IMG/VR virus record: IMGVR_UViG_2923302340_000001
Direction: 5' to 3' (one strand)
DNA from: a virus
Taxonomy: Duplodnaviria; Heunggongvirae; Uroviricota; Caudoviricetes
Length of the DNA: 48,684 bases
The position numbers were made by a program, and so were the translations under genes. Within the stretch, counting starts at the first letter, position 1, and the number at the start of each line of letters is the position of its first letter. A model generated the notes under the pieces. That model was given only the letters and a program-made list of their open reading frames with translations. It had not been told where the DNA came from and ran no database searches. This document shows, in pieces, positions 1 through 48,684 of this stretch.

Positions 1-1435
1 CACAACAGCGCAGAAAAAAGGGAAGAATCCATTCGAAGCTGCAATGCATTCTGTCATGAAAATGACTAAGAACGGAGATCAGAAGTTACTTGGTGAGCTA
101 TTTGGCGATATGCAGGTTCAGAACTTTGTTCGTCCGATGATTCAAAACTGGAAGGAATACCAGAGAATCAAAGCAACATCTCTTGGAGCTGGAAGTGCTG
201 TTATTGACCGCGATTTTGCCAACATAACGAAAGATAATGCGGAGCGATTGAAACAATTACGTATTCAGGCTAGCAATGCATCATTAAGTTTTGGTCAGGC
301 CTTGCAACCTGCTTTGAATGCCGCGCTTAGTGTTTTGGTTCCGCTGATTACAAAAATTAGTGAATTTGTAGCTAACAACCCCAATTTTGTGTCTCAGATA
401 GTGATGGCGGCAGGTGCGTTTCTAACCATGAAAAGTGTGGTTATAGCGTGTAGGGTAGCTATGCTGGCTTTATCTGTAGCGACAAAGCTAACACCCTTCG
501 GGTGGATTCAGATGGCTATATCTGCGCTGGTTGCCGCAGGAATATTGCTCTATCAGAACTGGGATAAGATCAGAGATTATGCTGTCAGAGTTTGGCCTTC
601 TGTTAAGGAATATACAGTTAAATCGTTTGAGGCTATAAAAAACTTTATCTTAAACTTTGATCTCAATGGATGGATTATATCTATGTTTGGTAAAGCATGG
701 GATTATCTTTCCAACATAAACTGGAGTTCGGCAGGAGTAAGAATTTACAGTACATTAATTAGTGCTTTTAAATGGATGTCTCCGCTTCCGTTCTTAATTA
801 AAGCATTTAAACTTACAACAAATTACCTTTCTGGCATTAACTGGAGCGAAACAGGAAAGAAAATCATAGATACACTGGTGTCTGTTTTTATGCGTTTTTC
901 GCCAGTTGGACTATTTATAAGAGCATTCCAATCTGTAACGGCTTATTTATCTGGAATAAACTGGAGTGAGTCAGGTGCAAAAATAATTGAGACGTTAATC
1001 ACTGGGATAAAATCAAAAGCAAATGCTTTAATTAATGAAGTGAAAGGCGTTTTTTCTTCTGTACGTGAGTATTTACCGTTCTCTGACGCGAAAAAAGGTC
1101 CATTCTCACAGCTAACAAAGTCAGGTGGTGCAATAATGACTACTCTGGCATCAGGTGTTAGCAGGAATAACAGCTTACAGAATGCAATAGCAACCAAGTT
1201 CGGGCAATCAAATTTATCACCTCACGGGATATCTGCCGCCGGGACTTCTGGACCTCGCCAGAACGTTAACGCTGTGACTGGTGGAATAACCTATTCACCT
1301 GTAATCAATCTTCCGGCTGGTTCACCAAAGGAAACTGAGGCGGCAGCTAAAAGAGCATTAGATGCGGGATATTCTGATTTTGAGAAGAAATTGAGTGCTC
1401 ATATGTTCCAACAACGGAGATTAAGTTTTGGATGA
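1..1435 (+). CDS. tail tape-measure protein, C-terminal part (5' partial; continues in frame from 47327..48684 across the window boundary)
   Basis: Frame open from nt 2; hydrophobic segment and repeated ...YLSGINWSE(S/T)G... motifs typical of tape-measure C-termini; lies between tail chaperone and baseplate genes. Confidence 0.75.
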   Translation, partial: TTAQKKGKNPFEAAMHSVMKMTKNGDQKLLGELFGDMQVQNFVRPMIQNWKEYQRIKATSLGAGSAVIDRDFANITKDNAERLKQLRIQASNASLSFGQALQPALNAALSVLVPLITKISEFVANNPNFVSQIVMAAGAFLTMKSVVIACRVAMLALSVATKLTPFGWIQMAISALVAAGILLYQNWDKIRDYAVRVWPSVKEYTVKSFEAIKNFILNFDLNGWIISMFGKAWDYLSNINWSSAGVRIYSTLISAFKWMSPLPFLIKAFKLTTNYLSGINWSETGKKIIDTLVSVFMRFSPVGLFIRAFQSVTAYLSGINWSESGAKIIETLITGIKSKANALINEVKGVFSSVREYLPFSDAKKGPFSQLTKSGGAIMTTLASGVSRNNSLQNAIATKFGQSNLSPHGISAAGTSGPRQNVNAVTGGITYSPVINLPAGSPKETEAAAKRALDAGYSDFEKKLSAHMFQQRRLSFG

Positions 1436-1646
1436 TTATAGAACGGTTCAAGGGGACTCATGGGATAGTATCGCGTTAAAGTTGTATGGTAATGAGTACC
1501 TGTCTTATCTTCTTATTGATGCTAATACTGAGCACCGCTTTACGGTGCTTTTTTCTGCGGGAATTATTCTTAAAGTTCCTGATGCTCCGGTTATGCCAAT
1601 ATCAGTAAACAATTTGCCTCCGTGGAGACGCAATAGTGTTACGTAA
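1428..1646 (+). CDS. small tail protein, LysM-like (P2 gpX-like)
   Basis: 72-aa ORF overlapping tape-measure stop; size and position match gpX of P2-like tails; family by recollection. Confidence 0.45.
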   Translation: MDDYRTVQGDSWDSIALKLYGNEYLSYLLIDANTEHRFTVLFSAGIILKVPDAPVMPISVNNLPPWRRNSVT

Positions 1647-2637
1647 AACGCTTTTTGATGTTGTATATCAGAATGTAAATATTACCGCTCATATGTCACC
1701 TGATGTTTTGTCAATGTCTTATACAGATAATGAAGATGGTCAGGTCGATGATATTTCTATTATATTAAAAAATGATGATGGGAAATGGTCTGGAGACTGG
1801 ACACCTAAAAAGGGTGATTTTATTGATTTGAGCTTTAAGCCTATAAATCAAATCGTCCTTGAGTGTGGGAAATTCCAGGTGGATGGCATAACTTGCTCTG
1901 GACCACCTTCTGTTGTTGAGGTGACTGCTGTTTCTGTTCCTGTTTCATCAGGCATTAGACGTGATTTAAAAAGTAATGCATGGGAAAAAACAACTCTTAA
2001 AGATATAGCGACTTCTATAGCTAAATTAGCTAACCTTGAACTGTTGTTTCTTATTGATGGTGATAGTAATCCATATTATGCGCGTGAAGATCAAATGGAG
2101 GAAAGCGATTTAAAATTTCTCCATCGACTTTGCCAGGATGAAGGGGTGTCGTTAAAGGTCACTGATAGCCAATTAATAATATTTGCTCAAGAGATGTTTG
2201 AGCAAAAAGATCCTATCGCTACGCTTACGTTAGGTATTGATGAGATAATCAGATATAGCTTTAGCACACAATCTACAGATTTGTATAAAAGTTGCACGTG
2301 CAAATATCGCGTACCTAAAAAAAGAAAGTCGCTTTCGTATACTTGGGTAGATCCATCCGTAGAAGAAGGGGCGAATCTTAAGATAAGAAAACTGGTAGCT
2401 AATTTAGATGAAGCAAAACGTAAGGCAAAGGCTGCTTTGCGGCTTAAAAATAGATATCAAAATACCGGATCTTTAGTTTTGGTTGGAGACACCAGATTGG
2501 TAGCTGGTGTAACTATAAATCTGGACGGATTCGGTTCATTTTCTGGAAAATATCTTATATCGAAAGCTGTGCATTCAATTGGGGCTAGTGGTTATACCAC
2601 CTCGATTGATGTCCGAAGAGTAATTAATGGGTATTAA
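1636..2637 (+). CDS. tail protein D-like (P2 gpD / baseplate hub family)
   Basis: 333 aa directly after tape measure and gpX-like gene; C-terminal region resembles gpD-type tail proteins. Confidence 0.6.
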   Translation: MLRKTLFDVVYQNVNITAHMSPDVLSMSYTDNEDGQVDDISIILKNDDGKWSGDWTPKKGDFIDLSFKPINQIVLECGKFQVDGITCSGPPSVVEVTAVSVPVSSGIRRDLKSNAWEKTTLKDIATSIAKLANLELLFLIDGDSNPYYAREDQMEESDLKFLHRLCQDEGVSLKVTDSQLIIFAQEMFEQKDPIATLTLGIDEIIRYSFSTQSTDLYKSCTCKYRVPKKRKSLSYTWVDPSVEEGANLKIRKLVANLDEAKRKAKAALRLKNRYQNTGSLVLVGDTRLVAGVTINLDGFGSFSGKYLISKAVHSIGASGYTTSIDVRRVINGY

Positions 2638-2639
2638 TT

Positions 2640-3260
2640 ATGAATGATTTAGAAACATTATTACGTCAGACTATAAGAGTTGGCGTTGTTTCTGATATTG
2701 ATGATGGTGATGTTACAGCAAGAGTTACTTTCGATGATCAGGATAACGTCACTTCGGCAAAGTTATCAGTTATTGTGAAAAATACAGATAAGAATGCTGA
2801 TTACTGGATGCCAGATATTGGTGAGCAAGTTTTGTGTATCTTTCATCCCGCAGGGCCGCAACAAGGTTTTATTCTTGGTAGTTTTTATGATGAAACACAG
2901 AAGCCGCCATCTAATACTGTTAATAAACGCGTAATTAGATTTAATAACGGAACTCGTATTGAGATAGACAGAGAATCTAATTTACTCCTTGTTGATGCTG
3001 TCGGAGATGTAACCGTGAAGGCTACAGGAACCGTAACTATTGATGCTCCAGAAACCATCATTACCGGAAATGCTACAGTTGAAGGATTACTAACCTTCAA
3101 AGGTGGAATGAAAGGATCTTCTGCTGGAGGTGTTGCAGCTACAATTTCTGGGAATGTTAAGGTTGTTGGTGGTGATATAGATGTTGATGGGATTAAATCT
3201 AAAGGCCACCATCACACAGCTCAGGGGGAATACGCTCCGACAACGGAGGCTCAGGCATGA
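2640..3260 (+). CDS. baseplate assembly protein V-like (central spike)
   Basis: 206 aa with Gly/Val-rich beta-repeat C-terminus; position upstream of gpW/J/I-like genes. Confidence 0.6.
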   Translation: MNDLETLLRQTIRVGVVSDIDDGDVTARVTFDDQDNVTSAKLSVIVKNTDKNADYWMPDIGEQVLCIFHPAGPQQGFILGSFYDETQKPPSNTVNKRVIRFNNGTRIEIDRESNLLLVDAVGDVTVKATGTVTIDAPETIITGNATVEGLLTFKGGMKGSSAGGVAATISGNVKVVGGDIDVDGIKSKGHHHTAQGEYAPTTEAQA

Positions 3261-3724
3261 TTGTGGGTATGCTTGGTACAATGCCTTTTGTTGCCTCATC
3301 AATAGTAGTGAATACGTTCAACAATTTTAAAAGGACGTCAAAGCGTCGTGTAGCGCGCCATGATGTTATTGGGCTTAAACCTGTTCTGGAGGATATAGGT
3401 CCAGATCTGGATGAAGTTAGTTTTAATATGCGGTTGGATACAACACTTGGCATTGTTCCATTGGCTACGCTTTCATTACTTAGGACGATGCAATCAATTC
3501 AGGAAGTAAATCCTGTTGTAATTGGTATTCAGTATTTTGGTAATTTTATAATTACAGATATAGAGGAATCATGGACTTATTTCGGTCCAACTGGGAATCC
3601 GCGAGTGATTATCGTCGGCATTAAATTACAGGAAGTCGGACAGACCTCTCTGAAAGAAGCATTAGTTGATATTGCTGGCAATATAGAGTCAAAAACTAGA
3701 AGTGCGTTAGGTAAATTATTATGA
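3257..3724 (+). CDS. baseplate/tail protein, family not recognised
   Basis: 155-aa ORF with overlapping stop/start on both sides inside the baseplate operon. Confidence 0.3.
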   Translation: MIVGMLGTMPFVASSIVVNTFNNFKRTSKRRVARHDVIGLKPVLEDIGPDLDEVSFNMRLDTTLGIVPLATLSLLRTMQSIQEVNPVVIGIQYFGNFIITDIEESWTYFGPTGNPRVIIVGIKLQEVGQTSLKEALVDIAGNIESKTRSALGKLL

Positions 3725-4041
3725 ATAATACGTTTACCATATTATCACCTTCTTACTCGATTGATTGGTCGCCCAAAACAGTTGTAGAAGAAGTTTTGCA
3801 AAATGTCTCTACTATTATTAACACTCAGATTGGCACTGTACCATATGCCAGAAAATTAGGAGTTAATTCAAGTCTTGTTGATAGCCCCAGTCCAATTTTT
3901 ATTGCTACAGCAACACGAGAAATAATTCAAAAAATTAGTGAGTTTGAGCCTAGAGCGATTATCCATTCTGTTACTTTTGAAAGAACGGACGTTTCTGATG
4001 GTTTTATTAGGCCAAAACTTGTGATAGGAGTTAGAGAATGA
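3721..4041 (+). CDS. baseplate wedge protein (gpW/gp25-like)
   Basis: 106 aa immediately upstream of the J-like gene; size and position typical. Confidence 0.5.
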   Translation: MNNTFTILSPSYSIDWSPKTVVEEVLQNVSTIINTQIGTVPYARKLGVNSSLVDSPSPIFIATATREIIQKISEFEPRAIIHSVTFERTDVSDGFIRPKLVIGVRE

Positions 4042-5162
4042 CGTTGCCGCGTGGTGGTTTGCCAGATATTACTTTCGCAGATTCTAACCCGACTGATATA
4101 ACAACTCGTTCAATCAGGGCTTTTGAGAGTATAACAGGTGAAACATTAGCACCTGCTGATCCACGTAGATTATTCATCTTATCATTGTGTGAGATTATTA
4201 TACAGCAAAGAAAAGCTATCGATTTTTCTGCAAAACAAAACCTTCTTACATATGGTGAAGGTGAATATCTCGACCATATAGGCTATCTGACGGATACGCC
4301 TAGGCTGGAAGCTCAATCTGCCTTGACTACATTTGAGTTTAATCTGTCAACAAAATTATCGGGGATATATACAATACCTGCTGGCACTCAAGTTTCAACT
4401 GGAAATGGTGTTATTTTCCAAACAGATATTTTGTTGGAAATACCTGCTGGGAAAACAGTTGGTACAGTCTCAGGATATGCTGTTATACCTGGTTTATCTG
4501 GGAATGGCTTTTTACCAGGGCAAATAAATGAGTTGGTGACTCCGTTGCCGTATGTTTCCAGCGTAAGGAATGTAACAACATCTAATTCTGGTGCTGATAC
4601 GGAGTCAGATGATAATTATGCTGAAAGAATAAAACTGTCGCCGGAAAAACTGTCTACAGCAGGGCCGGAGGATTCTTATAAATATTGGACAAGAACAGCC
4701 AATCAGAATATAAAAGATGTGAATGTATATACACCATCGCCCGGAATTGTAGAAATCCGTTCTTTGTTAGAGAACGGAGATATACCTTCTGATGAACTAT
4801 TAGAGCAGATAAATAGCGTTCTCTCTGCAACTAATATTCGACCATTCACAGATAAAGTTCTTGTTAAGAAACCAGAGAGCATTGAATACGATATAATAAT
4901 TAAATACTGGATTAACTCATCGGACAAAAACAGAACAACTTTAATTCAAAGTGAGGTTGAGAAAGCTATTGATGAGTATAAACAATGGCAACGTTCGGTT
5001 ATGGGAAGAGATATAAATCCAGATGAAATTATTCAACGTTTAAAAAATGCTGGGGCTAAAAGATTAGAAATATCAAGTCCTGTTTTTACTGTGGTTGGAG
5101 AGACACAGGTCGCCAGAGAGAGAAATATAAATTGCCAGTATGCGGGGTTAGAGGATGGCTGA
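4038..5162 (+). CDS. baseplate protein J-like
   Basis: 374 aa; 4-nt overlaps with neighbours; conserved position before gpI-like and fibre genes. Confidence 0.65.
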   Translation: MTLPRGGLPDITFADSNPTDITTRSIRAFESITGETLAPADPRRLFILSLCEIIIQQRKAIDFSAKQNLLTYGEGEYLDHIGYLTDTPRLEAQSALTTFEFNLSTKLSGIYTIPAGTQVSTGNGVIFQTDILLEIPAGKTVGTVSGYAVIPGLSGNGFLPGQINELVTPLPYVSSVRNVTTSNSGADTESDDNYAERIKLSPEKLSTAGPEDSYKYWTRTANQNIKDVNVYTPSPGIVEIRSLLENGDIPSDELLEQINSVLSATNIRPFTDKVLVKKPESIEYDIIIKYWINSSDKNRTTLIQSEVEKAIDEYKQWQRSVMGRDINPDEIIQRLKNAGAKRLEISSPVFTVVGETQVARERNINCQYAGLEDG

Positions 5163-5736
5163 TATCTTTAATGTTAGCTTGTTGGATGTTTTACCTCCTA
5201 ACTTAGCTAGCGATCCCAACGTGATAGCTATGTCGAAAGCTATCGATGATGAACTACAAGCAATTAACAATTTAATATATAAGACAGAAATATATAGCGT
5301 TGTTGATAACCTGGATTCAGTTGTCCTCGATCATTTAGCTTGGCAATGGAATGCTGATACATGGAGGGATAGTTGGCCTGTATCGTTAAAGCGTTCTGTT
5401 TTCAAATCAATAATACGAACAAAGCGAATAAAGGGTACAAGGGCAGCGGTTGAAGATGTAGTAAATAGCTTGGGGGGAGAGGTAAACATAATAGAATGGT
5501 TTGAAACATCACCACCTGGCGAACCATATACAGCCTCAATTGTTGCTTCGATTAACTCTTTTGATGGTGCCGTTCCTTCGAAAGAGATGTTGGAAGATAC
5601 GTTAAGAAGTATCAAGAGCGCAAAGTCGGCAAGAACATTATTTACATTTTCGCAAGCAGCCAATGTTTCTGGTGGTGTCGGTATTGTTGGTGCTTGTCAG
5701 CCTGTGTCTTATATACGATTAATTGGCGAGTGTTAA
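5155..5736 (+). CDS. tail protein I-like (P2 gpI family)
   Basis: 193 aa; N-terminus ...LLDVLPPNLASDPNVIAMSKAIDDEL... resembles gpI family. Confidence 0.55.
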   Translation: MADIFNVSLLDVLPPNLASDPNVIAMSKAIDDELQAINNLIYKTEIYSVVDNLDSVVLDHLAWQWNADTWRDSWPVSLKRSVFKSIIRTKRIKGTRAAVEDVVNSLGGEVNIIEWFETSPPGEPYTASIVASINSFDGAVPSKEMLEDTLRSIKSAKSARTLFTFSQAANVSGGVGIVGACQPVSYIRLIGEC

Positions 5737-5766
5737 TTCGCAATTTGTTTATTCAAGGAATTAAGC

Positions 5767-7656
5767 GTGAGTAAATTATTATTTACGATGACTGACGCCG
5801 GGCGTCAGGAGTTGGTTAATGCCAACAAAACAGGAACAAATAAAGTTGAGATTGTTTCTGTTGGTTTAGGTGGTAGATATTATGTCACGTCAACCTCACA
5901 AACAAATATAACAAACGAAATAAAACGACTTACCACAATAGGTGGCAAAGTTGTTTCCCCTGATACAATTCATGTAACGGCGAAGGATGATAGTAAAGAT
6001 GAGTATGTTGTCCATACAATAGGATTGTATACAAATAAGGGAACGTTGTTTGCTGTATACTCGCAAGAACAAGCAATAATAAATAAAGCATCATCTACTA
6101 TTGCTTTAATATCAAGTGACATAGCAATCAAGACTCTTGATACTAAAAATATTATATTTGGTGATATTGAGTTTATTAATCCTCCCGCGACCGAAACTGT
6201 TGTTGGGGTTGCAAGATTTGCTAATGAACAAGAAATTGATGCAGGTACAGATGATTCCCTTGCTGTTTCAGCAAAGCGGCTTAAGCAAGCCATTGTGAAA
6301 CATGAGCAATCACGTAATCATCCTGATGCAACTTTAACCTCAAAAGGCTTTGTTCAACTTAGCAGCGCCACCAATAGCACGTCTGAAACGCTTGCTGCGA
6401 CGCCTAAGGCTGTTAAGGCAGCATATGACCTGGCTAACGCTAAATACACCGCACAGGACGCTACCACTGCGCGGAAAGGGATTGTTCAGCTCAGTAGTGC
6501 CACCAATAGCACGTCTGAAAAGCTAGCAGCAACACCAAAGGCTGTTAAGGAAGCGTATGATCTTGCGGCCGGAAAGGCTCCTTCCAATCACACGCATTCG
6601 TGGGATCAGATTACAAATGTGCCTGTAGCTTCACTGACAGTAAGAGGAATCACTCAGCTTAGTAGCGCCACCAATAGCACGTCTGAAAAGCTAGCAGCAA
6701 CACCAAAGGCTGTTAAGGAAGCGTATGATCTTGCGGCCGGAAAGGCTCCTTCCAATCACACGCATTCGTGGGATCAGATTACAAATGTGCCTGTAGCTTC
6801 ACTGACAGTAAGAGGAATCACTCAGCTTAGTAGCGCCACCAACAGCACGTCTGAAACTCTGGCTGCGACACCGAAAGCTGTTAAGGTGGTAATGGATGAA
6901 ACAAAAAAGAAAGCCCCCCTCAACAGTCCGGCTCTGACTGGAACGCCAACAACGCCAACAGCACCAAATGGGACTAATAATACTCAGATCGCAAGCACAG
7001 CTTTCGTTATGGCTGCGATTTCCGCACTTGTAGACTCGTCACCTGACGCACTGAATACGCTGAACGAGCTGGCCGCCGCGCTTGGTAATGATCCAAATTT
7101 TGCAACCACCATGACTAACGCGCTTGCGGGTAAGCAACCGAAGGATGCCACCCTGACGGCGCTGGCAGGACTTGCTACAGCAGCAGATAAACTCCCTTAT
7201 TTTACAGGGGCAGATCGTGCCGCGTTAACCGCACTGACAAGTGTTGGACGTGCCATTCTTAGTAAGCCCAGCACACAGGGGGTTCTTGATTACCTTGGTT
7301 TACGAGAAGCGGCAAAACGGGATGTAGGGACAGGAGCAAATCAGATACCTGATATGAGTTTATTCGCGTCAATTAATACCGTAACGGCTGCTGCGCAAAA
7401 ATTTCCGTCTGGATTAATTTTACAGTGTGGCCAGTTGAATGGTGCCCCGAATGTATCTTCAACATACGGGATGAGGTTCCCGATGACGTTCTCAAGAGTC
7501 ATTGCTGTCGTAGTTACATTGAACGTTACTGGCGCGGCAGGGCAGCCGACTGTATCGGCGACAAATGTCCAGAACACTGGATTTGATATTACAGTGTCGC
7601 CCGGTTCAGGATATGGTTCATCTGCTGATGCGTATTACATTGCAATGGGATATTAA
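5767..7656 (+). CDS. tail fibre protein (constant N-terminal part plus currently expressed C-terminal cassette)
   Basis: GTG start; 629 aa; repeated ...[26 protein letters not shown]... fibre repeats; hix-like crossover site inside the coding region at 7283..7308. Confidence 0.8.
6487..6822 (+). repeat. near-perfect tandem duplication (2 x 168 bp) inside tail-fibre gene
   Basis: 6487..6654 and 6655..6822 differ at 2 positions; flanked by diverged copies of the same 56-codon unit. Confidence 0.9.
7283..7308 (+). other. candidate recombinase crossover site (hix/gix-like) inside fibre gene
   Basis: TTCTTGATTACC TT GGTTTACGAGAA: 26 bp with imperfect dyad, close to Hin hixL consensus as recalled. 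Confidence 0.5.
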
Positions 7657-7660
7657 CGAA

Positions 7661-8080
7661 ATGTCATATTTTTATTCTGCATCGACAAACGGATTTTATT
7701 CGACTGAATTTCACGGCACCAATATTCCTGATGATGCAGTGGAAATCTCGGAATCAGAGTGGAAAACACTGATTAATTCACAGAGTGTCACAAAAATGAT
7801 TACCTGTGGTGAGGACGGTCACCCTGTCATTGTTGACCGTCCTTCTCCAACACCAGAACAATTAGCCTTAATAAATGATGAAAAGAAATCTGCACTGATA
7901 GCAGAAGCAACGAATGTAATAGCGCCGCTTCAGGATGCGGTTGATTTAGGTATGGCAACAAATGATGAAACGAAACTGTTACTGGCATGGAAAAAATATC
8001 GCGTGCTATTGATGCGTATTAATACTTCAACAGCACTCGATATTGAATGGCCTACGCCTCCGGCAGTTCAGGCCAGATGA
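7661..8080 (+). CDS. tail fibre assembly chaperone
   Basis: ATG 5 nt after fibre stop; C-terminus ...[28 protein letters not shown] typical of fibre assembly proteins (track start 7565 overlaps fibre gene). Confidence 0.7.
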
Positions 8081-8654
8081 CATCCGGCGCTGTGCTGGTA
8101 TCTGTTGCCGTCACCGCGTCAATGTAATCCAGCACAGCGTTAAGGCGGGTTGTTTCTGCCTGCGTCAGCTTTCGCCCAGCCTGTAATTTCAGTTGAATCA
8201 GACTAATGGAAGCCATTGCAGCATCAATCAGTGACTGGCGCTGTGCTTCTGCCGCTTCTACTGCGGCACCGTGTTGTGCCTCAACATCCGTCACCCATTT
8301 CTCACCATCCCATTTATCGTATGGCGTTAACGGGGCGATAGTGGTTGTATTTTCAGGATAGTCGCCCGGTGCAGTTATTTCTTTGGCGTCACCCGTTTCG
8401 GTGTTATAGACGATTTCACCACGATGGTCTGGCACATATTCCCATGAATTTAAATCCACAGAACGGCAGATTGCATAACCAGCCTTATGTATGCCGGGGG
8501 CATCTAAACAAGAATATGCCGGAATACCAACACCTACCGCAAGATATTCAGTTGATGCGGAAATATATTCCTTTGTCTCACTGTCATAGTTGTAAACGAT
8601 GATGTTTCCTTCCTGTACGGCAATAAGTTCATTATTCAATATCGCGCTATTCAT
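8052..8654 (-). CDS. tail fibre assembly chaperone, alternative cassette
   Basis: 200 aa; C-terminus ...[24 protein letters not shown]; convergent with 7661..8080. Confidence 0.7.
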
Positions 8655-9104
8655 TATGCAGCTCTCACAATATAGTTAAATGCAATATTTCTCGGACGGG
8701 TTTCACGCCCACCAGGAATTTGAAAAGCATTAGCGGTTGTAGATCCGCCTTCCTGATTAATTCCTGTTGTATAAATACCACTCACACCATTTTGCAATGC
8801 AAATACTGTTGCGGTTCCAGGCCCACCACCGGGCCCAAAATACTTAAGTTCGAACTTTTTAATATCATCACTCTGAATATTCAATAAAGCACGTCCTGTA
8901 TCAATGCCGCGTCCATCATCCCAGCCACGAATAAACTCACCGCGTAAATCAGGAAGTTTTCCTGACGGGTATGCTTTGGCAAGAGTTGGATATTTCACCT
9001 TATCAAAGGCAGCACCGTTGCATTTCAGCCAGCCCGTTGGAGGGGTTGCGGAGGGCCACGGAACAGGTACACCAACAGGCAGCGCCGAACCTTCCCCAAA
9101 CCAA
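8654..9104 (-). CDS. promoterless alternative tail-fibre C-terminal cassette B
   Basis: Shares a 232-bp direct repeat (8881..9112 vs 9367..9599) including the crossover-like site with cassette A; no ATG; motif KYPTLAKAYPSGKLPDLRGEFIRGWDDGRGID; ends ...RPRNIAFNYIVRAA. Confidence 0.45.
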
Positions 9105-9116
9105 CGTTTTTATGCA
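9091..9116 (-). other. candidate crossover site (cassette B)
   Basis: Plus strand CTTCCCCAAACC AA CGTTTTTATGCA; minus strand carries the TTGGTTT core in inverted orientation relative to 7283..7308; overlaps stop of cassette A. Confidence 0.4.
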
Positions 9117-9640
9117 GCCCTCACGATAAAGTTAAATGCAATATTTCGTGGACGGGTTTCACTCCCGCCAGTATTACCGATACTCCCTCGTGAATGAAGT
9201 GTCGGTGATGGAATCAGAGTTCCTCCGGCATCGGCAGCATCAAGCCCCCGGCCTTGCGTATATGCTCTTCTGAAGATTGTCGCCAGTTCCCATTCCTCTT
9301 TTGAATCATACCCATCGTTGGCAACAACAATATGGCGGTGTTTTTCCAGCATCCCAGTCTGAATGCTCAATAAAGCACGTCCTGCATCAATACCACGCCC
9401 GTCATCCCAGCCACGAATAAACTCACCGCGTAAATCAGGAAGTTTTCCTGACGGGTATGCTTTGGCAAGAGTTGGATATTTCACCTTATCAAAGGCAGCA
9501 CCGTTGCATTTCAGCCAGCCCGTTGGAGGGGTTGCGGAGGGCCACGGAACAGGTACACCAACAGGCAGCGCCGAACCTTCCCCCAAACCAACGTTTTTAA
9601 CTTCGTGAACTGAGCTATCTAATAGCATTTTCACTAACAT
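9110..9640 (-). CDS. alternative tail-fibre C-terminal cassette A
   Basis: 176-aa ORF; codons downstream of the crossover-like site are in the frame needed for fusion to the fibre constant part (...DYL | GLGEGSALPVGVPVPW...). Confidence 0.5.
   Translation of the reverse strand: MLVKMLLDSSVHEVKNVGLGEGSALPVGVPVPWPSATPPTGWLKCNGAAFDKVKYPTLAKAYPSGKLPDLRGEFIRGWDDGRGIDAGRALLSIQTGMLEKHRHIVVANDGYDSKEEWELATIFRRAYTQGRGLDAADAGGTLIPSPTLHSRGSIGNTGGSETRPRNIAFNFIVRAA
9578..9603 (-). other. candidate crossover site (cassette A)
   Basis: Plus strand TTCCCCCAAACC AA CGTTTTTAACTT; minus strand AAGTTAAAAACG TT GGTTTGGGGGAA; 45 bp from invertase start. Confidence 0.45.
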
Positions 9641-9647
9641 AAACGGG

Positions 9648-10217
9648 ATGCTTTTTATGCAAATTGGCTATATTCGCGTATCAACAAATGACCAGAATAC
9701 AGATTTACAACGTAATGCTCTGAACTGTGCAGGATGTGAGCTGATTTTTGAGGATAAAATCAGTGGAACGAAGTCAGCCAGACCGGGATTGAAAAAACTG
9801 CTCAGAACGTTATCAGAAGGAGACACGCTGGTTGTCTGGAAGCTGGACAGGTTGGGTAGAAGCATGAAACACCTGATCACTCTTATTGAGGAACTACGGG
9901 AAAAAGGTGTTAATTTCCGTAGTCTGACGGACAGCATTGATACATCAACCCCTATGGGGCGTTTCTTTTTTCACGTCATGGGGGCTTTAGCAGAAATGGA
10001 GCGTGAATTAATTGTTGAGAGAACATTGGCTGGACTGGCAGCAGCTCGCGCACAGGGCCGCATTGGTGGGCGCCGCCCGAAGCTGACAAAAGAACAGCAT
10101 GAGCAAATAGCAAGGCTGATTAAAAACGGTCACGAGAGGAAACAACTGGCGATCATTTACGACATTGGTATATCAACGATTTATCGCTATCACCCTGTAG
10201 GAAGTGATTCAGCTTAA
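9648..10217 (+). CDS. DNA invertase, Hin/Gin/Cin/Pin-type serine recombinase
   Basis: N-terminus (M)QIGYIRVSTNDQNTDLQRNAL, ...TLVVWKLDRLGRSMKHL..., ...GRFFFHVMGALAEMERELIVERT..., C-terminal HTH; alternative ATG at 9657. Confidence 0.9.
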   Translation: MLFMQIGYIRVSTNDQNTDLQRNALNCAGCELIFEDKISGTKSARPGLKKLLRTLSEGDTLVVWKLDRLGRSMKHLITLIEELREKGVNFRSLTDSIDTSTPMGRFFFHVMGALAEMERELIVERTLAGLAAARAQGRIGGRRPKLTKEQHEQIARLIKNGHERKQLAIIYDIGISTIYRYHPVGSDSA

Positions 10218-10420
10218 ACAGGAAGATAGTTTTTCCTGCGATGATGCCCTATCTACGCTTTACCGCAGGTTTCCGGCTGGGAATCATTGACTGGAGTTAG
10301 GCCAGTAGTATGATGCTCGCAACACGAGATCCGATTTAGATCCTTTTACTGGTGGATTATCGTTCGATTAGCGAGAGACTTCGTGCATGACCGAAAGTGT
10401 TGTGGTAGAGTTCTCTTAAA

Positions 10421-10435
10421 ACCACGTAACGTGGT
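10421..10435. promoter_or_regulatory. ACCAC-N5-GTGGT palindrome (same motif as cI-cro operators) upstream of replicon
   Basis: ACCACGTAACGTGGT, perfect 5-bp arms with 5-bp spacer. Confidence 0.35.
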
Positions 10436-10475
10436 TACGATTGTGGGTGTCTGGTTGGAAACTGACCAGATATGG

Positions 10476-10600
10476 AAACAAAAAGCCCGCAGATAAATCT
10501 GCGGGCTTCTTGCGACATCCACGGAAAACCAACAAAACAATCCATGGGCGCCTCGACAACTCCCATTATACGTTGGTTTTCCGTGGACGCAAGAGCGAAC
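10476..10600 (-). ncRNA. candidate antisense RNA (CopA-like) opposite the repA leader
   Basis: Minus-strand intrinsic terminator (GCCCGCAG-ATAAAT-CTGCGGGC then T-run, 10476..10506) and 15-bp perfect stem 10519..10533 / 10572..10586 directly upstream of repA start. Confidence 0.3.
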
Positions 10601-10602
10601 AT

Positions 10603-11451
10603 ATGGATAGACCAATGCCGTCTCTACGTTCAGCTTACGTTTGTAATTTGTCGCCGGAGTTCCAGCCTCCAAAGCACCATACGCACAAGCTGCCGCTGGT
10701 GTTATCTGATGCTTTACAGCGCATTTATGGGCGTGATCTTACGTGTGAGGTTGCGTTCTACGTTAATCAACCGTCAGAGCGGAAGCGCCGGATAAACGAG
10801 CATCGTCGTCGGGCGATTAATGCTGTGATTGCTGCGATTTTGCACCATGTAAACATCATTTCTAAGCGGGTTCTGGCCAGTGCTGAGGCGTTGGCTGATT
10901 TTTGCGGCCTGTCTACCGTATCCGAAGCTGGGAACAAATCTATAACGCGCTGTACAAGGGCGTTGTCGCAACTGAAAGCGTTAGGTTTTATTGATTATGA
11001 ACGTCGCTGGGATCGGGTGAATAAACAGTATTGGCCAGCGAAAATAGAGATTCGTGATCAACTGCTGGAAACAGTTGGTATTACTGAACAAGCATGGAGA
11101 CGTGCGGTTAGCCAGAAACTTAATTACTTCAATGCGAAGAATAGCGAACGGCTTAAAAAAGCGATAACGGAGGCTGATTATAAGCGTATTGTTATTCAGG
11201 AGCAGATGGAGAATGTATGGCGTCAGAGGAAGACGGCCAGAGAGATAAAGGCAAAACAGAAAGCAGCGGAGAGAGCTGCGCGTCTTGTTCGGGAAAAGGG
11301 AGAGGCCGAACTTCGTCATCAAATCACTAGAGAGGTTAGCCAGGAATTTGCTGATGGCATGTATCCAGGTGCTGACCTTGCATATTTACGCTCCCTCGTT
11401 GATCAGCGTTATAACAGGCTAAGAAAGACCTGGACATCACTCCAACATTAA
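10603..11451 (+). CDS. repA: replication initiator RepA, IncFII RepA1-like
   Basis: ...RRRAINAVIAAILHH...CGLSTVSEAGNKSITRCTRALSQLKALGFIDYER... resembles RepA1 of IncFII plasmids (recollection); track start 10441 is an in-frame upstream extension; ATG at 10603 or 10615. Confidence 0.7.
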   Translation: MDRPMPSLRSAYVCNLSPEFQPPKHHTHKLPLVLSDALQRIYGRDLTCEVAFYVNQPSERKRRINEHRRRAINAVIAAILHHVNIISKRVLASAEALADFCGLSTVSEAGNKSITRCTRALSQLKALGFIDYERRWDRVNKQYWPAKIEIRDQLLETVGITEQAWRRAVSQKLNYFNAKNSERLKKAITEADYKRIVIQEQMENVWRQRKTAREIKAKQKAAERAARLVREKGEAELRHQITREVSQEFADGMYPGADLAYLRSLVDQRYNRLRKTWTSLQH

Positions 11452-11486
11452 CCCACCTGAATGATGAATCCGGTTTTACCGGAGGA

Positions 11487-11700
11487 TTATCCACGTCGCA
11501 ATAAAATAGCTGTTCAAAAAACAAGCTAAATTAATTTTCTCTAAACCTGAACACAGCGAAAATATCGTCTTTACAGGCATCAACTAATCAAGTTATCCAC
11601 AGTTTTGATATGTATATGCAAATGGTTTTTTATAATAGATGCACTAAACAAATAAATGCAAAATCACTTTCTTTTATTAAAACTTTCTTTATTTAACTTA
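11487..11700. other. putative plasmid origin (oriR-like)
   Basis: DnaA-box-like TTATCCACG (11487..11495) and perfect TTATCCACA (11593..11601) followed by ~100 bp AT-rich DNA, directly downstream of repA. Confidence 0.4.
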
Positions 11701-11703
11701 CGC

Positions 11704-11895
11704 AGGCTTTGCCTGTGAATATGTTCGCCCTTGCAGCGAGCTAAAGCTCGCGCCGGTTCGAGTCGCTACGCTCAAATATACCTCCTCCGGCAGCTGCCGG
11801 AGGCATGGAGTAGCCTGATCATCCTTTTCGAAACGGCGCGTTTCGAACTATACAAAATCAATTTATATAAGGCCGAAATAAGGCCTACGGCCGGG
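11704..11895. repeat. cluster of GC-rich palindromes/hairpins
   Basis: GCGAGC-TAAA-GCTCGC (11736..11751), perfect 20-bp palindrome CCTCCGGCAGCTGCCGGAGG (11784..11803), TTCGAAAC-GGCGC-GTTTCGAA (11827..11847), GGCC..GGCC (11871..11885). Confidence 0.6.
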
Positions 11896-12082
11896 CTTTG
11901 CAGGAGGAAGGGGCGAGCATTATCAATAAACGTCGATAAATACGCACACAGTAGCCATCAGAACGCGATAAAACGTAAGAAACATCATTTCCTATTAGAC
12001 ATAGAAAACTTGTCTTATACGCAATGTAGTAAATTTCTATTGCCACATAGGAAAAGATTTCCTATCATCGTAGATATAATAA

Positions 12083-12382
12083 ATGGAGATGGTTATGGAT
12101 AAAGATACTGTTTTAAAAATGTTGAATCCGGCTTGTTTAAAAAAAGCGGATGAATGGGAATCTCCTACATGTGGAGAAGTTCGGGCAGTCATTGGCCTGA
12201 CCGGAATGAGCGGCTCGCAGTTGGCCAAAAAACTTGGCTTAAAAGATAGTCGCAATGTTCGCAACTGGCAGATGTTAAAGGAGTCCACATCCAGATCCAG
12301 CATTCCGTATGCAGCCTGGGCGCTGCTGTGTTACTTCGCTGGATTAGGGTTAATCTTCATTGATAACAAAACAGATGTTTGA
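12083..12382 (+). CDS. hypothetical protein with HTH-like segment and hydrophobic C-terminus
   Basis: 99 aa; ...GLTGMSGSQLAKKLGL... HTH-like; C-terminal ...AAWALLCYFAGLGLIF. Confidence 0.3.
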   Translation: MEMVMDKDTVLKMLNPACLKKADEWESPTCGEVRAVIGLTGMSGSQLAKKLGLKDSRNVRNWQMLKESTSRSSIPYAAWALLCYFAGLGLIFIDNKTDV

Positions 12383-12669
12383 AACATGCAAATATGAGGT
12401 TTGTTATGGAACTTGTACGCAAAACACGCAAAGAGTTCTTGGACCTGTATCGCATGGGAGCTTTCACTTGTGTTGTGGCTACCCAGGACGAAGTGACAAA
12501 AAGCTGGCGGCTTTTTGCTCTCAATAAAAAAGGGATTGCCGTTTTCATTGAAAAAGCCCGTGGTGGTATCCGCGAATGGGCTGGATTGAATTATGTGGCT
12601 GATTTTTGCGCAGCTATGGGGATTCGGCGCTGGGAAGTCCATATGCCAGGAGTAAAGTCACAAAAATAG
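12379..12669 (+). CDS. hypothetical protein
   Basis: TTG start in track; ATG alternatives at 12394 and 12406 (GAGG 7 nt upstream of 12406). Confidence 0.3.
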   Translation: MKHANMRFVMELVRKTRKEFLDLYRMGAFTCVVATQDEVTKSWRLFALNKKGIAVFIEKARGGIREWAGLNYVADFCAAMGIRRWEVHMPGVKSQK

Positions 12670-12859
12670 GGCTTTCGCGTCGAAAATGAGGCGAAACTGA
12701 AAACGAGATTTTATTAACAAATAAGCAACATAAAAAACGGTGGAAAACGCCCAGGAAAACATGATCTTTTGAGCGGATTTTTTAGATCCGACAATGAACG
12801 GTGATCCGATGGTGCCGATAACGTCCATTATGTTAAATAGCCCCGTTTTTCTTGAAATT

Positions 12860-12903
12860 ATAACCTACGGGTTATATAGTTAGTGATATAAACTACAGGT
12901 TAT
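12860..12903. promoter_or_regulatory. palindromic operator-like sites upstream of toxin-antitoxin operon
   Basis: ATAACC-TACG-GGTTAT (12860..12875) and degenerate repeat TATAAAC..GGTTATA just before the toxin start. Confidence 0.3.
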
Positions 12904-12913
12904 AGGATTGAGC

Positions 12914-13261
12914 ATGTGGACGGTACTTTTTAGCCAGCGATTTGACGACTGGCTAAATGAGCAAGAAGACGCTCTTCAGGAAAAGGTTTTGGCTGATTTG
13001 AAAAAGCTACAGGTTTACGGACCTGAGTTACCCAGGCCATATGCCGATACCGTAAAAGGTTCTCGGTACAAAAATATGAAAGAGCTTCGCGTTCAGTTTT
13101 CTGGCCGTCCGATAAGAGCCTTTTATGCGTTCGATCCGATTCGCCGGGCCATCGTTCTTTGTGCAGGAGACAAAAGTAACGATAAGCGGTTTTATGAAAA
13201 ACTGGTGCGTATAGCTGAGGATGAGTTTGCAGCACATCTGAACACACTGGAGAGCAAGTAA
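12914..13261 (+). CDS. type II toxin, RelE/HigB-like (addiction-module killer)
   Basis: ...GSRYKNMKELRVQFSGRPIRAFYAFDPIRRAIVLCAGDK...; toxin-first order; stop overlaps antitoxin ATG (TAATG). Confidence 0.55.
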   Translation: MWTVLFSQRFDDWLNEQEDALQEKVLADLKKLQVYGPELPRPYADTVKGSRYKNMKELRVQFSGRPIRAFYAFDPIRRAIVLCAGDKSNDKRFYEKLVRIAEDEFAAHLNTLESK

Positions 13262-13560
13262 TGAGAACATTAGATGAGGTGATTGCCAGCCGTTCACCTG
13301 AAAGCCAGGCGCGAATTAAAGAAATGGCAGATGAGATGATTCTTGAGGTCGGCTTGCAGATGATGCGTGAAGAACTCCAGTTATCACAAAAACAGGTTGC
13401 TGAGGCGATGGGTATAAGCCAGCCAGCAGTAACAAAGCTGGAGCAGCGCGGAAATGATTTAAAGCTGGCGACATTAAAGCGTTACGTTGAAGCTATGGGA
13501 GGCAAATTAAGCCTGGATGTTGAGCTTCCTACAGGAAAGCGAGTAGCGTTCCATGTCTAA
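13261..13560 (+). CDS. HigA-like HTH antitoxin (XRE family)
   Basis: 99 aa; HTH ...SQKQVAEAMGISQPAVTKLE... Confidence 0.55.
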   Translation: MRTLDEVIASRSPESQARIKEMADEMILEVGLQMMREELQLSQKQVAEAMGISQPAVTKLEQRGNDLKLATLKRYVEAMGGKLSLDVELPTGKRVAFHV

Positions 13561-13568
13561 CATAATGT

Positions 13569-13587
13569 AAGGCCCCATTGGGGCCTT
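13569..13587. terminator. bidirectional intrinsic terminator
   Basis: AAGGCCCC-ATT-GGGGCCTT between convergent genes. Confidence 0.5.
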
Positions 13588-13593
13588 ACTTAT

Positions 13594-13878
13594 TTACTTA
13601 CCATTTTTGCGGTTTTTTTCGGACTTCATAAGCTGGCTAACGCGCCCTGGTGTGATATTTAACATGCGGCTTACTTCAGCTTGTGATCCTACTTCCTCTA
13701 CTAGCGATGCAACATAGCGAGATTTTCCTGAGGAGGTTAATCCATTATATGTTGCTCGTACGACTTTTCCCTGAGCTTCTCTCATATCAACTAATGCCTG
13801 AGCAACCTGCTCAAAACCTTTAATTGTTACTTCTGTTAATGCTCGAATAGCATCAATTTCAGATTTTTGTTTAGCCAT
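13594..13878 (-). CDS. small HTH DNA-binding protein
   Basis: ATG at 13878 (MAKQKSEIDA...); ...SQAEVSRMLNITPGRVSQLM... HTH. Confidence 0.4.
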   Translation of the reverse strand: MAKQKSEIDAIRALTEVTIKGFEQVAQALVDMREAQGKVVRATYNGLTSSGKSRYVASLVEEVGSQAEVSRMLNITPGRVSQLMKSEKNRKNGK

Positions 13879-13925
13879 TTGGCACCTCAAATTGTTTAAA
13901 ATGTGTTAATTACAAAATTCAGCCG

Positions 13926-13944
13926 ATACCATGTTCAATGGTAT
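13926..13944. promoter_or_regulatory. palindrome ATACCAT-GTTCA-ATGGTAT upstream of 13594..13878
   Basis: 7-bp perfect arms in the promoter region of the minus-strand HTH gene. Confidence 0.3.
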
Positions 13945-14034
13945 AGCATTGCTGAAATGTCTTTTTCAAGACCTTGCCAATAAGCTAAACAAAAATGTTT
14001 AATGCTTCGCCTAAAAAAACACCAGTTACTATTA

Positions 14035-14145
14035 TTTATATAATTATAGATTTATATAAAAAGTGCTTTACATGTGGGAAAAAATTTCCTAAGGTTATAC
14101 CCGAAACCGAGCGATACCCGCCCTGGTTAAACCGGAGATAACCCG
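14035..14145 (+). promoter_or_regulatory. repeated promoter/leader cassette, copy 1
   Basis: ~110 bp nearly identical to 23415..23525 and 30666..30775: AT palindrome, TTTATATAAA, TTTACA-17 nt-TAAGGT, conserved leader ACCCGAAACCGAGCGATACCCGCCCTGGTTAAACCGGAGA, then ATG. Confidence 0.45.
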
Positions 14146-14526
14146 ATGAGCATGATTAAAATCCGCAAAAACGCTTTCCTTAAAATTCAAACTATCCTGG
14201 CTGGTTCTGTTGGCGTGATTTGCCGTTCTTCCTCAAGCCGCATCGATGACGGCTACGATGATGAGTATCGTGTGTCCTCATGCGATGAGGCTTTAACCTG
14301 GCTGAAGGAGAATCAGGAACGTGCCCAGGTATATCTGGAAACAGAGAACGGCAATCAGATGCTGCGTATTAGCGGTCGTTATGGATTTGAAACTACATTC
14401 ATGGCCTATTTTAATCAGGCTTACTTTGACAAGGAGTTGGCTTGGTACACTGATCGCATGAGCAAAAGCGAGCCAGCCCCGATTACACCGCCGAACAATA
14501 AACCATTTTTATTCCTCGTTAAGTAA
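14146..14526 (+). CDS. hypothetical protein (first gene behind cassette copy 1)
   Basis: 126 aa; no motif recognised. Confidence 0.35.
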   Translation: MSMIKIRKNAFLKIQTILAGSVGVICRSSSSRIDDGYDDEYRVSSCDEALTWLKENQERAQVYLETENGNQMLRISGRYGFETTFMAYFNQAYFDKELAWYTDRMSKSEPAPITPPNNKPFLFLVK

Positions 14527-14534
14527 ACACAATG

Positions 14535-14561
14535 CGCAAAGTGTCATTTTGACACTTTGCG
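14535..14561. promoter_or_regulatory. 27-bp palindrome CGCAAAGTGTCA-TTT-TGACACTTTGCG
   Basis: 12-bp perfect arms, between 14146..14526 and the HTH gene. Confidence 0.4.
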
Positions 14562-14589
14562 AGTGTTAATATTGTGCGAGGAGGGTGCT

Positions 14590-14862
14590 ATGACGGGTTA
14601 TGAATTGAAATTATGGCGTCGTGGGATGAACTGGACGCAGGAGCGAGCCGCCGAAGAATTTGGGATATCGTTGGCTACATATAAGCGATATGAGAAGGGG
14701 GAGCCGCCGAGGGTCATTGAGATGGCCATTCGCGTTCTGTCGTTTGACGATATGGTGAAGGATCTTTCACACCTTGATAAAGACGCGATTCTGTTAAGGC
14801 TGCAAACCCTTGTATGGGAAAAGGTTAAAGTGTCGTCAGAATTGGAACAAGGGATCAAATGA
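14590..14862 (+). CDS. XRE-family HTH protein
   Basis: AGGAGG-type RBS upstream of ATG 14590; ...WTQERAAEEFGISLATYKRYEKG... Confidence 0.45.
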   Translation: MTGYELKLWRRGMNWTQERAAEEFGISLATYKRYEKGEPPRVIEMAIRVLSFDDMVKDLSHLDKDAILLRLQTLVWEKVKVSSELEQGIK

Positions 14863-14910
14863 TCCTTTACGGATCGTTTTATGGTGGTGTAATGTAAGCG
14901 CCAGAAAGAC

Positions 14911-14936
14911 AAAAACCGCCTTGCCGGGCGGTTTTC
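14911..14936. terminator. bidirectional intrinsic terminator
   Basis: AACCGCC-TTGCCG-GGCGGTT flanked by A5 and T4. Confidence 0.55.
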
Positions 14937-15497
14937 AGTCTGAAATTTAAATCTTGCTTGGTAGGCTGGATTTAAAAAGACACCTCTTGATTGGGGCGGC
15001 TTTCTTGCGTCTAAAGATAATCAAATCTTTTTGCGCCTGCAACCCCTTTTTTACTGGTGCCCATTTCAGACTCACGCTCGCGTCGTTGTCTTTGCCACTT
15101 CGTTGGGTTCGGTGTTTTTGGGCGAAGTGGCGCGCGGGTATGCGTACAAGGGGAAAGTGTGCTGACGCAAGCCAGGAACAGCGATCTAAACTAAGTCGAG
15201 TCTGAGAAAGGCAGGAGTGCGACAACTCGCCTGTGCTCTATGAGCAGAAGAAGGTATATCAGACGACCAATGGCATGATTGTGGGCCACAGGGCGCACAC
15301 GGCGGCGAAGCATTGGAAACGATGTGGAGCTATCTGGTGGCATGAGTTCCGGTACTCGATCTCGAGCTTTTTTTGATGCTTTTGAGAAGGGGCCGGAACT
15401 CCGGTAAAGGGCACCCTGTATGGGGGGAGGGGGGGTTGTGTCTAAAGGAAGATCCAATACGATATTGCTTTACCCTTATATCTAAAAGGAGATTTCT

Positions 15498-16133
15498 ATG
15501 GGGATGCTGGTGGCGTTTATTATTAGCCTGATTTTGTGTTTCTTCGTAGTTCGTGGTGCATATCGGAAACAATGTGGCCCATCTTCTGGTAGTAAGTTCA
15601 AAGCTGTTTTAGTGAGTGGGTTTCTTGGGATTGCTACTTTTGTTGTTGTTAATACTCTTGCTGCTGTGGCCTTGATTCCAGAAGACTCCGGCACTACGGC
15701 TACTACCGGAGCTGCTTTCGATGGCGTGACCGTAGATAAGTTTAAGCAGCTATATAATGATGACCTTGAAGGTATCGCTACATCAGGAAAATCCACCTCC
15801 ACTATAAGAATTAAGTCAGTTAAACAAGGTAACAACACCGTTGAATTTGCCATCAATTCATCTGTTAACGGTCGAGCTAGAGTTGATAAGGATGGGAAGA
15901 TTTCAGAGTTATTATGGCGAGTATCTAAGCCTAGCTCTGATTCCTTGCTTTCTATGGCCGTAGCTGTTGAAGTCTTGGATGCATCAAGTGATAGAGACAC
16001 AGTGATCGCGCAGTTAGAGCAGATTGTTAAATCTGATACGCAGAAAGCTGAGTTTAAGACTAAGAGAGGCGAGTATTACGTTTCTCGTGACAAATCAGGG
16101 CACGTGTCGCTACTGATTACACCGAAATATTAA
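15498..16133 (+). CDS. membrane-anchored protein, unknown function
   Basis: AAAGGAG RBS; N-terminal hydrophobic helix LVAFIISLILCFFVV plus a second hydrophobic stretch; rest hydrophilic. Confidence 0.4.
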   Translation: MGMLVAFIISLILCFFVVRGAYRKQCGPSSGSKFKAVLVSGFLGIATFVVVNTLAAVALIPEDSGTTATTGAAFDGVTVDKFKQLYNDDLEGIATSGKSTSTIRIKSVKQGNNTVEFAINSSVNGRARVDKDGKISELLWRVSKPSSDSLLSMAVAVEVLDASSDRDTVIAQLEQIVKSDTQKAEFKTKRGEYYVSRDKSGHVSLLITPKY

Positions 16134-16144
16134 GAATTGAAGAA

Positions 16145-16169
16145 GCGCCCAAATCGGGCGCTTTGTTTT
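16145..16169. terminator. intrinsic terminator
   Basis: GCGCCC-AAATC-GGGCGC followed by TTTGTTTT. Confidence 0.5.
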
Positions 16170-17310
16170 ATGGTTTTGCACCTGCGGCCAGTTTATCCGC
16201 AGATATCTTTATCAGTTCCTGTAGTGTCCTGGCTGGTAGGTTTGCATCCAGTACGCTGAGTATGCTGTTGTGATCTGCCTGGTCGACTACTTTGCCTGTC
16301 GGTGGTAGTAGCTTGAGCTGAGGATTCAGGTTTTCGTCAAAGCTGATCAGTGCTCTGGCGTTTCTGAGCAGATCAAGAAGTAAGGCTGATATCACATCAT
16401 CTTTAGTCATTGTTGGTAGATTTAGTGCCGCTTTAGTTTTCTCCGTCGCCTTGTCAAACTCTTTGATTAGTGTCTTGCGGTAGTTTGGTTCCGTTAATAG
16501 CCGATGATGTTCTGTTGCCGTTCGGATAATCTTTGTTTCCTGATACAGTCGGTTGTATAGCATTCGCTCGTATTCTGCCTTTAACACGCTGCTGATAGCG
16601 TTAAAGGCTTCAATGTAGGCCAGCTTGATATCCTTCACGCCTGGACCGTCGATACTTTCCATGAGCAAGGTAAATCCGTCTTTTGTCATGCGATAGATTG
16701 TTATTTCGCGGTCGCTTCCTTCCAGCGGTCGTTGCTCTTTAAAGAAATGACGTGCCGCAGCTGTACGAGGAATGCGTAACGCATCGATGGCCATAACGAT
16801 GGAATTGTTTGTGGTGCTGAATGCCTGGGCTACATCGGCTGAGGTTGTGAGTGGCTCGTTGTTGCACACCTTAACGTAATACATTGGTTTGGCGTTGAGT
16901 GTATCGACAACCTCACGAGCATTGTTTGGCGAGACGGTTACGGTCGCGGCCGTTTGCGCGTTCTGGTTGAAATAGCAGTCTTCCAGCCGTTCGAATACAT
17001 CCCACGCCTGATCGGTTTCGAGCATTTTAGCGTGACGTGCAGCCCCGCGTTCGGTCCAGAGAATTAGGGAGCGGGCATTTTTACCAACTAACCCGATTGT
17101 TTCGGGTCTGTTCTTGAACTCGCGTAATTCGTTTTTTTCAATTTTAAAGTAATGCTTTCCGGCTACGAATCGCGTCGTGTTGTTCAGAAAGTTATCAGAA
17201 ATGTTTTTGATTTTCGTTCCGTATAACTGCGCCAGAAGTTCACTAGTGATAACGGGGATCTGGTTATGCAGGATAGGCTGTAGGGTGTTAACGGTCGGAA
17301 GCGTTTTCAT
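16168..17310 (-). CDS. antirepressor-like protein (KilA-N/ORF6N-type N-terminal domain plus Rha-like domain)
   Basis: 380 aa; N-terminus ...PVITSELLAQLYGTKIKNISDNFLNNTTRFVAGKHYF...; domain calls by recollection. Confidence 0.55.
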   Translation of the reverse strand: MKTLPTVNTLQPILHNQIPVITSELLAQLYGTKIKNISDNFLNNTTRFVAGKHYFKIEKNELREFKNRPETIGLVGKNARSLILWTERGAARHAKMLETDQAWDVFERLEDCYFNQNAQTAATVTVSPNNAREVVDTLNAKPMYYVKVCNNEPLTTSADVAQAFSTTNNSIVMAIDALRIPRTAAARHFFKEQRPLEGSDREITIYRMTKDGFTLLMESIDGPGVKDIKLAYIEAFNAISSVLKAEYERMLYNRLYQETKIIRTATEHHRLLTEPNYRKTLIKEFDKATEKTKAALNLPTMTKDDVISALLLDLLRNARALISFDENLNPQLKLLPPTGKVVDQADHNSILSVLDANLPARTLQELIKISADKLAAGAKP

Positions 17311-17498
17311 TTTGCACCTCCCATAACTACTTTGGTTACGAGGGAGATTTTTGCGTCAGAAACAGCGTTATCGTTGCTGGCGATGCGCATAGCTTCGCGC
17401 TCGATGATTTCAGCCAGGCGGAATTTATCGGCGTATGAGGCTTTCTTGAGAAGGATCTTTACGAGGTTGACGTAATAGTCATGGGGTAAGTTTGTCAT
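17307..17498 (-). CDS. small protein translationally coupled upstream of antirepressor
   Basis: 63 aa; ATGA overlap with 16168..17310. Confidence 0.3.
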   Translation of the reverse strand: MTNLPHDYYVNLVKILLKKASYADKFRLAEIIEREAMRIASNDNAVSDAKISLVTKVVMGGAK

Positions 17499-17662
17499 GG
17501 TGATAGTTCCCTTAAAGGTTAAGGATACTCACCACCGTCTGGTTCCAATCATTGGGTGGTGAGACGTACAGGGTTGGAACTACCGGTCACCATGGAATCC
17601 GGCGAGTCTTACGACTCCCCCGCACGCCCCACCATAATTTGGGTGTAGCAGTGCTTTACGCA

Positions 17663-17683
17663 TAAAAAAACCGCTAACGCGGT
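17663..17683 (-). terminator. candidate intrinsic terminator (minus strand)
   Basis: ACCGC-TAAC-GCGGT followed on the minus strand by T7. Confidence 0.4.
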
Positions 17684-17828
17684 ATGCGCCATGATGATTA
17701 TCGGGGTTCCAATCCCGACCGTAGATTTTGCTACGGCTCGGAAAGTGTCCACCAATGGCGCATTCATGTCAATACGGCGGGATTTTAACAGAGACAACCA
17801 CATAGCGTGGGTTTATTGGTAGGCAGAA

Positions 17829-17857
17829 ACAAAAAAACCGCCCTATTGAGGACGGTT
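17829..17857 (-). terminator. candidate intrinsic terminator (minus strand)
   Basis: AACCGCCC-TATTGA-GGACGGTT followed on the minus strand by T7GTTT. Confidence 0.4.
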
Positions 17858-18234
17858 CTTTCGTGCTGATCGGATTCGCGGTCCTTTCAGCATTACGTTG
17901 TTGTATAAATACAACCACGCAAGCACAAACAGCGATCATATTCTTACCCAACTGAATAAAATTGTCCAAATAAATTTGGTTTATTAGAGCACAAAAGCGA
18001 GTGATTTTTGTGGTGTGTATTTAAGTTGATGAAAAACAATATGTTTTTATCCCTTCATTATGAAGGGGCTGCGGTGTAACATTACGCGGGGCCTTTTCGC
18101 CGATTCGCAACCGGGCACCGACTTTCAGGAAAGGATTATCCACTTGCCGTACCACGCAGGCACAAACAGCGTGCTTGCTCTCGCGTCATTTTCGTCGGTG
18201 GGGATGCCGTGAAACGGCCTGTAAGGGCCACACA

Positions 18235-18357
18235 ATGAAAAAATACTACATGTGTATTTTTATCGTTGTTACTGGAGCTTTGTTTACGCCACATGGGGAG
18301 GGTTGGAAGATTACTGATAACGCTCTGAATGTGACGATAAACATTAGCAGCAAGTAG
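18235..18357 (+). CDS. small hydrophobic peptide (40 aa)
   Basis: MKKYYMCIFIVVTGALF...; followed by a strong terminator. Confidence 0.2.
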   Translation: MKKYYMCIFIVVTGALFTPHGEGWKITDNALNVTINISSK

Positions 18358-18362
18358 CGATT

Positions 18363-18386
18363 AGGCCCCTTCGGGGGCTTTTTTTA
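18363..18386 (+). terminator. intrinsic terminator
   Basis: AGGCCCC-TTCG-GGGGC followed by T7. Confidence 0.6.
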
Positions 18387-18395
18387 TGGCTGAAT

Positions 18396-18578
18396 TTAAA
18401 CGCTGGAGCGCATTAAGCCTTTCAGAACTGCTTCACGTACCCATTCTGGCCTGGTGGATAGCAGGGCAAATAAGCGGCCAGCTTGCAGCCGTTTGAGGTC
18501 GATTAGACGAGTTTTCAGTAACCGTGTATATTGTTGCTCGGACATAACAAATTCCCCTTGTTGTGTCGCGACGGCCAA
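18396..18578 (-). CDS. hypothetical small protein downstream of parG-like gene
   Basis: 60-aa ORF in the same orientation as the partition operon. Confidence 0.2.
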   Translation of the reverse strand: MAVATQQGEFVMSEQQYTRLLKTRLIDLKRLQAGRLFALLSTRPEWVREAVLKGLMRSSV

Positions 18579-18607
18579 CAGTTGGCGCTGGAGGCCGTCA
18601 CCTTCTC

Positions 18608-18856
18608 TTACTTCTGGTTGTATTGAGCCTTGAGTAACTCAAAAGATTTTGTCAGCACTTCTTTCAATGACATATCCATTGAGCTGGCGAACGTTTTGTA
18701 CTCGCGTTTAAATTCAGGGTCGACGTTAAACGCCATCTGTGCCCCACCTGATTTGGTTCTGGTCGGCGTTTCAGTCGGGTCGAAAACCTGCGGTTGTTCG
18801 ATTGATGGCGGTACGCCTTTGCTGTTCTTTTTCGGTGGTTTTGATGGTGCGGCCAT
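18608..18856 (-). CDS. ParG-like ribbon-helix-helix partition/centromere-binding protein
   Basis: 82 aa; basic Pro-rich N-terminus; C-terminal ...FNVDPEFKREYKTFASSMDMSLKEVLTKSFELL... RHH-like; directly downstream of ParA. Confidence 0.45.
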   Translation of the reverse strand: MAAPSKPPKKNSKGVPPSIEQPQVFDPTETPTRTKSGGAQMAFNVDPEFKREYKTFASSMDMSLKEVLTKSFELLKAQYNQK

Positions 18857-18899
18857 GTGTATCCCCTTTTATATAAATCTATAAAACTATAATTATATA

Positions 18900-19568
18900 T
18901 TACGCGGCAGTAGTCAGAGCCTCAAGCTGATTGATAATCCCCTGGATAACATCGTCTGCCTTTTTGCGTGGCGCAACGTATGAACACTCAATGAGGCTTA
19001 AGCCCTTATCCTGAGCTTTGCTCAGAGCTGGCTTGTGGGGAATGTACTTATCGACAACAAAGTATGGCGTATTAGCCAGGTACTCTTGGGCTTCGATGTA
19101 GTCAGCTTCGTTTTCAGCCGCGCCGGAAAACACCATGCAAATTTTCTTGATTGGTACACCCTTTTTAACGATGCCGTGAGCAGTGTTAACGGTGGTTTCC
19201 AGGTCATCGGTAGAGAATCGGGTTGGCAAAATAACCATATCCAGAAATTCAGATAGCTTCGGTACTGATTCAGATGCGTAGGCACCGCCATCAACGATAA
19301 CCAGGTCGTATACTTCTGATTCGATGATTTTCTGGACTTGTGATGGCGTGCCGCACGGCTGCGCCGCGATTGCAGGTTCGATATTGTTGGCCATTCTGCG
19401 TTGTACCCAACGCGTTACCGTTCCGTTAAGCACATCCATATCGATCAGGCATACATTCCAGCCAGCCTTTGCATAAGCAACTGCTAAAGCACGAGCAATG
19501 GTTGATTTGGTTACGCCGCCTTTTCCGTTGAAAATACCTACAGATATAGTCATTTGTCGAGACTCCAT
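18900..19568 (-). CDS. parA: ParA/ParF-type partition ATPase
   Basis: Deviant Walker A GIFNGKGGVTKST; 222 aa (alternative start 19553). Confidence 0.8.
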   Translation of the reverse strand: MESRQMTISVGIFNGKGGVTKSTIARALAVAYAKAGWNVCLIDMDVLNGTVTRWVQRRMANNIEPAIAAQPCGTPSQVQKIIESEVYDLVIVDGGAYASESVPKLSEFLDMVILPTRFSTDDLETTVNTAHGIVKKGVPIKKICMVFSGAAENEADYIEAQEYLANTPYFVVDKYIPHKPALSKAQDKGLSLIECSYVAPRKKADDVIQGIINQLEALTTAA

Positions 19569-19574
19569 GTGTTT

Positions 19575-19674
19575 GATTATATAATTCTATAAATCTATAT
19601 TTATAGAATGAGGTAAGCATAACCAACTTTTGAGCGGATGAAAAGCACTTTATATAATTATATAAATCTATAAT
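19575..19674. promoter_or_regulatory. partition-operon promoter with two AT-rich palindromic boxes (candidate centromere/operator)
   Basis: GATTATATAATTCTATAAATCTATATTTATAGAAT (19575..19609) and AAAAGCACTTTATATAATTATATAAATCTATAAT (19641..19674) upstream of parA. Confidence 0.4.
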
Positions 19675-19702
19675 ATGTAAGCGGGCTGGCGCCCGCTTGC
19701 AG

Positions 19703-20077
19703 TCAGAGGTCAGCTATTGTTGATATCAGTTGATTTGCTAGCTGTCGCTGTTTACGTGAGAGGGTTAGAGCAGCTTCTGAGCGGTCGCTAAGAGGGGTGT
19801 TTTCATCGAGAATCATGAGGCATACAGAAATAATAGCCCTGTTATATGCCATCAATGGCTGGCACAGCTTCGATATCGCTGGCACATCGTATTGTAAGGC
19901 CGTTTTGAGGCAGACTTTTTGTTCTGATGCCAGATGAAGGATAGATTCTATCCAGTCGATATCTTTCTCATTATCAATGAGTTGGCATAACATACACTCA
20001 ATCGCTATGTTCAACGCTTGGATTTCGATTCCAGCAGTGATCAGAGTTTCGTTTTTATTGGCTGTATGTAATTCCAT
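19703..20077 (-). CDS. hypothetical protein
   Basis: 124-aa ORF with hairpin GCGGGC-TGGC-GCCCGC just downstream. Confidence 0.3.
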   Translation of the reverse strand: MELHTANKNETLITAGIEIQALNIAIECMLCQLIDNEKDIDWIESILHLASEQKVCLKTALQYDVPAISKLCQPLMAYNRAIISVCLMILDENTPLSDRSEAALTLSRKQRQLANQLISTIADL

Positions 20078-20112
20078 GCGTAGCCTCTTTTATACTTTTT
20101 CATGTTGTCAAA

Positions 20113-20127
20113 ACCACAAAGCGTGGT
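20113..20127. promoter_or_regulatory. ACCACAAAGCGTGGT palindrome downstream of cI (operator-like; could also be a terminator hairpin)
   Basis: Same ACCAC-N5-GTGGT pattern as in the cI/cro intergenic region; followed by T-run on plus strand. Confidence 0.35.
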
Positions 20128-20169
20128 TTTTTTGAGCGTAGAAATGCACGGCTTTCGCCGTGCTGTGTA

Positions 20170-20832
20170 TCATAACCAGTTGACAACACTAACTACGCGG
20201 CCAAGAACTTTATAACGCTTAAATTCCTCGTTATTCAGATGCTTAGTGTTCATTTCAGCATCCCTTTCGGTTGACAGCATAACAGCATTGTCACCCGGTA
20301 TGACTCTACAGTGCCTCAAAACAACCAGGCCATTTCTGTCTTCAAGGGCATAGATCCCCTCATGAATCTCTGTATCGTCTGTATTAATCAGGACTTGGGA
20401 GCCAGGGGATATTGTTGGTGACATTAGCTTTAGCTCATCGTTGCTCTGGAGAACAGACAGAGACGATGGGTTGATGTTCTTGCTTCGTAGAATCTCCTGT
20501 TCTATCGCCAGCACTGGCTTTTCTCCGGCGTGCGATGCTATGTCATTTTTTATAGCTACAAGCCCAGGAATAACAGGAGCGTTAGTATTCTGGGGTGGGA
20601 ACGGGTTATCTGTTAAGCACGCGATATAAGGCGCTGATGCTTTCAGGGCGTGCGCGATTTTCTTGATGGCAGGTATAGATGGTTGTCTTAATCCGGCCTC
20701 ATAGTTCTGCAAGGTGCTTAAGCCTATTCCAGTGACTTGCTGGAGATCTCCGGCAGTCATGCCGGATTGTTTCCGTAGAGTCTGAATGCGCAGACCTATT
20801 TCTTTCTTGATGTTCTCGTCGTTGCTTTTCAT
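20170..20832 (-). CDS. CI-like repressor (N-terminal HTH, C-terminal S24/LexA-like peptidase domain)
   Basis: 220 aa; HTH ...MTAGDLQQVTGIGLSTLQNYE...; C-terminal autocleavage-type domain; divergent from cro-like gene. Confidence 0.75.
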   Translation of the reverse strand: MKSNDENIKKEIGLRIQTLRKQSGMTAGDLQQVTGIGLSTLQNYEAGLRQPSIPAIKKIAHALKASAPYIACLTDNPFPPQNTNAPVIPGLVAIKNDIASHAGEKPVLAIEQEILRSKNINPSSLSVLQSNDELKLMSPTISPGSQVLINTDDTEIHEGIYALEDRNGLVVLRHCRVIPGDNAVMLSTERDAEMNTKHLNNEEFKRYKVLGRVVSVVNWL

Positions 20833-20869
20833 TTCTCATCAATCGTGAATGGGGGGTTATTTATACATT

Positions 20870-20986
20870 ACCACATTTAGTGGTTTTCACACGGCAAGAC
20901 GAGAGCTAGACCACAAATAGAAGGTTATTTTTTGTTTTCCCATTGAAAAACTCACGATTTGTGGTTTTAATACCACATATCGTGGT
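20870..20986. promoter_or_regulatory. cI/cro divergent control region with ACCAC-N5-GTGGT operators
   Basis: Perfect sites 20870..20884 (ACCACATTTAGTGGT) and 20972..20986 (ACCACATATCGTGGT); degenerate sites 20910..20924 and 20951..20965. Confidence 0.45.
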
Positions 20987-21004
20987 TTAACTGGAGTTAG
21001 TTAA

Positions 21005-21499
21005 ATGACCTTTCAGGAGTGGGTTGATGAAAATGGAGGCCAAATTGGTGTTGCCAGAAAGTTTGGCTTTACGTCATCACTGATTGGTGCCTGGTATCGC
21101 TTCGAGAGATTCCCTCGTGCGGATAACCTGACGCTGCTGGTGGCGTATTCGGAAGGCCGGATTAATGTCCAGCAATGGGCGGCAGATTTTGCCGAACGTC
21201 AGCGCCAGCGTAGCGATGGCACATCGGTTCGGCAGAACAAGATCAAAGGGAATCTCCCTGTTAACTGCTTATCAAGGCTGAAAGCGGTTTTCTCTGAGCT
21301 GGGGATACCTGCGGAGCGTTGCAATCTACGCGGTCCGCGATTCATTGCTCGCTGGAAACACTCACACGTAACCGTTTCAGAGGTTCGTGATGCGATTGCC
21401 GTGCTGGAGTTTAAGAATAAAGATTCCAGCGATATCGAGCTGATTCATAAGGAGATTAGCAACGCCCGGCGTTCAGCACTTGGGAGGCTTGAGGAATGA
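21005..21499 (+). CDS. Cro/YdaS-like HTH regulator with C-terminal extension
   Basis: N-terminus ...GGQIGVARKFGFTSSLIGAWYRF...; first rightward gene of the switch. Confidence 0.4.
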   Translation: MTFQEWVDENGGQIGVARKFGFTSSLIGAWYRFERFPRADNLTLLVAYSEGRINVQQWAADFAERQRQRSDGTSVRQNKIKGNLPVNCLSRLKAVFSELGIPAERCNLRGPRFIARWKHSHVTVSEVRDAIAVLEFKNKDSSDIELIHKEISNARRSALGRLEE

Positions 21500-22011
21500 T
21501 GATTCTGGCCTTCTTTGGTGATAATCACCAGATTCAATCGCAGGTGGTGCACTACCTTGATCAAACGATTAAAGGATTTGTTATCGATCATATTGATAAC
21601 GATAGTAAACGTCTATCTGTAGAGCAGAAAATTGGACGTGTGCAGCGACTGGTTGCCAGCCGTAACAGACGTGACACCGTAACAGTCGTCACGGGGATAA
21701 CGGAGGTCATGGAGTACCAGATGTTGCTGCATCGTGGAGCTGTTTTCTGCGTTCTTCCTGGCATTCTGCCAGCAATTCTTGCTCGTGGTTTTGTCCCTAT
21801 TGATGAGTCGTTTTTATATGTAACTCCAAGCCGTTCCCTTCTGGATTCGGAGGCGAAGCGTCGCATTTATATGCTGCCGGACGAGGCATTTTCTGAATGT
21901 TACCGCCGTGAAATGAGGTTGGGTAAACGAGATGTGTCTGTTTCTCGTGATGGCAGGTTTTTAAGCAGCCGCACGGTGAAAAGCACCAGGAATGACGGGG
22001 GCCATCAATGA
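21496..22011 (+). CDS. hypothetical protein
   Basis: 171 aa; start overlaps upstream stop (ATGA). Confidence 0.3.
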   Translation: MMILAFFGDNHQIQSQVVHYLDQTIKGFVIDHIDNDSKRLSVEQKIGRVQRLVASRNRRDTVTVVTGITEVMEYQMLLHRGAVFCVLPGILPAILARGFVPIDESFLYVTPSRSLLDSEAKRRIYMLPDEAFSECYRREMRLGKRDVSVSRDGRFLSSRTVKSTRNDGGHQ

Positions 22012-22241
22012 GTGGTTATGTTCGCGGTGCTGCGATGCATTGCCAGAATCCCCAATTCTGGCGCTTTCTGACCAGTAAAACAGGGAAGAACATTTCAAAC
22101 AGTTCTGAGGCCTCTGTGATTCTGCGTGAGTTTTGCGGGATCTCATCCCGTAAAGAGCTGGCAAAGAACTACGCGGCCAGAAGCATGTATGTCCAGTTAA
22201 TTAACGAGTTCAACCTCTTTATCAATGGTAAGGGGCGCTGA
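22008..22241 (+). CDS. hypothetical protein
   Basis: 77 aa; overlapping stop/start with neighbours. Confidence 0.2.
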   Translation: MSGYVRGAAMHCQNPQFWRFLTSKTGKNISNSSEASVILREFCGISSRKELAKNYAARSMYVQLINEFNLFINGKGR

Positions 22242-22645
22242 TGAACGGACGTACACCAACGAAGAAAGAGAAACTTTATATACAAGCGGTGCTCACTCAC
22301 GTGGGTTGCATAGCTTGCATTATTGATGGCCGTGAAATTGATAATCCAGAGCTGTGGACGGAGCTGCATCACGATCCTGATTACGGCAGCGTTGATGAGA
22401 ATTGCCACTTCCATAGCTTTGGGTTGTGCGCACCACATCATCGCGGTGTTGTGCCTGGTGGTGGGCGTGTGCCTCCGTATATTGCCGTTCGTCACCCTCC
22501 CCTGAGTAATTGTGCTCGCTTTGTTGAGCGTTATGGCACCGATGAATTTTTGTGTGCGCAGACGTGGGAGCTGTTGCCGCAGTCAGTTAAAGACGAAATT
22601 GGGTTTGATCTTAGTCTTGGTGAAGTACCAGGGGATACCAAATGA
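22241..22645 (+). CDS. Cys/His-rich protein, possibly Ref-like/HNH-like nuclease
   Basis: ...HVGCIACIIDGR...ELHHDPDYGS...CHFHSFGLCAPHH... Confidence 0.3.
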   Translation: MNGRTPTKKEKLYIQAVLTHVGCIACIIDGREIDNPELWTELHHDPDYGSVDENCHFHSFGLCAPHHRGVVPGGGRVPPYIAVRHPPLSNCARFVERYGTDEFLCAQTWELLPQSVKDEIGFDLSLGEVPGDTK

Positions 22646-22974
22646 GATATACCGGCTTTCGCAAACCAGCGACCAGAAAAAGCAAATACGGCAATAAAAA
22701 AACGGTTGTCGATGATATCGCTTTTGATAGCAAAAAAGAGGCTGATTACTACTGCGAACTGAAGCTACTGAGAAAAGCTGGCCGCGTTGTGACGTTTCTT
22801 ATGCAGGTGCCTTTTCATCTGCCAGGTGGTGTCGTTTATAAACTTGATTTCATGGTGTTTTATGACGATGGGACGATTGATTGTGTCGACACTAAAGGTG
22901 TGCGAACAGACGTCTACATCATGAAGAAAAAGCAGGTAGAGGCGCTTTATCCCGTCACGATACGGGAGATCTGA
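22642..22974 (+). CDS. DUF1064-like phage protein
   Basis: ...KYGNKKTVVDDIAFDSKKEADYYCEL... (recollection). Confidence 0.35.
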   Translation: MRYTGFRKPATRKSKYGNKKTVVDDIAFDSKKEADYYCELKLLRKAGRVVTFLMQVPFHLPGGVVYKLDFMVFYDDGTIDCVDTKGVRTDVYIMKKKQVEALYPVTIREI

Positions 22975-22977
22975 ACA

Positions 22978-23355
22978 GTGAGACGCGATCTGGATAGCTT
23001 GTTTGAGCTATGGGCGCTGTGGGTGCGCAATGGCTGCAACGCCCGTAGCGGTTTCGCGTCGATGTTAGAAATGATGATGGTTACGCGTTGCCAGTTTACC
23101 GGAGGGGGCGGCGCACCAAATGACTCACTGGAAACCAGTATCGAGGGAGCGGTGACGGCCCTCACGGTAGTTGATGAGACTGCGGCGCTGGTTGTCCGAA
23201 TTGAATACGGGGCGTGGGAGATTCGGGGCCTCGACATAAATGCACCGCATATTGATAAAGCCCACGCCCTTTCTCTTAGTCTCAGACAGTATCGCCGGAA
23301 GCTGGCAAAAGCCAGGGCGTATGTTGTCGACTACTTGAAAAAGAGAAGAGAATGA
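22978..23355 (+). CDS. putative late-gene antiterminator (Q-like), tentative
   Basis: ...LFELWALWVRNG... weakly reminiscent of Q-type antiterminators; last gene of nin-like block. Confidence 0.3.
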   Translation: MRRDLDSLFELWALWVRNGCNARSGFASMLEMMMVTRCQFTGGGGAPNDSLETSIEGAVTALTVVDETAALVVRIEYGAWEIRGLDINAPHIDKAHALSLSLRQYRRKLAKARAYVVDYLKKRRE

Positions 23356-23414
23356 AAGTGTCATTTTGAGCTGTTTTGGTGATTTGTAGACACCGGGAAT
23401 ATCGGAAAATCTAT

Positions 23415-23525
23415 AAATATATAATTATATATTTATATAAAAAGTGCTTTACAGGTGGGAAAAAATTTCCTAAGGTTATACCCAAAACCGAGCGATACCC
23501 GCCCTGGTTAAACCGGAGAAATCTG
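23415..23525 (+). promoter_or_regulatory. repeated promoter/leader cassette, copy 2
   Basis: TATATAATTATATA (23418..23431), TTTATATAAA, TTTACAGGTGGG..., conserved leader, ATG at 23526. Confidence 0.45.
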
Positions 23526-24593
23526 ATGAATAAACAAGTAATTATTTCTGACTGGATCAACAACCCTAACAGCCTGTTGAGCACTGATACTGGCTATAGA
23601 TTACGTCATGTTAATGGCCGTATGGTCAAAAGCGATGAGCACGAAACCTTTTTCGTTGTTGAAGACGATGGACGTCTTTATGAGGATGGTCACTCTTATG
23701 AATCCCAAACAGGTTGTATCCCTGCAGAGTTGGTAGACGTAACAGAAAAGCTGCGCAAAGCATGGCTTGAACAGCAGCAGCGCGGAGATGATTACGTAAA
23801 TACCTATCAGGAGCGCCAGAACGCGCGTCTTGCCCGATATATTGCTCGTGCAGAAAAAGCCAGAAAAGAAGGTGCGGTGGCGCATAAGCGAGCGCATGAA
23901 CTGTTGGATGTGATCCCGTTAGGCCAGCCGATTTTAGTTGACCATTATAGCGCGAAAGGCCATCGCCGCCGTTTGTCTAAAGCTGATGCGTTATTCAGAA
24001 AATCGTTTGTTGAGTGTGAAAGCAGAGCATCGTACTACGAAAGCAAAGCCGCAGGTGTCGGCCGTAATGGAGTTTCGTCTGATGATCCTGATGCGCTATT
24101 TAAGTTGCTTCGTAAGCTGCAAGGCTGCATGAAGTCACACATCAAAATGAAGGCCGCAAATAAGGCTATTCGCAAATACAAAAAAGACCAATTACAGCAG
24201 CTTTCCGCATTAATTGACCTTGAGTTTACTGAAAGCGAAGCCAAAGGGTTACTCGCCGGAGATTTCTGTGGGCACATTGGCTTCCCTTCATACTCACTGA
24301 GTAACAATAATGCCGAAATCAAACGACTACAGAGCCGTATTAAGGAGCTTGAATCGGTCAAGTCTGTAACAGGAGCACAGCGCGAAGAATACGACGGCTT
24401 TTCTATGGAGATAGATCCAGAGGATAACCGTATCCTGTTTTATTTCCCTGGCAAACCAGAGGCAAACATTCGTTCGCTGCTTAAATCACGCGCCTTTAAG
24501 TGGAGTCCAACCCGTAATGCATGGGTTCGCAAGATTACTCCAAACGCCCTGGCTGATGCCCGATATCTGAAAGAATCGCTATTGAAAGCCTGA
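23526..24593 (+). CDS. DUF3560-like protein (tentative)
   Basis: ATG 23526 directly after conserved leader (track start 23376 would translate the promoter cassette); 355 aa. Confidence 0.4.
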   Translation: MNKQVIISDWINNPNSLLSTDTGYRLRHVNGRMVKSDEHETFFVVEDDGRLYEDGHSYESQTGCIPAELVDVTEKLRKAWLEQQQRGDDYVNTYQERQNARLARYIARAEKARKEGAVAHKRAHELLDVIPLGQPILVDHYSAKGHRRRLSKADALFRKSFVECESRASYYESKAAGVGRNGVSSDDPDALFKLLRKLQGCMKSHIKMKAANKAIRKYKKDQLQQLSALIDLEFTESEAKGLLAGDFCGHIGFPSYSLSNNNAEIKRLQSRIKELESVKSVTGAQREEYDGFSMEIDPEDNRILFYFPGKPEANIRSLLKSRAFKWSPTRNAWVRKITPNALADARYLKESLLKA

Positions 24594-24624
24594 CAGTAAG
24601 TCTACGGCGGGATGTCTCCCGCTG

Positions 24625-24650
24625 TATATAGAATTATATATTTATATAAA
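24625..24650. promoter_or_regulatory. AT-rich palindromic box upstream of 24671 gene
   Basis: TATATAGAATTATATA + TTTATATAAA. Confidence 0.35.
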
Positions 24651-24670
24651 TGTATAAGGACGCCTCGACA

Positions 24671-24952
24671 ATGAAACGCAAAATTATTAACCCCCAAGAT
24701 GTGATTAATTTCCTGACCGATCACCCATGTTCAAAAGTGGACGTAATCGCGGAACACATTGGTGTGTCGCAGAACTCTATGCGTTGCAGACTGAGAAGCA
24801 TGGTTGCCGAAGGACAGATAACAACCAGGAAAATAAATGGTTGCCTGTACTACTCCGCTAAACCGGAATTGCCATTTGGCATGAATCCTAACTCCATGTT
24901 GTTTAACACCTTATTAGCCAAAGTTAAGCCGTTGAGAGGGGCTGTGGCATGA
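24671..24952 (+). CDS. small DNA-binding-like protein (winged helix?)
   Basis: AAGGA 11 nt upstream of ATG 24671; ...VDVIAEHIGVSQNSMRCRLRSMVAEGQI... Confidence 0.3.
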   Translation: MKRKIINPQDVINFLTDHPCSKVDVIAEHIGVSQNSMRCRLRSMVAEGQITTRKINGCLYYSAKPELPFGMNPNSMLFNTLLAKVKPLRGAVA

Positions 24953-25314
24953 GCATCAAAACCCATACCGGAATAATCATTACCAATGATGGTGAGAAAA
25001 GAGTGAAGTTGCGCGAAACGCCGACAACCTGGTGTGTTGGTCCGAAAGAAACATATCGCAAGGAAGATGGCCGTCGTTGTGGGGCACCACTTTCCCGCCG
25101 TCGCCTCCTTTTGAGCACGATAAAACCTATCGGGCAGGTTGAGCAACCAACGACTCCGGTAACGAAGATTTCAGACAAGAGTCTGGCAAACCTGATCGCC
25201 GATGCGGACAAGGTGCTGGAGCGGAACACCCCCGTTGCAGATGAGGAATGGTGGCAGGATTTCCGAGCCGCAATGCTAGAGCTTCAGGAACGTCGTCGGG
25301 AGGAGTTGAAGTGA
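24949..25314 (+). CDS. hypothetical protein
   Basis: 121 aa; ATGA overlap with upstream gene. Confidence 0.3.
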   Translation: MSIKTHTGIIITNDGEKRVKLRETPTTWCVGPKETYRKEDGRRCGAPLSRRRLLLSTIKPIGQVEQPTTPVTKISDKSLANLIADADKVLERNTPVADEEWWQDFRAAMLELQERRREELK

Positions 25315-25502
25315 GCAAGAAAAATGCCGGATGGGTCAGGCCAATGAAGGCGAATAAACATCATTATTTTAATGAAGGTGAAGTAACCAGCATTTGCGGC
25401 CGTTGGATGTATTTTGGTGATTACCGTGAGCCAGACACTTTTGAGAGTCCTGATGATTGCGTGTCTTGTCGCCGGAAATTGAACAAGGTGGCTTCTAAAT
25501 GA
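25311..25502 (+). CDS. small Cys-containing protein (possible zinc ribbon)
   Basis: GTG start overlapping upstream stop (GTGA); C-x-x-x-W ... C-x-x-C spacing. Confidence 0.3.
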   Translation: MSKKNAGWVRPMKANKHHYFNEGEVTSICGRWMYFGDYREPDTFESPDDCVSCRRKLNKVASK

Positions 25503-26182
25503 AAGAACGTGGTGTTGTTTTTAATGACGATATGGTTAGGGCCATCCTCGAAGGAAGGAAGACGCAGACTCGCCGACCTGTAAAAAATGTCAGGGCCGAT
25601 AACTGCCTGGTTATCCGTAAACCGACAAAGAAACGCAATGGTGTCTATACCCACGTTATGGATGCACCTGAATATGGTTTATGCCCGTTCGGTAACGTTG
25701 GTGATCGCATATGGGTCCGTGAAGCGTGGGCGATATTAGGCAATGAGGATGGTTGCAGTGTGGACTGGAACGACAACCTTTGTCGTGGCGATGAGAAGAA
25801 CGCAGCAAGGATTTATCGGGCCAGTTGTGAGCAAAAACCGGGGGATTATGGCTTATGGTCGATACCCGATGATGCCGACTGGAAGCCTCACACTGTGAAT
25901 GAAAAGTTTGATGGTGGGTGGCGTCCATCAATTCACATGCCGCGCTGGGCTTCGCGTATTTTGCTGGAAATTACCGACGTGCGTGTGGAACGGCTGCATG
26001 ACATGAGCGAGGCAGATGCTAAAGCGGAAGGCGCATCTCCGGCGACGTACAAGATTACACCGCCGGAAGCGGTTTATCGCGTTGGCTTTGGTGATATCTG
26101 GCGCGGTATTTACGGGCAAGAGAACTGGCTATCTAACCCGTGGGTATGGGTAATTGAGTTTAAGCGTATTCAGGAAGCATAA
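25499..26182 (+). CDS. phage protein with ASCH/PUA-like N-terminus (tentative)
   Basis: ...MVRAILEGRKTQTRRP... Confidence 0.3.
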   Translation: MKERGVVFNDDMVRAILEGRKTQTRRPVKNVRADNCLVIRKPTKKRNGVYTHVMDAPEYGLCPFGNVGDRIWVREAWAILGNEDGCSVDWNDNLCRGDEKNAARIYRASCEQKPGDYGLWSIPDDADWKPHTVNEKFDGGWRPSIHMPRWASRILLEITDVRVERLHDMSEADAKAEGASPATYKITPPEAVYRVGFGDIWRGIYGQENWLSNPWVWVIEFKRIQEA

Positions 26183-26184
26183 CT

Positions 26185-26526
26185 ATGAACAAATCACTTA
26201 ATGCACGTTGTATTCGCCGTTGGGAAATCAAATTTAAGCCTATTTGTGATTCGAAAGTTAGTCCTCACATGCGTAAGAGTTTTTTGCGTGGGATGCGTGA
26301 ATTGGGGCTTATTACGGCTGAAAACATGGTTGAAAGCATGGCTGAGAAAAATGCCAAGTTTGACTACGACGGCAAGGACACAGGCTGGTCGCCGGAGTTT
26401 TCTAACTGGTATGAAGCGCATAGAGAAAAGTATCGTAAAGAGGCTCGTGACCATCTGGATGAAGAAGCCACAAACGATGAGATCGATAAAGAAATTGAAA
26501 CAGAGCTGGAGTCTTGGAATGACTAA
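26185..26526 (+). CDS. hypothetical protein
   Basis: 113 aa; acidic C-terminus. Confidence 0.3.
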   Translation: MNKSLNARCIRRWEIKFKPICDSKVSPHMRKSFLRGMRELGLITAENMVESMAEKNAKFDYDGKDTGWSPEFSNWYEAHREKYRKEARDHLDEEATNDEIDKEIETELESWND

Positions 26527-27211
26527 CATCACAGCAATTAATTATCAGGCGCTACGTGAGGCAGCAGAAGAAGAAATTATGCTGCGAACTGCAAGCGACA
26601 CGTCAGATAACTGGCAGGATTTAGCAACTCCAGAGGCTATGCTGGCACTACTGGATGAACGGGAAAGAAATCAGCAATACATCAAACGCCGCGACCAGGA
26701 GAACGAGGATATTGCGCTAACGGTAGGGAAGCTGAGAGTTGAGCTTGAGGAAGTAAAACAACACGCTGAAGAATTATCCGAAACCAAGGCTGTTCGTAAC
26801 CAATGGCGGCCAGATATTTGCCCAATAACCGGACGTGCATTTTTCATGTGGATTGAGCATCCAACATTGGGAAATGTGCCGACATATGGTGGCACATTAG
26901 ATAGTTACACCATTCCAACAAAGGACGGTGACGGTGAGTTTTCATGTGAGCGTTACGATCATGATTTTGGCGGTTGGGTAGAAAGCGAATGTCTTGGGTT
27001 ATATCTGATTGATGATAGAGAACAATGCAGGGTCTACGAACTGGAGGAACGCGTTAAGGAACTGGATGCTCGGGAAATATCGCTCCCGGAACGTAGCAGC
27101 ATGCTTCATCGAACAGATTTTCACGATGATTACCAAACGGTAATGGCATACAAAGTTTCTGAAGTCATCGCTGCAATCCGCGCCGCAGGCATTCGCATCA
27201 AAGGAGAGTGA
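26519..27211 (+). CDS. Ead/Ea22-like protein
   Basis: ATG 26519 overlapping upstream stop; ...DICPITGRAFFMWIEHPTLGNVPTYGGTLDSYTIP... (recollection of lambda ea22 family); track ORF 26201..27211 has an out-of-context upstream extension. Confidence 0.45.
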   Translation: MTNITAINYQALREAAEEEIMLRTASDTSDNWQDLATPEAMLALLDERERNQQYIKRRDQENEDIALTVGKLRVELEEVKQHAEELSETKAVRNQWRPDICPITGRAFFMWIEHPTLGNVPTYGGTLDSYTIPTKDGDGEFSCERYDHDFGGWVESECLGLYLIDDREQCRVYELEERVKELDAREISLPERSSMLHRTDFHDDYQTVMAYKVSEVIAAIRAAGIRIKGE

Positions 27212-27212
27212 T

Positions 27213-27587
27213 ATGACCACTATTACCAAAGAGCGACTACTGACAATCAAGCAGTGGCGCGAAACATACGGACCTGGTAGCAACGTTGTACTGCCAGCAG
27301 AAGAAGCGGAAGAACTGGCACGAATTGCTCTGGCATCGCTGGAAGCAGAACCGGTGGCATATCAGTATCGCCAGTGGGATGCAGAATATGATGAATGGGG
27401 AGAATGGGAAGATTGCGGGGAATGTGCTTTCGAATGGTTTGTTGAGGAAGAGAAATGTCAGGGGGCAGGTGTTCAGACCCGTAAGCTATATGCCGCGCCG
27501 CCAGTTTCGGTAACTCCGGGTGGTTGGATAAGCTGTAGTGAGAATCCATGCGCTTACGAGCAGTATTCAGATATTCAGAGCGGGTAA
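27213..27587 (+). CDS. hypothetical protein
   Basis: 124 aa; acidic, Trp-rich. Confidence 0.3.
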   Translation: MTTITKERLLTIKQWRETYGPGSNVVLPAEEAEELARIALASLEAEPVAYQYRQWDAEYDEWGEWEDCGECAFEWFVEEEKCQGAGVQTRKLYAAPPVSVTPGGWISCSENPCAYEQYSDIQSG

Positions 27588-27727
27588 TGAAGCACATACA
27601 ACCGAAAACATGGCAGAAACTGGACTCTATGGGAGTTAAGTTGGAGAAGATTACTCAACTTAAGCAGTGGCATATCGGCGAATATTATGGAAGTCCTGGT
27701 CGGGATGTTCGGTTGGTCAAAAGTTAA
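27587..27727 (+). CDS. unannotated 46-aa ORF
   Basis: TAATG overlap with upstream gene; MKHIQPKTWQKLDSMGVKLEKITQLKQWHIGEYYGSPGRDVRLVKS. Confidence 0.2.
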   Translation: MKHIQPKTWQKLDSMGVKLEKITQLKQWHIGEYYGSPGRDVRLVKS

Positions 27728-27871
27728 GCATTGTTTTTTTATTGATCGACTAACCACATTATGAAGGTTTTTTTATGGGGAAACCTTGTTTTAGGTGGTA
27801 ACTGGGTGTAGTGTTTCATTTAACGTAGTAAAACTGCGTTAAGCGATTACCGCGTAATTTGTTGCTTTATG

Positions 27872-27903
27872 AAGCCCTGCCTTTTCGGTGGGGCTTTTTT
27901 TTT
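27872..27903 (+). terminator. intrinsic terminator upstream of lysis genes
   Basis: AAGCCC...GGGCTT hairpin followed by T9; overlaps track ORF start 27869. Confidence 0.45.
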
Positions 27904-27916
27904 AACGAGGATTTCA

Positions 27917-28312
27917 ATGTCAGCAGAACCAATTTCCGGTACGGCCGTTGCTGCTGGTGGCCTGATGGGTGCCAGCGTTTTTGGTATTGCAACTGGTATT
28001 GATTACGGCGTTGTATTCGGGGCATTTGCTGGCGCTGTTTTCTATGTTGCTACAGCGGTGAATATTAGCCGTCTCAAGCTGATTGGCTATTTCTTTACAT
28101 CGTTCATTGTTGGAGTGATTGGAGCGCCGTTAGTTGGCTCATTTCTTGCCAAATGGACCAGCTACAACGATCGTCCTCTTGATGCGCTTGGTGCGGTTAT
28201 TGTGGCTGCATTGACAATTAAAATCCTCACGTTCGTAAACAGCCAGGATCTCGGTAGCATCTTTGGAATGCTTTCCCGCTTACGTGGAGGGGGGTCAAAT
28301 GGTAAGCAGTGA
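27917..28312 (+). CDS. holin-like membrane protein
   Basis: GAGGA RBS; Gly/Ala-rich predicted TM helices; first gene of lysis block. Confidence 0.45.
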   Translation: MSAEPISGTAVAAGGLMGASVFGIATGIDYGVVFGAFAGAVFYVATAVNISRLKLIGYFFTSFIVGVIGAPLVGSFLAKWTSYNDRPLDALGAVIVAALTIKILTFVNSQDLGSIFGMLSRLRGGGSNGKQ

Positions 28313-28595
28313 CCCGTCAGCACTGATTAATGCGGTGCTTTGCACAGTAATAGTAATGGCACTGATGCTTTATCGACGGAAAGACTCCAGGCATCGTCCA
28401 TTTGTTTCCTTTCTGGCTTATATCTACGTCATTGTATACGCCAATGTTCCCTTCCGTTATGTGTTCGGTCTTTATCAAGAATCCCACTGGCTGGTGGTTA
28501 TTGGAAATCTGATTATCTGCATCGTTGTTCTGTATTTCAGGGGCAATCTGGCGCGGATAGTTGACGCATTAGGGTTTAATCATGACCAAAGATGA
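28299..28595 (+). CDS. second small membrane protein (holin/antiholin-like)
   Basis: ATG 28299 overlaps previous gene; 2-3 hydrophobic segments. Confidence 0.4.
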   Translation: MVSSDPSALINAVLCTVIVMALMLYRRKDSRHRPFVSFLAYIYVIVYANVPFRYVFGLYQESHWLVVIGNLIICIVVLYFRGNLARIVDALGFNHDQR

Positions 28596-29124
28596 GATTT
28601 TTAACAGCGTTCTTGGAAAAGAGGGCGGCTATGTGGATCACCCTGACGACAAGGGAGGCCCAACAAAGTGGGGCATTACTCAGAACACTGCCCGTGCTCA
28701 TGGATACCGTGGCGATATGCGCGATTTAACCCGCGAACAGGCACTGGAAATCCTTGAGGCTGATTACTGGTACGGACCACGCTTTGATCAGGTGGCCGCA
28801 TTATCCTCTGATATTGCCGCAGAGCTGTGTGACACGGGGGTGAACATGGGGCCAACAGTGGCGTCAAAAATGCTTCAACGCTGGCTGAATGTGTTCAACC
28901 TGCGCGGGAAGCTGTATCCCGATTTGGATGCAGACGGACGAATCGGTCCACGTACCATTAATGCGCTACGTGCTTATCTTGGGAATCGGGGAAAAGACGG
29001 CGAACGGGTGATGCTGACGTCGCTGAACTGTACGCAGGGCGAACGCTATCTGGAGCTGGCGGAGAAGCGCGAGGCTAATGAGTCGTTTGTCTACGGCTGG
29101 ATGAAAGAGCGAGTGGTGGTATGA
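28582..29124 (+). CDS. endolysin, GH108-like muramidase with peptidoglycan-binding domain
   Basis: ...EGGYVDHPDDKGGPTKWGIT... and ...YWYGPRFDQV... Confidence 0.65.
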   Translation: MTKDEIFNSVLGKEGGYVDHPDDKGGPTKWGITQNTARAHGYRGDMRDLTREQALEILEADYWYGPRFDQVAALSSDIAAELCDTGVNMGPTVASKMLQRWLNVFNLRGKLYPDLDADGRIGPRTINALRAYLGNRGKDGERVMLTSLNCTQGERYLELAEKREANESFVYGWMKERVVV

Positions 29125-29399
29125 CTGGTTTGAAAGCCGTTTTGTCATTTATCGGCACCGTTATATTGGTTGCATTCGGTGCGTTTGGTTTTGGTCGTAT
29201 GAAGGGGCGAGAAAAGGCCGAAGATGAAGCTGAAAAGCAGCGCATTAATGAGAATGCAGCCGCCGTAAAAGCCACTGCGGAGCGGCGTATAGAAGTGACA
29301 AAAGAGGTGGGGAATGTACAGCAGAGTGTTAACCATATGGCTGATGACGATGTTGATCGCGAGCTGCGGGAGTCGTGGAAGCGTCCCGGTGGTGGTTGA
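29121..29399 (+). CDS. Rz-like i-spanin
   Basis: N-terminal TM helix, charged coiled-coil region; contains overlapping +1 ORF. Confidence 0.5.
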   Translation: MTGLKAVLSFIGTVILVAFGAFGFGRMKGREKAEDEAEKQRINENAAAVKATAERRIEVTKEVGNVQQSVNHMADDDVDRELRESWKRPGGG

Positions 29400-29523
29400 T
29401 ACCGCCTGTGATTGGGTAAAGCCCATCTACCTGACTGATCACGACATCGATGTTATGGACCGCCAGACAAAGAAAGATATTCTGGCTCATAACAGGGCAT
29501 GGGAAATCAACTGCCGAAAGTAA
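29314..29523 (+). CDS. Rz1-like o-spanin lipoprotein
   Basis: Overlaps Rz-like gene in another frame; lipobox-like LIASC. Confidence 0.5.
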   Translation: MYSRVLTIWLMTMLIASCGSRGSVPVVVDTACDWVKPIYLTDHDIDVMDRQTKKDILAHNRAWEINCRK

Positions 29524-29554
29524 TATATATTTCTATAATTATATAAATATATAG
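29522..29554. promoter_or_regulatory. AT-rich palindromic box downstream of lysis genes
   Basis: AATATATATTTCTATAATTATATAAATATATAG. Confidence 0.3.
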
Positions 29555-29600
29555 TTACAACATTCTATGCGCTTTTCTCATGGGCGCACGCATCAACCAT

Positions 29601-29681
29601 GTTTGTCTGATATGCCGCCGCGCCCAAAAATCCTGAATTTATTGGCTGGGATTTTCGTGCGCGGCGCCACACCAGACAAAC
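29601..29681. repeat. long imperfect inverted repeat (~35-bp arms)
   Basis: GTTTGTCTG...GCCGCCGCGC... paired with ...GCGCGGCGCC...CAGACAAAC, immediately upstream of the tRNA. Confidence 0.5.
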
Positions 29682-29692
29682 AAATCAAATAT

Positions 29693-29768
29693 GGCCCCTT
29701 AGCTTAGTGGTTAGAGCAGGCGACTCATAATCGCACGGTCATCGGTTCAAATCCGGTAGGGGCCACCA
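29693..29768 (+). tRNA. tRNA with anticodon CAU (Met, or lysidine-modified Ile2 type)
   Basis: 76-nt cloverleaf: acceptor stem GGCCCCU/AGGGGCC, T-loop TTCAAAT, anticodon loop CTCATAA, encoded 3' CCA. Confidence 0.85.
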
Positions 29769-30076
29769 ATTCACCCTCACACATAAAGATAAGCGCGGTG
29801 GAGTTACTTCTTCGTGCTCATCTTTATGCGTGCCTGGTGCACATTTCGGGAAGCCGTTGGTTAGTGAGTACAGGCAGGGCCTGTTATCCGCAAAGGGGTA
29901 AAAGCTGGAGCGGCACGGAACTGTAGCCGTGTTACCAAAACAGCGTTGTCGGGCGATATCCGGCACACAACAGGCAAGGGCATTAATCAGTCTGGTTAGT
30001 GCCCTTTTCGTTGTGTCTGCTGTAGAGCTGGCCAGCGTTATGACTGCCGGAGATAAGCGCCGGAGGCACAACTAAC

Positions 30077-30664
30077 ATGGAGGCAATTGCATTGTTTAAT
30101 CTGATTTATGCAGATCCCCCCTGGGAATACAAAGATAAGTGTAAGGATGGGAATCGTGGAGCTGGTTTTAAGTATCCAACGATGAAAGCTGAGGATATTG
30201 CTCGTATTCCTGTCTGGCAGCTTGCTAATCCTGAATCGTGTTTGTTGGCCATGTGGTGGGTTCCGACTCAGCCAGAAGAAGCGTTGCTGGTGGTGAAAGC
30301 ATGGGGATTCAGGCTTATGACCATGAAGGGCTTCACATGGAACAAATGTGGTAGCCGACAACCAGATAAGCTGGTGATGGGGATGGGGCATATGACTCGT
30401 GCAAACAGTGAAGATTGCTTGTTTGCGGTAAAAGGCAAATTGCCGACCCGCCTTGATGCGGGGATCATTCAGTCGTTTACATCGCCTCGTCTGGAGCATT
30501 CTCGGAAGCCTGATGTGGTTCGTGACAAGCTGGTAAGGCTGTTAGGTGATGTTCCTCGTATTGAGCTGTTTGCTCGCGGTGATTTACCTGATGGTTGGCA
30601 TGGCTGGGGCAACCAGTGCAATGGAGGTATCCAGTTGCATGATGCTCTCTGGCAAGTGGCATAG
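30077..30664 (+). CDS. DNA adenine methyltransferase, MT-A70-like
   Basis: N-terminal ...IYADPPWEYKDK... (DPPW motif). Confidence 0.65.
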   Translation: MEAIALFNLIYADPPWEYKDKCKDGNRGAGFKYPTMKAEDIARIPVWQLANPESCLLAMWWVPTQPEEALLVVKAWGFRLMTMKGFTWNKCGSRQPDKLVMGMGHMTRANSEDCLFAVKGKLPTRLDAGIIQSFTSPRLEHSRKPDVVRDKLVRLLGDVPRIELFARGDLPDGWHGWGNQCNGGIQLHDALWQVA

Positions 30665-30665
30665 A

Positions 30666-30775
30666 ATTATATAATTATAGGTTTATATAAAAAGTGCTTT
30701 ACAAGTGGGAAAAAATTTCCTAAGGTTATACCCGAAACCGAGCGATACCCGCCCTGGTTAAACCGGAGAAATCTG
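30666..30775 (+). promoter_or_regulatory. repeated promoter/leader cassette, copy 3
   Basis: ATTATATAATTATAG, TTTATATAAA, TTTACAAGTGGG..., conserved leader, ATG at 30776. Confidence 0.45.
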
Positions 30776-31045
30776 ATGAAAGTACAAGACCGTGAAGTAG
30801 TAAAAAACCTCCTGCAATACCTGACCTCAAAAAACCTGACGGGCAGCGTTGAGTTCCGTGAAGCGTTAAAACATTTCAACGTCACTACGGTTTATCGTTG
30901 GGAAAACAAACATTCTGAAAGACCGTATGTGGTGGATGTTTTTGCGCCTGATATTGAGTGCGGTTTTGAGCGTCATTCGTTCAAGGAGAAACATTCTGCT
31001 GATTTTTTTTGTGAGGTTGTATGTGCGGCAGGAGATGATGAGTGA
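30776..31045 (+). CDS. hypothetical protein (first gene behind cassette copy 3)
   Basis: 89 aa; acidic Cys-containing C-terminus. Confidence 0.3.
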   Translation: MKVQDREVVKNLLQYLTSKNLTGSVEFREALKHFNVTTVYRWENKHSERPYVVDVFAPDIECGFERHSFKEKHSADFFCEVVCAAGDDE

Positions 31046-31242
31046 TGCGTATTTCCTTCAAACGTGCGACTGAGCAGCAACGCAAAGAGTTCCTGGCTGA
31101 TGATGTAGCGGCCGTTTATGACCTCATGAAAGAGGTTGTGGAATCAGGGAACTACACGGCGGCAAAGATGCTTAAACTGCAATTCTTGCTGGGCGACCTG
31201 AAATACAAATCCGAAGTTGTCGCCGGACGACGCGAGCATTAA
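31042..31242 (+). CDS. hypothetical protein
   Basis: 66 aa; ATGA overlap. Confidence 0.3.
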   Translation: MMRISFKRATEQQRKEFLADDVAAVYDLMKEVVESGNYTAAKMLKLQFLLGDLKYKSEVVAGRREH

Positions 31243-31265
31243 ACCGTAACGATAACGAACAACGA

Positions 31266-31291
31266 GCCTCGGCAATTGCCGGGGCTTTTTT
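31266..31291 (+). terminator. intrinsic terminator
   Basis: GCCTCGGC-AATT-GCCGGGGC followed by T6. Confidence 0.6.
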
Positions 31292-31316
31292 ACATCCAGA
31301 CAAAGGAGAACATGGG

Positions 31317-31616
31317 ATGCCTTCGACAAGCACCAAAAAAGAAATGGCGGTTAGTGATGTGCTTTACGCGCTTTCGACTATATGTGACGGAGCAATGATG
31401 AGGATGAAAGTCCTCCGTGAAGCATACGGAAAAAGTCACGATGAGGCAGCTAAAGAATGCCTGAATGAGATTGTGGACTTCATTGATAGCCATCGTTCAG
31501 TTATATCGCGTCAACCGACAGCGTCGTCCATCACGATTAGCGCACCGGTTATCAATATATCAGTAACTGCGGCATGTAAATCAGCAGCGGAAGATGATCG
31601 TGCTTATGCCGAGTGA
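31317..31616 (+). CDS. hypothetical protein
   Basis: 99 aa. Confidence 0.3.
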   Translation: MPSTSTKKEMAVSDVLYALSTICDGAMMRMKVLREAYGKSHDEAAKECLNEIVDFIDSHRSVISRQPTASSITISAPVINISVTAACKSAAEDDRAYAE

Positions 31617-31806
31617 TTTGTTCTGGTTTCCGCTTCCAATAAGAGATTTGTTGGTATTTCTGGCTGGCGCTTACGTCTGGAGAAAAGCGAAAGATACCTC
31701 GTTATCTTTGAGGTTTGTCTTAGCTATATCGGTAGGAACCGCGCTGGGTACGGCGTATCTCTTGATATTACTGGAGGTATTCATTGAAAAATGGATAGTT
31801 TCATGA
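31594..31806 (+). CDS. small membrane protein
   Basis: 70 aa; two hydrophobic segments. Confidence 0.25.
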   Translation: MIVLMPSDLFWFPLPIRDLLVFLAGAYVWRKAKDTSLSLRFVLAISVGTALGTAYLLILLEVFIEKWIVS

Positions 31807-31955
31807 ATGGTCTTGGCATTTTTCTGATGGTTGTGGCTGTGTGTTTTTGTATCTCGCTGGTGGTTATTGCTGGTGTCCTGTGGCGCATCTTAGTGGCGCA
31901 GAGAGCTTTTCGGCGTAAGCGGGAGCAATTATTGATTGATAAATTTAGGCAGTAA
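31803..31955 (+). CDS. unannotated 50-aa membrane peptide
   Basis: ATGA overlap; MNGLGIFLMVVAVCFCISLVVIAGVLW... then basic tail. Confidence 0.2.
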   Translation: MNGLGIFLMVVAVCFCISLVVIAGVLWRILVAQRAFRRKREQLLIDKFRQ

Positions 31956-32041
31956 TTGGTCGATTAAAATGAGGCATAAATAAAACAATGTGTCTTTTTT
32001 AAAGGTTGTGTAACATTTGCGTTCCATTTAAGGAGGGTAAA

Positions 32042-32449
32042 ATGCGCACCGATCTAGATTATCTAAAAAAGATGCTGACTGTGTTTTTGGATTCAGAAAG
32101 CACGTTCATAACAGTAAATCAACTAAGAGATGCGGGGTTTGATATAGCCTCAGAAAAGGGCATGTTTCATTATATGCAATTGATTGAGCAAGGTTTTATC
32201 AGCAATATGAAGATGGAAACGCGTGATCCTCTGCGTCTTGGCTATGTTAATTCCTTTGCAGGAATGAGGACTGTTGATGTAGATATTAGATTGACTACAG
32301 AGGGACAGGATTTTGCCTGTGCACTAGAGAGCAAAGATGTTTTCGCTAGACTAAAAGAAATTAGCAATGAGCCATTGGCTGTTATGAAGGATGTTGGTGT
32401 AGAACTTCTCAAGTCATTGGCAAAGAAGAAGTTTGGTTTATCTGATTAG
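32042..32449 (+). CDS. hypothetical protein
   Basis: AAGGAGG 6 nt upstream of ATG 32042 (track start 32006 less likely). Confidence 0.35.
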   Translation: MRTDLDYLKKMLTVFLDSESTFITVNQLRDAGFDIASEKGMFHYMQLIEQGFISNMKMETRDPLRLGYVNSFAGMRTVDVDIRLTTEGQDFACALESKDVFARLKEISNEPLAVMKDVGVELLKSLAKKKFGLSD

Positions 32450-32477
32450 TGCAGATACCTGTTTGCTATTTATTTAT

Positions 32478-32507
32478 AAAACCACCTGCGGGTGGTTTTG
32501 TTTTTTA
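32478..32507 (+). terminator. intrinsic terminator
   Basis: AAACCACC-TGCG-GGTGGTTT followed by TGTTTTTT. Confidence 0.6.
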
Positions 32508-32740
32508 GCATTACAGCAGCTCTTGTGCTTACCAGGGGCTGCGATAATGCGCAAACCAAAGCTGCCTCATTAACTCCAGCTCGCTGTAGAGTTAATGCTG
32601 GTGGCTTTTTTATTACTGGAAGGTGGGCGACCGCCGTCAGTTGCGACCTGACGACAGTCATTCATACCCACAGGGTGCCGTGGATACAAACCGAGGCCCA
32701 CTTGCTTGCACAAGCGAGGGGATTTTAGCGGATAAACGGC

Positions 32741-33364
32741 ATGACAAAACATCTTAATGTGGTTTCTTTACCACTTTCTGTGTTGATTGGTTATGAAAAG
32801 AACGCTCGCACACACTCCGTGGAGCAGGTAGATCAGATTGTTGCCAGCATACAGGAGTACGGATGGACTAATCCGATCCTGATAGACGAGAACAATGTTG
32901 TAATTGCTGGTCATGGTCGAATTGCTGCGGCCACTCAGTTGGGGATGGATGATGTTCCCTGCATTGTTCTGGAAGGGCTAACGGAGAATCAGAAGAAGGC
33001 ATATCGTCTGGCCGACAACCGTATTCCGCTGAATGCTGGTTGGGATGAAGAGTTGTTAAGCGCGGAGCTTGCAGATCTTGCGGCCGATGATTTTGCTCTG
33101 GACTCAATTGGTTTTACTCAGCGCGAACTGGATAACTTATTGAGTGCGGCGGTCTACGATGACACAGAGGGTATGGATATCCCATTTGAGAAGGATGAGG
33201 CCAAATCAGGCGTAAAAGTTCAGTACCTGTCATTTGGAGGTCATAAAATCCCGGCAACGGATGAGGAAGCGGATCGTTTTGACTGCGCGGTGTCTCGTTA
33301 TGTTGATGATAATGGCAGCTATATCGGATTTGTATCCGCATTGCTGGCTGGGGAGGTGTGCTGA
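32741..33364 (+). CDS. ParB-like nuclease-domain protein
   Basis: ...ILIDENNVVIAGHGRIAAA...; paralogue of 36031..36621. Confidence 0.55.
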   Translation: MTKHLNVVSLPLSVLIGYEKNARTHSVEQVDQIVASIQEYGWTNPILIDENNVVIAGHGRIAAATQLGMDDVPCIVLEGLTENQKKAYRLADNRIPLNAGWDEELLSAELADLAADDFALDSIGFTQRELDNLLSAAVYDDTEGMDIPFEKDEAKSGVKVQYLSFGGHKIPATDEEADRFDCAVSRYVDDNGSYIGFVSALLAGEVC

Positions 33365-34737
33365 TGCTTCACCTGAATTACGACATAACGCACCTACGCG
33401 GCGCGGAATATAACCCGCGTTTTATCGGTGAGGATGATCTTGCGAGGCTGGCGGAAAGTGTCAGGGAGCTGGGGCTTGTGAAGCCATTGATAGTGCGCGG
33501 CGATTTGCTGGTGGCGGGACACCAAAGGACGAAGGCGCTACGTAAGTTGGGAATAACGCGTGCTGCGGTGTATGTGTTGCCCTGTGAAACGACGGTATAC
33601 GATGAAGTACGGTTTAACCAACTGCATAACGGAACGGATTTTGATAGCGGAGATGAGCGTTGCAGGGTGTCCGGTCTGGAAGATAAGCATGGTTTTGTTC
33701 AGGTATCGGCAAGCCAGATCTCAGGCAATATGCGCGCGAAAATGGCATATGTTCGAAAGAACATAGCGGAACTGGTTATCAAGTATGGTCCGTGGGGTGG
33801 TTGTGTTGCTACTCAGTCTGGCGAGGTTATTCACTGTGCTCAGTATGCATTAGCAGCGAAGATGACGCGCACACCGCTAACGGTGTTTGTGATCCCTGAT
33901 GTTGAGAAGGAAAAATACCAAAGTTATCTGAATAAAACTTATGGTGTATTTGAGTATTCTCATCTGGAGAAAACAACATACATCCAGACGTATGCGCAGC
34001 TTATGCGGTTGCGTAATGGTGGCAGCCTGAAATCAAACCTGTATGAGTCGTTGATCCTCCCGATCATTGCCAAGACGCCAAGAGGAATTGATTTTGGTTC
34101 GGGGCAGGGAGACTACGCGCGAATGCTCAGGGCAAAGGGATATAACCTGCATGATCTTGAGCTTTTTCGCCGTAAGGGCGCTGGAAACACTCTGGATAGG
34201 GCTGCAACAAACCGAATGATTGATACGCTGGTGGACGACTTAAAAACGCGAGGGCGTTACGACTACGTGATTTGCGATAGCGTTTTGAACTCGGTCGATA
34301 GTGTCGAGGCTGAATGGTCCGTTCTGACGGTTCTGAAAGGCCTGTGTAAAGCTGGTGGGTCAATATTCTTTTCTGGCCGTAGCCGTGGAGAGCTGGAGAG
34401 TGTGCTTAAACGAACGCAAGCTGCTAGCTCTATAAGCCGGCTTTATTTTATTGACCATAACGGTTTTTCTGCTTTGTACCGGAAGGGACACTGGTTTTAT
34501 CAGAAGTTCCATTCTGATGAGGAAGTGAAGCAATTGTGCCGTGAGCATAGCTTCAGAATAAAGCGGTCGGTATTTAACGGTAAGAGCTGGTATTTGCACG
34601 TTATTAACGATGATTCTCTTCGCTGGGAGAGTCTGGAGAAAGCTGTTCATTTTGAGTTTGAGTTGCCGTTGCCTGGCGGTTCAACAATCGGACGATCTGA
34701 TGATGTGCTGGCGGCTTTCCGGCCGTTGATTAAGTAG
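33358..34737 (+). CDS. fusion protein: ParB-like N-terminal domain plus class I SAM-methyltransferase-like C-terminal domain
   Basis: ...LIVRGDLLVAGHQRTKA... then GIDFGSGQGDYARML (motif I-like), ...YDYVICDSVLNS..., ...GGSIFFSG... Confidence 0.5.
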   Translation: MLMLHLNYDITHLRGAEYNPRFIGEDDLARLAESVRELGLVKPLIVRGDLLVAGHQRTKALRKLGITRAAVYVLPCETTVYDEVRFNQLHNGTDFDSGDERCRVSGLEDKHGFVQVSASQISGNMRAKMAYVRKNIAELVIKYGPWGGCVATQSGEVIHCAQYALAAKMTRTPLTVFVIPDVEKEKYQSYLNKTYGVFEYSHLEKTTYIQTYAQLMRLRNGGSLKSNLYESLILPIIAKTPRGIDFGSGQGDYARMLRAKGYNLHDLELFRRKGAGNTLDRAATNRMIDTLVDDLKTRGRYDYVICDSVLNSVDSVEAEWSVLTVLKGLCKAGGSIFFSGRSRGELESVLKRTQAASSISRLYFIDHNGFSALYRKGHWFYQKFHSDEEVKQLCREHSFRIKRSVFNGKSWYLHVINDDSLRWESLEKAVHFEFELPLPGGSTIGRSDDVLAAFRPLIK

Positions 34738-34753
34738 TGTGTAGGAGGCGCTG

Positions 34754-35473
34754 GTGGCTGACAGAATTGAGATAAAGATGGATTTTTCTTCTCAGGATAT
34801 TCAACGACAACTCCAGCGCCTTGAAGAACGCGAATTGCCATTCGCAATGGCGCTTGCGGCAACCAGAACGGCAAAGGCTTCTCAGGCTGCGATTAAGAAT
34901 GAAATTAATCGGGTATTTGACAGGCCCACGCCGTGGATTCAGAACTCTACTTACGTTTTGGCCGCAAAGAAGAGTGATCCTACAGCCATTGTGTATGCTC
35001 GTGAATGGGGAGGAACGCCAGCCCCTGTAACGTTGACTCCGCAAATCGAAGGTGGCCAACGACAGTACAAACGCTCAGAAGGGGCGCTAAGGGCTGGTGG
35101 ATATTTGCCTAACGGCTGGCAGCTTGCTCCTGGTCCCGGCGCAAAGCTGGACAAATACGGGAATATTTCGCGGGGGCAATTACAGCAGGTCTTATCTGGC
35201 CTAAGAGTTCAGCGAGATGCGCATCAAAATCGCCGTCAGGGCAAGCCTACGGAGTTTTTTGTTGTTCGACCTGGTACAAGTAACCCGCTTCAACCAGGCG
35301 TCTGGCAGCGCGTTGGGCGGCGTCCTACGTTGATCCTTACGTTCATTCAGCAACCTAACTATTCGCAGCGTCTTGATTGGCATGGCGTGGCACTGCGTGC
35401 TGGTGAGGATGCGTTTGCTGATGAAGTCACAAAGGCTATTGATGACATTCTTTCTAAGACCTTCTCTCGTTAA
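34754..35473 (+). CDS. hypothetical protein
   Basis: 239 aa; Gly/Pro/Gln-rich central region. Confidence 0.3.
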   Translation: MADRIEIKMDFSSQDIQRQLQRLEERELPFAMALAATRTAKASQAAIKNEINRVFDRPTPWIQNSTYVLAAKKSDPTAIVYAREWGGTPAPVTLTPQIEGGQRQYKRSEGALRAGGYLPNGWQLAPGPGAKLDKYGNISRGQLQQVLSGLRVQRDAHQNRRQGKPTEFFVVRPGTSNPLQPGVWQRVGRRPTLILTFIQQPNYSQRLDWHGVALRAGEDAFADEVTKAIDDILSKTFSR

Positions 35474-35774
35474 TCATCGTGTGGTTGATGGTGTTGTTAT
35501 GCAGAGTGTATTCACTGTGTTCTGTAGCGTCGCTCGCTGGCTGTCTGTGGGGGAGCACGAGCATCGTTTCATCGTCCGGCAGAATTGGGTCCTTCTGGCC
35601 AAAAGCGTTGGATGCGGGTCATTCGAACCCCGATGTTCGGCTAGCTAAACGTGAAAAAAGTTAGGTTAAAAGTTGCGGTAAAAGAAATTTACTCATCTCA
35701 TTGAAAAATATCGGGAAAACGTGATTTTTTGCTGTATTTGTGCTGGTAAAAAGAAAGTAGGAAATTTTCTTTTA

Positions 35775-35959
35775 GATCATCAAGATACGCGCAGATCTTT
35801 AACCAATGTGATGTTGTTCTGATAAAAATCGTTATAAATCATGCAAATACATCCGATCTTTTAACCAAAACACCATCGCAAGATCCTTTTTACTTATAAA
35901 AACTTAATAAAATCAGATAATTATGCTGGTTTGTGTGATTTTTTATGAGTAAAAAGATC
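35775..35959. repeat. GATC-dense AT-rich region with repeated GATCTTT(T)AACC
   Basis: 5 GATC in 185 bp (35775, 35794, 35855, 35882, 35956); GATCTTTAACC at 35794 and GATCTTTTAACC at 35855. Confidence 0.5.
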
Positions 35960-36030
35960 GTCATTTTTCTCTTTTAGTATCAATAAGTTAAACAGTTTTC
36001 TTTAACCTGTTGTGTTATGGCGGTTAAAAA

Positions 36031-36621
36031 ATGGCTCTAAAAATCGAATATTTACCAGTCGGTAAGCTGCTCAGATATGCCAAAAATTCACGGACTCATT
36101 CAGATGAGCAAGTTGAACAGTTGGTGAACAGTATCCGTGAGTTCGGTTTCACTAATCCTGTGCTGATCGATGAAAAGAATGAACTGATTGCGGGGCATGG
36201 TCGGCTTGCAGCAGCCGAAATTCTGGAAATGGATAAAGTTCCGGCGATTCGGTTGAGTAACCTTTCTGAAAAACAGAAGAAGGCTTACAGGATTGCAGAT
36301 AACAAGCTGGCCTTAAATGCTGGTTGGGATATGCAGCTTCTGGCCGAAGAAGTCAAAGAGTTAATGGATGATGATTTTGATATTGATCTGCTTGGGTTTA
36401 ATGATGCAGAGCTTGACGAAATGTTAAGCGATGAACAGCCGCAGGAAGAAGACGATAATTCTTCCCCTGTTGTTCAAATTAAGTACCTGGCTATTGATAA
36501 AGAACGTATTCCCGCGACGGATATGGAAATTGCATTGTTGCTGGATGTTTATCGTCAGTACCACGACGCGCATGAAACGCATGAGGGATTTGTTCAGTAT
36601 CTTGCTAATGGTTGCAAGTAA
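36031..36621 (+). CDS. ParB-like nuclease-domain protein (paralogue)
   Basis: ...VLIDEKNELIAGHGRLAAA...; overlaps start of terminase small subunit. Confidence 0.55.
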   Translation: MALKIEYLPVGKLLRYAKNSRTHSDEQVEQLVNSIREFGFTNPVLIDEKNELIAGHGRLAAAEILEMDKVPAIRLSNLSEKQKKAYRIADNKLALNAGWDMQLLAEEVKELMDDDFDIDLLGFNDAELDEMLSDEQPQEEDDNSSPVVQIKYLAIDKERIPATDMEIALLLDVYRQYHDAHETHEGFVQYLANGCK

Positions 36622-37172
36622 TGGCCATCGTCAGTAAGTCAGAGTTTGCCCGCCGGAAAGGTATTTCTCCGGCAATGGTTACGAAGCTCTGTCGTTCCGG
36701 TCGCATTCCAGTGCTGAAAAGCGGCAAGCTGGATTTTGATAAAGCCAGTGCGGCTTATGAAGCGAGCCGACAGGTTGGTCGTGAGGTATCTGCTGAAAAT
36801 GGAAAAAGAGGGCATGGGATATCTTCGGAACAACCAGAGTTACCCGCTGATGATGCCGGATTAGCTGGTGGTACTTCCGGTGTTGCGGTGCAATTCAACA
36901 AGGCTAAGACCGCAGAAAAAATTTATCAGGCAAAGCTGAAACGCCTTGAATTTGAAGAAAAGGAAGGCTCTCTCATCGCTAAAGATGCGGTCAGGGATGA
37001 TGCATTTCTGGCAGCTAATGAATTGCGTAGCCGCTTATTTAGTATTGCTCCAAGAGCAGCTCCCCGTTGTGAAGGCAAAACAGCCAGGGAGATCGAACGC
37101 ATTATTGAAGACGAGATTAATTTTGCGCTTCAGGCGCTCCAGGAATCCCGATTTATTAAGCAGGAAGAATAA
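36612..37172 (+). CDS. terminase small subunit (Nu1-like)
   Basis: 186 aa; N-terminal HTH-like segment; immediately upstream of large subunit. Confidence 0.5.
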   Translation: MQVMAIVSKSEFARRKGISPAMVTKLCRSGRIPVLKSGKLDFDKASAAYEASRQVGREVSAENGKRGHGISSEQPELPADDAGLAGGTSGVAVQFNKAKTAEKIYQAKLKRLEFEEKEGSLIAKDAVRDDAFLAANELRSRLFSIAPRAAPRCEGKTAREIERIIEDEINFALQALQESRFIKQEE

Positions 37173-37177
37173 ACCTC

Positions 37178-39034
37178 ATGGGCGAAACAGTATGGAGCAC
37201 CGCTTTTTTCCGTGCGCTTCGCCCTAAATCACGGCTAACTGTTTCCGAATGGGCTGATAAGTATCGTCATGTAGCGCCGGGAACGTCTCCAGAGCCAGGG
37301 CCGTGGCGTACAAGCCGAGTGCCATATTTGCGTGAACCAATGGATGTTATTGGTGACGCTGATACAGAAACAGTAGTGATGCAATGTAGCTCGCAAATTG
37401 GTAAATCCGAATTACAGCTAAATGTTATGGGTTACTTTGCAGATCAGGAGCCATCTCCTCAGTTGATGATTTATCCAACGGTAGAGGCGGCTGAGGCTTT
37501 TTCAAAGGAGCGTATTGATCCGACGTTCAAATATTCCCCTGGTTTAAAACACAAGCTGCATGAAGGGAAAGAGGGGCGCGGTGCAGCCAAAAAGTCCAGC
37601 ACGACTATACGTATGAAGCATTACGCTGGTGGATATATAGCACTTGTTGGTGCTAATTCCCCAGCAGGTCTTGCATCCAGGCCAATTCGAATACTGTTAG
37701 CTGATGAGATTGATCGTTACGGTGTGACGCAGGAGGGCGACCCACTAAAACTAGGTATTCAGCGTACTACCAACTTTCATAATCGTAAGAAAGTTTTTGT
37801 TTCTACTCCTGTTTTGGAGGAAACGAGCAAAATCCACAAGTGGTTTAAGCTCTCCGATCAGCGTTACTACCATGTTCCTTGCCCATGTTGTGGCACCATG
37901 CAGGTGATGAAATGGTCGCAAGTCAGATGGGATAAGAGCGATTCAGGTGAGGCGTTACCGGAAACGGCCAGATATGAGTGCTGTGAGTGCGGCGGGATTA
38001 TGCGCGGATCTGGTAAACCAGACGTTGATTGGTTGGCGAAGGGGGTATGGATAGCTGAACATACTGGAGTTAAAGGTATTGTTGGTTTTCATATTAACAG
38101 TCTTTACTCCCCGTGGGTTGCATTGTCAGAGCTGGTTGAAGAATTTACGGAAGCAACCAGAAACCGCGATAAAAATGGATTAATGGAGTTTATTAACCTT
38201 AAGCTGGGTGAGCCATGGAAAGAGGATGCTAAAGACGATATCGATCCTGAATACTTGTTGCAACGCAGAATAAGGTTTGAAGAGTTTTTACCAGATGATG
38301 TTTTATTGTTAAGTGCTGGTGTTGACGTACAGGACACGTATTTAGTTTGTGAATTGGTCGGTTGGGGAAAAGGTAAGGAGTCATGGGGGATAGAATATAA
38401 AATATTCCCAGGTGATCCCGCACAAGATGTTGTCTGGAAACAACTTGATGAATACTTACTCCGTAGCTGGTCATTCCGTGACGGTCGAAAATTACAGATT
38501 TCTTCCGTTTGTATTGACTCTGGTGGGCATTTTACGACAGAGGTATATCGCTTTACTAAGCCGAGAGAATCAAGGCGAATATACTCTATCAGGGGGCGTG
38601 GTGGGGTAGGTTTACCATTTATAGGAAAGCCAAGTAATAATAACCGTGTGGGTGCTATGTTGTTTAATTTGGGGGTTGATGATGGTAAAGGGACCATCAT
38701 GGCAAGAATTAAACTACATGATCCTGGTCCTGGTTATATGCATTTCCCATTAGATTCTGACAGAGGATATGATACCGAATACTTTAAAGGATTATTATCA
38801 GAGAAGAAAATATTTGAATATAAAAATGGGCAGACAAAAGAAAAGTGGGTGAAAGTCTACGAGCGTAACGAGCCTCTTGATTGCCGTAACTATGCAACTG
38901 CCGCGATGGAAATTCTGAACCCTAATTTTAACTGGCTTGCCGAACAGGAAATGCGAGGTAATGTGTATGTGCAGAACTCGTCAGGTATACGTAGAAGACG
39001 CCGTAGAGTTATAAGTAAAGGCGTAAACATATAG
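37178..39034 (+). CDS. terminase large subunit (lambda gpA-like)
   Basis: 618 aa; ...LTVSEWADKYRHVAPG... and overall architecture of gpA family. Confidence 0.85.
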   Translation: MGETVWSTAFFRALRPKSRLTVSEWADKYRHVAPGTSPEPGPWRTSRVPYLREPMDVIGDADTETVVMQCSSQIGKSELQLNVMGYFADQEPSPQLMIYPTVEAAEAFSKERIDPTFKYSPGLKHKLHEGKEGRGAAKKSSTTIRMKHYAGGYIALVGANSPAGLASRPIRILLADEIDRYGVTQEGDPLKLGIQRTTNFHNRKKVFVSTPVLEETSKIHKWFKLSDQRYYHVPCPCCGTMQVMKWSQVRWDKSDSGEALPETARYECCECGGIMRGSGKPDVDWLAKGVWIAEHTGVKGIVGFHINSLYSPWVALSELVEEFTEATRNRDKNGLMEFINLKLGEPWKEDAKDDIDPEYLLQRRIRFEEFLPDDVLLLSAGVDVQDTYLVCELVGWGKGKESWGIEYKIFPGDPAQDVVWKQLDEYLLRSWSFRDGRKLQISSVCIDSGGHFTTEVYRFTKPRESRRIYSIRGRGGVGLPFIGKPSNNNRVGAMLFNLGVDDGKGTIMARIKLHDPGPGYMHFPLDSDRGYDTEYFKGLLSEKKIFEYKNGQTKEKWVKVYERNEPLDCRNYATAAMEILNPNFNWLAEQEMRGNVYVQNSSGIRRRRRRVISKGVNI

Positions 39035-39045
39035 AGGAAATATAA

Positions 39046-39285
39046 ATGAACAATGAAGCATTTTCTCTGACTGAAGCCAGAGAGATGTTATCTGTCTGGC
39101 GGGAAGCATATCGCGCTATTGCTATTGGCGGTCAGTCATATAAATTTGGTACGCGGCAGTTAACTCGTGCGGATTTATCAGAAGTCAGAAAAGAGATGGA
39201 TTACTGGCGTAATGAAGTAGAAAGATTATCAGCAGGTATACGCCGAGGCCCACGAATTAAACGAGTGGTGATAAGAGATTTATGA
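39046..39285 (+). CDS. head-tail joining protein (gpW-like)
   Basis: 79 aa between terminase and portal; ...RRGPR... C-terminus. Confidence 0.45.
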   Translation: MNNEAFSLTEAREMLSVWREAYRAIAIGGQSYKFGTRQLTRADLSEVRKEMDYWRNEVERLSAGIRRGPRIKRVVIRDL

Positions 39286-40856
39286 ATATTCTTGATCGAG
39301 TTATTGCGCCGTTTTCACCTCAGAGGGCATTAAATCGAGCTTTGGCAAGAAAACGGTTAGAAGCACTTGAAGGTATTAATAACCTTGGATATTCACGTCA
39401 TGGTGCAAGCACTCATAAAAAATCATTAAGGGGTTGGTTTAGTAAAGCTGGTTCTCCTGATGATGATATTGTTAAAAATATAGATAAATTGCGTGAGCGT
39501 TCTCGTGATCTCTTCATGGGAAACCCGCTATCGGTTGGCGCAATAAAAACTATCAGGACAAACGTTGTTGGTTCCGGTTTAAAACTAAATGCGAACATTG
39601 ATGCCGATTTCTTGGGGATGACGCAGGAAGAAGCGCGAGCATGGGAAAAACATGTTGAGCGTGAGTTTAGATTATGGGCTGATTCTCCAAATTGTGATGC
39701 ATCAAGAATGTGTACTTTTGGACAATTGCAATCATTGGTTCAAATATCTGCGTTAACATCTGGCGATATATTTGCTGCGCTACCAGTTATTAAGCGTAAG
39801 GGTGTTATATATGATTTGTGCGTCTATTTAATTGAAGGTGATCGTGTTTGCAATCCAGAGGATCGTTTTATACCAAATCTTTACGGTGGCGTAGAGGTTG
39901 GTGAATTTAGCGAGCCTGTGGCGTACTGGGTTGCAAAACATCACCCAGCCGGGACTTCTGGTTTTGTAACCCGCAAGTGGGAACGTATTCCCGCATATGG
40001 GAGTAAAACAGGAAGAAGAAATATTCTGCATGTCATGCAGGATTTTGAAAGGCCTGGGCAACGCCGTGGCGTTCCTGTCCTTGCTCCTGTAATTGAAGCA
40101 TTGAAGCAGTTAGGACGATACACCGATGCTGAATTGGTTGCTGCGGTTGTGTCAGGGATGTTTACTGTCTTTATTAAAACAGACGCTCCTGATGGGCCAG
40201 TCGGTGAATCGGGTATCCCTCAGTACGAGCAGATCGATAACCATGATGATAACACCCAAGAAATGGGGAATGGCTCCATAGTAAGTTTGGGTGAAGGTGA
40301 GTCGATAGATACAGCAAATCCCGGGCGACCAAATACGGCATTTGATGGTTTTGTTGTCGCCATATGCCGTCAAATTGGGGCTGCTTTAGAACTCCCTTAC
40401 GAACTCTTGGTAAAGCATTTTACAGCAAGTTATAGCGCAAGCAGGGCCGCATTACTTGAAGCCTGGAAAATGTTCCGTATGCGACGTGACTGGATGGTTC
40501 AGTCATTTTGCCAACCGATCTATGAGGAATGGTTGGCCGAAGCCGTTGCTAAAGGTCGTGTTATTGCCCCTGGTTTTTTTTATGGGCCTGAATATCGCGC
40601 TGCATGGAGTGGCGCTCAATGGTATGGCCCATCACAAGGCCAATTAGATCCCCTTAAAGAAGTCAAAGCTGCAAAACTGCGTGTTGAGGAAACATTCTCT
40701 ACCCGTGAAAAGGAAGCGGCTGAAATGTCAGGTCTTAACTGGGAAGAAACCGCACAAATCTGTGGCAGAGAAGAGAATGCTCGCCGTGAGTTGGGGCTTA
40801 TTACACCTCCTGTTTCTGAGGTAAATGAACAAAATATGGAGACTGATGATGCCTAA
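39282..40856 (+). CDS. portal protein (lambda gpB family)
   Basis: 524 aa; conserved position; ...YSASRAALLEAWKMF... resembles lambda-type portals. Confidence 0.8.
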   Translation: MNILDRVIAPFSPQRALNRALARKRLEALEGINNLGYSRHGASTHKKSLRGWFSKAGSPDDDIVKNIDKLRERSRDLFMGNPLSVGAIKTIRTNVVGSGLKLNANIDADFLGMTQEEARAWEKHVEREFRLWADSPNCDASRMCTFGQLQSLVQISALTSGDIFAALPVIKRKGVIYDLCVYLIEGDRVCNPEDRFIPNLYGGVEVGEFSEPVAYWVAKHHPAGTSGFVTRKWERIPAYGSKTGRRNILHVMQDFERPGQRRGVPVLAPVIEALKQLGRYTDAELVAAVVSGMFTVFIKTDAPDGPVGESGIPQYEQIDNHDDNTQEMGNGSIVSLGEGESIDTANPGRPNTAFDGFVVAICRQIGAALELPYELLVKHFTASYSASRAALLEAWKMFRMRRDWMVQSFCQPIYEEWLAEAVAKGRVIAPGFFYGPEYRAAWSGAQWYGPSQGQLDPLKEVKAAKLRVEETFSTREKEAAEMSGLNWEETAQICGREENARRELGLITPPVSEVNEQNMETDDA

Positions 40857-41913
40857 TTGGTGGGAAATAAAAAATAGCACGGGTGAAGATGACTCTCCGG
40901 CTGAACTTTTAATTTACGGGTATATTGGTGAATTTGATGAGGTTTCTTCTTCTGACATAGTTAATAAATTAAAGGATATTTCATCAAATACTATCAGCAT
41001 AAAAATTAATAGTTATGGTGGTTCTGTTTTTACTGCTCAAGCTATTCTTTCATCATTAAAGCGTCATAAGGCTAATATTACTGTTTATATTGATGGTATT
41101 GCTGCATCGGCTGCAACCATTATTGCAATGGCAGGTGATAAAGTTGTTATCCCATCTAATGCTATGATGATGATCCATAATCCGTGGACATTTGCTGCTG
41201 GTGATGCGGATGAACTACGTGATATTGCTGAGATGATGGATAAGGTACGAGATAGTATTTTATCTGCATATAAGGAGAAAACAGGGCTTTCTGAGGATAA
41301 ATTAATTGAACTAATGGATCAGGAAACATGGCTAAATGCAGAAGAGGCTGTAGAGCTTGGATTTGCTGACGAAGTTGAAAAACCAATGCGCTTATCCGCT
41401 TCTATAAAGGAAGGGATGCTTTCGCTCAATGGAATAACTTTTGAAGCATCAAGGTTTTCAAAATTACCTGATTTGCTCGCAAAGTTGCCACAAAATAAAA
41501 ATGAATTATCTACTGAATTAAATGAACAAAATGAGGACGATGTTGTGACTCTTGATGAATTAAAAAATAAACATCCAGAATTATACAATCAGGTTTTTAA
41601 TGCTGGTAAAGACGAGGGGGTTAAATCAGAACGCGAGCGCATTGAAACAATCGAGAATAGCGTAATTCCAGGTCATGACGACCTGGTTAAGAATGCAAAA
41701 TTCAAAACGGGAATTTCTGCGGCTGAACTTGCTTTGGAAATTATGAATGCAGAGCGAGCGCGTAACAAAAACTTTCTTAATCAACGGCAAGAAGACGCAA
41801 ATGAGGTGAATAATTCAGTTGATGTTAATCAACCAGAAAACAACGGCGATAAACAAGCTGAAGTAGTAAAAAATGTTATTGGGTCAGTATTTAAAAATCG
41901 CGATAAAAATTAA
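40825..41913 (+). CDS. head maturation protease (ClpP/S49-like) with scaffold-like C-terminal part
   Basis: ...INSYGGSVFTAQAI...IDGIAASAATIIAMAGDKVV... Confidence 0.7.
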   Translation: MNKIWRLMMPNWWEIKNSTGEDDSPAELLIYGYIGEFDEVSSSDIVNKLKDISSNTISIKINSYGGSVFTAQAILSSLKRHKANITVYIDGIAASAATIIAMAGDKVVIPSNAMMMIHNPWTFAAGDADELRDIAEMMDKVRDSILSAYKEKTGLSEDKLIELMDQETWLNAEEAVELGFADEVEKPMRLSASIKEGMLSLNGITFEASRFSKLPDLLAKLPQNKNELSTELNEQNEDDVVTLDELKNKHPELYNQVFNAGKDEGVKSERERIETIENSVIPGHDDLVKNAKFKTGISAAELALEIMNAERARNKNFLNQRQEDANEVNNSVDVNQPENNGDKQAEVVKNVIGSVFKNRDKN

Positions 41914-41922
41914 GGTGAGTTT

Positions 41923-42306
41923 ATGCGAGAGTCTTTTTCATTTGAACCAGATAATCTGATTATTTCTGGTGGTATGCCAGCAATTACAACAAGTATTAAA
42001 CTTGCCAGCGGTAAAGTAAATCGAGGTGAGTTGCTTGCTTTTGTCAGTATTGATCAGACAACAAATGTTGTCACTGTGGCACCAATAAATCTCTCTGGTG
42101 AGGGGGTGGCAAAAGAACCGTATTGTATCGCTCAACACAGTATTGATGCGACTGATTCAGCGCAAGTTGGAACAGCATGGCTGACCGGAATGTTCAATGC
42201 ACACGCAGTTATCCTTCCTGAATCAGCAAAGATTGCCGATGTATATCTGGCTTGTCGGAAGGTTGGGATATTCCTTAATACCGCACAACAAAATCCATCT
42301 GCATAA
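41923..42306 (+). CDS. head decoration protein (gpD-like), tentative
   Basis: 127 aa between protease and major capsid genes. Confidence 0.35.
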   Translation: MRESFSFEPDNLIISGGMPAITTSIKLASGKVNRGELLAFVSIDQTTNVVTVAPINLSGEGVAKEPYCIAQHSIDATDSAQVGTAWLTGMFNAHAVILPESAKIADVYLACRKVGIFLNTAQQNPSA

Positions 42307-42326
42307 TATAAAGAGGTCGTATTTTT

Positions 42327-43370
42327 ATGCCGAATATTGATATTTTTGAACGACGTACAATGCTTGAGCCTGTTATTCAGAATTTCAAGGCTCGTCGTTT
42401 TCTTCTTCGTACCTTTTTTCCTGGTGTTCAGACCTTTAATACAAAGAAAGTTGATCTGGATTTTGTTCGCGGTGGCCGTACTATGGCTCCGTTTGTTGGT
42501 AAAGGTTTTGGCTCAAAAACCGTTGAGCGACGCGGCTTTGTAACGAGAACTCTGGAGCCACCACTTGTTGCACCTGATTTGGTAACAACAGCCGAGCTGC
42601 TTTTAAACAGGCTTCCGGGTGAGAATATTTACAACGCAAAATCGCCAGCAGAACGAGCCGCCGAGCAATTAGGTAAAGATTTGCTTGAGCTTGATGAAAT
42701 GGTTAACCGCCGTGAAGAATGGATGTGTGCACAAGTCTTGTTTACGGGGCAGGTTGATATTGTTGGTGAAGGAGTGGATGACACAGTTTATTTTTGGCCT
42801 GAAGAGGAAGGAGATAAACCATATCTTGAACTGACAGGTGATGATTTATGGAGTGCAGCAAACTCAGATCCGTTAGTAAATGTTCGCAACTGGAAACGTC
42901 GGGTATCACTAACTTCAGGTTTTACACCTCGTGTTGCCGTAATGGGCGCAAAAGTTGTTGATGCTTTCGTTAAAAATGAAGCAGTAACTAAATATCTTGA
43001 TAATCGCCGAAAAGAGCTTGGGTATATTGAGCCTAAGGAGTTAGAAGAAGGCGTAACTCATTATGGCAATCTTGAAGGTGTCGATTTTTATGGTTACGAC
43101 GAACTTATTCGCAATGATAAAACAGGAAAACCAGAACCATTAGTACCGGAAGATAAGATCCTCTTTGGCTCTCCTGGTCGAGGAACGATGCTGTATGGTG
43201 CTGTAGAGCTTGTAGATGACGCCGAAAAGACTCTAACGATTGTTGAGTCACCACGAGTTCCAGACACCTGGGTAACTCGTAAGCCGGCTGGCCGTTATGT
43301 TGCCATGAAGTCATCTCCACTGCCTAATCCTGGTGTGGCTGATGCCTATCTGGTGGCTAAGGTGGTTTAA
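42327..43370 (+). CDS. major capsid protein (lambda gpE-like)
   Basis: 347 aa; N-terminal ...RRFLLRTFFPG..., ...RTLEPP... resemble gpE family. Confidence 0.8.
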   Translation: MPNIDIFERRTMLEPVIQNFKARRFLLRTFFPGVQTFNTKKVDLDFVRGGRTMAPFVGKGFGSKTVERRGFVTRTLEPPLVAPDLVTTAELLLNRLPGENIYNAKSPAERAAEQLGKDLLELDEMVNRREEWMCAQVLFTGQVDIVGEGVDDTVYFWPEEEGDKPYLELTGDDLWSAANSDPLVNVRNWKRRVSLTSGFTPRVAVMGAKVVDAFVKNEAVTKYLDNRRKELGYIEPKELEEGVTHYGNLEGVDFYGYDELIRNDKTGKPEPLVPEDKILFGSPGRGTMLYGAVELVDDAEKTLTIVESPRVPDTWVTRKPAGRYVAMKSSPLPNPGVADAYLVAKVV

Positions 43371-43763
43371 ATGGCCAGACTGATTAAAAACATTGATACG
43401 ATAAGCCACGGCTCGCTAAAAGCGGGCCGTTTGCTTAATGGGCTAATGGATAACTCCAGAATTGCCGAACTGATTGCGTCAGGACATGCTATTGCCACCG
43501 AAGAGGATGGTGATTTGGCATCGGCTGGGGGCTATGATGCTGCTAAGTTAGCTTTTGAGCATGGATACGCATCTGCTGTTAATGATGCTGTGGACGCGGG
43601 GTTGATTACGCGAACGGAGGCGGGTAGCTGTGTATTCGAGGTTGAGTTTGAGGATGATGGCGGCAATGAGGAAACGGTTGCTGATGATTCATCTGAATCT
43701 GTAGCTACTTCTGATACCAGTAATGCGAAAAAATCAACGCAAAAAAAAGGTAATAAGAAGTAA
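43371..43763 (+). CDS. hypothetical protein with acidic C-terminus
   Basis: 130 aa; directly after capsid gene. Confidence 0.25.
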   Translation: MARLIKNIDTISHGSLKAGRLLNGLMDNSRIAELIASGHAIATEEDGDLASAGGYDAAKLAFEHGYASAVNDAVDAGLITRTEAGSCVFEVEFEDDGGNEETVADDSSESVATSDTSNAKKSTQKKGNKK

Positions 43764-44107
43764 TGAACTCCTTCAAAGAGGTTATAGCGCAAGATATTTC
43801 TGCAATATTCCTCAATGAAAAAGAGTTTGCCGATACATATAACATAGACGGCAAGGATATCCTTGCCGTTATTGATACAGACCTTATTCATGAGCGGAAT
43901 AAACGCTCATATGCTGAGTTTGCAGAGGGAATAAATCAGGGGCAAATAATATTATTTGTTTCAAGAAAAGATTTTCCTGTTCTCCCTGTCAAAGACCAGT
44001 CAATGAAAATTAACGGTAAAAATTATATTGTTAATGAAGTATCAGATAATGTTGGTGTATTGGAAATAACTCTCACTGTTAATACTAACAGAGGAATGCC
44101 GATTTGA
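43763..44107 (+). CDS. hypothetical head-tail connector/completion protein
   Basis: 114 aa; position between head and sheath genes. Confidence 0.3.
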   Translation: MNSFKEVIAQDISAIFLNEKEFADTYNIDGKDILAVIDTDLIHERNKRSYAEFAEGINQGQIILFVSRKDFPVLPVKDQSMKINGKNYIVNEVSDNVGVLEITLTVNTNRGMPI

Positions 44108-44589
44108 TTAATCTTTTGATAGATGCAATAAAAAATCGGTTGGAACATGAGGTTTTCCATGATTTATTAGTGCAGGGACCTCCTTATGATGAAACAGACA
44201 GCGATATTAAATTGTTTGTTCCAACAATATTTAAAGGGTACTTGCCTCCTAAATCACAACCATCTCCAGATAAACCGCCAGAATTTCCTCATGTGATTAT
44301 CAGGCCCACGGAAGGAGGAATGCAGCCTGAAACGAATGAAGTTAAGGTTAAGTTTCTTCTAGGTGGTTTTTGTGAGGACCATACTGGATATGAATGGGTA
44401 ATGGCTCTTCTTGAAAGGATGATGTTTCATTTTCAGGAGAAGCCTTTACTTGAAGAGAAATTTCTCTTTCAGGGCGATATCAGATGGCGAATGTTTGATG
44501 ATCAACCGTATCCATATTGGATAACGGAAGCAACTGGAACGTGGATAGTATTAAAGCCTCAGAATATTCAGTCTCAGGAGTTTATCTAA
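44104..44589 (+). CDS. hypothetical tail completion/neck protein
   Basis: 161 aa; position only. Confidence 0.3.
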   Translation: MINLLIDAIKNRLEHEVFHDLLVQGPPYDETDSDIKLFVPTIFKGYLPPKSQPSPDKPPEFPHVIIRPTEGGMQPETNEVKVKFLLGGFCEDHTGYEWVMALLERMMFHFQEKPLLEEKFLFQGDIRWRMFDDQPYPYWITEATGTWIVLKPQNIQSQEFI

Positions 44590-44880
44590 ATGGCTAATAA
44601 GAAAAGTAGTAAAGAAGATATAGAAAAGAAGGAAGATGTTGCTCAAACATTTGTATATATAGGACCAACAATCCCTCAACTCTCAATTTTGAAGCGTAAA
44701 CTATTTAAGAATGGCTTATCTCCAGAGTGTAAAAAATTAATATCACATATTCCTGGTGCAAAGTGTTTGTTTGTGGCAACCAGTGATTTTGCAGATGCAG
44801 AGAAAAGACTTTCTGATAAAACCAGTGTCGAGTATGTAATGTACTCTAGAGTTTCTTCTTCTATCATGGAGATTAAATAA
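44590..44880 (+). CDS. hypothetical protein
   Basis: 96 aa; position only. Confidence 0.25.
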   Translation: MANKKSSKEDIEKKEDVAQTFVYIGPTIPQLSILKRKLFKNGLSPECKKLISHIPGAKCLFVATSDFADAEKRLSDKTSVEYVMYSRVSSSIMEIK

Positions 44881-46343
44881 TGGGATATCGCCACGGTACT
44901 TATATATCTGAACTGGCTACATCTATAACTCCTCCAGTGCAAGTTAGTGCTGGGTTGATTGTCGCATTTGGTACGGCTCCTGTTAATCAGTTAGAAGATC
45001 CAGCCTCAGCGGTAAATAAACCTATCATTGCTTATACATACGCAGAGGCCGTATCTAAAATAGGATATAGCACAAACTTCGAGAAATATACTTTAAGCGA
45101 AGTAATTAAAGTCGCATTTGGAATATATGGTGTTGCGCCAGTTGTATTTATCAATGTGCTTGTTCCAGCAAAACATAAGAAAGACGTTACTGATGAGTTA
45201 GTAAAACTTTCTGGCGGGAAAGGTACGCTCTCTAACGATGGTGTCTTATATAAATCTGTTGTTGTGAAAAAAGCAGATGGTGATTCGCCTGGGTTAACGC
45301 TTGATACCGATTATGTGCTGGCGCTGGATGATAATGGCTATACGGTCATTACAGCTATTAGCGGAGGAAAAATTACCGAAAAAGACGCTACTCTTAAGGT
45401 TAGTTATACGCATCTTGATCCCGGTGCCGTAACTAAAAATGACATTATCGGTGGTGTGGATTCCAACACTAAAGCCAATACAGGGCTTGAGTTACTGTCA
45501 GATGTGTATCCCCGCTTCAAGTTAGTTCCTGGACAAGTGATTGCACCTGGATTTAGTTCTGATAGTGAAGTTGGTCAGCTAATGGCGGCTAAAGCCGCGC
45601 TGATTAGTGAATTGTTCAAAGCAGAAGCTATAACGGATGCGCCGACCGATAAATCTACTATCAGTGATTACTCGGCTGTTCCTGAATGGAAACAGAACAA
45701 TAATCACATGGCCGCTAACCAAACAGTGTGCTGGCCGATGGTGAAACTTGGTGACAATATTTACCATCACTCAACCCATTTAGCGGCCGCAACATGCTTG
45801 CTGGATAGTCAGTATGGTGATATTCCATCACGTTCTCCGTCAAATATAAAACTACAGATGGACGGTGCTGTACGTAAAGATGGCAGTGAAGTATGGCTTA
45901 ACATTAGCCAGGCAAACTACTTAAATGGACAGGGGATTGTAACAAGCCTTAATTTTGATGGTTGGAAATCATGGGGAAACCGTAATGCTATTTATCCAAC
46001 ATCTACAGACCCCAAAGACGCATTTCGTGTTTGCCGACGTATGTTTAACTGGGTGGGTAATACGTTAATTCTTTCGCATTGGTCAAAAATAGACAATCCT
46101 GCAAACCGTCGATTAATTGAATCGATTGTTACAAGTGCGAATATTTGGCTTAACGGCCTCACAGGTAATCAGGATATTGCAGGTGGTGTTGTTACCTTTG
46201 ATCAGTCTGAAAACACGATTACGTCATTAATGGACGGGATTGTTAAATTCCATGTAAAAATGACACCATTCTCACCTGCCAGAGATATTGAGTTCGTCAT
46301 GGAATATAATCCTGATTATCTGCTGAACTTGTTTTCTGAATAA
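44880..46343 (+). CDS. tail sheath protein
   Basis: 487 aa; sheath-like N-terminus MGYRHGTYISE...; followed by tube gene. Confidence 0.8.
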   Translation: MGYRHGTYISELATSITPPVQVSAGLIVAFGTAPVNQLEDPASAVNKPIIAYTYAEAVSKIGYSTNFEKYTLSEVIKVAFGIYGVAPVVFINVLVPAKHKKDVTDELVKLSGGKGTLSNDGVLYKSVVVKKADGDSPGLTLDTDYVLALDDNGYTVITAISGGKITEKDATLKVSYTHLDPGAVTKNDIIGGVDSNTKANTGLELLSDVYPRFKLVPGQVIAPGFSSDSEVGQLMAAKAALISELFKAEAITDAPTDKSTISDYSAVPEWKQNNNHMAANQTVCWPMVKLGDNIYHHSTHLAAATCLLDSQYGDIPSRSPSNIKLQMDGAVRKDGSEVWLNISQANYLNGQGIVTSLNFDGWKSWGNRNAIYPTSTDPKDAFRVCRRMFNWVGNTLILSHWSKIDNPANRRLIESIVTSANIWLNGLTGNQDIAGGVVTFDQSENTITSLMDGIVKFHVKMTPFSPARDIEFVMEYNPDYLLNLFSE

Positions 46344-46359
46344 ATAATAGGAGGTTGCT

Positions 46360-46881
46360 TTGAGCAATCAAATTCCTGAGAGACTTATTAACTTTACAGT
46401 ATACGGTGAGGGAAACCGTATTATCGGTGTTGCTGACGCAAAGCTGCCATCAATTGAGATGATGACAGAAACTGTTAGTGGTGCAGGTATCGCTGGAGAG
46501 CTTGAGAGCGGAACGCTGGGGCATTTCAAACCAATGACTGTCTCTCTTAAATGGCGAACTCTGACCTCTGCTGGTACAAAATTATTTCTATCCTCATCGC
46601 ATCAGGTAGATTTTCGCGGTAGCCAGCAGGTTTATGATGCAGGAACAGGAAAATATAAAACGGTTCCTATTCGGGCTTCAATGAAGCTAAATCCTAAAAA
46701 ACTGGATTTAGGTTCGCTACAGGTGGCAAAGGCTACTGATTCAGAGAATGAATTTGAAGTTCTCTATATCAAATTATTTATTGATGGGAAAGAAGTCCTG
46801 GAAATTGATAAGTTGAACTTTATTTGTATCTTTGATGGTGAAGATATATTAAAAAGCGTTCGTGATGATTTAGGTTTATAA
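46360..46881 (+). CDS. tail tube protein
   Basis: 173 aa directly after sheath. Confidence 0.75.
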   Translation: MSNQIPERLINFTVYGEGNRIIGVADAKLPSIEMMTETVSGAGIAGELESGTLGHFKPMTVSLKWRTLTSAGTKLFLSSSHQVDFRGSQQVYDAGTGKYKTVPIRASMKLNPKKLDLGSLQVAKATDSENEFEVLYIKLFIDGKEVLEIDKLNFICIFDGEDILKSVRDDLGL

Positions 46882-46890
46882 GGTGACAAA

Positions 46891-47172
46891 ATGGAAACCG
46901 TTAAATTAAGTAAAGAATATCGTTTTGAAGACTTTGAGCCGGTGACTGAACTCAACCTTGATTTAGACAACCTAAAAGGCAGTGATATTTTAGAGGTATC
47001 GGACTTACTGCAATCTCAAGGGCATGTTTCAGTTCAAACATCACTTGATAATAAAGTCCATGCAGCCTTGGCTGCTCGCTGTATTGGTCGTCCAATAGAG
47101 TATCTGAATGGATTACCAGCGAAAGACTTTGTTAAAGTTTGTCAAAAGGTACAGAATTTTTTGCTCTCGTAG
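46891..47172 (+). CDS. tail assembly chaperone (gpE/G-like)
   Basis: 93 aa between tube and tape measure; slippery T TTT TTG near 3' end. Confidence 0.55.
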   Translation: METVKLSKEYRFEDFEPVTELNLDLDNLKGSDILEVSDLLQSQGHVSVQTSLDNKVHAALAARCIGRPIEYLNGLPAKDFVKVCQKVQNFLLS

Positions 47173-47321
47173 GTTTTGATGAGCAAAAACCTATTGATAA
47201 GCAAATAATGAGGGCCGCGAGTTCTCTATCTCAATCATCTCAATCAACACCTATATCCTACTGGCTTTCGCTTCGGTTGAGGCGAATCGTCGCATGGATT
47301 GACGTGTTTAATGAGGATTAA
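46891..47321 (+). CDS. tail assembly chaperone, predicted -1 frameshift fusion product
   Basis: Heptamer T TTT TTG at 47157..47163; the -1 frame stays open to 47321, ending 6 nt before tape-measure ATG. Confidence 0.45.
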
Positions 47322-47326
47322 TACTA

Positions 47327-48684
47327 ATGGCCAGCAATAAGAACTTTAAGCTGGCTTTTGAAATTGGCGGCAAAGTTGCCGCCTCTCTCCCCAAAAGTTT
47401 TACTACAGCTAATCAGGCTGTTGCTAAATTAAATGCCGAGCTTGCTGGATTAACGAAAGAACATGGGGAAATTCAAAAGCTACAATCTGTAAAAGTAAAG
47501 GTTGGACAGACTGCCCTCGAATATCATAAAGCTGCCGCTCGCGTTGAAGAGTTACAGAAGCAAATAAAAAACACGGCCAATCCAACCAGAGCGATGCTTC
47601 GTGACTTTGAGAAGGCAAAAACACATTCATCGAATTTACGAGCATCACTACGTTCTCAGCGTGAAGAACTGGCCGCTTTAAAGTCTGCCTATCAGGGAGC
47701 TGATACATCTGCCAGAGCTTTGGCCTCAAGAGAGAAAGAGCTTAAAGCCAGCATTGATCGTAATCGTGAGGCTCAGGCCCGTAGCGTTGAGCAGGTTAAC
47801 CGCTACAGAACGGCTTTGGCTTTAGCCAGAGCAAATGTTCAGCAAGTGAAAAAACAGCAGGAGGAACTTAACCGGGCATTAGAAAAACAACGTATTGATA
47901 AAATTAACAGCTATAAAAATGCGTTGGCTGAAGCACGGAAAAATGTTCTTGCAGTAAAACGTGCTCAGGAGGAGTTAAACCGCGCGTTGGAAAGGCAGCG
48001 TGAATTGAAGCGAGAGCATCTTGGTGAGGCAAAGAGTCAACTTGTAAGGACAGGATTACAAACTGGTGCTGTAGCGGCTGGTGCATTTGCTGCTGCTTAT
48101 AATGCAGCAAATTTTAATCGTGAAAACAAAATGATTGGTCTTACGGCAGATATGAAGCCGGAGGAAGTTCAGGCGATGGGGCAAGCGATGCTTGTTACCG
48201 GGGCGGCTACCAACCAGTTTGCATCTGATATTCAGGCCGCTCAGGGTTTTCTTGTCGCTGCTGGGCAGGATTATAAAGAGGCTCAGGCGAATCTACTAAC
48301 TATTGGGCGAACAGCTACAGCTACTGGCTCTGATATCCTCGATGTCTCGAAAGCATCATTTACATTAAGTGACTCATTGAAGATTGATCCATCTCAAATG
48401 AAGTCTGCAATGGGGATTCTGGTTCAGGCAGGGAAAGAGGGAAACTTTGAATTTAAAGATATGGCCAAAAATCTTCCTGTGCTTGGTGCTCAGTTCCAGG
48501 CATTAAAAATGGGAGGTAAAGAAGCCGCCGCGACGATGGGGGCAGCTTTGCAGATAGCTCGCAAAGGTGCTGCAACTTCGGATGAGGCTGCTAATAATAT
48601 GAACAACTTTTTGGCGAAAATACTTTCCCCTGAAACACTAAAAAAAGCAAAGAAAAATTTCGGTGTAGATTTATATAAAATTGT
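47327..48684 (+). CDS. tail tape-measure protein, N-terminal part (3' partial; continues at nt 1)
   Basis: ATG 47327; coiled-coil-rich N-terminus and Ala/Gly-rich region; last codon GT- completed by nt 1 (c) giving an in-frame join with 2..1435. Confidence 0.8.
   Translation, partial: MASNKNFKLAFEIGGKVAASLPKSFTTANQAVAKLNAELAGLTKEHGEIQKLQSVKVKVGQTALEYHKAAARVEELQKQIKNTANPTRAMLRDFEKAKTHSSNLRASLRSQREELAALKSAYQGADTSARALASREKELKASIDRNREAQARSVEQVNRYRTALALARANVQQVKKQQEELNRALEKQRIDKINSYKNALAEARKNVLAVKRAQEELNRALERQRELKREHLGEAKSQLVRTGLQTGAVAAGAFAAAYNAANFNRENKMIGLTADMKPEEVQAMGQAMLVTGAATNQFASDIQAAQGFLVAAGQDYKEAQANLLTIGRTATATGSDILDVSKASFTLSDSLKIDPSQMKSAMGILVQAGKEGNFEFKDMAKNLPVLGAQFQALKMGGKEAAATMGAALQIARKGAATSDEAANNMNNFLAKILSPETLKKAKKNFGVDLYKI

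Follow-up and report, generated by a model that had tools for sequence, protein, structure and literature searches.

The DNA analysed here, a stretch of 48,684 nt that is referred to as the window throughout, contains a plasmid-type replication region. Its repA gene (10603..11451, + strand) encodes an IncFII-family replication initiator (Pfam PF02387, IncFII_repA, E = 1e-43) and is annotated as plasmid replication initiator RepA in plasmids that are 97-99% identical. Downstream of repA we found repeated ATGCA-type motifs, a DnaA box at the left edge of oriR (TTATCCACA, 11593..11601, + strand, a perfect pattern match) and the AT-rich end of oriR (11666..11696, + strand, GC 0.21), whose two 15-nt direct repeats (direct-repeat family D1) form a candidate unwinding element. 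We take this order of repA, DnaA box and AT-rich DNA to be the R1/R100-type oriR layout, on the basis of established knowledge and of the R100 sequence itself. At the oriR edge the GC content steps up from 0.21 (11600-11699) to 0.59 (11700-11799), and a cluster of hairpins is located here, directly 3' of repA, the DnaA box and the AT-rich repeats. The 750 bp around this cluster were 97-99% identical to 58 non-mobilizable plasmids of ~48 kb each (57 from Escherichia and one from Klebsiella) and also matched three Yersinia myophages (vB_YpM_39, 41 and 44). Because both ~48-kb plasmids and Yersinia myophages are matched, the window is, as judged by sequence, a phage-plasmid with an IncFII-type replication origin.

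Several other features were observed on the element. A toxin-antitoxin pair (12908-13560; HigB2/RelE-like toxin and HTH antitoxin in related records) is situated just downstream of the replication region, which is also the position of pemIK in R100. Closer to the cluster, operator-like inverted repeats at 11984-12068 (ATCATTTCCTAT/ATAGGAAAAGAT and ATAGGAAA/TTTCCTAT) overlap the sole promoter-like site (12040-12068), upstream of a small ORF without a Pfam family (12095-12382); TTTCCTA and TAGGAAA of these repeats are kept in a Salmonella relative. On the other side of repA, positions 8904-10217 probably form a cassette for switching host range: a tail-fibre-end segment is present in two copies on the same strand (8904-9197 and 9363-9608), next to a gene for a serine invertase of the Hin/Cin family (9648-10217; named 'hin' in Yersinia phage vB_YpM_41). 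A search for inverted repeats in 8800-9700 found none. Gathering-level Rfam matches to C4 antisense RNA, isrK and ryfA lie close together at 17552-17639 (- strand), 17664-17737 (- strand) and 18087-18385 (+ strand), which suggests a P1/P7-type antisense-RNA immunity region in this phage-plasmid. In addition, the element carries a tRNA-Met (CAT) gene (29693-29768, + strand), and AT-rich overlapping palindromes at 19567-19673 (TTATATAATT...) had the top hairpin score of the whole window.

The GC-rich hairpin cluster that a preliminary description had placed next to the origin proved to be real, and five hairpins were found in 11701-11892. Hairpin 0 (HP0; CGCAGGCTTTGCCTGTG, 11701..11717, with the core CAGGC-TTT-GCCTG at 11703-11715) is a predicted fold and the first hairpin after the AT-rich region. 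It is followed by hairpin I (GCGAGCTAAAGCTCGC, 11736..11751; GCGAGC-TAAA-GCTCGC), which is supported by covariation, hairpin II (CCTCCGGCAGCTGCCGGAGG, 11784..11803), which is supported by compensatory changes, and hairpin III (TTCGAAACGGCGCGTTTCGAA, 11827..11847; TTCGAAACG-GCG-CGTTTCGAA). Hairpin V (GGCCTACGGCC, 11882..11892; GGCC-TAC-GGCC) has an alternative pairing AGGCC..GGCCT at 11870-11886; according to the alignments, it is limited to the clade of the window, and an A-run is found at the same place in other clades. Perfect stems of at least 6 bp summed to 26 bp in the cluster, versus 3.0 +/- 4.4 bp in dinucleotide shuffles (0 of 1000 reached 26), and only 1.4% of all 192-nt segments in the 48.7 kb equalled this sum. 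The single-stranded folding energy corresponded to z = -3.6 for the + strand and -2.8 for the - strand. A repeat or mobile element was rejected, since the cluster is present in a single copy in the window and its plasmid matches are always confined to the repA-oriR junction. Much had been made of the perfect 20-bp palindrome at hairpin II, and this stress was misplaced: perfection is lost even among 98%-identical relatives. All 12 close relatives have CCTCCGGCACTTGCCGGAGG at this position, i.e., an 8-bp stem and a 4-nt loop, the window being alone among 13 sequences in having a perfect palindrome, and distant relatives keep the stem with other loops. Thus, the perfection of the palindrome is incidental, and hairpin II is functionally an 8-bp stem with a 4-nt loop. 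The functional unit as a whole extends past 11895, where the cluster had been taken to end, to about 11935.

We found the core of the unit (11713-11776) by BLAST in 220 plasmids from more than 10 enterobacterial genera, and pattern scans with CCTTGCAGCG-N9-13-CGCGCCGGTTCG yielded 149 loci. When scanned genome-wide, the pattern was too GC-rich and gave mostly chance matches in high-GC genomes; a longer pattern applied to metagenomes succeeded. Among 115 loci with the proximal (P) motif and enough upstream DNA, 99 had a same-strand IncFII/IncI RepA homologue 280-585 bp upstream, and the DnaA box is kept in relatives 136-205 nt upstream of the P block. Three metagenome loci (L212, L227 and L252) have the P element without an IncFII RepA upstream; the upstream protein, which by eye we take to be RepFIB/RepE-like, ends ~750-870 nt before the P element, and these loci may be rearranged multi-replicon plasmids.

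An alignment of 16 sequences of compact relatives (A2), in which the unit spans ~200-250 nt, revealed a common order of elements: HP0, GA(T)AATG.CCGCCCTTGCAG, hairpin I, CGCGCCGGTTCG and TCGCTACGCTC in the first half, and GTAGCACC with hairpin II, hairpin III, an A-run or hairpin V, and G(C/T)CTNGCAGGAAGGGGG in the second. The blocks CGCGCCGGTTCG (11749-11760) and TCGCTACGCTC (11763-11773) correspond to invariant or near-invariant columns of this alignment (11749..11773). The three helices were paired in 92.5% of cells, versus 37-45% with slid partners, and 10 pairs were changed on both sides; the observed values were reached in none of 500 shuffles. Hairpin I was paired in 99% of cells with both-side changes in three of its six pairs, and it occurred in 39 distinct variants among 116 unique loci, nearly all of them perfectly Watson-Crick. 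Hairpin III was paired in 100% of cells with three pairs changed on both sides, and its sole substitution among close relatives falls in the loop. Compensatory stem changes were also observed in hairpin II (CCTCCAGC/GCTGGAGG and CCTACGGC/GCCGTAGG), and at the HP0 position 35 distinct variants, R100 and pYV among them, each have a hairpin, whose sequence varies. For example, a Salmonella plasmid that is 73% identical retains all hairpins, with compensatory changes in HP0 (CAGGC/GCCTG to CAGAC/GTCTG) and hairpin I (GCGAGC/GCTCGC to GCGGAC/GTCCGC) and with kept stems and different loops in hairpins II and III. Among the 12 close relatives, hairpins I-III showed substitutions at 0 of 46 stem positions versus 11 of 146 other positions (one-sided Fisher p = 0.045). 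By these comparisons, selection acts on structure and not on coding or a fixed sequence, and the cluster is, as far as alignments can tell, a conserved non-coding module that folds as a single strand beside an IncFII-type origin.

These data bear on two other explanations of the cluster. One is that the overlapping ORF (11731..12102, + strand) encodes a small RepA4-like protein and that the hairpins are incidental to it; 123 codons are open in the window and in 98% relatives, and the ORF at the same position in R100 was named repA4. However, stops, frameshifts and single-base indels interrupt the frame in three relatives (L162, L002 and L157) in which the nucleotide blocks and stems are kept, the start codon is TTG and a ribosome-binding site is not evident. 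The ORF has no Pfam match, and its annotation in related plasmids is 'none'. We find a coding function scarcely credible and agree with the preliminary description, which held the ORF to be probably non-coding: it is a mechanical ORF rather than a gene, a positional analogue of the R100/NR1 'repA4'. The second explanation is an array of protein-binding palindromes, whether for multimer resolution (Xer/res), for partition or as an operator. The presence of several palindromes in a span of 200 bp, with the serine invertase gene 1.5 kb upstream, is in line with such an array, but compensatory stem changes and free loops are the opposite of what a sequence-specific dimer site would show, and the element accompanies repA-oriR in plasmids that lack such a recombinase. 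Besides, a search for XerC/XerD 11-bp arms 6-8 bp apart found none that were paired, the best matches having 2-3 mismatches and lying in AT-rich DNA. We therefore dropped the proposed multimer-resolution site, whose stems covary rather than keep a fixed protein-binding sequence, and hold protein-binding arrays in general to be highly improbable.

With regard to the strand on which the structure acts, mismatches in HP0 and hairpin II, read in the + orientation, comprised 40 A.C and 12 G.T, counts that are not phylogenetically independent. An A.C mismatch of the + strand becomes a G.T wobble when the minus strand is considered, so that folding is better on the latter, and the asymmetry is suggestive of a single-strand function on the minus strand. 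The same asymmetry would fit the folding of a minus-sense strand made of either RNA or DNA. A structured RNA, whether it is read off the + strand or runs leftwards into the origin as a minus-strand transcript, could serve as a regulator, primer or R-loop former and would also account for covarying stems; moreover, a tail with a weak excess of T comes after hairpin II on the minus strand. Yet neither strand showed a promoter-like site in the cluster or rightwards of it, apart from the + strand promoter of the next gene (12040-12068). Rfam gave nothing for the cluster at the gathering threshold and, even with E <= 5 admitted, no match beyond chance level (E ~1), and hairpin I is practically without G-U intermediates across its 39 variants. 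Initiation of the R1 type is not known to depend on RNA polymerase, which also counts against an RNA. A transcript is thus very unlikely, and the structured small RNA that had been offered as a candidate was abandoned, there being no promoter or terminator, no Rfam match and no + strand G-U wobble. Two related candidates were also rejected. An intrinsic terminator was represented by one weak site (hairpin II on the minus strand, tail AGGTATATTT), which was no commoner than in shuffles and whose T-run is not kept in relatives. Similarly, a tRNA-like reading of GGTTCGAGTC was accompanied by neither a tRNA call there nor a complementary T-stem.

Further analysis of the single-stranded parts of the unit pointed to its two ends. 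CAG triplets (CTG on the minus strand) are invariant at both ends in A2 (11734-11736 and 11901-11903), the conservation of the P-block CAG being partly imposed by the search pattern that collected the loci. The P block (...CGCCCTTGCAG, 11718..11736; minus strand CTGCAAGGGCG, with CTG at 11736-11734) was defined by invariant A2 columns and is a candidate primase start or binding site. Its CTG is located at the foot of hairpin I, within the minus-strand CGCTGCAAGGGCG, which matches G4's CTGCAAAGCC at 8 of 10 positions. Hairpins I-III, with stems backed by covariation, are 5' of this CTG on the template, which is a G4-like topology, and HP0 is on the other side of the P block. The D block (11894..11935, - strand; ...ATTGATAATGCTCGCCCCTTCCTC-CTG-CAAAGCC, with CTG at 11903-11901) has a C-rich tract 5' on the template and is a candidate leading-strand primer start. 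Here the CAG sits in GGCTTTGCAG (11894-11903; complement CTGCAAAGCC), and the minus-strand TCCTCCTGCAAAGCC is identical at 13 of 15 positions to each of G4 CCCTACTGCAAAGCC and alpha3 CCCTCCTGCTAAGCC; the same agreement holds for St-1, the minus strand at 11903-11894 reading ...CCCCTTCCTCCTGCAAAGCCCGG. A single copy of the 10-mer CTGCWAAGCC is present in the 48.7-kb window, versus 0.18 occurrences expected. Relatives have CCTGCTAAGCC, CCTGCCAGAC and similar sequences at the distal site, and the CTG is invariant, also in IncFII-type relatives. Unlike in G4 and in IncFII-type relatives, no conserved hairpin is found 5' on the template (to the right) of the distal CTG in the window. The proximal and distal CAG are ~165 nt apart in plasmids of the window's type, with no Ter site between them. 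In summary, resemblance to the phage start sequence and correspondence to R100 are properties of the distal CTG, and the G4 topology is that of the proximal CTG.

By analogy with the origins of G4-like phages and of R1/R100, we consider it likely that positions 11701 to ~11935 act, on the displaced template of the leading strand, as a priming signal of the G4 type (G site), which depends on primase. In this model, RepA and DnaA (box at 11593-11601) would open the AT-rich region at ~11650-11700, and DnaB would be loaded and unwind rightwards, away from repA, both as in R1/R100. The displaced minus strand, which would serve as leading-strand template, is predicted to fold into hairpins 0, I, II, III and V, in agreement with the covariation. 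The hairpins would hold SSB off two conserved CTG blocks, CTGCAAGGGCG by hairpin I and CCTCCTGCAAAGCC at 11903-11894, and DnaG would bind these blocks and start an RNA primer opposite the T of either candidate CTG. Such a primer would begin with pppAG, read rightwards in the + sense and be extended by Pol III as the leading strand. The module comes after repA, the DnaA box and the AT-rich region, and this position fits the order of events with rightward replication assumed from R1/R100; we infer priming, strand choice and replication direction by analogy with R1/R100 and G4. Direct recognition by primase is suggested because of the conserved CTG blocks and the start sequence resembling those of G4 and alpha3. 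Accounting for the cluster as a single-strand initiation site, one of the options named in the preliminary description, thus remains the favoured candidate with comparative support; it looks like a G4-type site served by primase only rather than like the n'/PriA type that had been named for comparison.

It might instead be argued that the hairpins are part of the origin proper, as a GC-rich boundary that limits or stabilises the opening by RepA/DnaA, places DnaB or holds the bubble open, and that the CTGs have no special role. HP0 indeed falls, counted from the DnaA box, inside a span equivalent to the minimal oriR of R1/R100 (188 bp); it is present in every relative, R100 included, the cluster abuts the AT-rich repeats, and the stems keep structure rather than sequence. 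This explanation leaves the invariant single-stranded blocks, the 13/15 match to the phage start and the strand asymmetry of mismatches unaccounted for, and we regard it as rather unlikely.

The G-site interpretation has to accommodate the finding that the two halves of the unit differ in distribution. The P/hairpin I element is widespread in replicons of Klebsiella, Yersinia, Serratia and Enterobacter and of phage-plasmids: it is present in pYV and in many Klebsiella, Serratia and Enterobacter plasmids, and as a variant in ColIb-P9 (E = 0.001). pYV, IncFII(K)-like and pKPC_UVA01-like plasmids and ColIb-P9 share with the window the arrangement CCCTTGCAGCG - 6-bp covarying stem - CGCGCCGGTTCG at the same position, right after HP0. 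The element is absent from R1/R100; it is not essential for this type of origin, because R1 and R100 replicate without it. In the larger plasmids, the P element and the distal unit with its CAG are ~370-390 nt apart, with two Ter-like sites and ~250 bp of other hairpins between them, whereas in the window the P element is fused with the distal CAG into one unit of ~200 nt. No name for the P/hairpin I element was found in the literature that we reached. A tentative proposal, for which we see a lesser but real chance, is that HP0, CCCTTGCAG, the covarying hairpin I and CGCGCCGGTTCG make up a distinct, so far uncharacterised cis-acting part of IncFII/IncI origins, acting as a second or alternative primase entry site at the unwound edge and, in compact replicons, pairing with the distal CTG as a two-primase unit like the G4 ori. 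If this is true, leading-strand initiation in most natural IncFII-type plasmids would depart from the R1 textbook model. In our comparison, most natural relatives had an additional hairpin-plus-CTG element under strong constraint, one that is missing from R1 and R100.

The interval between the two CTG blocks also differs in its Ter sites. R100, pYV and ColIb-P9 carry two oppositely oriented Tus Ter-like GTTGTAACTA sites between oriR and the distal CAG (45075-45095 and 45205-45228 in R100, L004; 2015-2040 located in ColIb-P9, L163; also located in pYV, L003), whereas the compact replicons, the window included, have none in the equivalent interval. A Tus-Ter terminator was rejected for the window, as every match to the GTTGTAACTA core in 11550-12050 had at least 3 mismatches; GTTGTAAC occurs a single time in the window, at 29554. 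This difference in Ter sites could be taken to mean that the hairpins themselves form a fork-arrest or termination element, which stops the returning fork in a compact replicon without Ter and so prevents rolling-circle over-replication and multimers. The repA4/ter region matters for the stability of R100-type plasmids, and the repA4 region is needed for stable maintenance of the R100-type replicon (PMC4398462). However, there is no known mechanism by which short hairpins in duplex DNA would stop a DnaB-driven fork, and the P block and hairpins I and II coexist with Ter sites in pYV-type plasmids; because of this coexistence, the hairpins are not substitutes for Ter. We judge fork arrest to be quite improbable, and a priming signal of the G4 type is the reading that we carry forward.

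Many plasmids that confer resistance or virulence rely on IncFII-type replicons, and the same type of origin here maintains a 48-kb phage-plasmid. To our knowledge, leading-strand priming of this type is known only from studies of R1/R100 carried out in 1988-1994. The existence of a compact form of the whole priming region offers a defined 240-bp target for work on copy number and stability and for annotation, in which the region of the module is currently blank or called as a spurious ORF.

The closest characterised counterpart within this replicon family is the G site of R100, R1 and ColIb-P9, with which the module shares the IncFII RepA family, the same side of oriR and an overlapping unconserved ORF. 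Masai & Arai 1989, Bernander et al. 1992 and Jiang et al. 1993 reportedly placed the leading-strand start of R1/NR1 at a primase-dependent G site, ~380-400 bp beyond oriR and close to where repA4 ends (3'). In R100 and ColIb-P9, as in the window, G(C/T)CTNGCAGG surrounds the CAG/CTG, and a G-rich tract and an AT(C/T)TATCAAT-like block come next; R100 GGTCTGGCAGGGCTGGGG and ColIb-P9 GGCTTAGCAGGGCTGGGG present the same motif as the window's distal CAG. This motif lies ~365 bp past the oriR span of 188 bp; ORF 45033-45419, which matches repA4 and which we take to be the positional repA4, has its 3' end 21 nt away. The distance from the distal CTG to the AT-rich region is ~190 bp in the window and ~365-385 bp in R100. 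R100 has no P motif, and in the window the interval is occupied by hairpins I-III; conversely, IncFII-type plasmids have conserved hairpins on the right-hand, 5' template side of the CAG that the window lacks. In direct sequence comparison, only the CAG block and the AT(C/T)TATCAAT-like block correspond between the window and R100. G site(R100) is said to be defined by blocks A-C and domains I-III, in Tanaka et al. 1994 (J Bacteriol 176:3606). Keyword searches of the literature yielded no paper with G-site sequences. When the compact unit was used as an nhmmer profile, nothing significant was detected in R100 or in phage origins, and the proximal P motif was all that was found in pYV and ColIb-P9; Smith-Waterman comparison of the unit with R100 gave weak collinear alignments with scores of 30-40, which were not borne out by the profile. 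The case for homology to the characterised G site(R100) therefore rests on one short motif, and we describe the relation to the R100 G-site region as a functional analogy with one shared motif and do not claim full homology.

The module also resembles the complementary-strand origins of phages G4, alpha3 and St-1. In the G4 ori, SSB is kept away by three stem-loops, so that two primases can bind to two SSB-free stretches of ~30 nt; primer synthesis begins at the T of a CTG that lies 3' of the stem-loops (PMC6783573). The G4 record has the primer annotated at 3970-3997 and the complementary-strand origin at 3998, with the template reading ...GGACGGCGAAAGCCGCCGTCCCTACTGCAAAGCC; that of alpha3 and St-1 reads ...GGAAGGCGTTAGCCGCCTTCCCTCCTGCTAAGCCC. 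Common to these origins and the module are at least three stem-loops within ~110-170 nt, short single-stranded flank blocks and a CTG start triplet, and the start region of the window, CCTCCTGCAAAGCC, agrees at 13 of 15 positions with CCCTACTGCAAAGCC and CCCTCCTGCTAAGCC. Hairpins I-III are, as in G4-type origins, bracketed by single-stranded blocks, here two CTG blocks on the minus strand. In contrast, the hairpin sequences are unrelated, and BLAST of the G4 origin gave matches in G4-like phages only. The phage start motif is 3' of the stem-loops on the template, whereas the phage-like motif of the window is 5' and it is the P-block CTG that is 3'. Moreover, the phage signal acts on a permanently single-stranded genome, whereas the strand in the window would need DnaB unwinding from oriR first. 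With the phiX174-type n'/PriA sites, the module would share SSB-resistant hairpins in single-stranded DNA that start priming in plasmids; it differs in that the window's sequence gives no sign of PriA dependence. Set beside these systems, the module is most likely a compact and little-studied form of a known priming element, which extends a known principle rather than introducing a new one.

Follow-up and report, generated by a model that had tools for sequence, protein, structure and literature searches.

Repeated promoter-leader cassettes of a tailed phage-plasmid resemble the KorC (kil-kor) regulon of IncP plasmids

KorC-family proteins are described as repressors (PMC7414963, PMC7314908). 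KorC of RP4 controls klcA, kleA and kleC (PMC12365149), and klcA of RP4 is induced approximately 120- to 220-fold in new transconjugants, a case of zygotic induction (PMC7314908). KorC of RA3 (IncU) is a small, global repressor of several promoters (PMC7414963), and the KorC site of pOXA-48 (IncL) lies between the -35 and -10 elements of its own operon, which suggests autoregulation (PMC12365149). The arrangement proposed here for the window (the whole stretch of DNA analysed, 48,684 nucleotides) resembles RA3 in having one small repressor for several promoters and pOXA-48 in its apparent autoregulation, but in RA3 the repressor acts on operons for replication, stability and transfer, only one site is predicted in pOXA-48 rather than four, and neither repeated leaders nor TATA arrays are reported for either plasmid.

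Global repression by partition proteins is known for KorB (ParB) of IncP-1, Omega of pSM19035 and ParG of TP228, of which Omega and ParG are ribbon-helix-helix proteins that act on tandem short repeats (7 bp for Omega, 8-bp spacing for ParG). The CUP repeats of pKM101 (IncN) are conserved promoter elements before unrelated leading-region genes, including antirestriction genes, under a plasmid repressor; the window likewise has repeated promoter elements before unrelated genes, a likeness by description only, and its regulator family is different. In the phage-plasmids P1 (C1) and N15 (SopB centromeres), one maintenance or immunity protein silences genes from many dispersed sites; these proteins and sites are not those of the window, whose cI-type repressor has its own unrelated operators.

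The window is a myovirus-type phage-plasmid of complete size (48.7 kb), encoding an IncFII-type repA, a small parA, a cI-type repressor and a C4 RNA/antirepressor module similar to immI of P1. This module (16168-17737, minus strand) comprises an IsrK-like RNA (17664-17737), a C4 antisense RNA (17552-17639), a 63-aa ORF (17307-17498) and a 380-aa antirepressor of the Rha/ORF6N type (16168-17310). Between it and the partition genes lies a full-length ryfA-like RNA (18087-18385, plus strand, 135 bits) that may be a small-toxin locus. The closest kin of the window are plasmids of approximately 48 kb in E. coli, E. fergusonii, E. albertii, Klebsiella and Salmonella, together with the Yersinia phages vB_YpM_39/41/44, for which a literature search gave no matches; the pSLy3 group was rejected as a set of relatives, being a different, SSU5-type family. 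The cassette described below is carried by 64 PLSDB plasmids, almost always at three places per record. A protein-pattern scan of genome contigs found no relatives, and the 120 matches of a gapped DNA-pattern scan of genome contigs are all attributed to chance because none of them has the operator upstream. Two IMG/VR contigs (L019 and L020) start and stop within the cassette, which indicates that a 120-bp repeat present three times has the practical effect of breaking short-read assemblies of these plasmids.

Three copies of the cassette are present on the plus strand, where the original prediction had placed them (Table 1), and a repeat search recovers them as one 127-nt family (14031-14157, 23412-23538 and 30662-30788). 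A 40-nt string from the leader occurs three times with 0-1 mismatch, versus 0 expected (100 shuffles). The reported near-identity of the copies is borne out by alignment (92.9-95.5% pairwise from the AT array to the ATG), and each copy ends, as had been noted, at the start codon of an ORF (14146, 23526 and 30776). The parts follow one another in a constant order: three to four TATA units, the -35 sequence TTTACA, the palindrome TGGGAAAAAATTTCCTA, the -10 sequence TAAGGT, and a leader of 57 nt with GGAG before the ATG, in agreement with the promoter-like element first proposed (TTTACA, 17 nt, TAAGGT). At cassette 1, AAAAAGTGC stands directly before the -35 (14067-14072), two bases separate the -35 from the palindrome, the last TA of TGGGAAAAAATTTCCTA supplies the first two bases of the -10 (14090-14095), and transcription is predicted to start near 14102. 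What had been called an AT-rich palindrome (TTTATATAAA) is instead a tandem array of three to four 8-bp units (WWTMTATA), and the 17-bp dyad TGGGAAAAAATTTCCTA inside the 17-nt promoter spacer had been missed; this dyad is an imperfect palindrome because its left half-site in the window cassettes reads TGGG in place of TAGG. The dyad recurs in a fourth promoter at 12040-12068, which has neither an array nor the shared leader.

Table 1. Positions of cassettes, regulator, cargo, array and partition features in the window.
Feature	Position	Strand	Basis
Regulator promoter: TTGCCA, 17 nt, TATCAT; perfect palindrome TAGGAAAAGATTTCCTA at 12048-12064, in the cassette register	12040..12068	+	
KorC homologue, 95 aa from ATG 12095, XRE-like HTH; proposed repressor of four promoters	12095..12382	+	
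Cassette 1, TATA array of 3 units directly upstream of the -35	14035..14060	+	sequence
Cassette 1, core promoter: -35 14067-72, operator TGGGAAAAAATTTCCTA 14075-91, -10 14090-95, 17-nt spacer	14067..14095	+	promoter inferred from sequence
Cassette 1, leader: hairpin AACCG.GCG(AUACC)CGC..UGGUU 14105-14128, GGAG 14134-37, ATG 14146	14096..14148	+	
126-aa cargo gene, phrog_8090	14146..14526	+	
XRE HTH gene (ATG 14590) after the 126-aa gene	14590..14862	+	
82-aa protein downstream of parA; candidate partition adaptor for the TATA arrays	18608..18856	-	
TATA array, 4 units, between parA and the 82-aa gene	18868..18899	.	
Small ParA ATPase, 222 aa	18900..19568	-	
parA promoter region; arrays 19576-609 and 19649-74 flank the promoter; -35 context AAGTGCTTTTCA (19639-50, minus strand) matches the cassettes	19576..19674	-	
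Cassette 2: array 23408-41, -35 23448-53, operator 23456-72, -10 23471-76, hairpin 23486-23509, GGAG 23515-18, ATG 23526	23408..23528	+	
355-aa DUF3560 cargo gene	23526..24593	+	
TATA array without cassette, directly before the MarR-like 100-aa gene	24625..24656	.	
TATA array without cassette, between the lysis genes and a tRNA (29693-29765)	29522..29555	.	
Cassette 3: array 30660-91, -35 30698-703, operator 30706-22, -10 30721-26, hairpin 30736-59, GGAG 30765-68, ATG 30776	30660..30778	+	
89-aa and 66-aa cargo genes, then terminator-like hairpin 31264-31287	30776..31287	+	

The gene behind the fourth promoter encodes a homologue of KorC. Its identity is 50% (E 9e-21) with the depositor-annotated korC product of the IncP-1 plasmid pRSB223 and 41% with a protein annotated as "KorC protein" on a further IncP plasmid; in an IncP-1 backbone of the order trfA-klcA-klcB-X-kleE-korA-incC-korB, the occupant of the korC slot shares 52% with it. 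Another KorC-slot homologue (P0025, 42% identical to the window protein) matches genes annotated korC by tblastn, and some members of the family are named XRE/YiaG-type regulators by their sources. The palindrome of the window matches a KorC-type operator: in the IncP loci, TAGGGCATTTTGCCCTA or TAGGACAAAATGTCCTA is located 2-3 nt past a TTGACA -35 and overlaps the -10 ahead of klcA, kleA and DUF905 genes, and the four window operators (14075-14091, 23456-23472 and 30706-30722, all TGGGAAAAAATTTCCTA, and TAGGAAAAGATTTCCTA at the regulator gene) have the register of the IncP sites. Salmonella relatives, whose regulator is 65% identical, also have four operators each: the three cassettes carry TAGGAAAATATTTCCTA, and the promoter of the regulator gene carries TAGGAAATATTTTCCTA. 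In distant phage-plasmids, with a regulator of 36-38% identity, TAGGACTAAAAGTCCTA or TAGGAATAAAAGTCCTA occurs three to four times, and the regulator gene is within the operon of the first cassette. At least five regulator lineages thus have each their own operator sequence, with four distinct half-sites, uniform across the copies of an element, and the differences between lineages are as expected if the operator is read by the KorC homologue. The architecture recurs in every phage-plasmid lineage examined, with half-sites specific to the lineage, in support of the original view that the cassettes form one co-regulated set.

Comparison with the KorC/OC branch of IncP-1 (RK2/RP4, pRSB223 and pAOVO02; promoters klcAp, kleAp and kleCp) extends beyond regulators that are 41-52% identical to the one in the window. 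On both sides, a 17-bp palindrome of the type TAGG-N9-CCTA begins 2-3 nt after the -35 and overlaps the -10; promoter and leader together form two to three near-identical cassettes in front of small genes that are unrelated (pRSB223, pAOVO02, pYKAM033 and an E. coli IncP plasmid each have two to three nearly identical units of operator, -10 and approximately 56-nt leader to the ATG); and the leader is homologous, with the same hairpin position, ACCGGAGA ribosome site and operator-to-ATG distance. The earlier remark that this was not recognised as a described regulon therefore has to be revised, as regulator, operator, spacer position and leader are all homologous to those of the IncP KorC (kil-kor) regulon. 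The differences are that the window is a tailed phage-plasmid and IncP-1 a conjugative plasmid, that the half-site is GGAAA in the window versus GGGCA in IncP, that tandem 8-bp TATA arrays occupy the place of the KorA/KorB operators upstream of the -35, that the cargo genes are not homologues of klcA, klcB or kle genes, and that the regulator has its own promoter, whereas in IncP it is at the end of the klcA operon. In a limited literature search, no paper was found that makes a substantive link between KorC and phage-plasmids. On a contig with type IV pilus/conjugation genes (L060), a KorC-type operator and the same type of leader accompany a 103-aa gene and a KorC homologue (9576-9958); the KorC module therefore moves between plasmid types.

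Between the window and the Salmonella relatives, the cassettes are 84-88% identical and the adjacent ORF starts 62-76% identical, and within one genome the copies of the cassette are 91-100% identical, all of them sharing lineage-specific substitutions. By these comparisons the copies evolve in concert, as expected if all of them must match one repressor; gene conversion may be partly responsible for the high identity within genomes, beside selection.

The preferred reading, to which we give a probability of about 75%, is that the repeats are sigma-70 promoter cassettes of the KorC (kil-kor) type with the operator in the spacer and the KorC homologue as their common repressor. By this proposal, the 17-bp palindromic operator takes up the 17-nt spacer and reaches into the first two bases of the -10; with the KorC homologue bound at all four sites, RNA polymerase would be blocked in the established plasmid-prophage. 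The homologue would probably limit its own synthesis, since its promoter has the same operator, likewise in register. A newly entered cell would contain no repressor, and the three cassettes would fire together and briefly there, until KorC accumulates; the genes expressed in this predicted burst would be those for the 126-aa protein, the DUF3560 protein and the 89-aa and 66-aa proteins, and these establishment genes would thereby undergo a "zygotic induction" like that measured in RP4 for klcA and the kle genes.

Other regulators had been suggested or came into consideration. HigA, an antitoxin encoded near the fourth dyad by a higBA-like pair, was rejected as the dyad binder because the gene right behind the fourth promoter is the KorC homologue, higBA being the next pair (12908-13560). 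The XRE HTH protein encoded behind the 126-aa gene was rejected as cassette regulator: it has a palindrome of its own that differs from the cassette dyad, and it is missing from the cassettes of the distant lineage. The palindrome in question (14535-14561, between the 126-aa gene and the XRE HTH gene) is perfect, with 12-bp arms (CGCAAAGTGTCA-TTT-TGACACTTTGCG), and contains TTGACA; it may serve as a terminator or as operator/promoter of the HTH gene itself. A contribution of cI, also considered in the original prediction, is not supported, the cI operators (of the type ACCACA..GTGGT) being different and absent from the cassettes, and nothing was found that implicates a Q-like protein. Repeated ACCACA-N-GTGGT dyads, presumably these cI operators and unrelated to the cassettes, are located at 20840-21000, between the cI-type repressor gene and a divergent early operon. 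Immediately before the first cassette, the distant lineage has a divergent gene for a 103-aa winged-helix-like protein (L033 664-975 and L035 700-1011, minus strand); the window has no counterpart at that place.

All cargo cassettes of the phage-plasmids have two to four in-phase TATA units upstream of the -35, whereas all KorC promoters of IncP have none; the regulator's own promoter has none or one. The window contains 38 matches to a two-unit array versus 0.15 expected, and eight arrays of 8-bp units in total: those of the three cassettes and those at 18868-18899, 19576-19609, 19649-19674, 24625-24656 and 29522-29555. Arrays flank parA in two lineages and are confined to lineages with the pair of a small ParA and an 82-84-aa protein, which is also present in distant lineages. 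In the window, the 82-aa protein has a disordered basic N-terminus and a strand-helix-helix C-terminus (in the AlphaFold model, residues 1-39 are disordered, followed by an extended segment and helices 47-59 and 62-81), a predicted fold compatible with ribbon-helix-helix; it has no Pfam, PDB-sequence or Foldseek match. To judge from the positions of the arrays, they may be binding sites of this partition protein as a co-repressor, which would be the simplest explanation of their occurrence both at the cassettes and at the parA promoter, and the suggestion that the ParG-like protein might act on the AT box is plausible on the same grounds. Bound to arrays abutting the -35, the 82-aa protein would add co-repression to that by KorC, the role of KorB/KorA in IncP. 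As with KorB, Omega and ParG, the putative adaptor sites stand by the -35 of several promoters and at the protein's own par operon, and the short tandem units are reminiscent of Omega and ParG, but the unit WWTMTATA is different and the 82-aa protein is a candidate binder.

It is possible, if somewhat doubtful, that the arrays have another function, as UP-element-like or curved DNA that boosts the promoter, or as sites for the 124-aa protein (19703-20077), the MarR-like protein (24650-24952) or a host nucleoid protein. They are AT-rich and located at about -38 to -70, the zone of UP elements, one of them directly precedes the MarR-like gene, and the ribbon-helix-helix fold of the 82-aa protein is putative; yet the units keep a strict 8-bp phase, recur without a cassette promoter in the space separating parA from the 82-aa gene and beyond the lysis genes, flank the parA promoter on both sides, as is typical of autoregulated small-ParA systems, and are found only where the ParA and 82-84-aa pair is present. 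The arrays at 24625-24656 and 29522-29555 could be extra centromere-like or silencing sites.

The leaders of all sources align, and among 41 distinct cassettes, drawn from all sources with a filter that allowed 40-70 nt, the operator ends 56-58 nt before the ATG. The 3' arm of the hairpin in the window leader (GCCCUGGU) and the ACCGGAGA ribosome site are common to the IncP-1 leaders. The named hairpin was examined for covariation in 23 distinct leaders of the sister type (IncP and distant phage-plasmids): its seven core pairs are paired in 23/23 leaders, a count inflated by the derivation of the structure from the same related sequences; compensatory changes occur at two pairs (GC 10, AU 7 and GU 6 at one, CG 20 and UA 3 at the other), G-U pairs are numerous, and the covariation score is 0.329 versus 0.236 +/- 0.017 in shuffles (0/500 reach 0.329). 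When the partners are slid by 1-3 columns as a control, 19-40% of cells are paired. The leader type of the window itself hardly varies; the Salmonella changes are in the loop, the hairpin is in a slightly shifted register relative to the sister type, and the z-score of its fold is about -2.1 to -2.4. RNAalifold returned no structure for a mixed alignment of both types because their 3' arms stand one column apart. With respect to RNA, the original proposal of a shared cis-acting leader thus receives support from a conserved hairpin with compensatory changes in the sister leader type. The hairpin would begin approximately 3 nt from the predicted 5' end of the transcript and, with the fixed ribosome site, would probably set mRNA stability or translation.

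That the leader is maintained only by gene conversion and a common ribosome site, and that the hairpin has no function of its own, seems unlikely. The copies within a genome do share lineage-specific substitutions, the hairpin loop included, and the energy of the fold is only moderately better than that of shuffles (z about -2); but the leader can be aligned between IncP-1 and the phage-plasmids despite regulators that are only approximately 40-50% identical, the distance from operator to ATG is fixed, and the stem is 100% paired, with compensatory and G-U changes, while the loop varies. Still less likely is a post-transcriptional regulon in which the leader is the target of a factor acting in trans, for example an RNA-binding translational repressor or a small RNA encoded at the C4/IsrK-like locus. 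The leader is common to all cargo cassettes and absent from the regulator's own promoter, and the element encodes C4-like, IsrK-like and ryfA-like RNAs, but no antisense match to the leader of 12 nt or longer was found in C4, IsrK, ryfA or elsewhere in the window, matches of 9-11 nt fall outside the RNA genes of the window, IncP plasmids have the leader without these RNAs, and there is no Rfam match at gathering score in the window, nor at E<=1 in 14000-14200. No description of a conserved leader hairpin in KorC regulons was found in a limited literature search. We tentatively suggest, as the more speculative part of this interpretation, that the hairpin of approximately 24 nt and the fixed ribosome site of KorC leaders could together be an undescribed cis-regulatory RNA that tunes "first-minutes" genes via mRNA stability or translation, and that a partition adaptor could have replaced KorA/KorB as co-repressor, which would couple assembly of the partition complex to the shut-off of an establishment/anti-defence set.

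Late-promoter activators compensate for poor core elements, and since the -10 box TAAGGT is weak (3/6), an activator requirement is conceivable for the cassettes. That the spacer dyad is an activator site, and the cassettes middle or late lytic promoters under a phage-encoded activator, is nevertheless very improbable: cassettes 2 and 3 are indeed upstream of the lysis and packaging genes and co-directional with them, but the dyad matches the operator of a family of proteins that are repressors in the literature (PMC7414963, PMC7314908) and overlaps both core elements, the distant lineages keep its position together with good -10 boxes (TATTAT, TATAAT), and terminator-like hairpins follow the short cargo operons.

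The genes downstream of the cassettes had been described as unrelated, and they are indeed unrelated to each other; they are, however, syntenic and conserved in the Salmonella relatives, which have homologues of the 126-aa protein, the DUF3560 protein and the 89-aa protein, so that the cargo is not freely variable. Comparison with Pfam, NCBIfam and PHROGs gave no function for the cargo proteins, and BLASTP against klcA, klcB, kleA, kleE, kleF, DUF905 and DUF2688 gave no matches. The 126-aa protein has a confident alpha/beta model (pLDDT 82.6), for which no fold match was found in the PDB. The "possibly anti-defence" role offered in the original prediction is an analogy with klcA of IncP, as is a role in establishment, because the cargo has no similarity to klc/kle proteins, Pfam or PDB entries. 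A segment of the window (13562-14034, with a 98-aa minus-strand ORF inside) is missing from the E. coli plasmid NZ_CP020518 and from a Salmonella relative, and homology restarts exactly at the left edge of cassette 1. The possibility that the cassettes are hot spots of cargo swapping was dropped because this single clear junction is insufficient.

By the homologies described above, a widespread family of phage-plasmids of approximately 48 kb in Escherichia, Salmonella, Klebsiella and Yersinia has borrowed a regulatory module, consisting of repressor, operator, promoter geometry and 5' leader, from broad-host-range conjugative plasmids. The KorC regulon is the known part; the phage-plasmid setting, the TATA arrays in place of KorA/KorB operators, the other cargo and the conserved leader hairpin are what differs. 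The KorC-type reading also names a concrete regulator for three operons and predicts their expression immediately after entry, which makes them testable candidates for establishment or anti-defence genes.

The tail-fibre gene contains four tandem repeats of 92-168 nt (6343-6902), and duplicated, inverted tail-fibre-assembly segments (8654-10217) adjoin a gene for a 189-aa recombinase, an arrangement that looks like an invertible host-range switch.

What the first reader, a model, noticed from the sequence alone, without database searches (positions are those of the whole stretch)
14146..14862. Small unknown gene followed by a 27-bp perfect-arm palindrome and an XRE-HTH gene: acr/aca-like architecture
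Behind cassette copy 1 lies a 126-aa protein of unknown function, then CGCAAAGTGTCA-TTT-TGACACTTTGCG (14535..14561), then a 91-aa XRE-type HTH protein with a strong RBS, then a bidirectional terminator. Small effector plus HTH autoregulator plus palindromic operator is the layout of anti-CRISPR/anti-defence loci (Acr followed by Aca). Hypothesis only.
Basis: inference. Interest (0 to 1): 0.6.

Follow-up and report, generated by a model that had tools for sequence, protein, structure and literature searches.

The report
Unknown early gene plus self-regulated repressor
A conserved two-gene module of a 48-kb E. coli phage-plasmid pairs a small protein of unknown fold with a small DNA-binding regulator distantly like the anti-CRISPR regulator Aca2; it looks like an anti-defence locus but is wired differently, and nothing yet shows what the small protein does.

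Summary
orf126 is at 14146-14526, the perfect 12+3+12 palindrome at 14535-14561, the 90-aa XRE HTH gene (not 91 aa) at 14590-14862, and the terminator at 14910-14937. The window is a ~48-kb E. coli phage-plasmid, and 70 of 5,426 complete E. coli genomes carry the module.

The palindrome is unique in the window. It keeps its dyad through symmetric changes in six divergent loci, and a conserved extended -10 (TGnTAAnAT) follows 2 nt later. I read it as the operator of an internal promoter for the HTH gene. It does not sit in the promoter that drives orf126.

orf126 lies behind one of three near-identical promoter-leader cassettes. The other two drive a DUF3560/primase-like gene and an operon with a ParB-methyltransferase.

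orf126 matches no Pfam, NCBIfam or PADLOC model, and its confident structure model has no fold match. Distant relatives lack the HTH partner, sit near rep/par genes, and are sometimes fused to LPD25.

The closest solved relative of the HTH family is the Aca2 N-terminal domain, but the C-terminal domain and the Aca2 operator are absent. Natural insertions disrupt the HTH gene or its ribosome-binding site while orf126 stays intact, which argues against toxin-antitoxin.

Verdict: the acr/aca-like reading is partly supported. An anti-defence role is plausible but untested.

The parts
14027..14063 (.). AT-rich 'TATA-type' boxes with 8-bp period, then an A-tract, directly upstream of the cassette -35. 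Candidate operator or UP region, shared with six other places in the window.
   Evidence: Repeat family D1/D6. The three cassette copies are aligned. Function is inferred.
14067..14095 (+). Putative cassette promoter: -35 TTTACA 14067-14072, 17-nt spacer containing the dyad GGAAA-N3-TTTCC, -10 TAAGGT 14090-14095.
   Evidence: Read by eye. Invariant in all three cassette copies. The consensus scan did not report it because the -10 is weak. Inference.
14096..14145 (+). Conserved leader of the cassette, with Shine-Dalgarno GGAGA at 14134-14138.
   Evidence: Nearly identical in the three copies up to and including the ATG. Folding z-score -2.8.
14146..14526 (+). orf126: 126-aa protein of an uncharacterised family. 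Core of ~100 aa, alpha-beta-beta-alpha-beta-beta-beta-alpha, with a disordered tail.
   Evidence: AF2 pLDDT 83.5. No fold match.
14535..14561 (.). 27-bp perfect palindrome. Inferred operator of the HTH protein; also forms a 12-bp hairpin in the orf126-HTH readthrough mRNA.
14564..14572 (+). Extended -10 element TG-T-TAATAT (TGnTAAAAT in relatives) of an inferred internal promoter for the HTH gene. The palindrome would span about -45 to -19.
   Evidence: Conserved in six divergent loci. Not detected by the two-hexamer scan. Inference.
14578..14585 (+). Shine-Dalgarno GAGGAGGG of the HTH gene.
14590..14862 (+). 90-aa XRE-family HTH protein. The N-terminal ~68 aa are distantly similar to the Aca2 HTH domain; the C-terminal part is short and was not modelled.
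14910..14937 (.). Terminator hairpin flanked by an A-tract and a T-tract that closes the module.
   Evidence: reported on the minus strand. Plus-strand function read by eye.

Best explanation
The region is a conserved accessory operon of a ~48-kb E. coli phage-plasmid.

- orf126 is transcribed from one of three near-identical promoter-leader cassettes. These probably form one co-regulated 'entry/establishment' regulon. The other two cassettes drive a DUF3560/primase-like gene and an operon ending in ParB-like and ParB-methyltransferase genes.
- orf126 is a small alpha/beta protein with no catalytic signature. I take it to act by binding a host or plasmid factor soon after entry, most likely against a host defence or takeover barrier.
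- The 27-bp palindrome is not the switch for orf126. It is the binding site of the downstream 90-aa HTH dimer and covers the -35/spacer region of an extended -10 promoter that serves the HTH gene.
- The HTH therefore represses its own synthesis. It may also impede readthrough from the cassette promoter or bind the same sequence as an mRNA hairpin, as Aca2 does.

Shown: the anatomy, conservation, uniqueness and dyad covariation of the site, the homology of the HTH domain, and the contexts of both families. Inferred: both promoters, binding of the HTH to the palindrome, the direction of regulation, and every statement about what orf126 does.
For: - Anatomy.
- Three cassettes, invariant from the TATA boxes through the start codon.
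- Cassette partners: DUF3560/primase-like; ParB_N and ParB_N+methyltransferase.
- The same pattern of a repeated cassette in front of the family member occurs in distant phage-plasmids L018 and L021.
- The palindrome is unique in the window, rare by chance, and present in all 14 matching loci. The dyad is kept with 4 double changes, and the inner 9 bp are invariant.
- A conserved TGnTAAnAT lies 2 nt downstream, while the sequence between it and the SD varies and carries an 8-nt indel.
- HTH: HTH_3. The best solved-structure match of the family profile is Aca2 residues 1-69, followed by MqsA and HipB. All three bind inverted repeats as dimers (PMC6765145 for Aca2 and MqsA).
- orf126 family context: next to repA, par and antirepressor genes of phage-plasmids; between parAB and traM/primase/relaxase in a conjugative plasmid; fused to LPD25 at borderline scores. 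LPD25 is a domain of polyvalent proteins proposed to act early in establishment (PMC5512222).
- orf126 and the HTH co-occur: 58 plasmid records at >=95% identity for each protein.
Against: - No experiment or homology assigns any activity to orf126. PADLOC, Pfam and NCBIfam give no hit and PHROGs only an unknown-function family.
- The promoter scan did not call either promoter.
- With the -10 at 14567-14572, the window's own leader would be only ~11 nt.
- In pAPSLC-48K, ~590 bp carrying an antisense 141-aa gene separate the palindrome and -10 from the HTH start. The palindrome always stays 8 nt behind the orf126 stop. This fits equally well with a 3' hairpin belonging to orf126.
- Dyad covariation cannot separate a protein operator from an RNA stem.
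- The 'establishment regulon' idea rests on annotations of neighbouring genes only.
Confidence: 0.45

Rival explanations
1. A genuine acr-aca type locus. orf126 is an anti-CRISPR or other anti-defence protein. The HTH is its dedicated Aca-like governor and limits orf126 output, for example by roadblocking or by binding the intercistronic RNA hairpin, as well as its own.
For: - Gene order and size fit.
- The HTH domain is nearest to Aca2 among solved structures.
- Aca2 binds both DNA inverted repeats and RNA stem-loops, and RNA motifs between genes of anti-defence operons have been described (PMC13551039, sections 4 and 22).
- orf126 shares its cassette with a ParB-methyltransferase operon.
- The pair co-occurs strictly in Enterobacteriaceae phage-plasmids.
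Against: - The site lies downstream of orf126, so it cannot block initiation at the cassette promoter, and no second site exists there.
- The Pfam Aca2_YdiL model is not matched and the C-terminal domain is missing.
- orf126 relatives elsewhere lack the HTH.
- HTH relatives are not next to known acr genes in the contexts examined.
- The HTH gene is interrupted or uncoupled from its ribosome-binding site in natural isolates, including plaque-forming Yersinia phages.
Confidence: 0.17
2. The palindrome acts only as an RNA or DNA hairpin at the 3' end of orf126 (mRNA stabiliser, processing site or weak attenuator). The HTH binds elsewhere or regulates something else.
For: - The hairpin is stable: the 86-nt region folds at -29.4 kcal/mol, z -4.1.
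- It always sits 8 nt after the orf126 stop, including in variants where insertions move the HTH gene away.
- Covariation is compatible with an RNA stem.
Against: - No U-tract follows on the plus strand. The scan lists it only on the minus strand, where no gene needs terminating.
- The inner 9 bp of each arm are invariant while only the outer positions covary. This is the pattern of sequence-specific recognition rather than of a generic stem.
- A conserved extended -10 follows at a fixed distance.
- The site occurs only where the HTH gene occurs.
Confidence: 0.15
3. The HTH is a controller-type regulator left over from, or serving, a variable cargo slot downstream, as in relatives where it heads restriction-endonuclease or ATPase operons. 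orf126 is merely its neighbour.
For: - HTH relatives at 42-57% identity lie directly upstream of an Mrr-like endonuclease in pOXA-48-type plasmids and in L023, and upstream of an AAA_15/21 ATPase in L025.
- The gene after the HTH differs between relatives in size: 61 to 264 aa.
- The sequence match of several relatives to the window ends at about window 15448.
Against: - A terminator and ~560 bp of conserved non-coding DNA separate the HTH from the next gene.
- No second copy of the palindrome lies there.
- No C-protein appears among the PDB matches.
Confidence: 0.13
4. A toxin-first type II toxin-antitoxin pair (like HigBA or MqsRA), with orf126 as toxin and the HTH as antitoxin.
For: - Toxin-first order.
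- The HTH has weak matches to the antitoxins MqsA and HipB.
- A HigB/HigA-like pair lies next door at 12908-13560.
Against: - The HTH gene is truncated by an IS110-family element in L006 while orf126 stays intact; that orf126 cluster has 22 member sequences.
- A 318-bp element separates the HTH start from its ribosome-binding site in viable Yersinia phages.
- Most orf126 relatives have no HTH partner.
- orf126 has no toxin fold or family hit.
- No operator lies at the operon promoter.
Confidence: 0.04

Closest known systems
acrIF8-aca2 operon of Pectobacterium phage ZF40 (Aca2, Pfam Aca2_YdiL)
   Same: - A small gene of a mobile element is followed by an HTH autoregulator gene.
- The N-terminal HTH domain is homologous: 30% identity over 67 columns, hhalign probability 95.8%.
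- A perfect inverted repeat is associated with the HTH gene.
- Aca2 is known to use one HTH for both DNA and RNA hairpin binding (PMC13551039).
   Different: - Aca2 operators (core TTCG-N6/8-CGAA) lie in the promoter and 5' UTR upstream of the acr gene (PMC6765145). Here a different palindrome lies between the two genes, in front of an internal promoter.
- The protein is 90 aa and lacks the Aca2 C-terminal dimerisation domain.
- The Pfam model is not matched.
- The upstream gene has no demonstrated anti-defence activity.
MqsA and HipB type XRE antitoxin/autorepressors
   Same: Small XRE HTH proteins that bind palindromes as dimers. They are the next-best sequence matches.
   Different: No partner with toxin features. 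The HTH is dispensable in natural variants. The operator is not at the operon promoter.
Controller (C) proteins of restriction-modification systems
   Same: An ~80-100-aa XRE HTH whose palindromic site lies just upstream of its own gene and overlaps the -35 region. Relatives of this HTH precede restriction-endonuclease genes.
   Different: No endonuclease follows in the window; a terminator does. No C-protein appeared among the PDB hits.
Leading-region / establishment gene sets of conjugative plasmids and polyvalent-protein domains (LPD25)
   Same: - Relatives of orf126 are fused to LPD25, and one lies between parAB and traM/primase/relaxase in a conjugative plasmid.
- A 35%-identical HTH annotated ygeA lies between oriT (nikA/nikB) and ardA in an IncI plasmid.
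- The sister cassettes drive DUF3560 and ParB-methyltransferase genes.
- Leading regions are enriched in anti-defence genes (PMC11541004).
   Different: This element is a non-mobilizable phage-plasmid that enters as double-stranded phage DNA. Its repeated promoters are ordinary-looking double-stranded promoters with AT-rich boxes, not single-strand promoters.

Membership tests
acr-aca operon (functional class) | A small gene immediately upstream of, and co-oriented with, an HTH gene on a phage or plasmid | tested here: met
   Conserved in L003-L005 and L014.
acr-aca operon (functional class) | The Aca operator (inverted repeat) lies in the promoter or 5' UTR upstream of the acr gene, so that Aca represses the whole operon | tested here: not met
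   The only copy of the palindrome or its half-site pair is at 14535-14561, downstream of orf126. There is none at the cassette promoter 14027-14145.
acr-aca operon (functional class) | The upstream protein inhibits CRISPR-Cas or another defence system | not testable with these tools
   No homology to any described family and no fold match.
acr-aca operon (functional class) | Homologues of the HTH are found next to known acr genes (guilt by association) | tested here: not met
   In the contexts inspected, the neighbours are a membrane protein, an Mrr-like endonuclease, an AAA ATPase, a HerA-like fragment, an Rpn transposase-like gene and leading-region genes. This is a small sample.
Aca2 / YdiL family (Pfam PF08965) | N-terminal HTH domain homologous to that of Aca2 | tested here: met
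   Family profile against PDB: 7ezy_A, E 8.5e-4, residues 1-69. hhalign probability 95.8%. The window protein alone did not retrieve Aca2 at E<=1.
Aca2 / YdiL family (Pfam PF08965) | C-terminal dimerisation domain and a match to the family model | tested here: not met
   The protein is 90 aa and the alignment ends at residue ~68. The window protein has no Aca2_YdiL hit at E<=1; only 3 of 18 relatives hit it, best E 0.063.
Aca2 / YdiL family (Pfam PF08965) | Operator with a TTCG-N6/8-CGAA core | tested here: not met
   The palindrome core is AAAGTGTCA-N3-TGACACTTT. The Aca2 core is taken from PMC6765145.
Type II toxin-antitoxin, toxin-first | The antitoxin cannot be lost while the toxin gene is intact | tested here: not met
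   IS110-family truncation of the HTH with orf126 intact. A 318-bp element separates the HTH start from its ribosome-binding site in viable phages.
Type II toxin-antitoxin, toxin-first | The upstream protein belongs to a toxin fold or family | tested here: not met
R-M controller (C) protein | A palindromic box just upstream of its own gene, with the endonuclease gene downstream in the same operon | tested here: inconclusive
   The first half is met. In the window a terminator follows and no endonuclease. Relatives at 42-55% identity do precede Mrr-like endonucleases.
Intrinsic terminator | A GC-rich stem followed by a U-tract on the transcribed strand | tested here: not met
   On the plus strand the stem is followed by AGTGTTAATATTG. 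The scan reports the site only on the minus strand.
Polyvalent-protein associated domains (LPD set) | The domain occurs fused to other LPD or effector domains in proteins of phages and conjugative elements | tested here: inconclusive
   Four distant relatives carry LPD25 C-terminally, but at or below the Pfam cut-off: 26.8, 27.1, 22.0 and 19.1 bits against 27. Others carry an unrelated ~75-aa C-terminal module.

The most novel reading that the evidence does not exclude
orf126 founds a new anti-defence protein family with a fold not seen in the PDB. It is expressed on entry of a clinically common E. coli phage-plasmid as part of a three-promoter 'entry regulon', the phage-plasmid counterpart of a conjugative plasmid's leading region. 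Its partner is a minimal, single-domain Aca2-like HTH that acts from an intercistronic site on DNA and possibly on RNA.
Probability: 0.22. Interest if true: 0.75.

Novelty: new member of a known kind. Interest (0 to 1): 0.45.

Why it matters
- These ~48-kb phage-plasmids are carried by about 1.3% of complete E. coli genomes (70 of 5,426). They also occur in Salmonella, Klebsiella and Yersinia-infecting phages.
- If orf126 is an entry-phase effector, it would add a protein family of unknown fold to the anti-defence repertoire.
- It would also show that phage-plasmids organise establishment genes behind repeated, co-regulated promoters, much as conjugative plasmids do in their leading regions.
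- The HTH would extend the Aca2-like lineage to a single-domain form with an intercistronic operator.
- If orf126 turns out to be a housekeeping accessory of the plasmid, the locus is an ordinary autoregulated HTH next to an orphan gene.

Tried and rejected
- Family searches for orf126: Pfam, NCBIfam and PADLOC gave nothing, and PHROGs gave only an unknown-function family.
- PDB sequence searches with single and deep profiles of orf126: nothing.
- The afdb50 library was unavailable.
- Acidic DNA-mimic idea rejected: pI 6.3, net charge about 0.
- Plus-strand intrinsic terminator rejected: no U-tract.
- Rfam: nothing in 13500-15600 beyond a sub-threshold chance hit.
- The search for related loci on genome contigs failed for lack of a conserved stretch.
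- Literature searches by protein accession, PHROG number and Yersinia phage name found nothing.
- I first guessed the element belonged to the pSLy3 phage-plasmid group. That group belongs to the SSU5 supergroup, with which this element shows no evident relation, so I dropped the idea.
- AcrIE9/10a, an HTH-like protein linked to E. coli anti-CRISPR loci, starts with a different sequence as read from its cloning primer, so I did not pursue it.

Full report
**What the window is.** The region 13560-15500 is 98-99.8% identical to dozens of circular, non-mobilizable ~46-50-kb plasmids of E. coli, E. fergusonii and E. albertii. It is also 98.8% identical to three Yersinia pestis phages, vB_YpM_39, 41 and 44. 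The annotated neighbours are tail-fibre genes, an IncFII-type repA, a HigB/HigA-like pair, an ORF6N/Rha antirepressor, ParA and a CI-like repressor. Rfam finds a P1-type C4 antisense RNA in front of the antirepressor. The element is therefore a phage-plasmid. The module under study is present in 70 of 5,426 complete E. coli genomes, almost always on such plasmids.

**Checking the observation.**
- orf126 runs from 14146 to 14526.
- The palindrome CGCAAAGTGTCA-TTT-TGACACTTTGCG occupies exactly 14535-14561.
- The HTH gene starts at ATG 14590 behind GAGGAGGG and ends at 14862. It encodes 90 aa rather than 91.
- A hairpin flanked by an A-tract and a T-tract lies at 14910-14937.
- 'Cassette copy 1' is one of three ~127-nt copies.

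A perfect inverted repeat with 12-nt arms is expected 0.06 times per window by chance.

**The palindrome.** It is the only copy in the window, even allowing 2-3 mismatches. It was found in all 14 fetched loci listed as matching (L001-L014), which carry the orf126/HTH module, and in none of the others. Across six divergent versions from Escherichia, Klebsiella and Salmonella-type elements:
- the dyad is kept in 93% of cells, with four pairs changed on both sides;
- sliding the partner by 1-3 columns drops pairing to 30-50%;
- the inner nine base pairs of each arm (AAAGTnTCA) hardly vary, while the outer ones change symmetrically.

Two nucleotides downstream lies a conserved TG-n-TAAAAT, which is TG-T-TAATAT in the window. 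The stretch from there to the Shine-Dalgarno sequence is variable and carries an 8-nt indel.

I read this as an extended -10 promoter whose -35/spacer region (about -45 to -19) is covered by a dimer-binding operator. This is an inference. The two-hexamer promoter scan did not call it, and nothing here shows binding. As RNA the palindrome would also form a stable hairpin in readthrough transcripts. It has no U-tract, so it is not a canonical terminator on the coding strand.

**The HTH protein.**
- It is an XRE-type HTH (HTH_3, E 6e-7).
- Close homologues are confined to the same phage-plasmids.
- Relatives at 35-57% identity occur in more than 3,700 plasmids, mostly conjugative ones.
- A profile of the family finds the anti-CRISPR-associated protein Aca2 (7ezy_A) as the best solved relative. 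The alignment runs from residue 1 to 69 at E 8.5e-4, ahead of MqsA and HipB. hhalign gives 95.8% probability and 30% identity.
- The window protein does not match the Pfam Aca2_YdiL model, and the alignment stops where Aca2's C-terminal dimerisation domain begins.
- The palindrome has nothing in common with the TTCG-N6/8-CGAA operators of Aca2 (PMC6765145).

It is thus Aca2-like in its DNA-binding domain but not a member of that family.

The relatives whose neighbourhoods I inspected lie:
- inside operons with an Mrr-like endonuclease (pOXA-48 type and L023);
- in front of an AAA_15/21 ATPase (L025);
- after a HerA-like gene fragment (L024);
- in the region of an IncI plasmid between oriT (nikA/nikB) and ardA, annotated ygeA.

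None is next to a known acr gene.

**orf126.**
- It has no Pfam, NCBIfam or PADLOC hit. Its PHROG family has no known function.
- Close homologues (65-97% identity) are restricted to Enterobacteriaceae phage-plasmids.
- An exhaustive profile search finds only 38 cluster representatives, sharing an N-terminal ~100-aa core that begins with IRKNAxKKI.
- AlphaFold models are confident over that core (pLDDT 83.5).
- The protein is near-neutral in charge.

Distant relatives have no downstream XRE HTH. They sit next to repA, antirepressor or partition genes of ~40-48-kb phage-plasmid-like contigs, again directly behind a promoter-leader cassette that is repeated two or three times. One relative lies in a conjugative plasmid between parAB and traM/primase/relaxase. 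Some carry C-terminal extensions: either an unrelated ~75-aa module that is a separate gene elsewhere, or LPD25 at borderline Pfam scores. LPD25 is a domain of the 'polyvalent proteins' proposed to act early in establishment of phages and conjugative elements (PMC5512222).

**The cassette.** The three copies are invariant from the AT-rich boxes through a TTTACA-17-TAAGGT promoter-like stretch, a ~45-nt leader, the GGAGA ribosome-binding site and the ATG.
- Copy 2 drives a DUF3560/primase-like gene.
- Copy 3 drives small ORFs followed by ParB-like and ParB-methyltransferase genes.
- The same 8-bp-period AT-rich boxes also flank parA and occur at two further places.

This suggests a single regulator controlling several operons. 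It places orf126 in a set with an establishment or anti-restriction flavour. This is context, not proof.

**Natural variants.** I found three independent rearrangements, and orf126 is intact in all of them.
- A 318-bp element with 38-bp GGGG-type terminal inverted repeats and a 5-bp duplication sits in the HTH start codon of Yersinia phages vB_YpM_41 and 44. It separates the gene from its ribosome-binding site.
- An IS110-family element truncates the HTH in L006.
- In pAPSLC-48K, ~590 bp with an antisense 141-aa gene lie between the -10 element and the HTH start.

This makes a toxin-antitoxin relationship very unlikely and shows that the HTH is not indispensable. It also leaves open that the hairpin belongs functionally to the 3' end of orf126.

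**Verdict.** The structure is real and conserved.
- The most likely mechanism is an autoregulated, Aca2-like small HTH with its own operator and promoter, placed behind an early-expressed effector of unknown target.
- The HTH probably does not control the promoter of orf126, so the locus resembles an acr-aca operon in layout but not in wiring.
- An anti-defence role for orf126 is the best single guess, at roughly one in three including the canonical reading. It rests only on context.
- I rate the locus as a new member of a known kind, of moderate interest.

Noticed in passing
window 14031-14157, 23412-23538, 30662-30788; AT-rich boxes also at 18868-18907, 19576-19678, 24617-24656, 29522-29569: Three near-identical promoter-leader cassettes carry 8-bp-period TATA-type boxes, and the same boxes flank parA. 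This looks like a plasmid-wide regulon under one repeat-binding protein, similar in logic to ParG, omega or KorB. Distant phage-plasmids (L018, L021) have their own repeated cassettes.
   Followed up: partly
L002 6557-6874 (Yersinia phage vB_YpM_41; also vB_YpM_44): A 318-bp non-coding element with 38-bp terminal inverted repeats starting GGGG and a 5-bp target duplication (GCTAT), resembling a Tn3-derived miniature element. It is inserted in the start codon of the HTH gene.
   Followed up: partly
L153 838-1420 (E. coli plasmid pAPSLC-48K): About 590 bp carrying an oppositely oriented 141-aa gene with no Pfam hit are inserted between the palindrome/-10 element and the HTH start. Together with the IS110-family element in L006, this makes the spot a recurrent insertion site.
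   Followed up: partly
window 16168-17737 (minus strand) and 18087-18385: A P1-like immunity module: C4 antisense RNA (17552-17639), an isrK-like RNA (17664-17737), a 63-aa gene and an ORF6N/Rha antirepressor (16168-17310). A ryfA-like RNA lies at 18087-18385.
   Followed up: no
window 14938-15497: About 560 bp with no convincing ORF or Rfam match between the terminator and the 211-aa membrane-protein gene. It includes a G-run at 15422-15435. It is conserved up to ~15448 in most relatives, after which the downstream gene varies between elements.
   Followed up: no
window 12083-12382: This 99-aa HTH-like protein has relatives that travel with the orf126 family in distant phage-plasmids (L015, L018, L021, L022). 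They appear there together with a 108-133-aa 'ILEQLGGxRF...MTGAK' protein and a 76-aa 'KMTL...YKSWRG' protein. None of these three neighbour proteins in L021 matched Pfam; the window protein itself has no significant hit.
   Followed up: partly
window 32741-34737: The operon behind cassette copy 3 ends with a ParB_N protein and a ParB_N-methyltransferase fusion, a type of orphan methylase.
   Followed up: no
window 13594-13890 (minus strand): A 98-aa basic protein with a weak HTH/YdaS-like C-terminus is divergent from cassette 1. It is absent from the Yersinia phages, which keep the cassette.
   Followed up: no
HTH protein residue ~29 (window about 14674-14676): The subclade that carries the palindrome has Ala in the motif ISL(A/R)TY. 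Most relatives have Arg there, as does Aca2 at the aligned position, which I take to be the DNA-contacting R30. This is consistent with a changed operator specificity.
   Followed up: no
window 10483-10508, 11784-11803, 43848-43869: Other perfect palindromes with arms of 10-12 nt, one of them at the start of the repA region.
   Followed up: no

Follow-up and report, generated by a model that had tools for sequence, protein, structure and literature searches.

ColE1-type origins of replication are regarded as a hallmark of small, multicopy, mobilisable plasmids. Within the ColE1/pMB1/ColRNAI class they form a non-coding unit of about 500-555 nt, led by a dual-GATC promoter with a GTAATNT -10 region and followed by a first stem-loop (SL1) that doubles as the terminator of the antisense RNAI, itself an RNA of ~100 nt with three stem-loops. 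A G-rich core is found about 250-270 nt 5' of the origin, and the origin is marked by the motif T-run-GATGC-G-run-CGGA-...-GGnAAA. The presence of such origins alongside Rep-type replicons in larger plasmids is documented and often overlooked (PMC8683028). These sequence and RNA features, with SL1 in near-identical form, the promoter and the antisense RNA by prediction and the origin motif as a weak match, recur in the locus described here, i.e. a conserved unit at positions 14863-15448 (586 bp) of a 48,684-nt stretch of DNA from a virus of the Caudoviricetes (IMG/VR record IMGVR_UViG_2923302340_000001), the whole of which is hereafter called the window. We consider it probable that this block is a highly diverged ColE1-type RNA-primed replication origin residing in a phage-plasmid of ~48 kb.

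The host element belongs to a family that is common as ~48-kb plasmids in E. coli and Salmonella, with a plasmid of E. coli ATCC 25922 among its relatives, and that has also been isolated as the Yersinia phages vB_YpM_39/41/44. In the ATCC 25922 plasmid, NZ_CP009073.1, the block occupies 17039-17624. The pSLy3 phage-plasmid group was considered as this family and rejected, being SSU5-related, and no description of the element was found in the literature searched. In searches of sequence collections, the block was detected in 61 plasmids of PLSDB, in 71 complete genomes of E. coli and in 3 Yersinia phages, and hardly any family member is without it (for comparison, 60 PLSDB records contain the capsid gene of this backbone). 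It is annotated in none of the records carrying it. An initial sequence-only reading had delimited a structured region without convincing open reading frames at 14863-15497; this extent holds up to 15448, while the last 49 bases are part of a variable downstream cassette. Every sequence feature listed in that reading was located where it had been placed, and so were the flanking genes, namely one for an HTH_3/XRE protein upstream and a 211-aa ORF starting at 15498 downstream. In relatives, the block is followed by the 211-aa protein, by an ORF of ~61 aa or, as in Salmonella Weltevreden, by no co-oriented gene. At 20 metagenome loci with more distant homologues of the XRE gene (44-62% identity), neither the block nor an analogue of its G tract is present, and the RNA is thus not coupled to that XRE gene family. 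Furthermore, the element encodes an IncFII-family RepA and a ParA, and a P1-like immI module with C4 and isrK RNAs is situated near the block. No rop, mob or cer was found nearby. Nine nucleotides at 15142-15150 (TGCGTACAA) match the XerC arm of cer, but no XerD arm was seen, and the match was therefore dismissed as chance.

The block is non-coding, and its plus strand has an RNA structure that is clearly conserved in related genomes. Folding placed the whole stretch (561 nt) modestly above chance, with z scores of -2.7 and -2.9 for the plus and minus strands, respectively. Comparison with homologous regions, a check proposed in the earlier reading, separated the structure from chance more clearly. 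On the plus strand, eight pairs were changed on both sides compared to 0-2 in slid controls, extra pair types numbered 33 against 8-13 in the same kind of controls, and 99.5% of the cells were paired. Cells departing from the consensus stayed paired in 104 out of 117 cases on the plus strand and in 70 out of 117 when mirrored, with consensus energies of -171 and -115 kcal/mol, respectively. Searched against Rfam at the gathering threshold, 14863-15497 gave no match, and permissive searching (E up to 10) gave chance-level matches only.

At its 5' end, the block carries a predicted primer promoter that was invariant in 21 distinct sequences except for spacer positions 14881-14884. Its GATC-N7-GATC spacing is identical to that of ColE1-family RNAII promoters, and the GTAAT(C/G)T element sits 19-20 nt 5' of the SL1 stem, as it does in that family. 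The alignment of promoter and SL1 shares GATC-N7-GATC, TTTT, GTAATNT and AAAAACCGCC..GGCGGTTTT, and a profile built from eight family members found 14877-14936 on the correct strand with a window-wide nhmmer E-value of 1.3e-6. A generic sigma-70 scan called neither this promoter nor the antisense promoter discussed below. By position, the preprimer would start at about 14902-14903 and give way to DNA at about 15406-15409, making it roughly as long as the 556-nt preprimer of ColE1 and those of other family members (roughly 510-530 nt).

The first three stem-loops of the preprimer are together the predicted target of an antisense RNA. The sequence-only reading had described a bidirectional terminator at 14911-14936; a stem, AAAACCGCC/GGCGGTTTT, is present there at 14912-14920/14927-14935, and the terminator was called on the minus strand, where it would end the antisense RNA. 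This SL1 matches about 1,500 small ColE1-type plasmids in blastn and the ColE1-family profile in nhmmer (E 9.6e-5), and its loop differs by lineage (TTGCCG or TTGCAG). The loop and upper stem of SL2 are likewise lineage-specific (UUGGUAG, UUGGCG or UGGGCA) with the stem kept, and the SL3 loop reads TTGATT, TCAATT or TTAAAT. Substitutions are concentrated in the three loops, as is expected for kissing-loop specificity. In each of four lineages, the antisense segment 15008-14905 folded into three stem-loops (z -3.2 to -3.75), and ColE1 RNAI, folded alongside, showed this architecture as well. A weak candidate promoter, TTGCAG (15042-15037) and TATCTT (15019-15014) separated by 17 nt, has invariant hexamers and matches the consensus poorly (7 of 12 positions), so that the 5' end is uncertain and a 74-nt form with two stem-loops is possible. 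The Rfam RNAI model (RF00106) gave 18.1 bits against a gathering threshold of 47, skipping the middle stem-loop, compared to 74-98 bits for eight genuine ColE1-family members.

Further downstream, two hairpins and a sequence core also align with ColE1-family sequence. The 9-bp stem GCCACTTCG/CGAAGTGGC (15094-15102/15123-15131), already pointed out in the earlier reading, belongs to a hairpin with five pairs in which both partners have changed and still pair. The loop of this hairpin, GTTGGGTTC, aligns with GGTTGGACTC of the ColE1 family, and the hairpin is deleted in one metagenome variant (L042). It is followed by a 50-nt core with one singleton substitution among 21 distinct sequences, in which ACAAGGGGAAAGTGTGCTGACGCAAGCCAGG aligns with TGAACGGGGGGTTCGTGCACACAGCCCAGCTTGG; the G6 of ColE1 is located at -269 to -264. 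Scanning GTDB genomes for exact occurrences of a 19-mer taken from this core returned two matches that had no further similarity, and are therefore ascribed to chance. The hairpin at 15310..15325, which aligns with the ColE1 ..GGGGGAAACGCC.. hairpin, has two pairs in which both bases have changed and three with a change in one base, all of which stay paired.

Directly 5' of the predicted origin, the second 9-bp stem of the earlier reading, GAGTTCCGG/CCGGAACTC (15344-15352/15393-15401), was recovered together with the T-run that it encloses (15368-15374). The resulting terminal hairpin has 20 pairs, 100% of them paired, and three vary on one side only, via G-U intermediates. The oriV motif (G-run, CGGAGCC and TATGGAAAAAC) is collinear with that of the ColE1 family at about two-thirds identity, and was picked up weakly by nhmmer (E 0.17 in the region, 31 window-wide). 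The predicted RNA-DNA switch falls at A15406-A15408. An alternative switch 3' of the G tract (CTAAAGG, 15442-15448) was dropped in favor of the homology-based one at 15406-15409, although it could still be used, since conservation runs to 15448.

Features of the conserved block and its boundary, in window coordinates. Functional names are predictions.
Feature	Position	Strand	Basis or remark
Predicted primer-RNA (RNAII-like) promoter	14861..14895	+	Alignment to ColE1-family RNAII promoters
Two Dam GATC sites flanking the -35	14861-14864, 14872-14875	+	-35 TTTACG at 14866-14871
-10 element TAATGT	14890-14895	+	Alternative: extended -10 TGgTGTAAT, 14885-14893
Predicted RNAII-like preprimer, ~507 nt	14902..15409	+	Ends from positional homology with ColE1
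Stem-loop 1 of primer RNA; read from the minus strand, antisense-RNA terminator (Rho-independent)	14907..14941	+	Terminator scan and family matches
Stem-loops 2 and 3	14947..15003 (14947-14975, 14976-15003)	+	Folds
Predicted RNAI-like antisense RNA, ~100 nt	14905..15008	-	Short 5' tail and three stem-loops
Hairpin with 9-bp stem	15094..15131	+	Strongest covariation of the region
Invariant core	15133..15182	+	GGGG at 15150-15153; alignment with the G-rich '-265' region of ColE1 RNAII
Hairpin with GAAA tetraloop	15310..15325	+	Covariation
Long terminal hairpin directly 5' of predicted origin	15344..15401	+	9-bp stem and T-run
oriV-like block TCGAGC-TTTTTTTGATGC-TTTTGAGAAGGGGCCGGAACTCCGGTAAAGGGC	15364..15412	+	Alignment with ColE1 TTGAGCGTCTATTTTTGTGATGCTCGTCAGGGGGGCGGAGCCTATGGAAAAACGC
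G6AG7 tract	15422..15435	+	Inside the conserved block, 13-27 nt 3' of the predicted switch
Conserved block end / variable cargo cassette start	15448..15449	.	Five different sequences beyond 15448 in relatives

The similarity to ColE1-family origins was quantified by global alignment of the block with eight plasmids, namely ColE1, pTHO-004-4 and six others with an Rfam-confirmed RNAI. Against dinucleotide shuffles, the z scores ranged from 6.0 to 11.4, and against 170 other segments of the window from 6.3 to 11.6, with the block always being the top scorer out of 171 for all eight targets. Scores of 4.1-8.1 were retained with SL1 removed, and block-permuted controls occasionally reached the observed score (a maximum of 99 against 97, for one target). 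Judged by their sequences, the promoter, SL1 and the core are homologous to their counterparts in ColE1-family origins, and the oriV block weakly so. Local searches recovered less of this: blastn of the block against small ColE1 plasmids, including ColE1 and pTHO-004-4, matched only SL1, nhmmer was significant for the promoter and SL1 only, and the middle ~300 nt are recognisable solely by global alignment. MOB-suite typing in PLSDB assigned no ColRNAI replicon to the carriers, and the six accessions of the phage-plasmid family that were checked are absent from a ColE1 survey of 1,035 members.

What we infer about the transcripts and their ends, the priming, the dependence on host enzymes and the role of the G tract follows the ColE1 scheme. 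Transcription from a sigma-70 promoter, which two Dam sites overlap, would begin at about 14902 and produce a structured, non-coding plus-strand preprimer of ~500 nt, the first ~100 nt of which would fold into three stem-loops. A minus-strand RNAI-like RNA of ~100 nt would be terminated at the 14910-14937 hairpin. By pairing loop to loop with the preprimer, this RNA would cause it to refold and prevent priming, thereby setting copy number and incompatibility. An unblocked preprimer would form a persistent RNA-DNA hybrid at about 15389-15435, in which the invariant core (15150-15153) and G-rich and C-rich stretches may participate, and host RNase H would cut this hybrid near A15406-15408, leaving an end for DNA polymerase I to extend. 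The G6AG7 tract may anchor or stabilise the R-loop, either as an rG:dC hybrid or through a G-quadruplex in the displaced strand. Such an origin might serve lytic amplification or the maintenance of the plasmid. The element having an IncFII-family RepA, a ColE1-type origin need not be used, and the 32-kb deletion derivative pCREC-544_3 is uninformative as to which origin is used, since it retains both repA and the block.

The G tract invites another explanation, which was put forward in the sequence-only reading, i.e. that G6AG7 is prone to slippage and would act as a phase-variable switch of the membrane-protein gene 3' of it, which is a candidate for superinfection exclusion. Homopolymeric tracts are a well-known type of contingency locus, and the tract GGGGGGAGGGGGGG does lie at 15422-15435, 62 nt 5' of the 15498 start codon, where it is unique in the window (0.09 expected by chance). 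However, there was no length heterogeneity between assembled isolates, exact G6AG7 being present in 36 loci and the variants (among 21 distinct sequences) being substitutions only, and the tract follows the block and not the gene, as it is kept in relatives where the downstream gene is absent or replaced by unrelated sequence. A similar tract, G6...G6AAAG6, moreover occurs just 3' of oriV in pPSP-b98, a bona fide Pantoea ColRNAI plasmid. With its length constant and its neighbor variable, the slippage idea fails, and we hold it to be highly improbable; most likely, the G-rich tract belongs to the origin. Still less credible is that the block encodes one or more unannotated small proteins, e.g. 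a type I toxin counteracted by an antisense RNA, even though ORFs of 42-92 aa occur on both strands and the pairing of a long structured RNA with an antisense RNA at its 5' end is reminiscent of hok/sok. No ORF of at least 15 aa remained intact with protein-like substitutions in divergent relatives, in agreement with the earlier impression that no convincing ORF is present. In Salmonella-type lineages, frameshifts or stops interrupt every plus-strand ORF. One ORF alone stays open, at 15191-15343 on the minus strand, and its changes are 10 non-synonymous and 3 synonymous. Coding potential was rejected. Unlike in hok/sok type I toxin-antitoxin systems, the long RNA contains no small hydrophobic ORF that is conserved.

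Two further alternatives accept a ColE1-like sequence and differ as to its use. In one of them, a small ColE1-type plasmid would once have formed a co-integrate with the phage-plasmid, and the block would be its decaying, functionless remnant. The strong divergence from all known ColE1 origins, the lack of rop and mob nearby and the internal deletions of 50 and 22 nt in two metagenome variants would fit such a history. Between the E. coli and Salmonella types, however, the block is 88.8% identical, compared to 70-80% for the neighboring genes, making it the best-conserved segment of the neighborhood; it is also present in essentially every family member, its substitutions are compensatory or pair-preserving and its 50-nt core is invariant. 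A relic would not be expected to show any of this, and we therefore regard this explanation as very unlikely. The other is that of a structured regulatory RNA with a cis-antisense partner, ColE1-derived or independently ColE1-like, that does not prime DNA and instead acts in e.g. immunity, lysogeny or cargo expression. The sequence-only reading had suggested a regulatory RNA as a possible product of the region, and this stands in that the block is non-coding, has a plus-strand structure kept by compensatory changes and has a three-stem-loop antisense partner predicted by folding. The element's own RepA replicon, the weakly conserved oriV motif and the position of the block, adjoining the XRE regulator and close to the immI module with its RNAs, all point the same way. 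Against this, no target is evident, the downstream gene is variable or absent, the parts best conserved with ColE1 are those that priming needs (the Dam-site promoter, the -265-like core and the oriV block), and the conserved block stops shortly past the predicted switch point. A role of this kind is accordingly unlikely, and an origin likelier than a gene regulator.

If functional, the diverged ColE1-type origin would be a core conserved module of a phage-plasmid, extending this class to viruses. It would also explain the replication of a phage family that has no recognisable phage replication genes, and bring an incompatibility determinant made of antisense RNA into the biology of phage-plasmids. 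A more far-reaching proposal is that a temperate myovirus replicates, in its plasmid state or lytically, from a protein-independent ColE1-type origin with its own lineage-specific RNAI control of copy number and incompatibility and a G6AG7 R-loop/G-quadruplex anchor identical in sequence to that of mitochondrial CSBII. This would make it a deeply divergent branch missed by replicon typing and, as far as we have found, the first natural phage of its kind; we offer it tentatively, as somewhat short of an even call. The blind spot in replicon typing (no ColRNAI from MOB-suite, Rfam RNAI below threshold, absence from a dedicated ColE1 survey) concerns a plasmid carried by numerous clinical isolates and by a standard reference strain, E. 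coli ATCC 25922.

Compared to the ColE1-type origins as a class, the block stands apart in going unrecognised by Rfam RNAI, by blastn (save SL1) and by nhmmer (save the promoter and SL1). It also has a G4 run at -20 where ColE1 has G6, the G6AG7 tract just past the predicted switch, and no rop, mob or cer. In addition, its host replicon is not a ColE1 plasmid but a 48-kb infectious myovirus/phage-plasmid with an IncFII-type RepA and a ParA. The best global scores, 136 and 127, were obtained with the ColE1-like origins of Pantoea sp. PSNIH2 pPSP-b98, Edwardsiella and Kosakonia (L067, L065 and L066), which share with the block an insertion, TGAGnnCCGGnAnTCG, 5' of the T-run. These plasmids differ from it in having a canonical RNAI (86-95 bits in Rfam) and a canonical GGGCGGAGCCTATGGAAAA oriV, and the middle of their RNAII is not recognisably similar to that of the block.

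Outside the ColE1 class, the primary origin of T7 and oriF and oriG of T4 offer phage examples of a promoter-driven transcript proposed to prime leading-strand synthesis; these are not known to possess an antisense RNA for copy control or to be homologous to the block. In human mitochondria, the CSBII element contains a G6AG7/8 tract, where a hybrid G-quadruplex/R-loop formed by the nascent transcript gives rise to the primer for replication. It differs from the block in lacking homology and in relying on different polymerases, and the tract of the block lies 3' of the switch predicted from ColE1. CSBII nevertheless provides a mechanistic lead, as its G6AG7 is identical to that of the block, which likewise lies at a site of proposed conversion of transcript to DNA primer, and the invariant G6AG7 beside the predicted RNA-DNA switch of the phage-plasmid could serve as a bacterial model for G-tract-assisted primer formation.

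The interval 14400-16200 was read directly and its ORFs were listed. All the features named in the sequence-only reading, which had described an ORF-poor, structured region, were present at the locus. The hairpin it had called a bidirectional terminator (AAAACCGCC/GGCGGTTTT) is there and scores as a minus-strand terminator in the scan. The upstream gene encodes an XRE/HTH_3 protein, and no Pfam family was found for the downstream 211-aa ORF. Predicted folding of the 561-nt stretch is modestly more stable than that of shuffled sequences, whichever strand is taken (z -2.7 and -2.9). The block, i.e. the part common to all relatives, is followed by five unrelated sequences: the 211-aa membrane protein gene in the window, a ~61-aa ORF in ATCC 25922 and the Yersinia phages, a diverged homologue in Salmonella Concord, a terminator abutting a convergent Rha gene in Salmonella Weltevreden, and another variant in a viral contig. 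This cargo hot spot directly 3' of the block has equivalents in the related loci L001, L003, L004, L005 and L016, and every variant starts no more than a few bases from 15448. The XRE-HTH gene is closely preceded by a perfect palindrome whose arms are 12 bp long (CGCAAAGTGTCA-TTT-TGACACTTTGCG). The palindrome is terminator-like in the scan and looks like a candidate operator for autoregulation; its half-site core AAAGTGT is found again in the invariant RNA core.

Features of the block and its surroundings (window coordinates)
Feature	Position	Strand
IncFII-family RepA gene	10441-11451	
98-aa ORF	13594-13890	-
Palindrome	14535-14561	
Conserved block	14863-15448	
Family profile match	14877-14936	+
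Predicted antisense RNA (RNAI-like)	15008-14905	-
Stem-loop 1 (SL1) hairpin	14907-14941	
Terminator-like hairpin	14912-14935	-
9-bp stem	15094-15131	
Invariant core	15133-15182	
AAAGTGT	15154-15160	
Deletion in L038	15194-15215	
9-bp stem	15344-15401	
Predicted RNA-DNA switch	~15406-15409	
G6AG7 tract, GGGGGGAGGGGGGG	15422-15435	
Cargo	15449-16165	
immI module and adjoining RNA	16168-17498; 17552-17737; 18087-18385	-; -; +
Second profile match	17796-17887	+
tRNA	29693-29768	

The element carrying the block is a phage-plasmid. The region is matched by three Yersinia myoviruses (vB_YpM_39/41/44), and is contained in 61 PLSDB plasmids of ~47-50 kb and in plasmids of 71 complete E. coli genomes, including the 48,488-bp plasmid of ATCC 25922; none of these records has an annotation over the stretch. 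The capsid gene and the region occur in near-equal numbers of PLSDB records (60 and 61), which makes the region part of the family's core. The element carries P2-like tail genes, lambda-like head and terminase genes, RepA and ParA, together with a HigBA pair and a P1-like immI module. In this module, a 63-aa icd-like ORF and a 380-aa ORF6N/Rha antirepressor are preceded by a C4 antisense RNA (Rfam) and isrK, and the module is adjoined by a ryfA-family RNA whose sequence includes a small hydrophobic ORF. The 98-aa ORF between higA and a 126-aa ORF gave weak HTH/sigma-70 region 4-like matches and is annotated in some relatives only. The tRNA (anticodon CAT) is tRNA-Met according to ARAGORN, while RefSeq lists its equivalent in the ATCC 25922 plasmid as tRNA-Ile (lysidine type).

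Identity of the block between lineages of the E. coli type and the Salmonella type is 88.8%, compared with 79-80% for higB and higA, 70% for the 126-aa ORF, 72% for the XRE gene and 74-77% for the repA and parA regions. ORFs of at least 15 aa are all broken by frameshifts or stops in divergent lineages, with one minus-strand exception (10 non-synonymous vs 3 synonymous changes). Judged from these comparisons, the block is non-coding yet under strong selection. Covariation was analyzed in 21 distinct viral, plasmid and metagenome sequences by RNAalifold and pair counting. The 137 local pairs are paired in 99.5% of cells, and they exceed slid controls in pairs changed on both sides (8 vs 0-2), additional pair types (33 vs 8-13) and covariation score (0.072 vs 0.010-0.023). 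Many substitutions exchange a G-U pair for a Watson-Crick pair or the reverse. Pairing therefore survives in 104 of 117 non-consensus cells on the plus strand, but in only 70 of 117 if these pairs are taken as minus-strand RNA. Together with the consensus energies (-171 vs -115 kcal/mol), this bias argues that the functional molecule is a plus-strand RNA. Its 50-nt core is essentially invariant. Two metagenome variants are otherwise intact: L042 (Ga0308157_10026280) lacks ~48-50 nt, i.e. the first 9-bp stem hairpin and a few flanking bases, and L038 (ERZ791802 contig) lacks 22 nt, which suggests that both segments are dispensable.

The SL1 hairpin matches ~1,500 small ColE1-type plasmids by blastn, with no similarity to ColE1-family plasmids past SL1, and the Rfam RNAI model weakly on the minus strand (18 bits, far below threshold). 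The comparison set comprised ColE1 and seven more plasmids, with RNAI confirmed by Rfam in 8/8. Upstream of SL1, the window reads TGATCCTTTACGGATCGTTTT...GTGTAATGT, ColE1 GGATCTTCTTGAGATCCTTTT...GCGTAATCT and a Salmonella Senftenberg ColE1-like plasmid TGATCTTCTTGAGATCGTTTT...GCGTAATCT. The spacing of two GATC sites around the -35 region and the distance from -10 to SL1 are the same in the block and the ColE1 family. The hexamers of the predicted promoter of RNAII, the primer RNA, are invariant in the 21 sequences and the spacer alone varies; a generic promoter scan called neither this promoter nor the RNAI-like one. A profile of the eight origins matched the block on the right strand (E 1.3e-6, whole window). 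A second, weaker match to its 5' part (nhmmer E 2.7e-4; GAAACAAAAAAACCGCCC..GGACGGTTCTTTCG) reads on the minus strand as a terminator that closely precedes isrK; it may be left over from another RNAI/RNAII 5' end or may simply be a similar terminator.

Aligned globally to the eight RNAII regions one by one, 14900-15450 scored 94-136, with z 6.0-11.4 against dinucleotide shuffles for all eight (~38-41, sd ~8-9, for two targets); the other 170 window segments averaged ~29 against the same two targets, with maxima of 55-80. Salmonella-type sequences behave likewise. With SL1 removed, z remains at 4.1-8.1, but some block-permuted controls come close. The alignments are collinear over functionally meaningful blocks: the invariant core ACAAGGGGAAAGTGTGCTGACGCAAGCCAGG is paired with the G-rich '-265' region of ColE1 (TGAACGGGGGGTTCGTGCACACAGCCCAGCTTGG), the GAAA-capped hairpin with ..GGGGGAAACGCC.., and TCGAGC-TTTTTTTGATGC-TTTTGAGAAGGGGCCGGAACTCCGGTAAAGGGC with oriV (TTGAGCGTCTATTTTTGTGATGCTCGTCAGGGGGGCGGAGCCTATGGAAAAACGC), the last being weak in nhmmer (E 0.17, region-only search). 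These alignments place the predicted switch and give a predicted preprimer of ~507 nt, compared with 556 nt in ColE1 and ~510-530 nt in other family members.

On the minus strand, a short 5' tail and three stem-loops fold in 4/4 lineages (z -3.2 to -3.75), the same architecture as ColE1 RNAI folded alongside. Substitutions in this part cluster in the three loops (SL1 TTGCCG or TTGCAG; SL2 UUGGUAG, UUGGCG or UGGGCA, with the stem re-paired; SL3 TTGATT, TCAATT or TTAAAT), which is the pattern expected for putative kissing-loop specificity determinants. An invariant antisense promoter is weakly predicted (TTGCAG-17-TATCTT, 7/12 matches), and a shorter form with two stem-loops is a candidate alternative.

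The earlier proposal of a regulatory RNA is thus borne out as far as a non-coding plus-strand RNA with structure kept by covariation is concerned, but a replication origin explains the block best. We consider it likely that the block is an RNA-primed origin of ColE1 type, deeply diverged and under antisense copy control, that forms a core module of the phage-plasmid, and hold homology to the ColE1 class itself to be somewhat more likely still. RepA is the sole recognisable replication protein, and the only one that RefSeq annotates on the ATCC 25922 plasmid, where no helicase, primase or phage initiator is listed. The element has its own RepA replicon besides the predicted origin. The latter may fire, and would then serve lysogenic maintenance or lytic amplification; a 32-kb deletion derivative is uninformative on this, because it retains both replicons. 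MOB-suite typing assigns these plasmids no ColRNAI replicon, and none of six family accessions that were checked appears in the supplementary tables accompanying a ColE1 survey of 1,035 members (PMC8683028). According to the same survey, ColE1 origins often go unnoticed inside larger multi-replicon plasmids, and distant variants may exist (PMC8683028).

The G6AG7 tract occurs once in the window (0.09 expected by chance), within the block and 13-27 nt downstream of the homology-based switch. It had also been proposed as a slippage-prone switch for the membrane protein. The comparisons do not support this: its length is identical in 36 loci, the variants seen are substitutions only, and the unrelated sequences after 15448 tie the tract to the upstream block and not to the gene. 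In human mitochondrial CSBII, the identical motif stabilises the hybrid or displaced strand for primer formation, and by analogy the tract would stabilise a persistent RNA-DNA hybrid or displaced strand. A genuine ColRNAI plasmid, pPSP-b98 of Pantoea sp. PSNIH2 (L067), has a canonical origin followed ~25-55 nt after oriV by CCGGGGGGCCTGGCTCGGGGGGAAAGGGGGGTG, i.e. G6...G6AAAG6 at a comparable place; paired G tracts just past the switch may recur as an accessory feature in some ColE1-like origins.

Follow-up and report, generated by a model that had tools for sequence, protein, structure and literature searches.

Sequence analysis predicts two adjoining RNA control units of known kinds, an antirepressor switch and a timPR-type toxin-antitoxin module, in a phage-plasmid

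Organization of the region

What controls the antirepressor gene of a ~48-kb phage-plasmid, and does the long intergenic stretch upstream of it act as one leader? In the window (the whole stretch of DNA analysed, 48,684 nucleotides), the initial annotation had described positions 17499-18175 as a single 670-bp non-coding leader through which a small RNA gates antirepressor expression. This description had to be abandoned, as three RNA genes and the 5' portion of one more transcript occupy the interval, distributed over both strands. The antirepressor leader is ~240 nt long, not 670, and within the flagged interval only 17772..17499 belongs to it, while the upper half forms a separate, divergent timPR module. 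C4, IsrK and ryfA each exceeded their gathering thresholds in an Rfam scan of the window. Judged from its sequence, the flagged stretch thus appears to consist of two adjoining RNA control units of already-known kinds, and we consider it probable that module A is an antirepressor switch of the P1 immI/Gifsy-1 isrK type and module B a type I toxin-antitoxin system of the timPR type. On this phage-plasmid, which has a contractile tail, the two modules are independent and arranged back to back:

17772..16168, minus strand: module A, antirepressor switch
17968..18385, both strands, divergent: module B, timPR

The antirepressor gene and its leader ORF

16168..17310, minus strand: antirepressor gene ant, 380 aa, with ORF6N and Rha domains (Pfam; PHROG anti-repressor families)
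17307..17498, minus strand: 63-codon leader ORF, orf63 (phrog_7886), whose stop overlaps the ant start (ATGA)

A small ORF coupled to the antirepressor gene had been proposed, and orf63 (63 aa) indeed ends on the ant start within an ATGA; the GGAGG located 7 nt upstream of the ant ATG places the Shine-Dalgarno (SD) sequence of ant inside orf63. The N-terminal ~150 aa of Ant are 72% identical to Gifsy-1 AnrP, and no similarity to P1 Ant1 was found (BLASTP, E > 7). Likewise, orf63 gave no BLASTP alignment with P1 Icd and no match in Pfam or NCBIfam; it is a positional analogue of P1 icd, not a homologue. We retrieved 39 homologues of orf63 from Enterobacterales, mostly of 63 aa. In all four further loci inspected (Erwinia, Hafnia, an Enterobacteriaceae isolate), one of which is a short contig (L017) of the same region, a C4-type RNA precedes orf63, and the b2 site described below lies within or beside the orf63 ribosome-binding site. 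A 4-nt overlap of orf63 onto a downstream antirepressor gene, the type of which varies, is found in three of the four; locus L016 carries the C4-type RNA, and no antirepressor gene is called there. Between the sister plasmids orf63 differs by 1-2 codons, which is too similar for dN/dS.

IsrK, C4 and their recognition sites

The leader of module A comprises the following elements:

17744..17772, minus strand: inferred promoter of the IsrK-C4-orf63-ant transcript, read from sequence
17664..17737, minus strand: IsrK / c4-a1b1 leader sRNA (Rfam isrK, RF01394, 70.2 bits, threshold 50)
17552..17639, minus strand: C4 antisense RNA (Rfam C4, RF01695, 84.3 bits, threshold 45, model 1-87 of 87)
17529..17564, minus strand: alternative hairpin CUCACCACC/GGUGGUGAG, which holds a2 in its loop and is built with the 3' strand of the closing stem of C4
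17496..17503, minus strand: b2 target UCACCAUG, overlapping the AUG (17498-17496) of the 63-codon ORF

The putative promoter consists of TTGACA (17772-17767), a 17-nt spacer and GACACT (17749-17744), with a start near 17737. Its -10 element is poor and the promoter is too weak for a consensus scan; TTGAC and a -10 element are found at equal positions upstream of isrK in seven loci, including the annotated P1c4 of P1. The c4-a1b1 model (RF03163) reached 38.2 bits at IsrK, below its Rfam threshold of 46.7, while the overlapping isrK model passes, and the a1/b1 region of P1 also scores on both models. The first of two minus-strand terminator-like hairpins reported earlier (17663..17683) is a real hairpin followed by a U-run, and constitutes the intrinsic terminator of IsrK (stem 17683-17670, U-run to 17663/4; terminator scan).

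The C4 RNA, the mature form of which would span about 17633..17555 by analogy with P1, presents b' (CCAUGGUGA) in the loop of hairpin 2 (17595-17587) and a' (GUUCCAA) in its 3' bulge (17580-17574). Both sequences have complements on either side of C4. Within IsrK, a1 (UUGGAAC, 17712-17706), located in the loop of hairpin 2, pairs with a' over 7/7 bp, and b1 (UCAUCAUGG, 17697-17689) pairs with b' over 9 bp including one G-U. Downstream, at +4 after C4, a2 (UUGGAAC, 17548-17542) again gives 7/7 bp with a' and is displayed in the loop of the alternative hairpin, and b':b2 forms 8 bp that cover the AUG at 17498. The stem of this hairpin, CTCACCACC/GGTGGTGAG (17529-37 / 17556-64), was already singled out in the initial annotation; it forms in silico with -16.8 kcal/mol and recurs in eight other loci, and its P1 version, CCUGCCACC/GGUAGCAGG, carries compensatory changes as read from the sequences.

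We compared these sites across loci with a site-finding method that recovers the annotated sites of P1, where a1/b1, c4 and a2/b2 follow one another in the same order as in the window. In the first 10 loci (IsrK found in 9), a' makes a perfect 7-bp helix with a1 and a2, across seven different variable cores, and b' matches b1 and b2 in the same set. Three more loci brought the collection, which includes P1, Gifsy-1 and the sister plasmids, to 13 loci with at least nine recognition types, across which all recognition sites change in concert. A second C4 specificity, with all six sites changed together, is found in two sister plasmids, JE86p3 and pN32b. In the a':a2 cross-matrix, cognate pairs reach 7 bp and most non-cognate pairs 3-6 bp, the exceptions being Gifsy-1/SW-37, whose a' cores are the same, and a single P1 x SW-37 cell, which reaches 7 bp. 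The corresponding b-site matrix is noisy with G-U pairs and a wide target zone allowed. The check suggested earlier for complementarity between the candidate RNA and the downstream translation starts gave a divided answer, as the duplex of C4 with the orf63 start stands out (z = -2.7; 2/300 shuffles as good), but that with the ant start is not significant compared with shuffles.

Proposed control of the antirepressor

The likeness to P1 c4-icd-ant proposed in the initial annotation was well founded, since the RNA cassette is truly homologous, with C4 and IsrK both above Rfam thresholds. The parallel drawn with P22 sar-ant, on the other hand, found no counterpart: no cis-antisense gene turned up in the window, nor any Rfam sar match at the gathering or the E-value threshold, and the regulators found lie on the same strand as ant.

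By analogy with the homologous systems, from which RNA processing and repression are carried over, the switch may work as follows. Transcription from the promoter would begin at about 17737, and most transcripts should end at the IsrK terminator, yielding a 74-nt IsrK RNA with a1 and b1. Read-through transcripts would hold C4, followed by a2, b2, the 63-codon ORF and ant. C4 would be excised from them, as RNase P does in P1, and its a' and b' would bind a2 and b2. With its AUG covered by b2, the 63-codon ORF would not be translated, and as the ant start lies inside the stop of this ORF (ATGA), ant would remain untranslated too. The ant transcript would probably also be shortened by Rho, as in P1, a polarity that is borrowed from P1, given that orf63 and Ant are not homologous to Icd and Ant1. 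IsrK has the same a1/b1 sequences and would therefore compete for C4, so that surplus IsrK or loss of C4 would turn the antirepressor on and start induction.

The published mechanism of Gifsy-1 places its emphasis elsewhere, on activation by IsrK through mRNA refolding, not on repression by a processed C4 (PMC4825925). There, G28/G31 of IsrK (in a1) pair with C162/C159 (in a'), and IsrK supplied in trans activates the coupled translation of an upstream ORF and AnrP (PMC4825925). It is thus conceivable, although we are inclined to doubt it, that module A is chiefly Gifsy-1-like: the C4-like segment would be a structured part of the mRNA, not a processed trans-acting repressor, the read-through transcript would be kept inactive by a1:a' and b':b2 pairing in cis, and the short IsrK would refold it in trans. 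This alternative overlaps with the mechanism above, the sole difference being the RNA species that acts as the regulator. The lowest-energy predicted fold of the 261-nt leader fits it, as this fold lacks the C4 structure, has b' paired to b2 in cis and contains the 17529-37/17556-64 hairpin; so do the resemblance of the Ant N-terminus to AnrP and the genetics and native gels of Gifsy-1 (PMC4825925). However, C4 of the window holds no equivalent of orf45, with 8 codons open from an AUG at ~17631 (read from sequence), and a separate leader ORF follows a2/b2, as in P1. The C4 fold is moreover strongly conserved (84 bits) and closes with the 3' motif ACCACC, as a stable processed RNA should, and a stable species, STnc1160, was seen in Gifsy-1 too. 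We accordingly favor a processed C4 as the active regulator of ant.

The TimR-like RNA and the direct repeats

The remainder of the flagged interval, together with the sequence just beyond it, is occupied by module B:

17940..17968, minus strand: inferred promoter of the TimR-like sRNA (TGGACA, 17-nt spacer, AAGAAT; consensus scan)
17831..17933, minus strand: TimR-like antitoxin sRNA of about 103 nt, 70% identical to K-12 TimR
18087..18385, plus strand: timP (ryfA) toxin mRNA (Rfam ryfA, RF00126, 135 bits, threshold 80, model 1-296 of 296)
18235..18357, plus strand: TimP-like hydrophobic peptide of 40 aa, MKKYYMCIFIVVTGALFTPHGEGWKITDNALNVTINISSK

No Rfam family exists for TimR. The 70% identity of the TimR-like sRNA to E. 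coli K-12 TimR (b4811) extends over its full length (z = 13), and the same three-hairpin fold is predicted; a 105-nt RNA ending at 17831 has a fold z of -5.5. The positions of its promoter hexamers are kept in the aligned sister plasmids while the flanks diverge. Its terminator, a hairpin at 17857-17838 followed by U7 at 17837-17831, was missed by a simple scan and is seen upon folding. The second minus-strand hairpin attributed to the antirepressor leader (17829..17857) is therefore real and carries its U7, but it terminates the TimR-like RNA. The RNAI model also picked up this RNA, with 27 bits against a threshold of 47; we rejected this candidate as a match to a generic three-hairpin antisense shape with no RNAII or origin context.

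The two direct repeats had been given as ~50 bp long. This length could not be upheld, but a 21-nt core remains, in which 17914-17934 and 18151-18171 agree at 20/21 positions. The longest repeat with at most one mismatch in dinucleotide shuffles measures 12.3 +/- 1.1 nt (max 15), against 21 nt here, while the flanks CTTTCAG and GATTCGC are at chance level, with 143/500 shuffles scoring as well. The core most likely represents the TimR:timP pairing site: the 5' end of the TimR-like RNA (17934/3..17914, repeat copy 1) pairs over 21 bp, with one G-U, with nt 65-85 of the timP mRNA (18151-18171, repeat copy 2). Among three plasmid variants this core reads AAACAG, AAGCGG or AAGCAG, and it always differs on both sides. 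A longer TimR-like:timP pairing of ~85 nt returned by RNAduplex was discarded, with only the 21-nt core being significant by local alignment against shuffles.

Two other roles for these elements were weighed. Together with TTATCCACT, the DnaA-like box at 18136..18144, the repeats could form a replication origin, an iteron set or a pair of protein-binding operators, since two 21-nt copies lie 237 bp apart with the box between them. The box is present as stated in the initial annotation, but it does not rise above chance (54 DnaA-like matches with at most one mismatch in the window, 53 +/- 7 expected), and the flagged region has a single 8/9 box. There are only two repeat copies, of which copy 2 falls, along with the box, within the full-length ryfA match, and copy 1 forms the 5' terminus of a TimR homologue; the chromosomal timPR locus has the same repeat layout, and the copies co-vary as RNA pairing predicts. 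The only perfect DnaA box of the window belongs to a RepA-like gene (10441-11601) 6 kb away. We attach almost no credence to an origin or operator role on these grounds. Hardly more plausible is that the RNA at 17933..17831 acts as an additional regulator of orf63 or ant, even though it is oriented like IsrK and lies ~60 nt upstream of the IsrK promoter, which makes terminator read-through conceivable. Neither the orf63 nor the ant start pairs with it better than shuffled targets do (z = +0.9 and +1.5), and the timP 5'UTR is its sole significant target (z = -3.7). The TimR-like RNA and the IsrK promoter are also separable, as an inserted HTH gene of 190 aa lies between them in relatives. The repeats, the second hairpin and the DnaA-like box, all formerly counted as parts of the antirepressor leader, are hence assigned to the TimR-like/timP module.

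The timP mRNA and the possible role of timPR

A probable -10 element of timP, TAACAT (18077-18082), is kept as TAANAT in the sister plasmids, and a terminator scan placed its terminator at 18363-18380 with a U-run. Within the mRNA, site 1 (CACCGAC, 18116-18122) pairs with site 3 (GUCGGUG, 18194-18200) over 7 bp in a pseudoknot, and site 2 (GCCGU, 18146-18150) with site 4 (ACGGC, 18214-18218) over 5 bp; both pairs are found at positions equivalent to those of K-12, with compensatory changes relative to K-12. Between sites 1 and 2, which also interact in the 2026 timP model, a naive search recovered only 4 bp, a weak signal. The encoded peptide aligns over the full length of NCBIfam toxic_TimP (NF040796; E = 1.2e-4) with 22.2 bits, below the cutoff of 45, and is 33% identical to K-12 TimP (pairwise E = 1e-6). 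Chromosomal DNA matches of this region carry the annotation timP.

Toxicity and antitoxin function are transferred here from the homologues. The TimR-like sRNA would be made from the minus strand, and its 5' 21 nt would pair with stem-loop 2 of the divergent timP mRNA; following the published model of this mRNA (PMC11228461, PMC13000454), the pairing would block the pseudoknot-dependent translation of a small membrane toxin. A 10-nt perfect match, AGGGTTGGAA, between the a' region of C4 (17570-79) and the timP coding region (18299-308) was also considered. This candidate was rejected because a match of 10 nt is expected by chance in 1.15 kb, and because it shows no co-variation, the timP coding sequence being identical in JE86p3 despite its different a'.

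The timPR copy might instead be a decaying, non-functional remnant, which would agree with the TimP score under the curated cutoff and with the locus being unannotated in all relatives. We regard this as improbable, as the timP ORF is intact and invariant across plasmids whose flanking intergenic sequences diverge by up to 20%, and promoter hexamers, terminators, pseudoknot sites and sRNA:mRNA pairing are all kept, the last by compensatory change.

As for what a functional timPR would do on a plasmid, we infer that plasmid addiction would be its most likely role, given its place beside parA; a close relative also has a RelE/ParE module. More tentatively, and with some doubt, we speculate that timPR is a post-segregational killing module kept mismatched to the TimR of the host, and that the C4 types represent heteroimmunity groups. 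The mismatch to chromosomal TimR would mean that the host cannot neutralise the timPR of the plasmid. If true, this would provide a first concrete, testable function for timPR, and the C4 types among sister plasmids would decide which plasmid-prophages can induce or exclude one another. A mobile timPR beside parA that is mismatched to the chromosomal copy is in any case a natural system for probing the purpose of timPR.

Comparison with known systems

The immI region of P1/P7 (P51b promoter, a1 b1, c4, a2 b2, icd, ant1/2) has its order of elements in common with the window. The C4 folds are homologous, and the recognition sequences, 7 nt in a' and 8-9 nt in b', have their matches on both the upstream and the downstream side. 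In each system b2 sits where translation of a small ORF begins, and this ORF runs into ant through an ATGA that joins its stop to the ant start; specificity variants with concerted changes, comparable to the heteroimmunity of P1 and P7, are a further likeness. The proteins differ, in that the small ORF of the window is unrelated to Icd and its Ant is of the ORF6N/Rha (AnrP-like) type, not Ant1/2; the RNA cassette is homologous to that of P1, whereas the protein cargo is not. The b2 of the window covers the AUG, not the SD sequence, its a1/b1 leader scores as IsrK above threshold and has a strong intrinsic terminator, and no C1 operator was identified in the window. Finally, the cassette of the window is carried by a plasmid-prophage of 48 kb whose tail is P2-like, and not by a phage of the P1 type.

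With the isrK-orf45-anrP-isrJ locus of Gifsy-1 (Hershko-Shalev et al., 2016; PMC4825925), the window shares an IsrK above the Rfam threshold, followed after ~24 nt by a C4-type RNA (STnc1160 in Gifsy-1), an a1:a' pairing that corresponds to helix b-I of PMC4825925, and an antirepressor whose N-terminal domain is 72% identical and whose translation is coupled to an upstream ORF. In contrast to Gifsy-1, the window has no orf45 inside C4, a separate, conserved 63-codon ORF being present instead, and no upstream antQ; a downstream isrJ, which both Gifsy-1 and SW-37 have, gave no Rfam match in the window. Gifsy-1 is an integrated lambdoid prophage, the window a plasmid-prophage. The antirepressor locus is thus intermediate between the P1 and Gifsy-1 arrangements and makes explicit that IsrK corresponds to a1/b1 and STnc1160 to C4; this renders a single competition model, in which IsrK competes with a2/b2 for C4, testable. 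The plasmid-prophage offers a small, tractable setting for this model.

The CI RNA of P4, with seqA/seqC, and the anti-immunity CA RNA of N15 act chiefly through transcription termination. By description, they resemble C4 in being processed small RNAs with complementary sequences on both sides that control downstream genes. The P4 system is also cited in PMC4825925.

Enterobacterial timPR is a type I toxin-antitoxin system composed of the ryfA/timP mRNA and the TimR sRNA (PMC7667032, PMC11228461, PMC13000454). The window copy has the divergent layout of the timR, ryfA and timP annotated in K-12, with terminators on both genes; the reading frame of a ~40-aa peptide opens at the corresponding point of the mRNA (AUG at nt 149, compared with 147 in K-12), and stem-loop 2 is paired, at nt 65-85 (64-83 in K-12), with the 5' end of the TimR-like RNA. 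It resides on a phage-plasmid, whereas the chromosomal copy lies between sseA and sseB. Identity amounts to ~70% at the nucleotide and 33% at the peptide level, the spacer between the genes measures 153 bp in the window versus 400 bp in K-12, and the core of the window pairs with chromosomal TimR over 7 bp, compared with 20-21 bp for cognate pairs. PGAP does not recognise the window copy.

Annotation

The region is explained well and is fairly ordinary, and it leaves current concepts unchanged. The modest extras are a timPR that lacks annotation throughout this plasmid family and does not match chromosomal TimR, and the presence of two C4 specificity types in the family. In some 60 plasmid records and 3 phage records, RefSeq annotates nothing over ~1.1 kb where four RNA genes and one toxin ORF are located. 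Besides, with some gene callers the C4 RNA gene ends up as a spurious N-terminal extension that bears the label 'ash family protein'.

Antirepressor control module

The flagged region consists of two modules, both belonging to already known systems; the P1-like antirepressor logic proposed for it in the initial annotation stands for 17772..17307, whereas the upper half is another known system, timPR. Rfam searches at curated thresholds (C4 45, IsrK 50, ryfA 80 bits), site finding and reading of the sequence yielded the following features of the first module.

Features of the antirepressor module (all minus strand)
Ahead of isrK: candidate promoter, TTGACA, 17-nt spacer, GACACT (read from sequence)
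17737..17664: IsrK RNA (70.2 bits)
17712-06: a1, UUGGAAC, in the loop of IsrK hairpin 2, perfect complement of a'
17697-89: b1, UCAUCAUGG, pairs with b'
17639..17552: C4 antisense RNA (84.3 bits)
17595-87: b', CCAUGGUGA, in C4
17580-74: a', GUUCCAA, in C4
17548-42: a2, UUGGAAC, 4 nt past C4, perfect complement of a'
17503-17496: b2, UCACCAUG, pairs with b'
17307..17498: orf63, 63-aa leader ORF
16168..17310: ant, 380-aa antirepressor

The -35/-10 positions of the candidate promoter are matched upstream of isrK homologues in 7 loci, including the annotated P1c4 of P1. Both minus-strand hairpins with U-runs that had been noticed earlier are real according to a terminator scan and folding, and the stem CTCACCACC/GGTGGTGAG likewise forms in silico. 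This stem, which recruits the 3' strand of the helix that closes C4 and exposes a2 in its loop, is kept in relatives and in P1 shows compensatory changes (read by eye from aligned loci); it is therefore regarded as an alternative fold of the precursor.

The complementarity sought between a candidate small RNA and the orf63 start was found in C4, whose b' matches b2, a site that holds the AUG. The site-finding procedure recovered the annotated sites when applied to P1, and the triple match was also present in Gifsy-1, an Stx2a phage, Klebsiella phage Kp4865-1, PhiR12_1, SW-37 and the sister plasmids, with a 5-nt core that varies among loci (Gifsy-1 and SW-37 share the a' core). In the sister plasmids JE86p3 and pN32b, C4 has a second specificity (a' AGGCUAA, a1/a2 UUAGCCU; b' CAUUGUGU, b1 ACACGAUG, b2 CACAAUG), in which six of the six a and b sites are altered jointly relative to the window. 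P1/P7 heteroimmunity shows the same pattern, and one plasmid family thus holds two C4 specificity types.

The elements of the module, their order, complementarities and co-variation and the ATGA coupling are all present, and the P1 record has a1, b1, c4, a2, b2, icd and ant1 annotated in exactly the window's order. The P1 a1/b1 region scores on the c4-a1b1 and isrK Rfam models alike; IsrK is therefore the a1/b1-bearing leader, which makes the P1/Gifsy-1 equivalence explicit. In P1, C4 is known to be excised from read-through transcripts and to stop leader-ORF translation by binding a2/b2, so that ant stays untranslated and Rho termination is permitted (Citron & Schuster 1990; Biere et al. 1992; Hartmann et al. 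1995). By analogy, C4 of the window would be cut out of read-through transcripts and pair with a2/b2, blocking orf63 translation, and this block would in turn prevent ant translation and allow Rho termination. In Gifsy-1, G28/G31 of IsrK (in a1) pair with C162/C159 (in a'), and short IsrK in trans activates antirepressor translation coupled to that of the upstream ORF and contributes to prophage induction (PMC4825925). A short IsrK may likewise switch on coupled orf63/ant translation in trans here, contributing to induction, and in a combined model IsrK and the mRNA sites would compete for C4, with the balance setting Ant expression.

The leader ORF and its antirepressors

The coupled 63-aa ORF reported ahead of the antirepressor was borne out, as the orf63 stop overlaps the ant start by ATGA, and GGAGG lies 7 nt ahead of the ant ATG. 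No Pfam or NCBIfam match was found for orf63, nor similarity to P1 Icd by sequence comparison; it belongs to a conserved family, phrog_7886, and has 39 homologues in Enterobacterales, mostly of 63 aa. Ant carries ORF6N and Rha domains, is unrelated to P1 Ant1 by sequence comparison, and shares 72% identity over its first ~150 aa with Gifsy-1 AnrP, an antirepressor studied by experiment (PMC4825925).

In four additional loci, from Erwinia, Hafnia and another Enterobacteriaceae isolate, orf63 follows a C4-type RNA scoring as Rfam C4 or the related sRNA-Xcc1 model, with the a/b complementarities kept and b2 on or beside the orf63 RBS. The 4-nt overlap with the antirepressor gene recurs in three of the four (in L016 this gene was not called), and the antirepressor type varies (P22_AR_N or ORF6N), so the RNA cassette and orf63 together make up a portable control unit that precedes differing antirepressors. 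The sRNA-Xcc1 (RF02221) matches ahead of orf63 (L013 2376-2460, L016 2382-2465 and L017 193-276; Erwinia and another Enterobacteriaceae prophage) retain a'/b' complementarity to flanking sites, and the separate Rfam family sRNA-Xcc1 appears to represent an RNA of the C4 type. Some gene callers lengthen orf63 to 95 aa through the C4 RNA gene (window 17499-17640; P0001, P0003, P0008; H34), and the extension matches Pfam PF10554 (Phage_ASH) and is named 'ash family protein', a label that probably reflects translated conserved C4 RNA sequence, not a real protein domain. Annotation fixes are one useful outcome.

The timPR module

Features of the timPR module
~17933 to 17831, minus: TimR-like RNA, promoter-like site upstream, 3' end at the second of the two hairpins
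18087..18385, plus: ryfA (timP) RNA, full length (135 bits)
18235-18357, plus: 40-aa hydrophobic TimP-like peptide, position equivalent to K-12

By current knowledge, ryfA is the timP toxin mRNA (PMC7667032), and E. coli K-12 has the same divergent layout, with timR annotated on the minus strand and ryfA and timP on the plus strand. The TimP-like peptide shares 33% identity with K-12 TimP and matches NCBIfam toxic_TimP end to end, with a score under the cutoff. Along its entire length the TimR-like RNA shows 70% identity to K-12 TimR (z = 13), with which it shares a three-hairpin fold. The 21 nt at its 5' end can base-pair with nt 65-85 of timP mRNA (K-12: 64-83); the core varies among sister plasmids (AAACAG, AAGCGG, AAGCAG), always on both sides, and cognate pairs score best in a TimR x timP cross-matrix. 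The pseudoknot (sites 1-3) and SD-releasing pairing (sites 2-4) of the published timP model (PMC11228461, PMC13000454) lie at the K-12 positions, with compensatory differences from K-12.

This complementarity is why two DNA copies look like a direct repeat: of the ~50-bp repeats in the initial annotation, 21 nt remain (17914-17934 vs 18151-18171, 20/21), against a longest repeat in shuffles of 12.3 +/- 1.1 (maximum 15), and the flanks are at chance level by shuffles. The DnaA-like box noted there is also at chance level (54 matches vs 53 expected) and is simply part of the conserved timP 5'UTR.

Matches to the window's timPR variant were confined to the ~48-kb phage-plasmid family (59 plasmid records, 3 Yersinia phages). 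K-12 TimR can pair with the plasmid timP over only 7 contiguous bp. This mobile copy is mismatched to chromosomal TimR; the mismatch and the parA adjacency suggest that it may be an addiction module.

In the K-12 timPR locus itself (L002 960-1290), a second TimR-like copy lies beside the promoter of ryfA, and a truncated 5' fragment resembling ryfA is also present; a match to Rfam IS128 (RF00125) spans the two. Of the TimR copies, the distal one is annotated as timR, and the arrangement looks like the product of an old tandem duplication.

Independence of the two modules

The TimR-like RNA, as a candidate for gating the antirepressor, showed no complementarity above chance to the orf63/ant translation starts, nor did C4 to the ant start or timP. 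A 10-nt identical stretch, AGGGTTGGAA, occurs in the C4 gene (17570-17579) and the timP coding region (18299-18308), so C4 a' could pair with timP mRNA; this pairing was rejected, because co-variation is lacking in JE86p3 and 1.15 kb of sequence should contain a 10-nt match by chance alone. In many relatives, including Yersinia phage vB_YpM_39, a 190-aa HTH regulator gene separates the TimR terminator from the IsrK promoter (2052-2624 in L011, an E. coli ATCC 25922 plasmid; absent from the window, equivalent ~17815-17830). Because cross-complementarity is at chance and this gene intervenes, the modules are taken as separable neighbours. The 3' end of the HTH gene abuts the TimR hairpin, whose two flanks are an A-tract and a U-tract, so that it looks like a bidirectional terminator.

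Alignment A1 (window, L003, L004, L005) shows shuffling of the modules among sister plasmids: E400634 combines the window's C4 specificity with the timPR variant of pN32b, which itself has the C4 specificity of JE86p3, a distribution that implies recombination between the two modules, as judged from these sequences.

The phage-plasmid setting

The window is an essentially complete ~48-kb phage-plasmid. The flagged region recurs at 92-97% identity in dozens of ~48-kb non-mobilizable plasmids of Escherichia and in three 49-kb Yersinia myophages, and one close relative encodes terminase, portal, capsid, contractile tail, baseplate, RepA, ParA and a RelE/ParE pair. In relatives' records, RefSeq annotation is empty from the 63-aa ORF to the small gene beside parA.

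Features of the phage-plasmid outside the two modules
10441-11451: RepA-like ORF, 336 aa, at the position of repA in the relative NZ_CP020497.1
11593: sole perfect DnaA box of the window, TTATCCACA, downstream of the RepA-like ORF
11487, 12094, 12170: several 8/9 DnaA boxes (region 11487-12178)
18396-18578, minus: conserved 60-aa ORF between partition operon and timP terminator, invariant in sister plasmids
18608-18856, 18900-19568, minus: 82-aa partner (phrog_6024, no Pfam match) and ParA-family ATPase

The RepA-like ORF and the DnaA boxes (10441-12178) likely constitute the plasmid origin, 6 kb off the flagged region, and the ParA-family ATPase and its partner form a probable partition operon directly beside timP. 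The phage-plasmid also carries a tRNA-Met (CAU) gene at 29693-29768 on the plus strand (Rfam 65.8 bits, ARAGORN).
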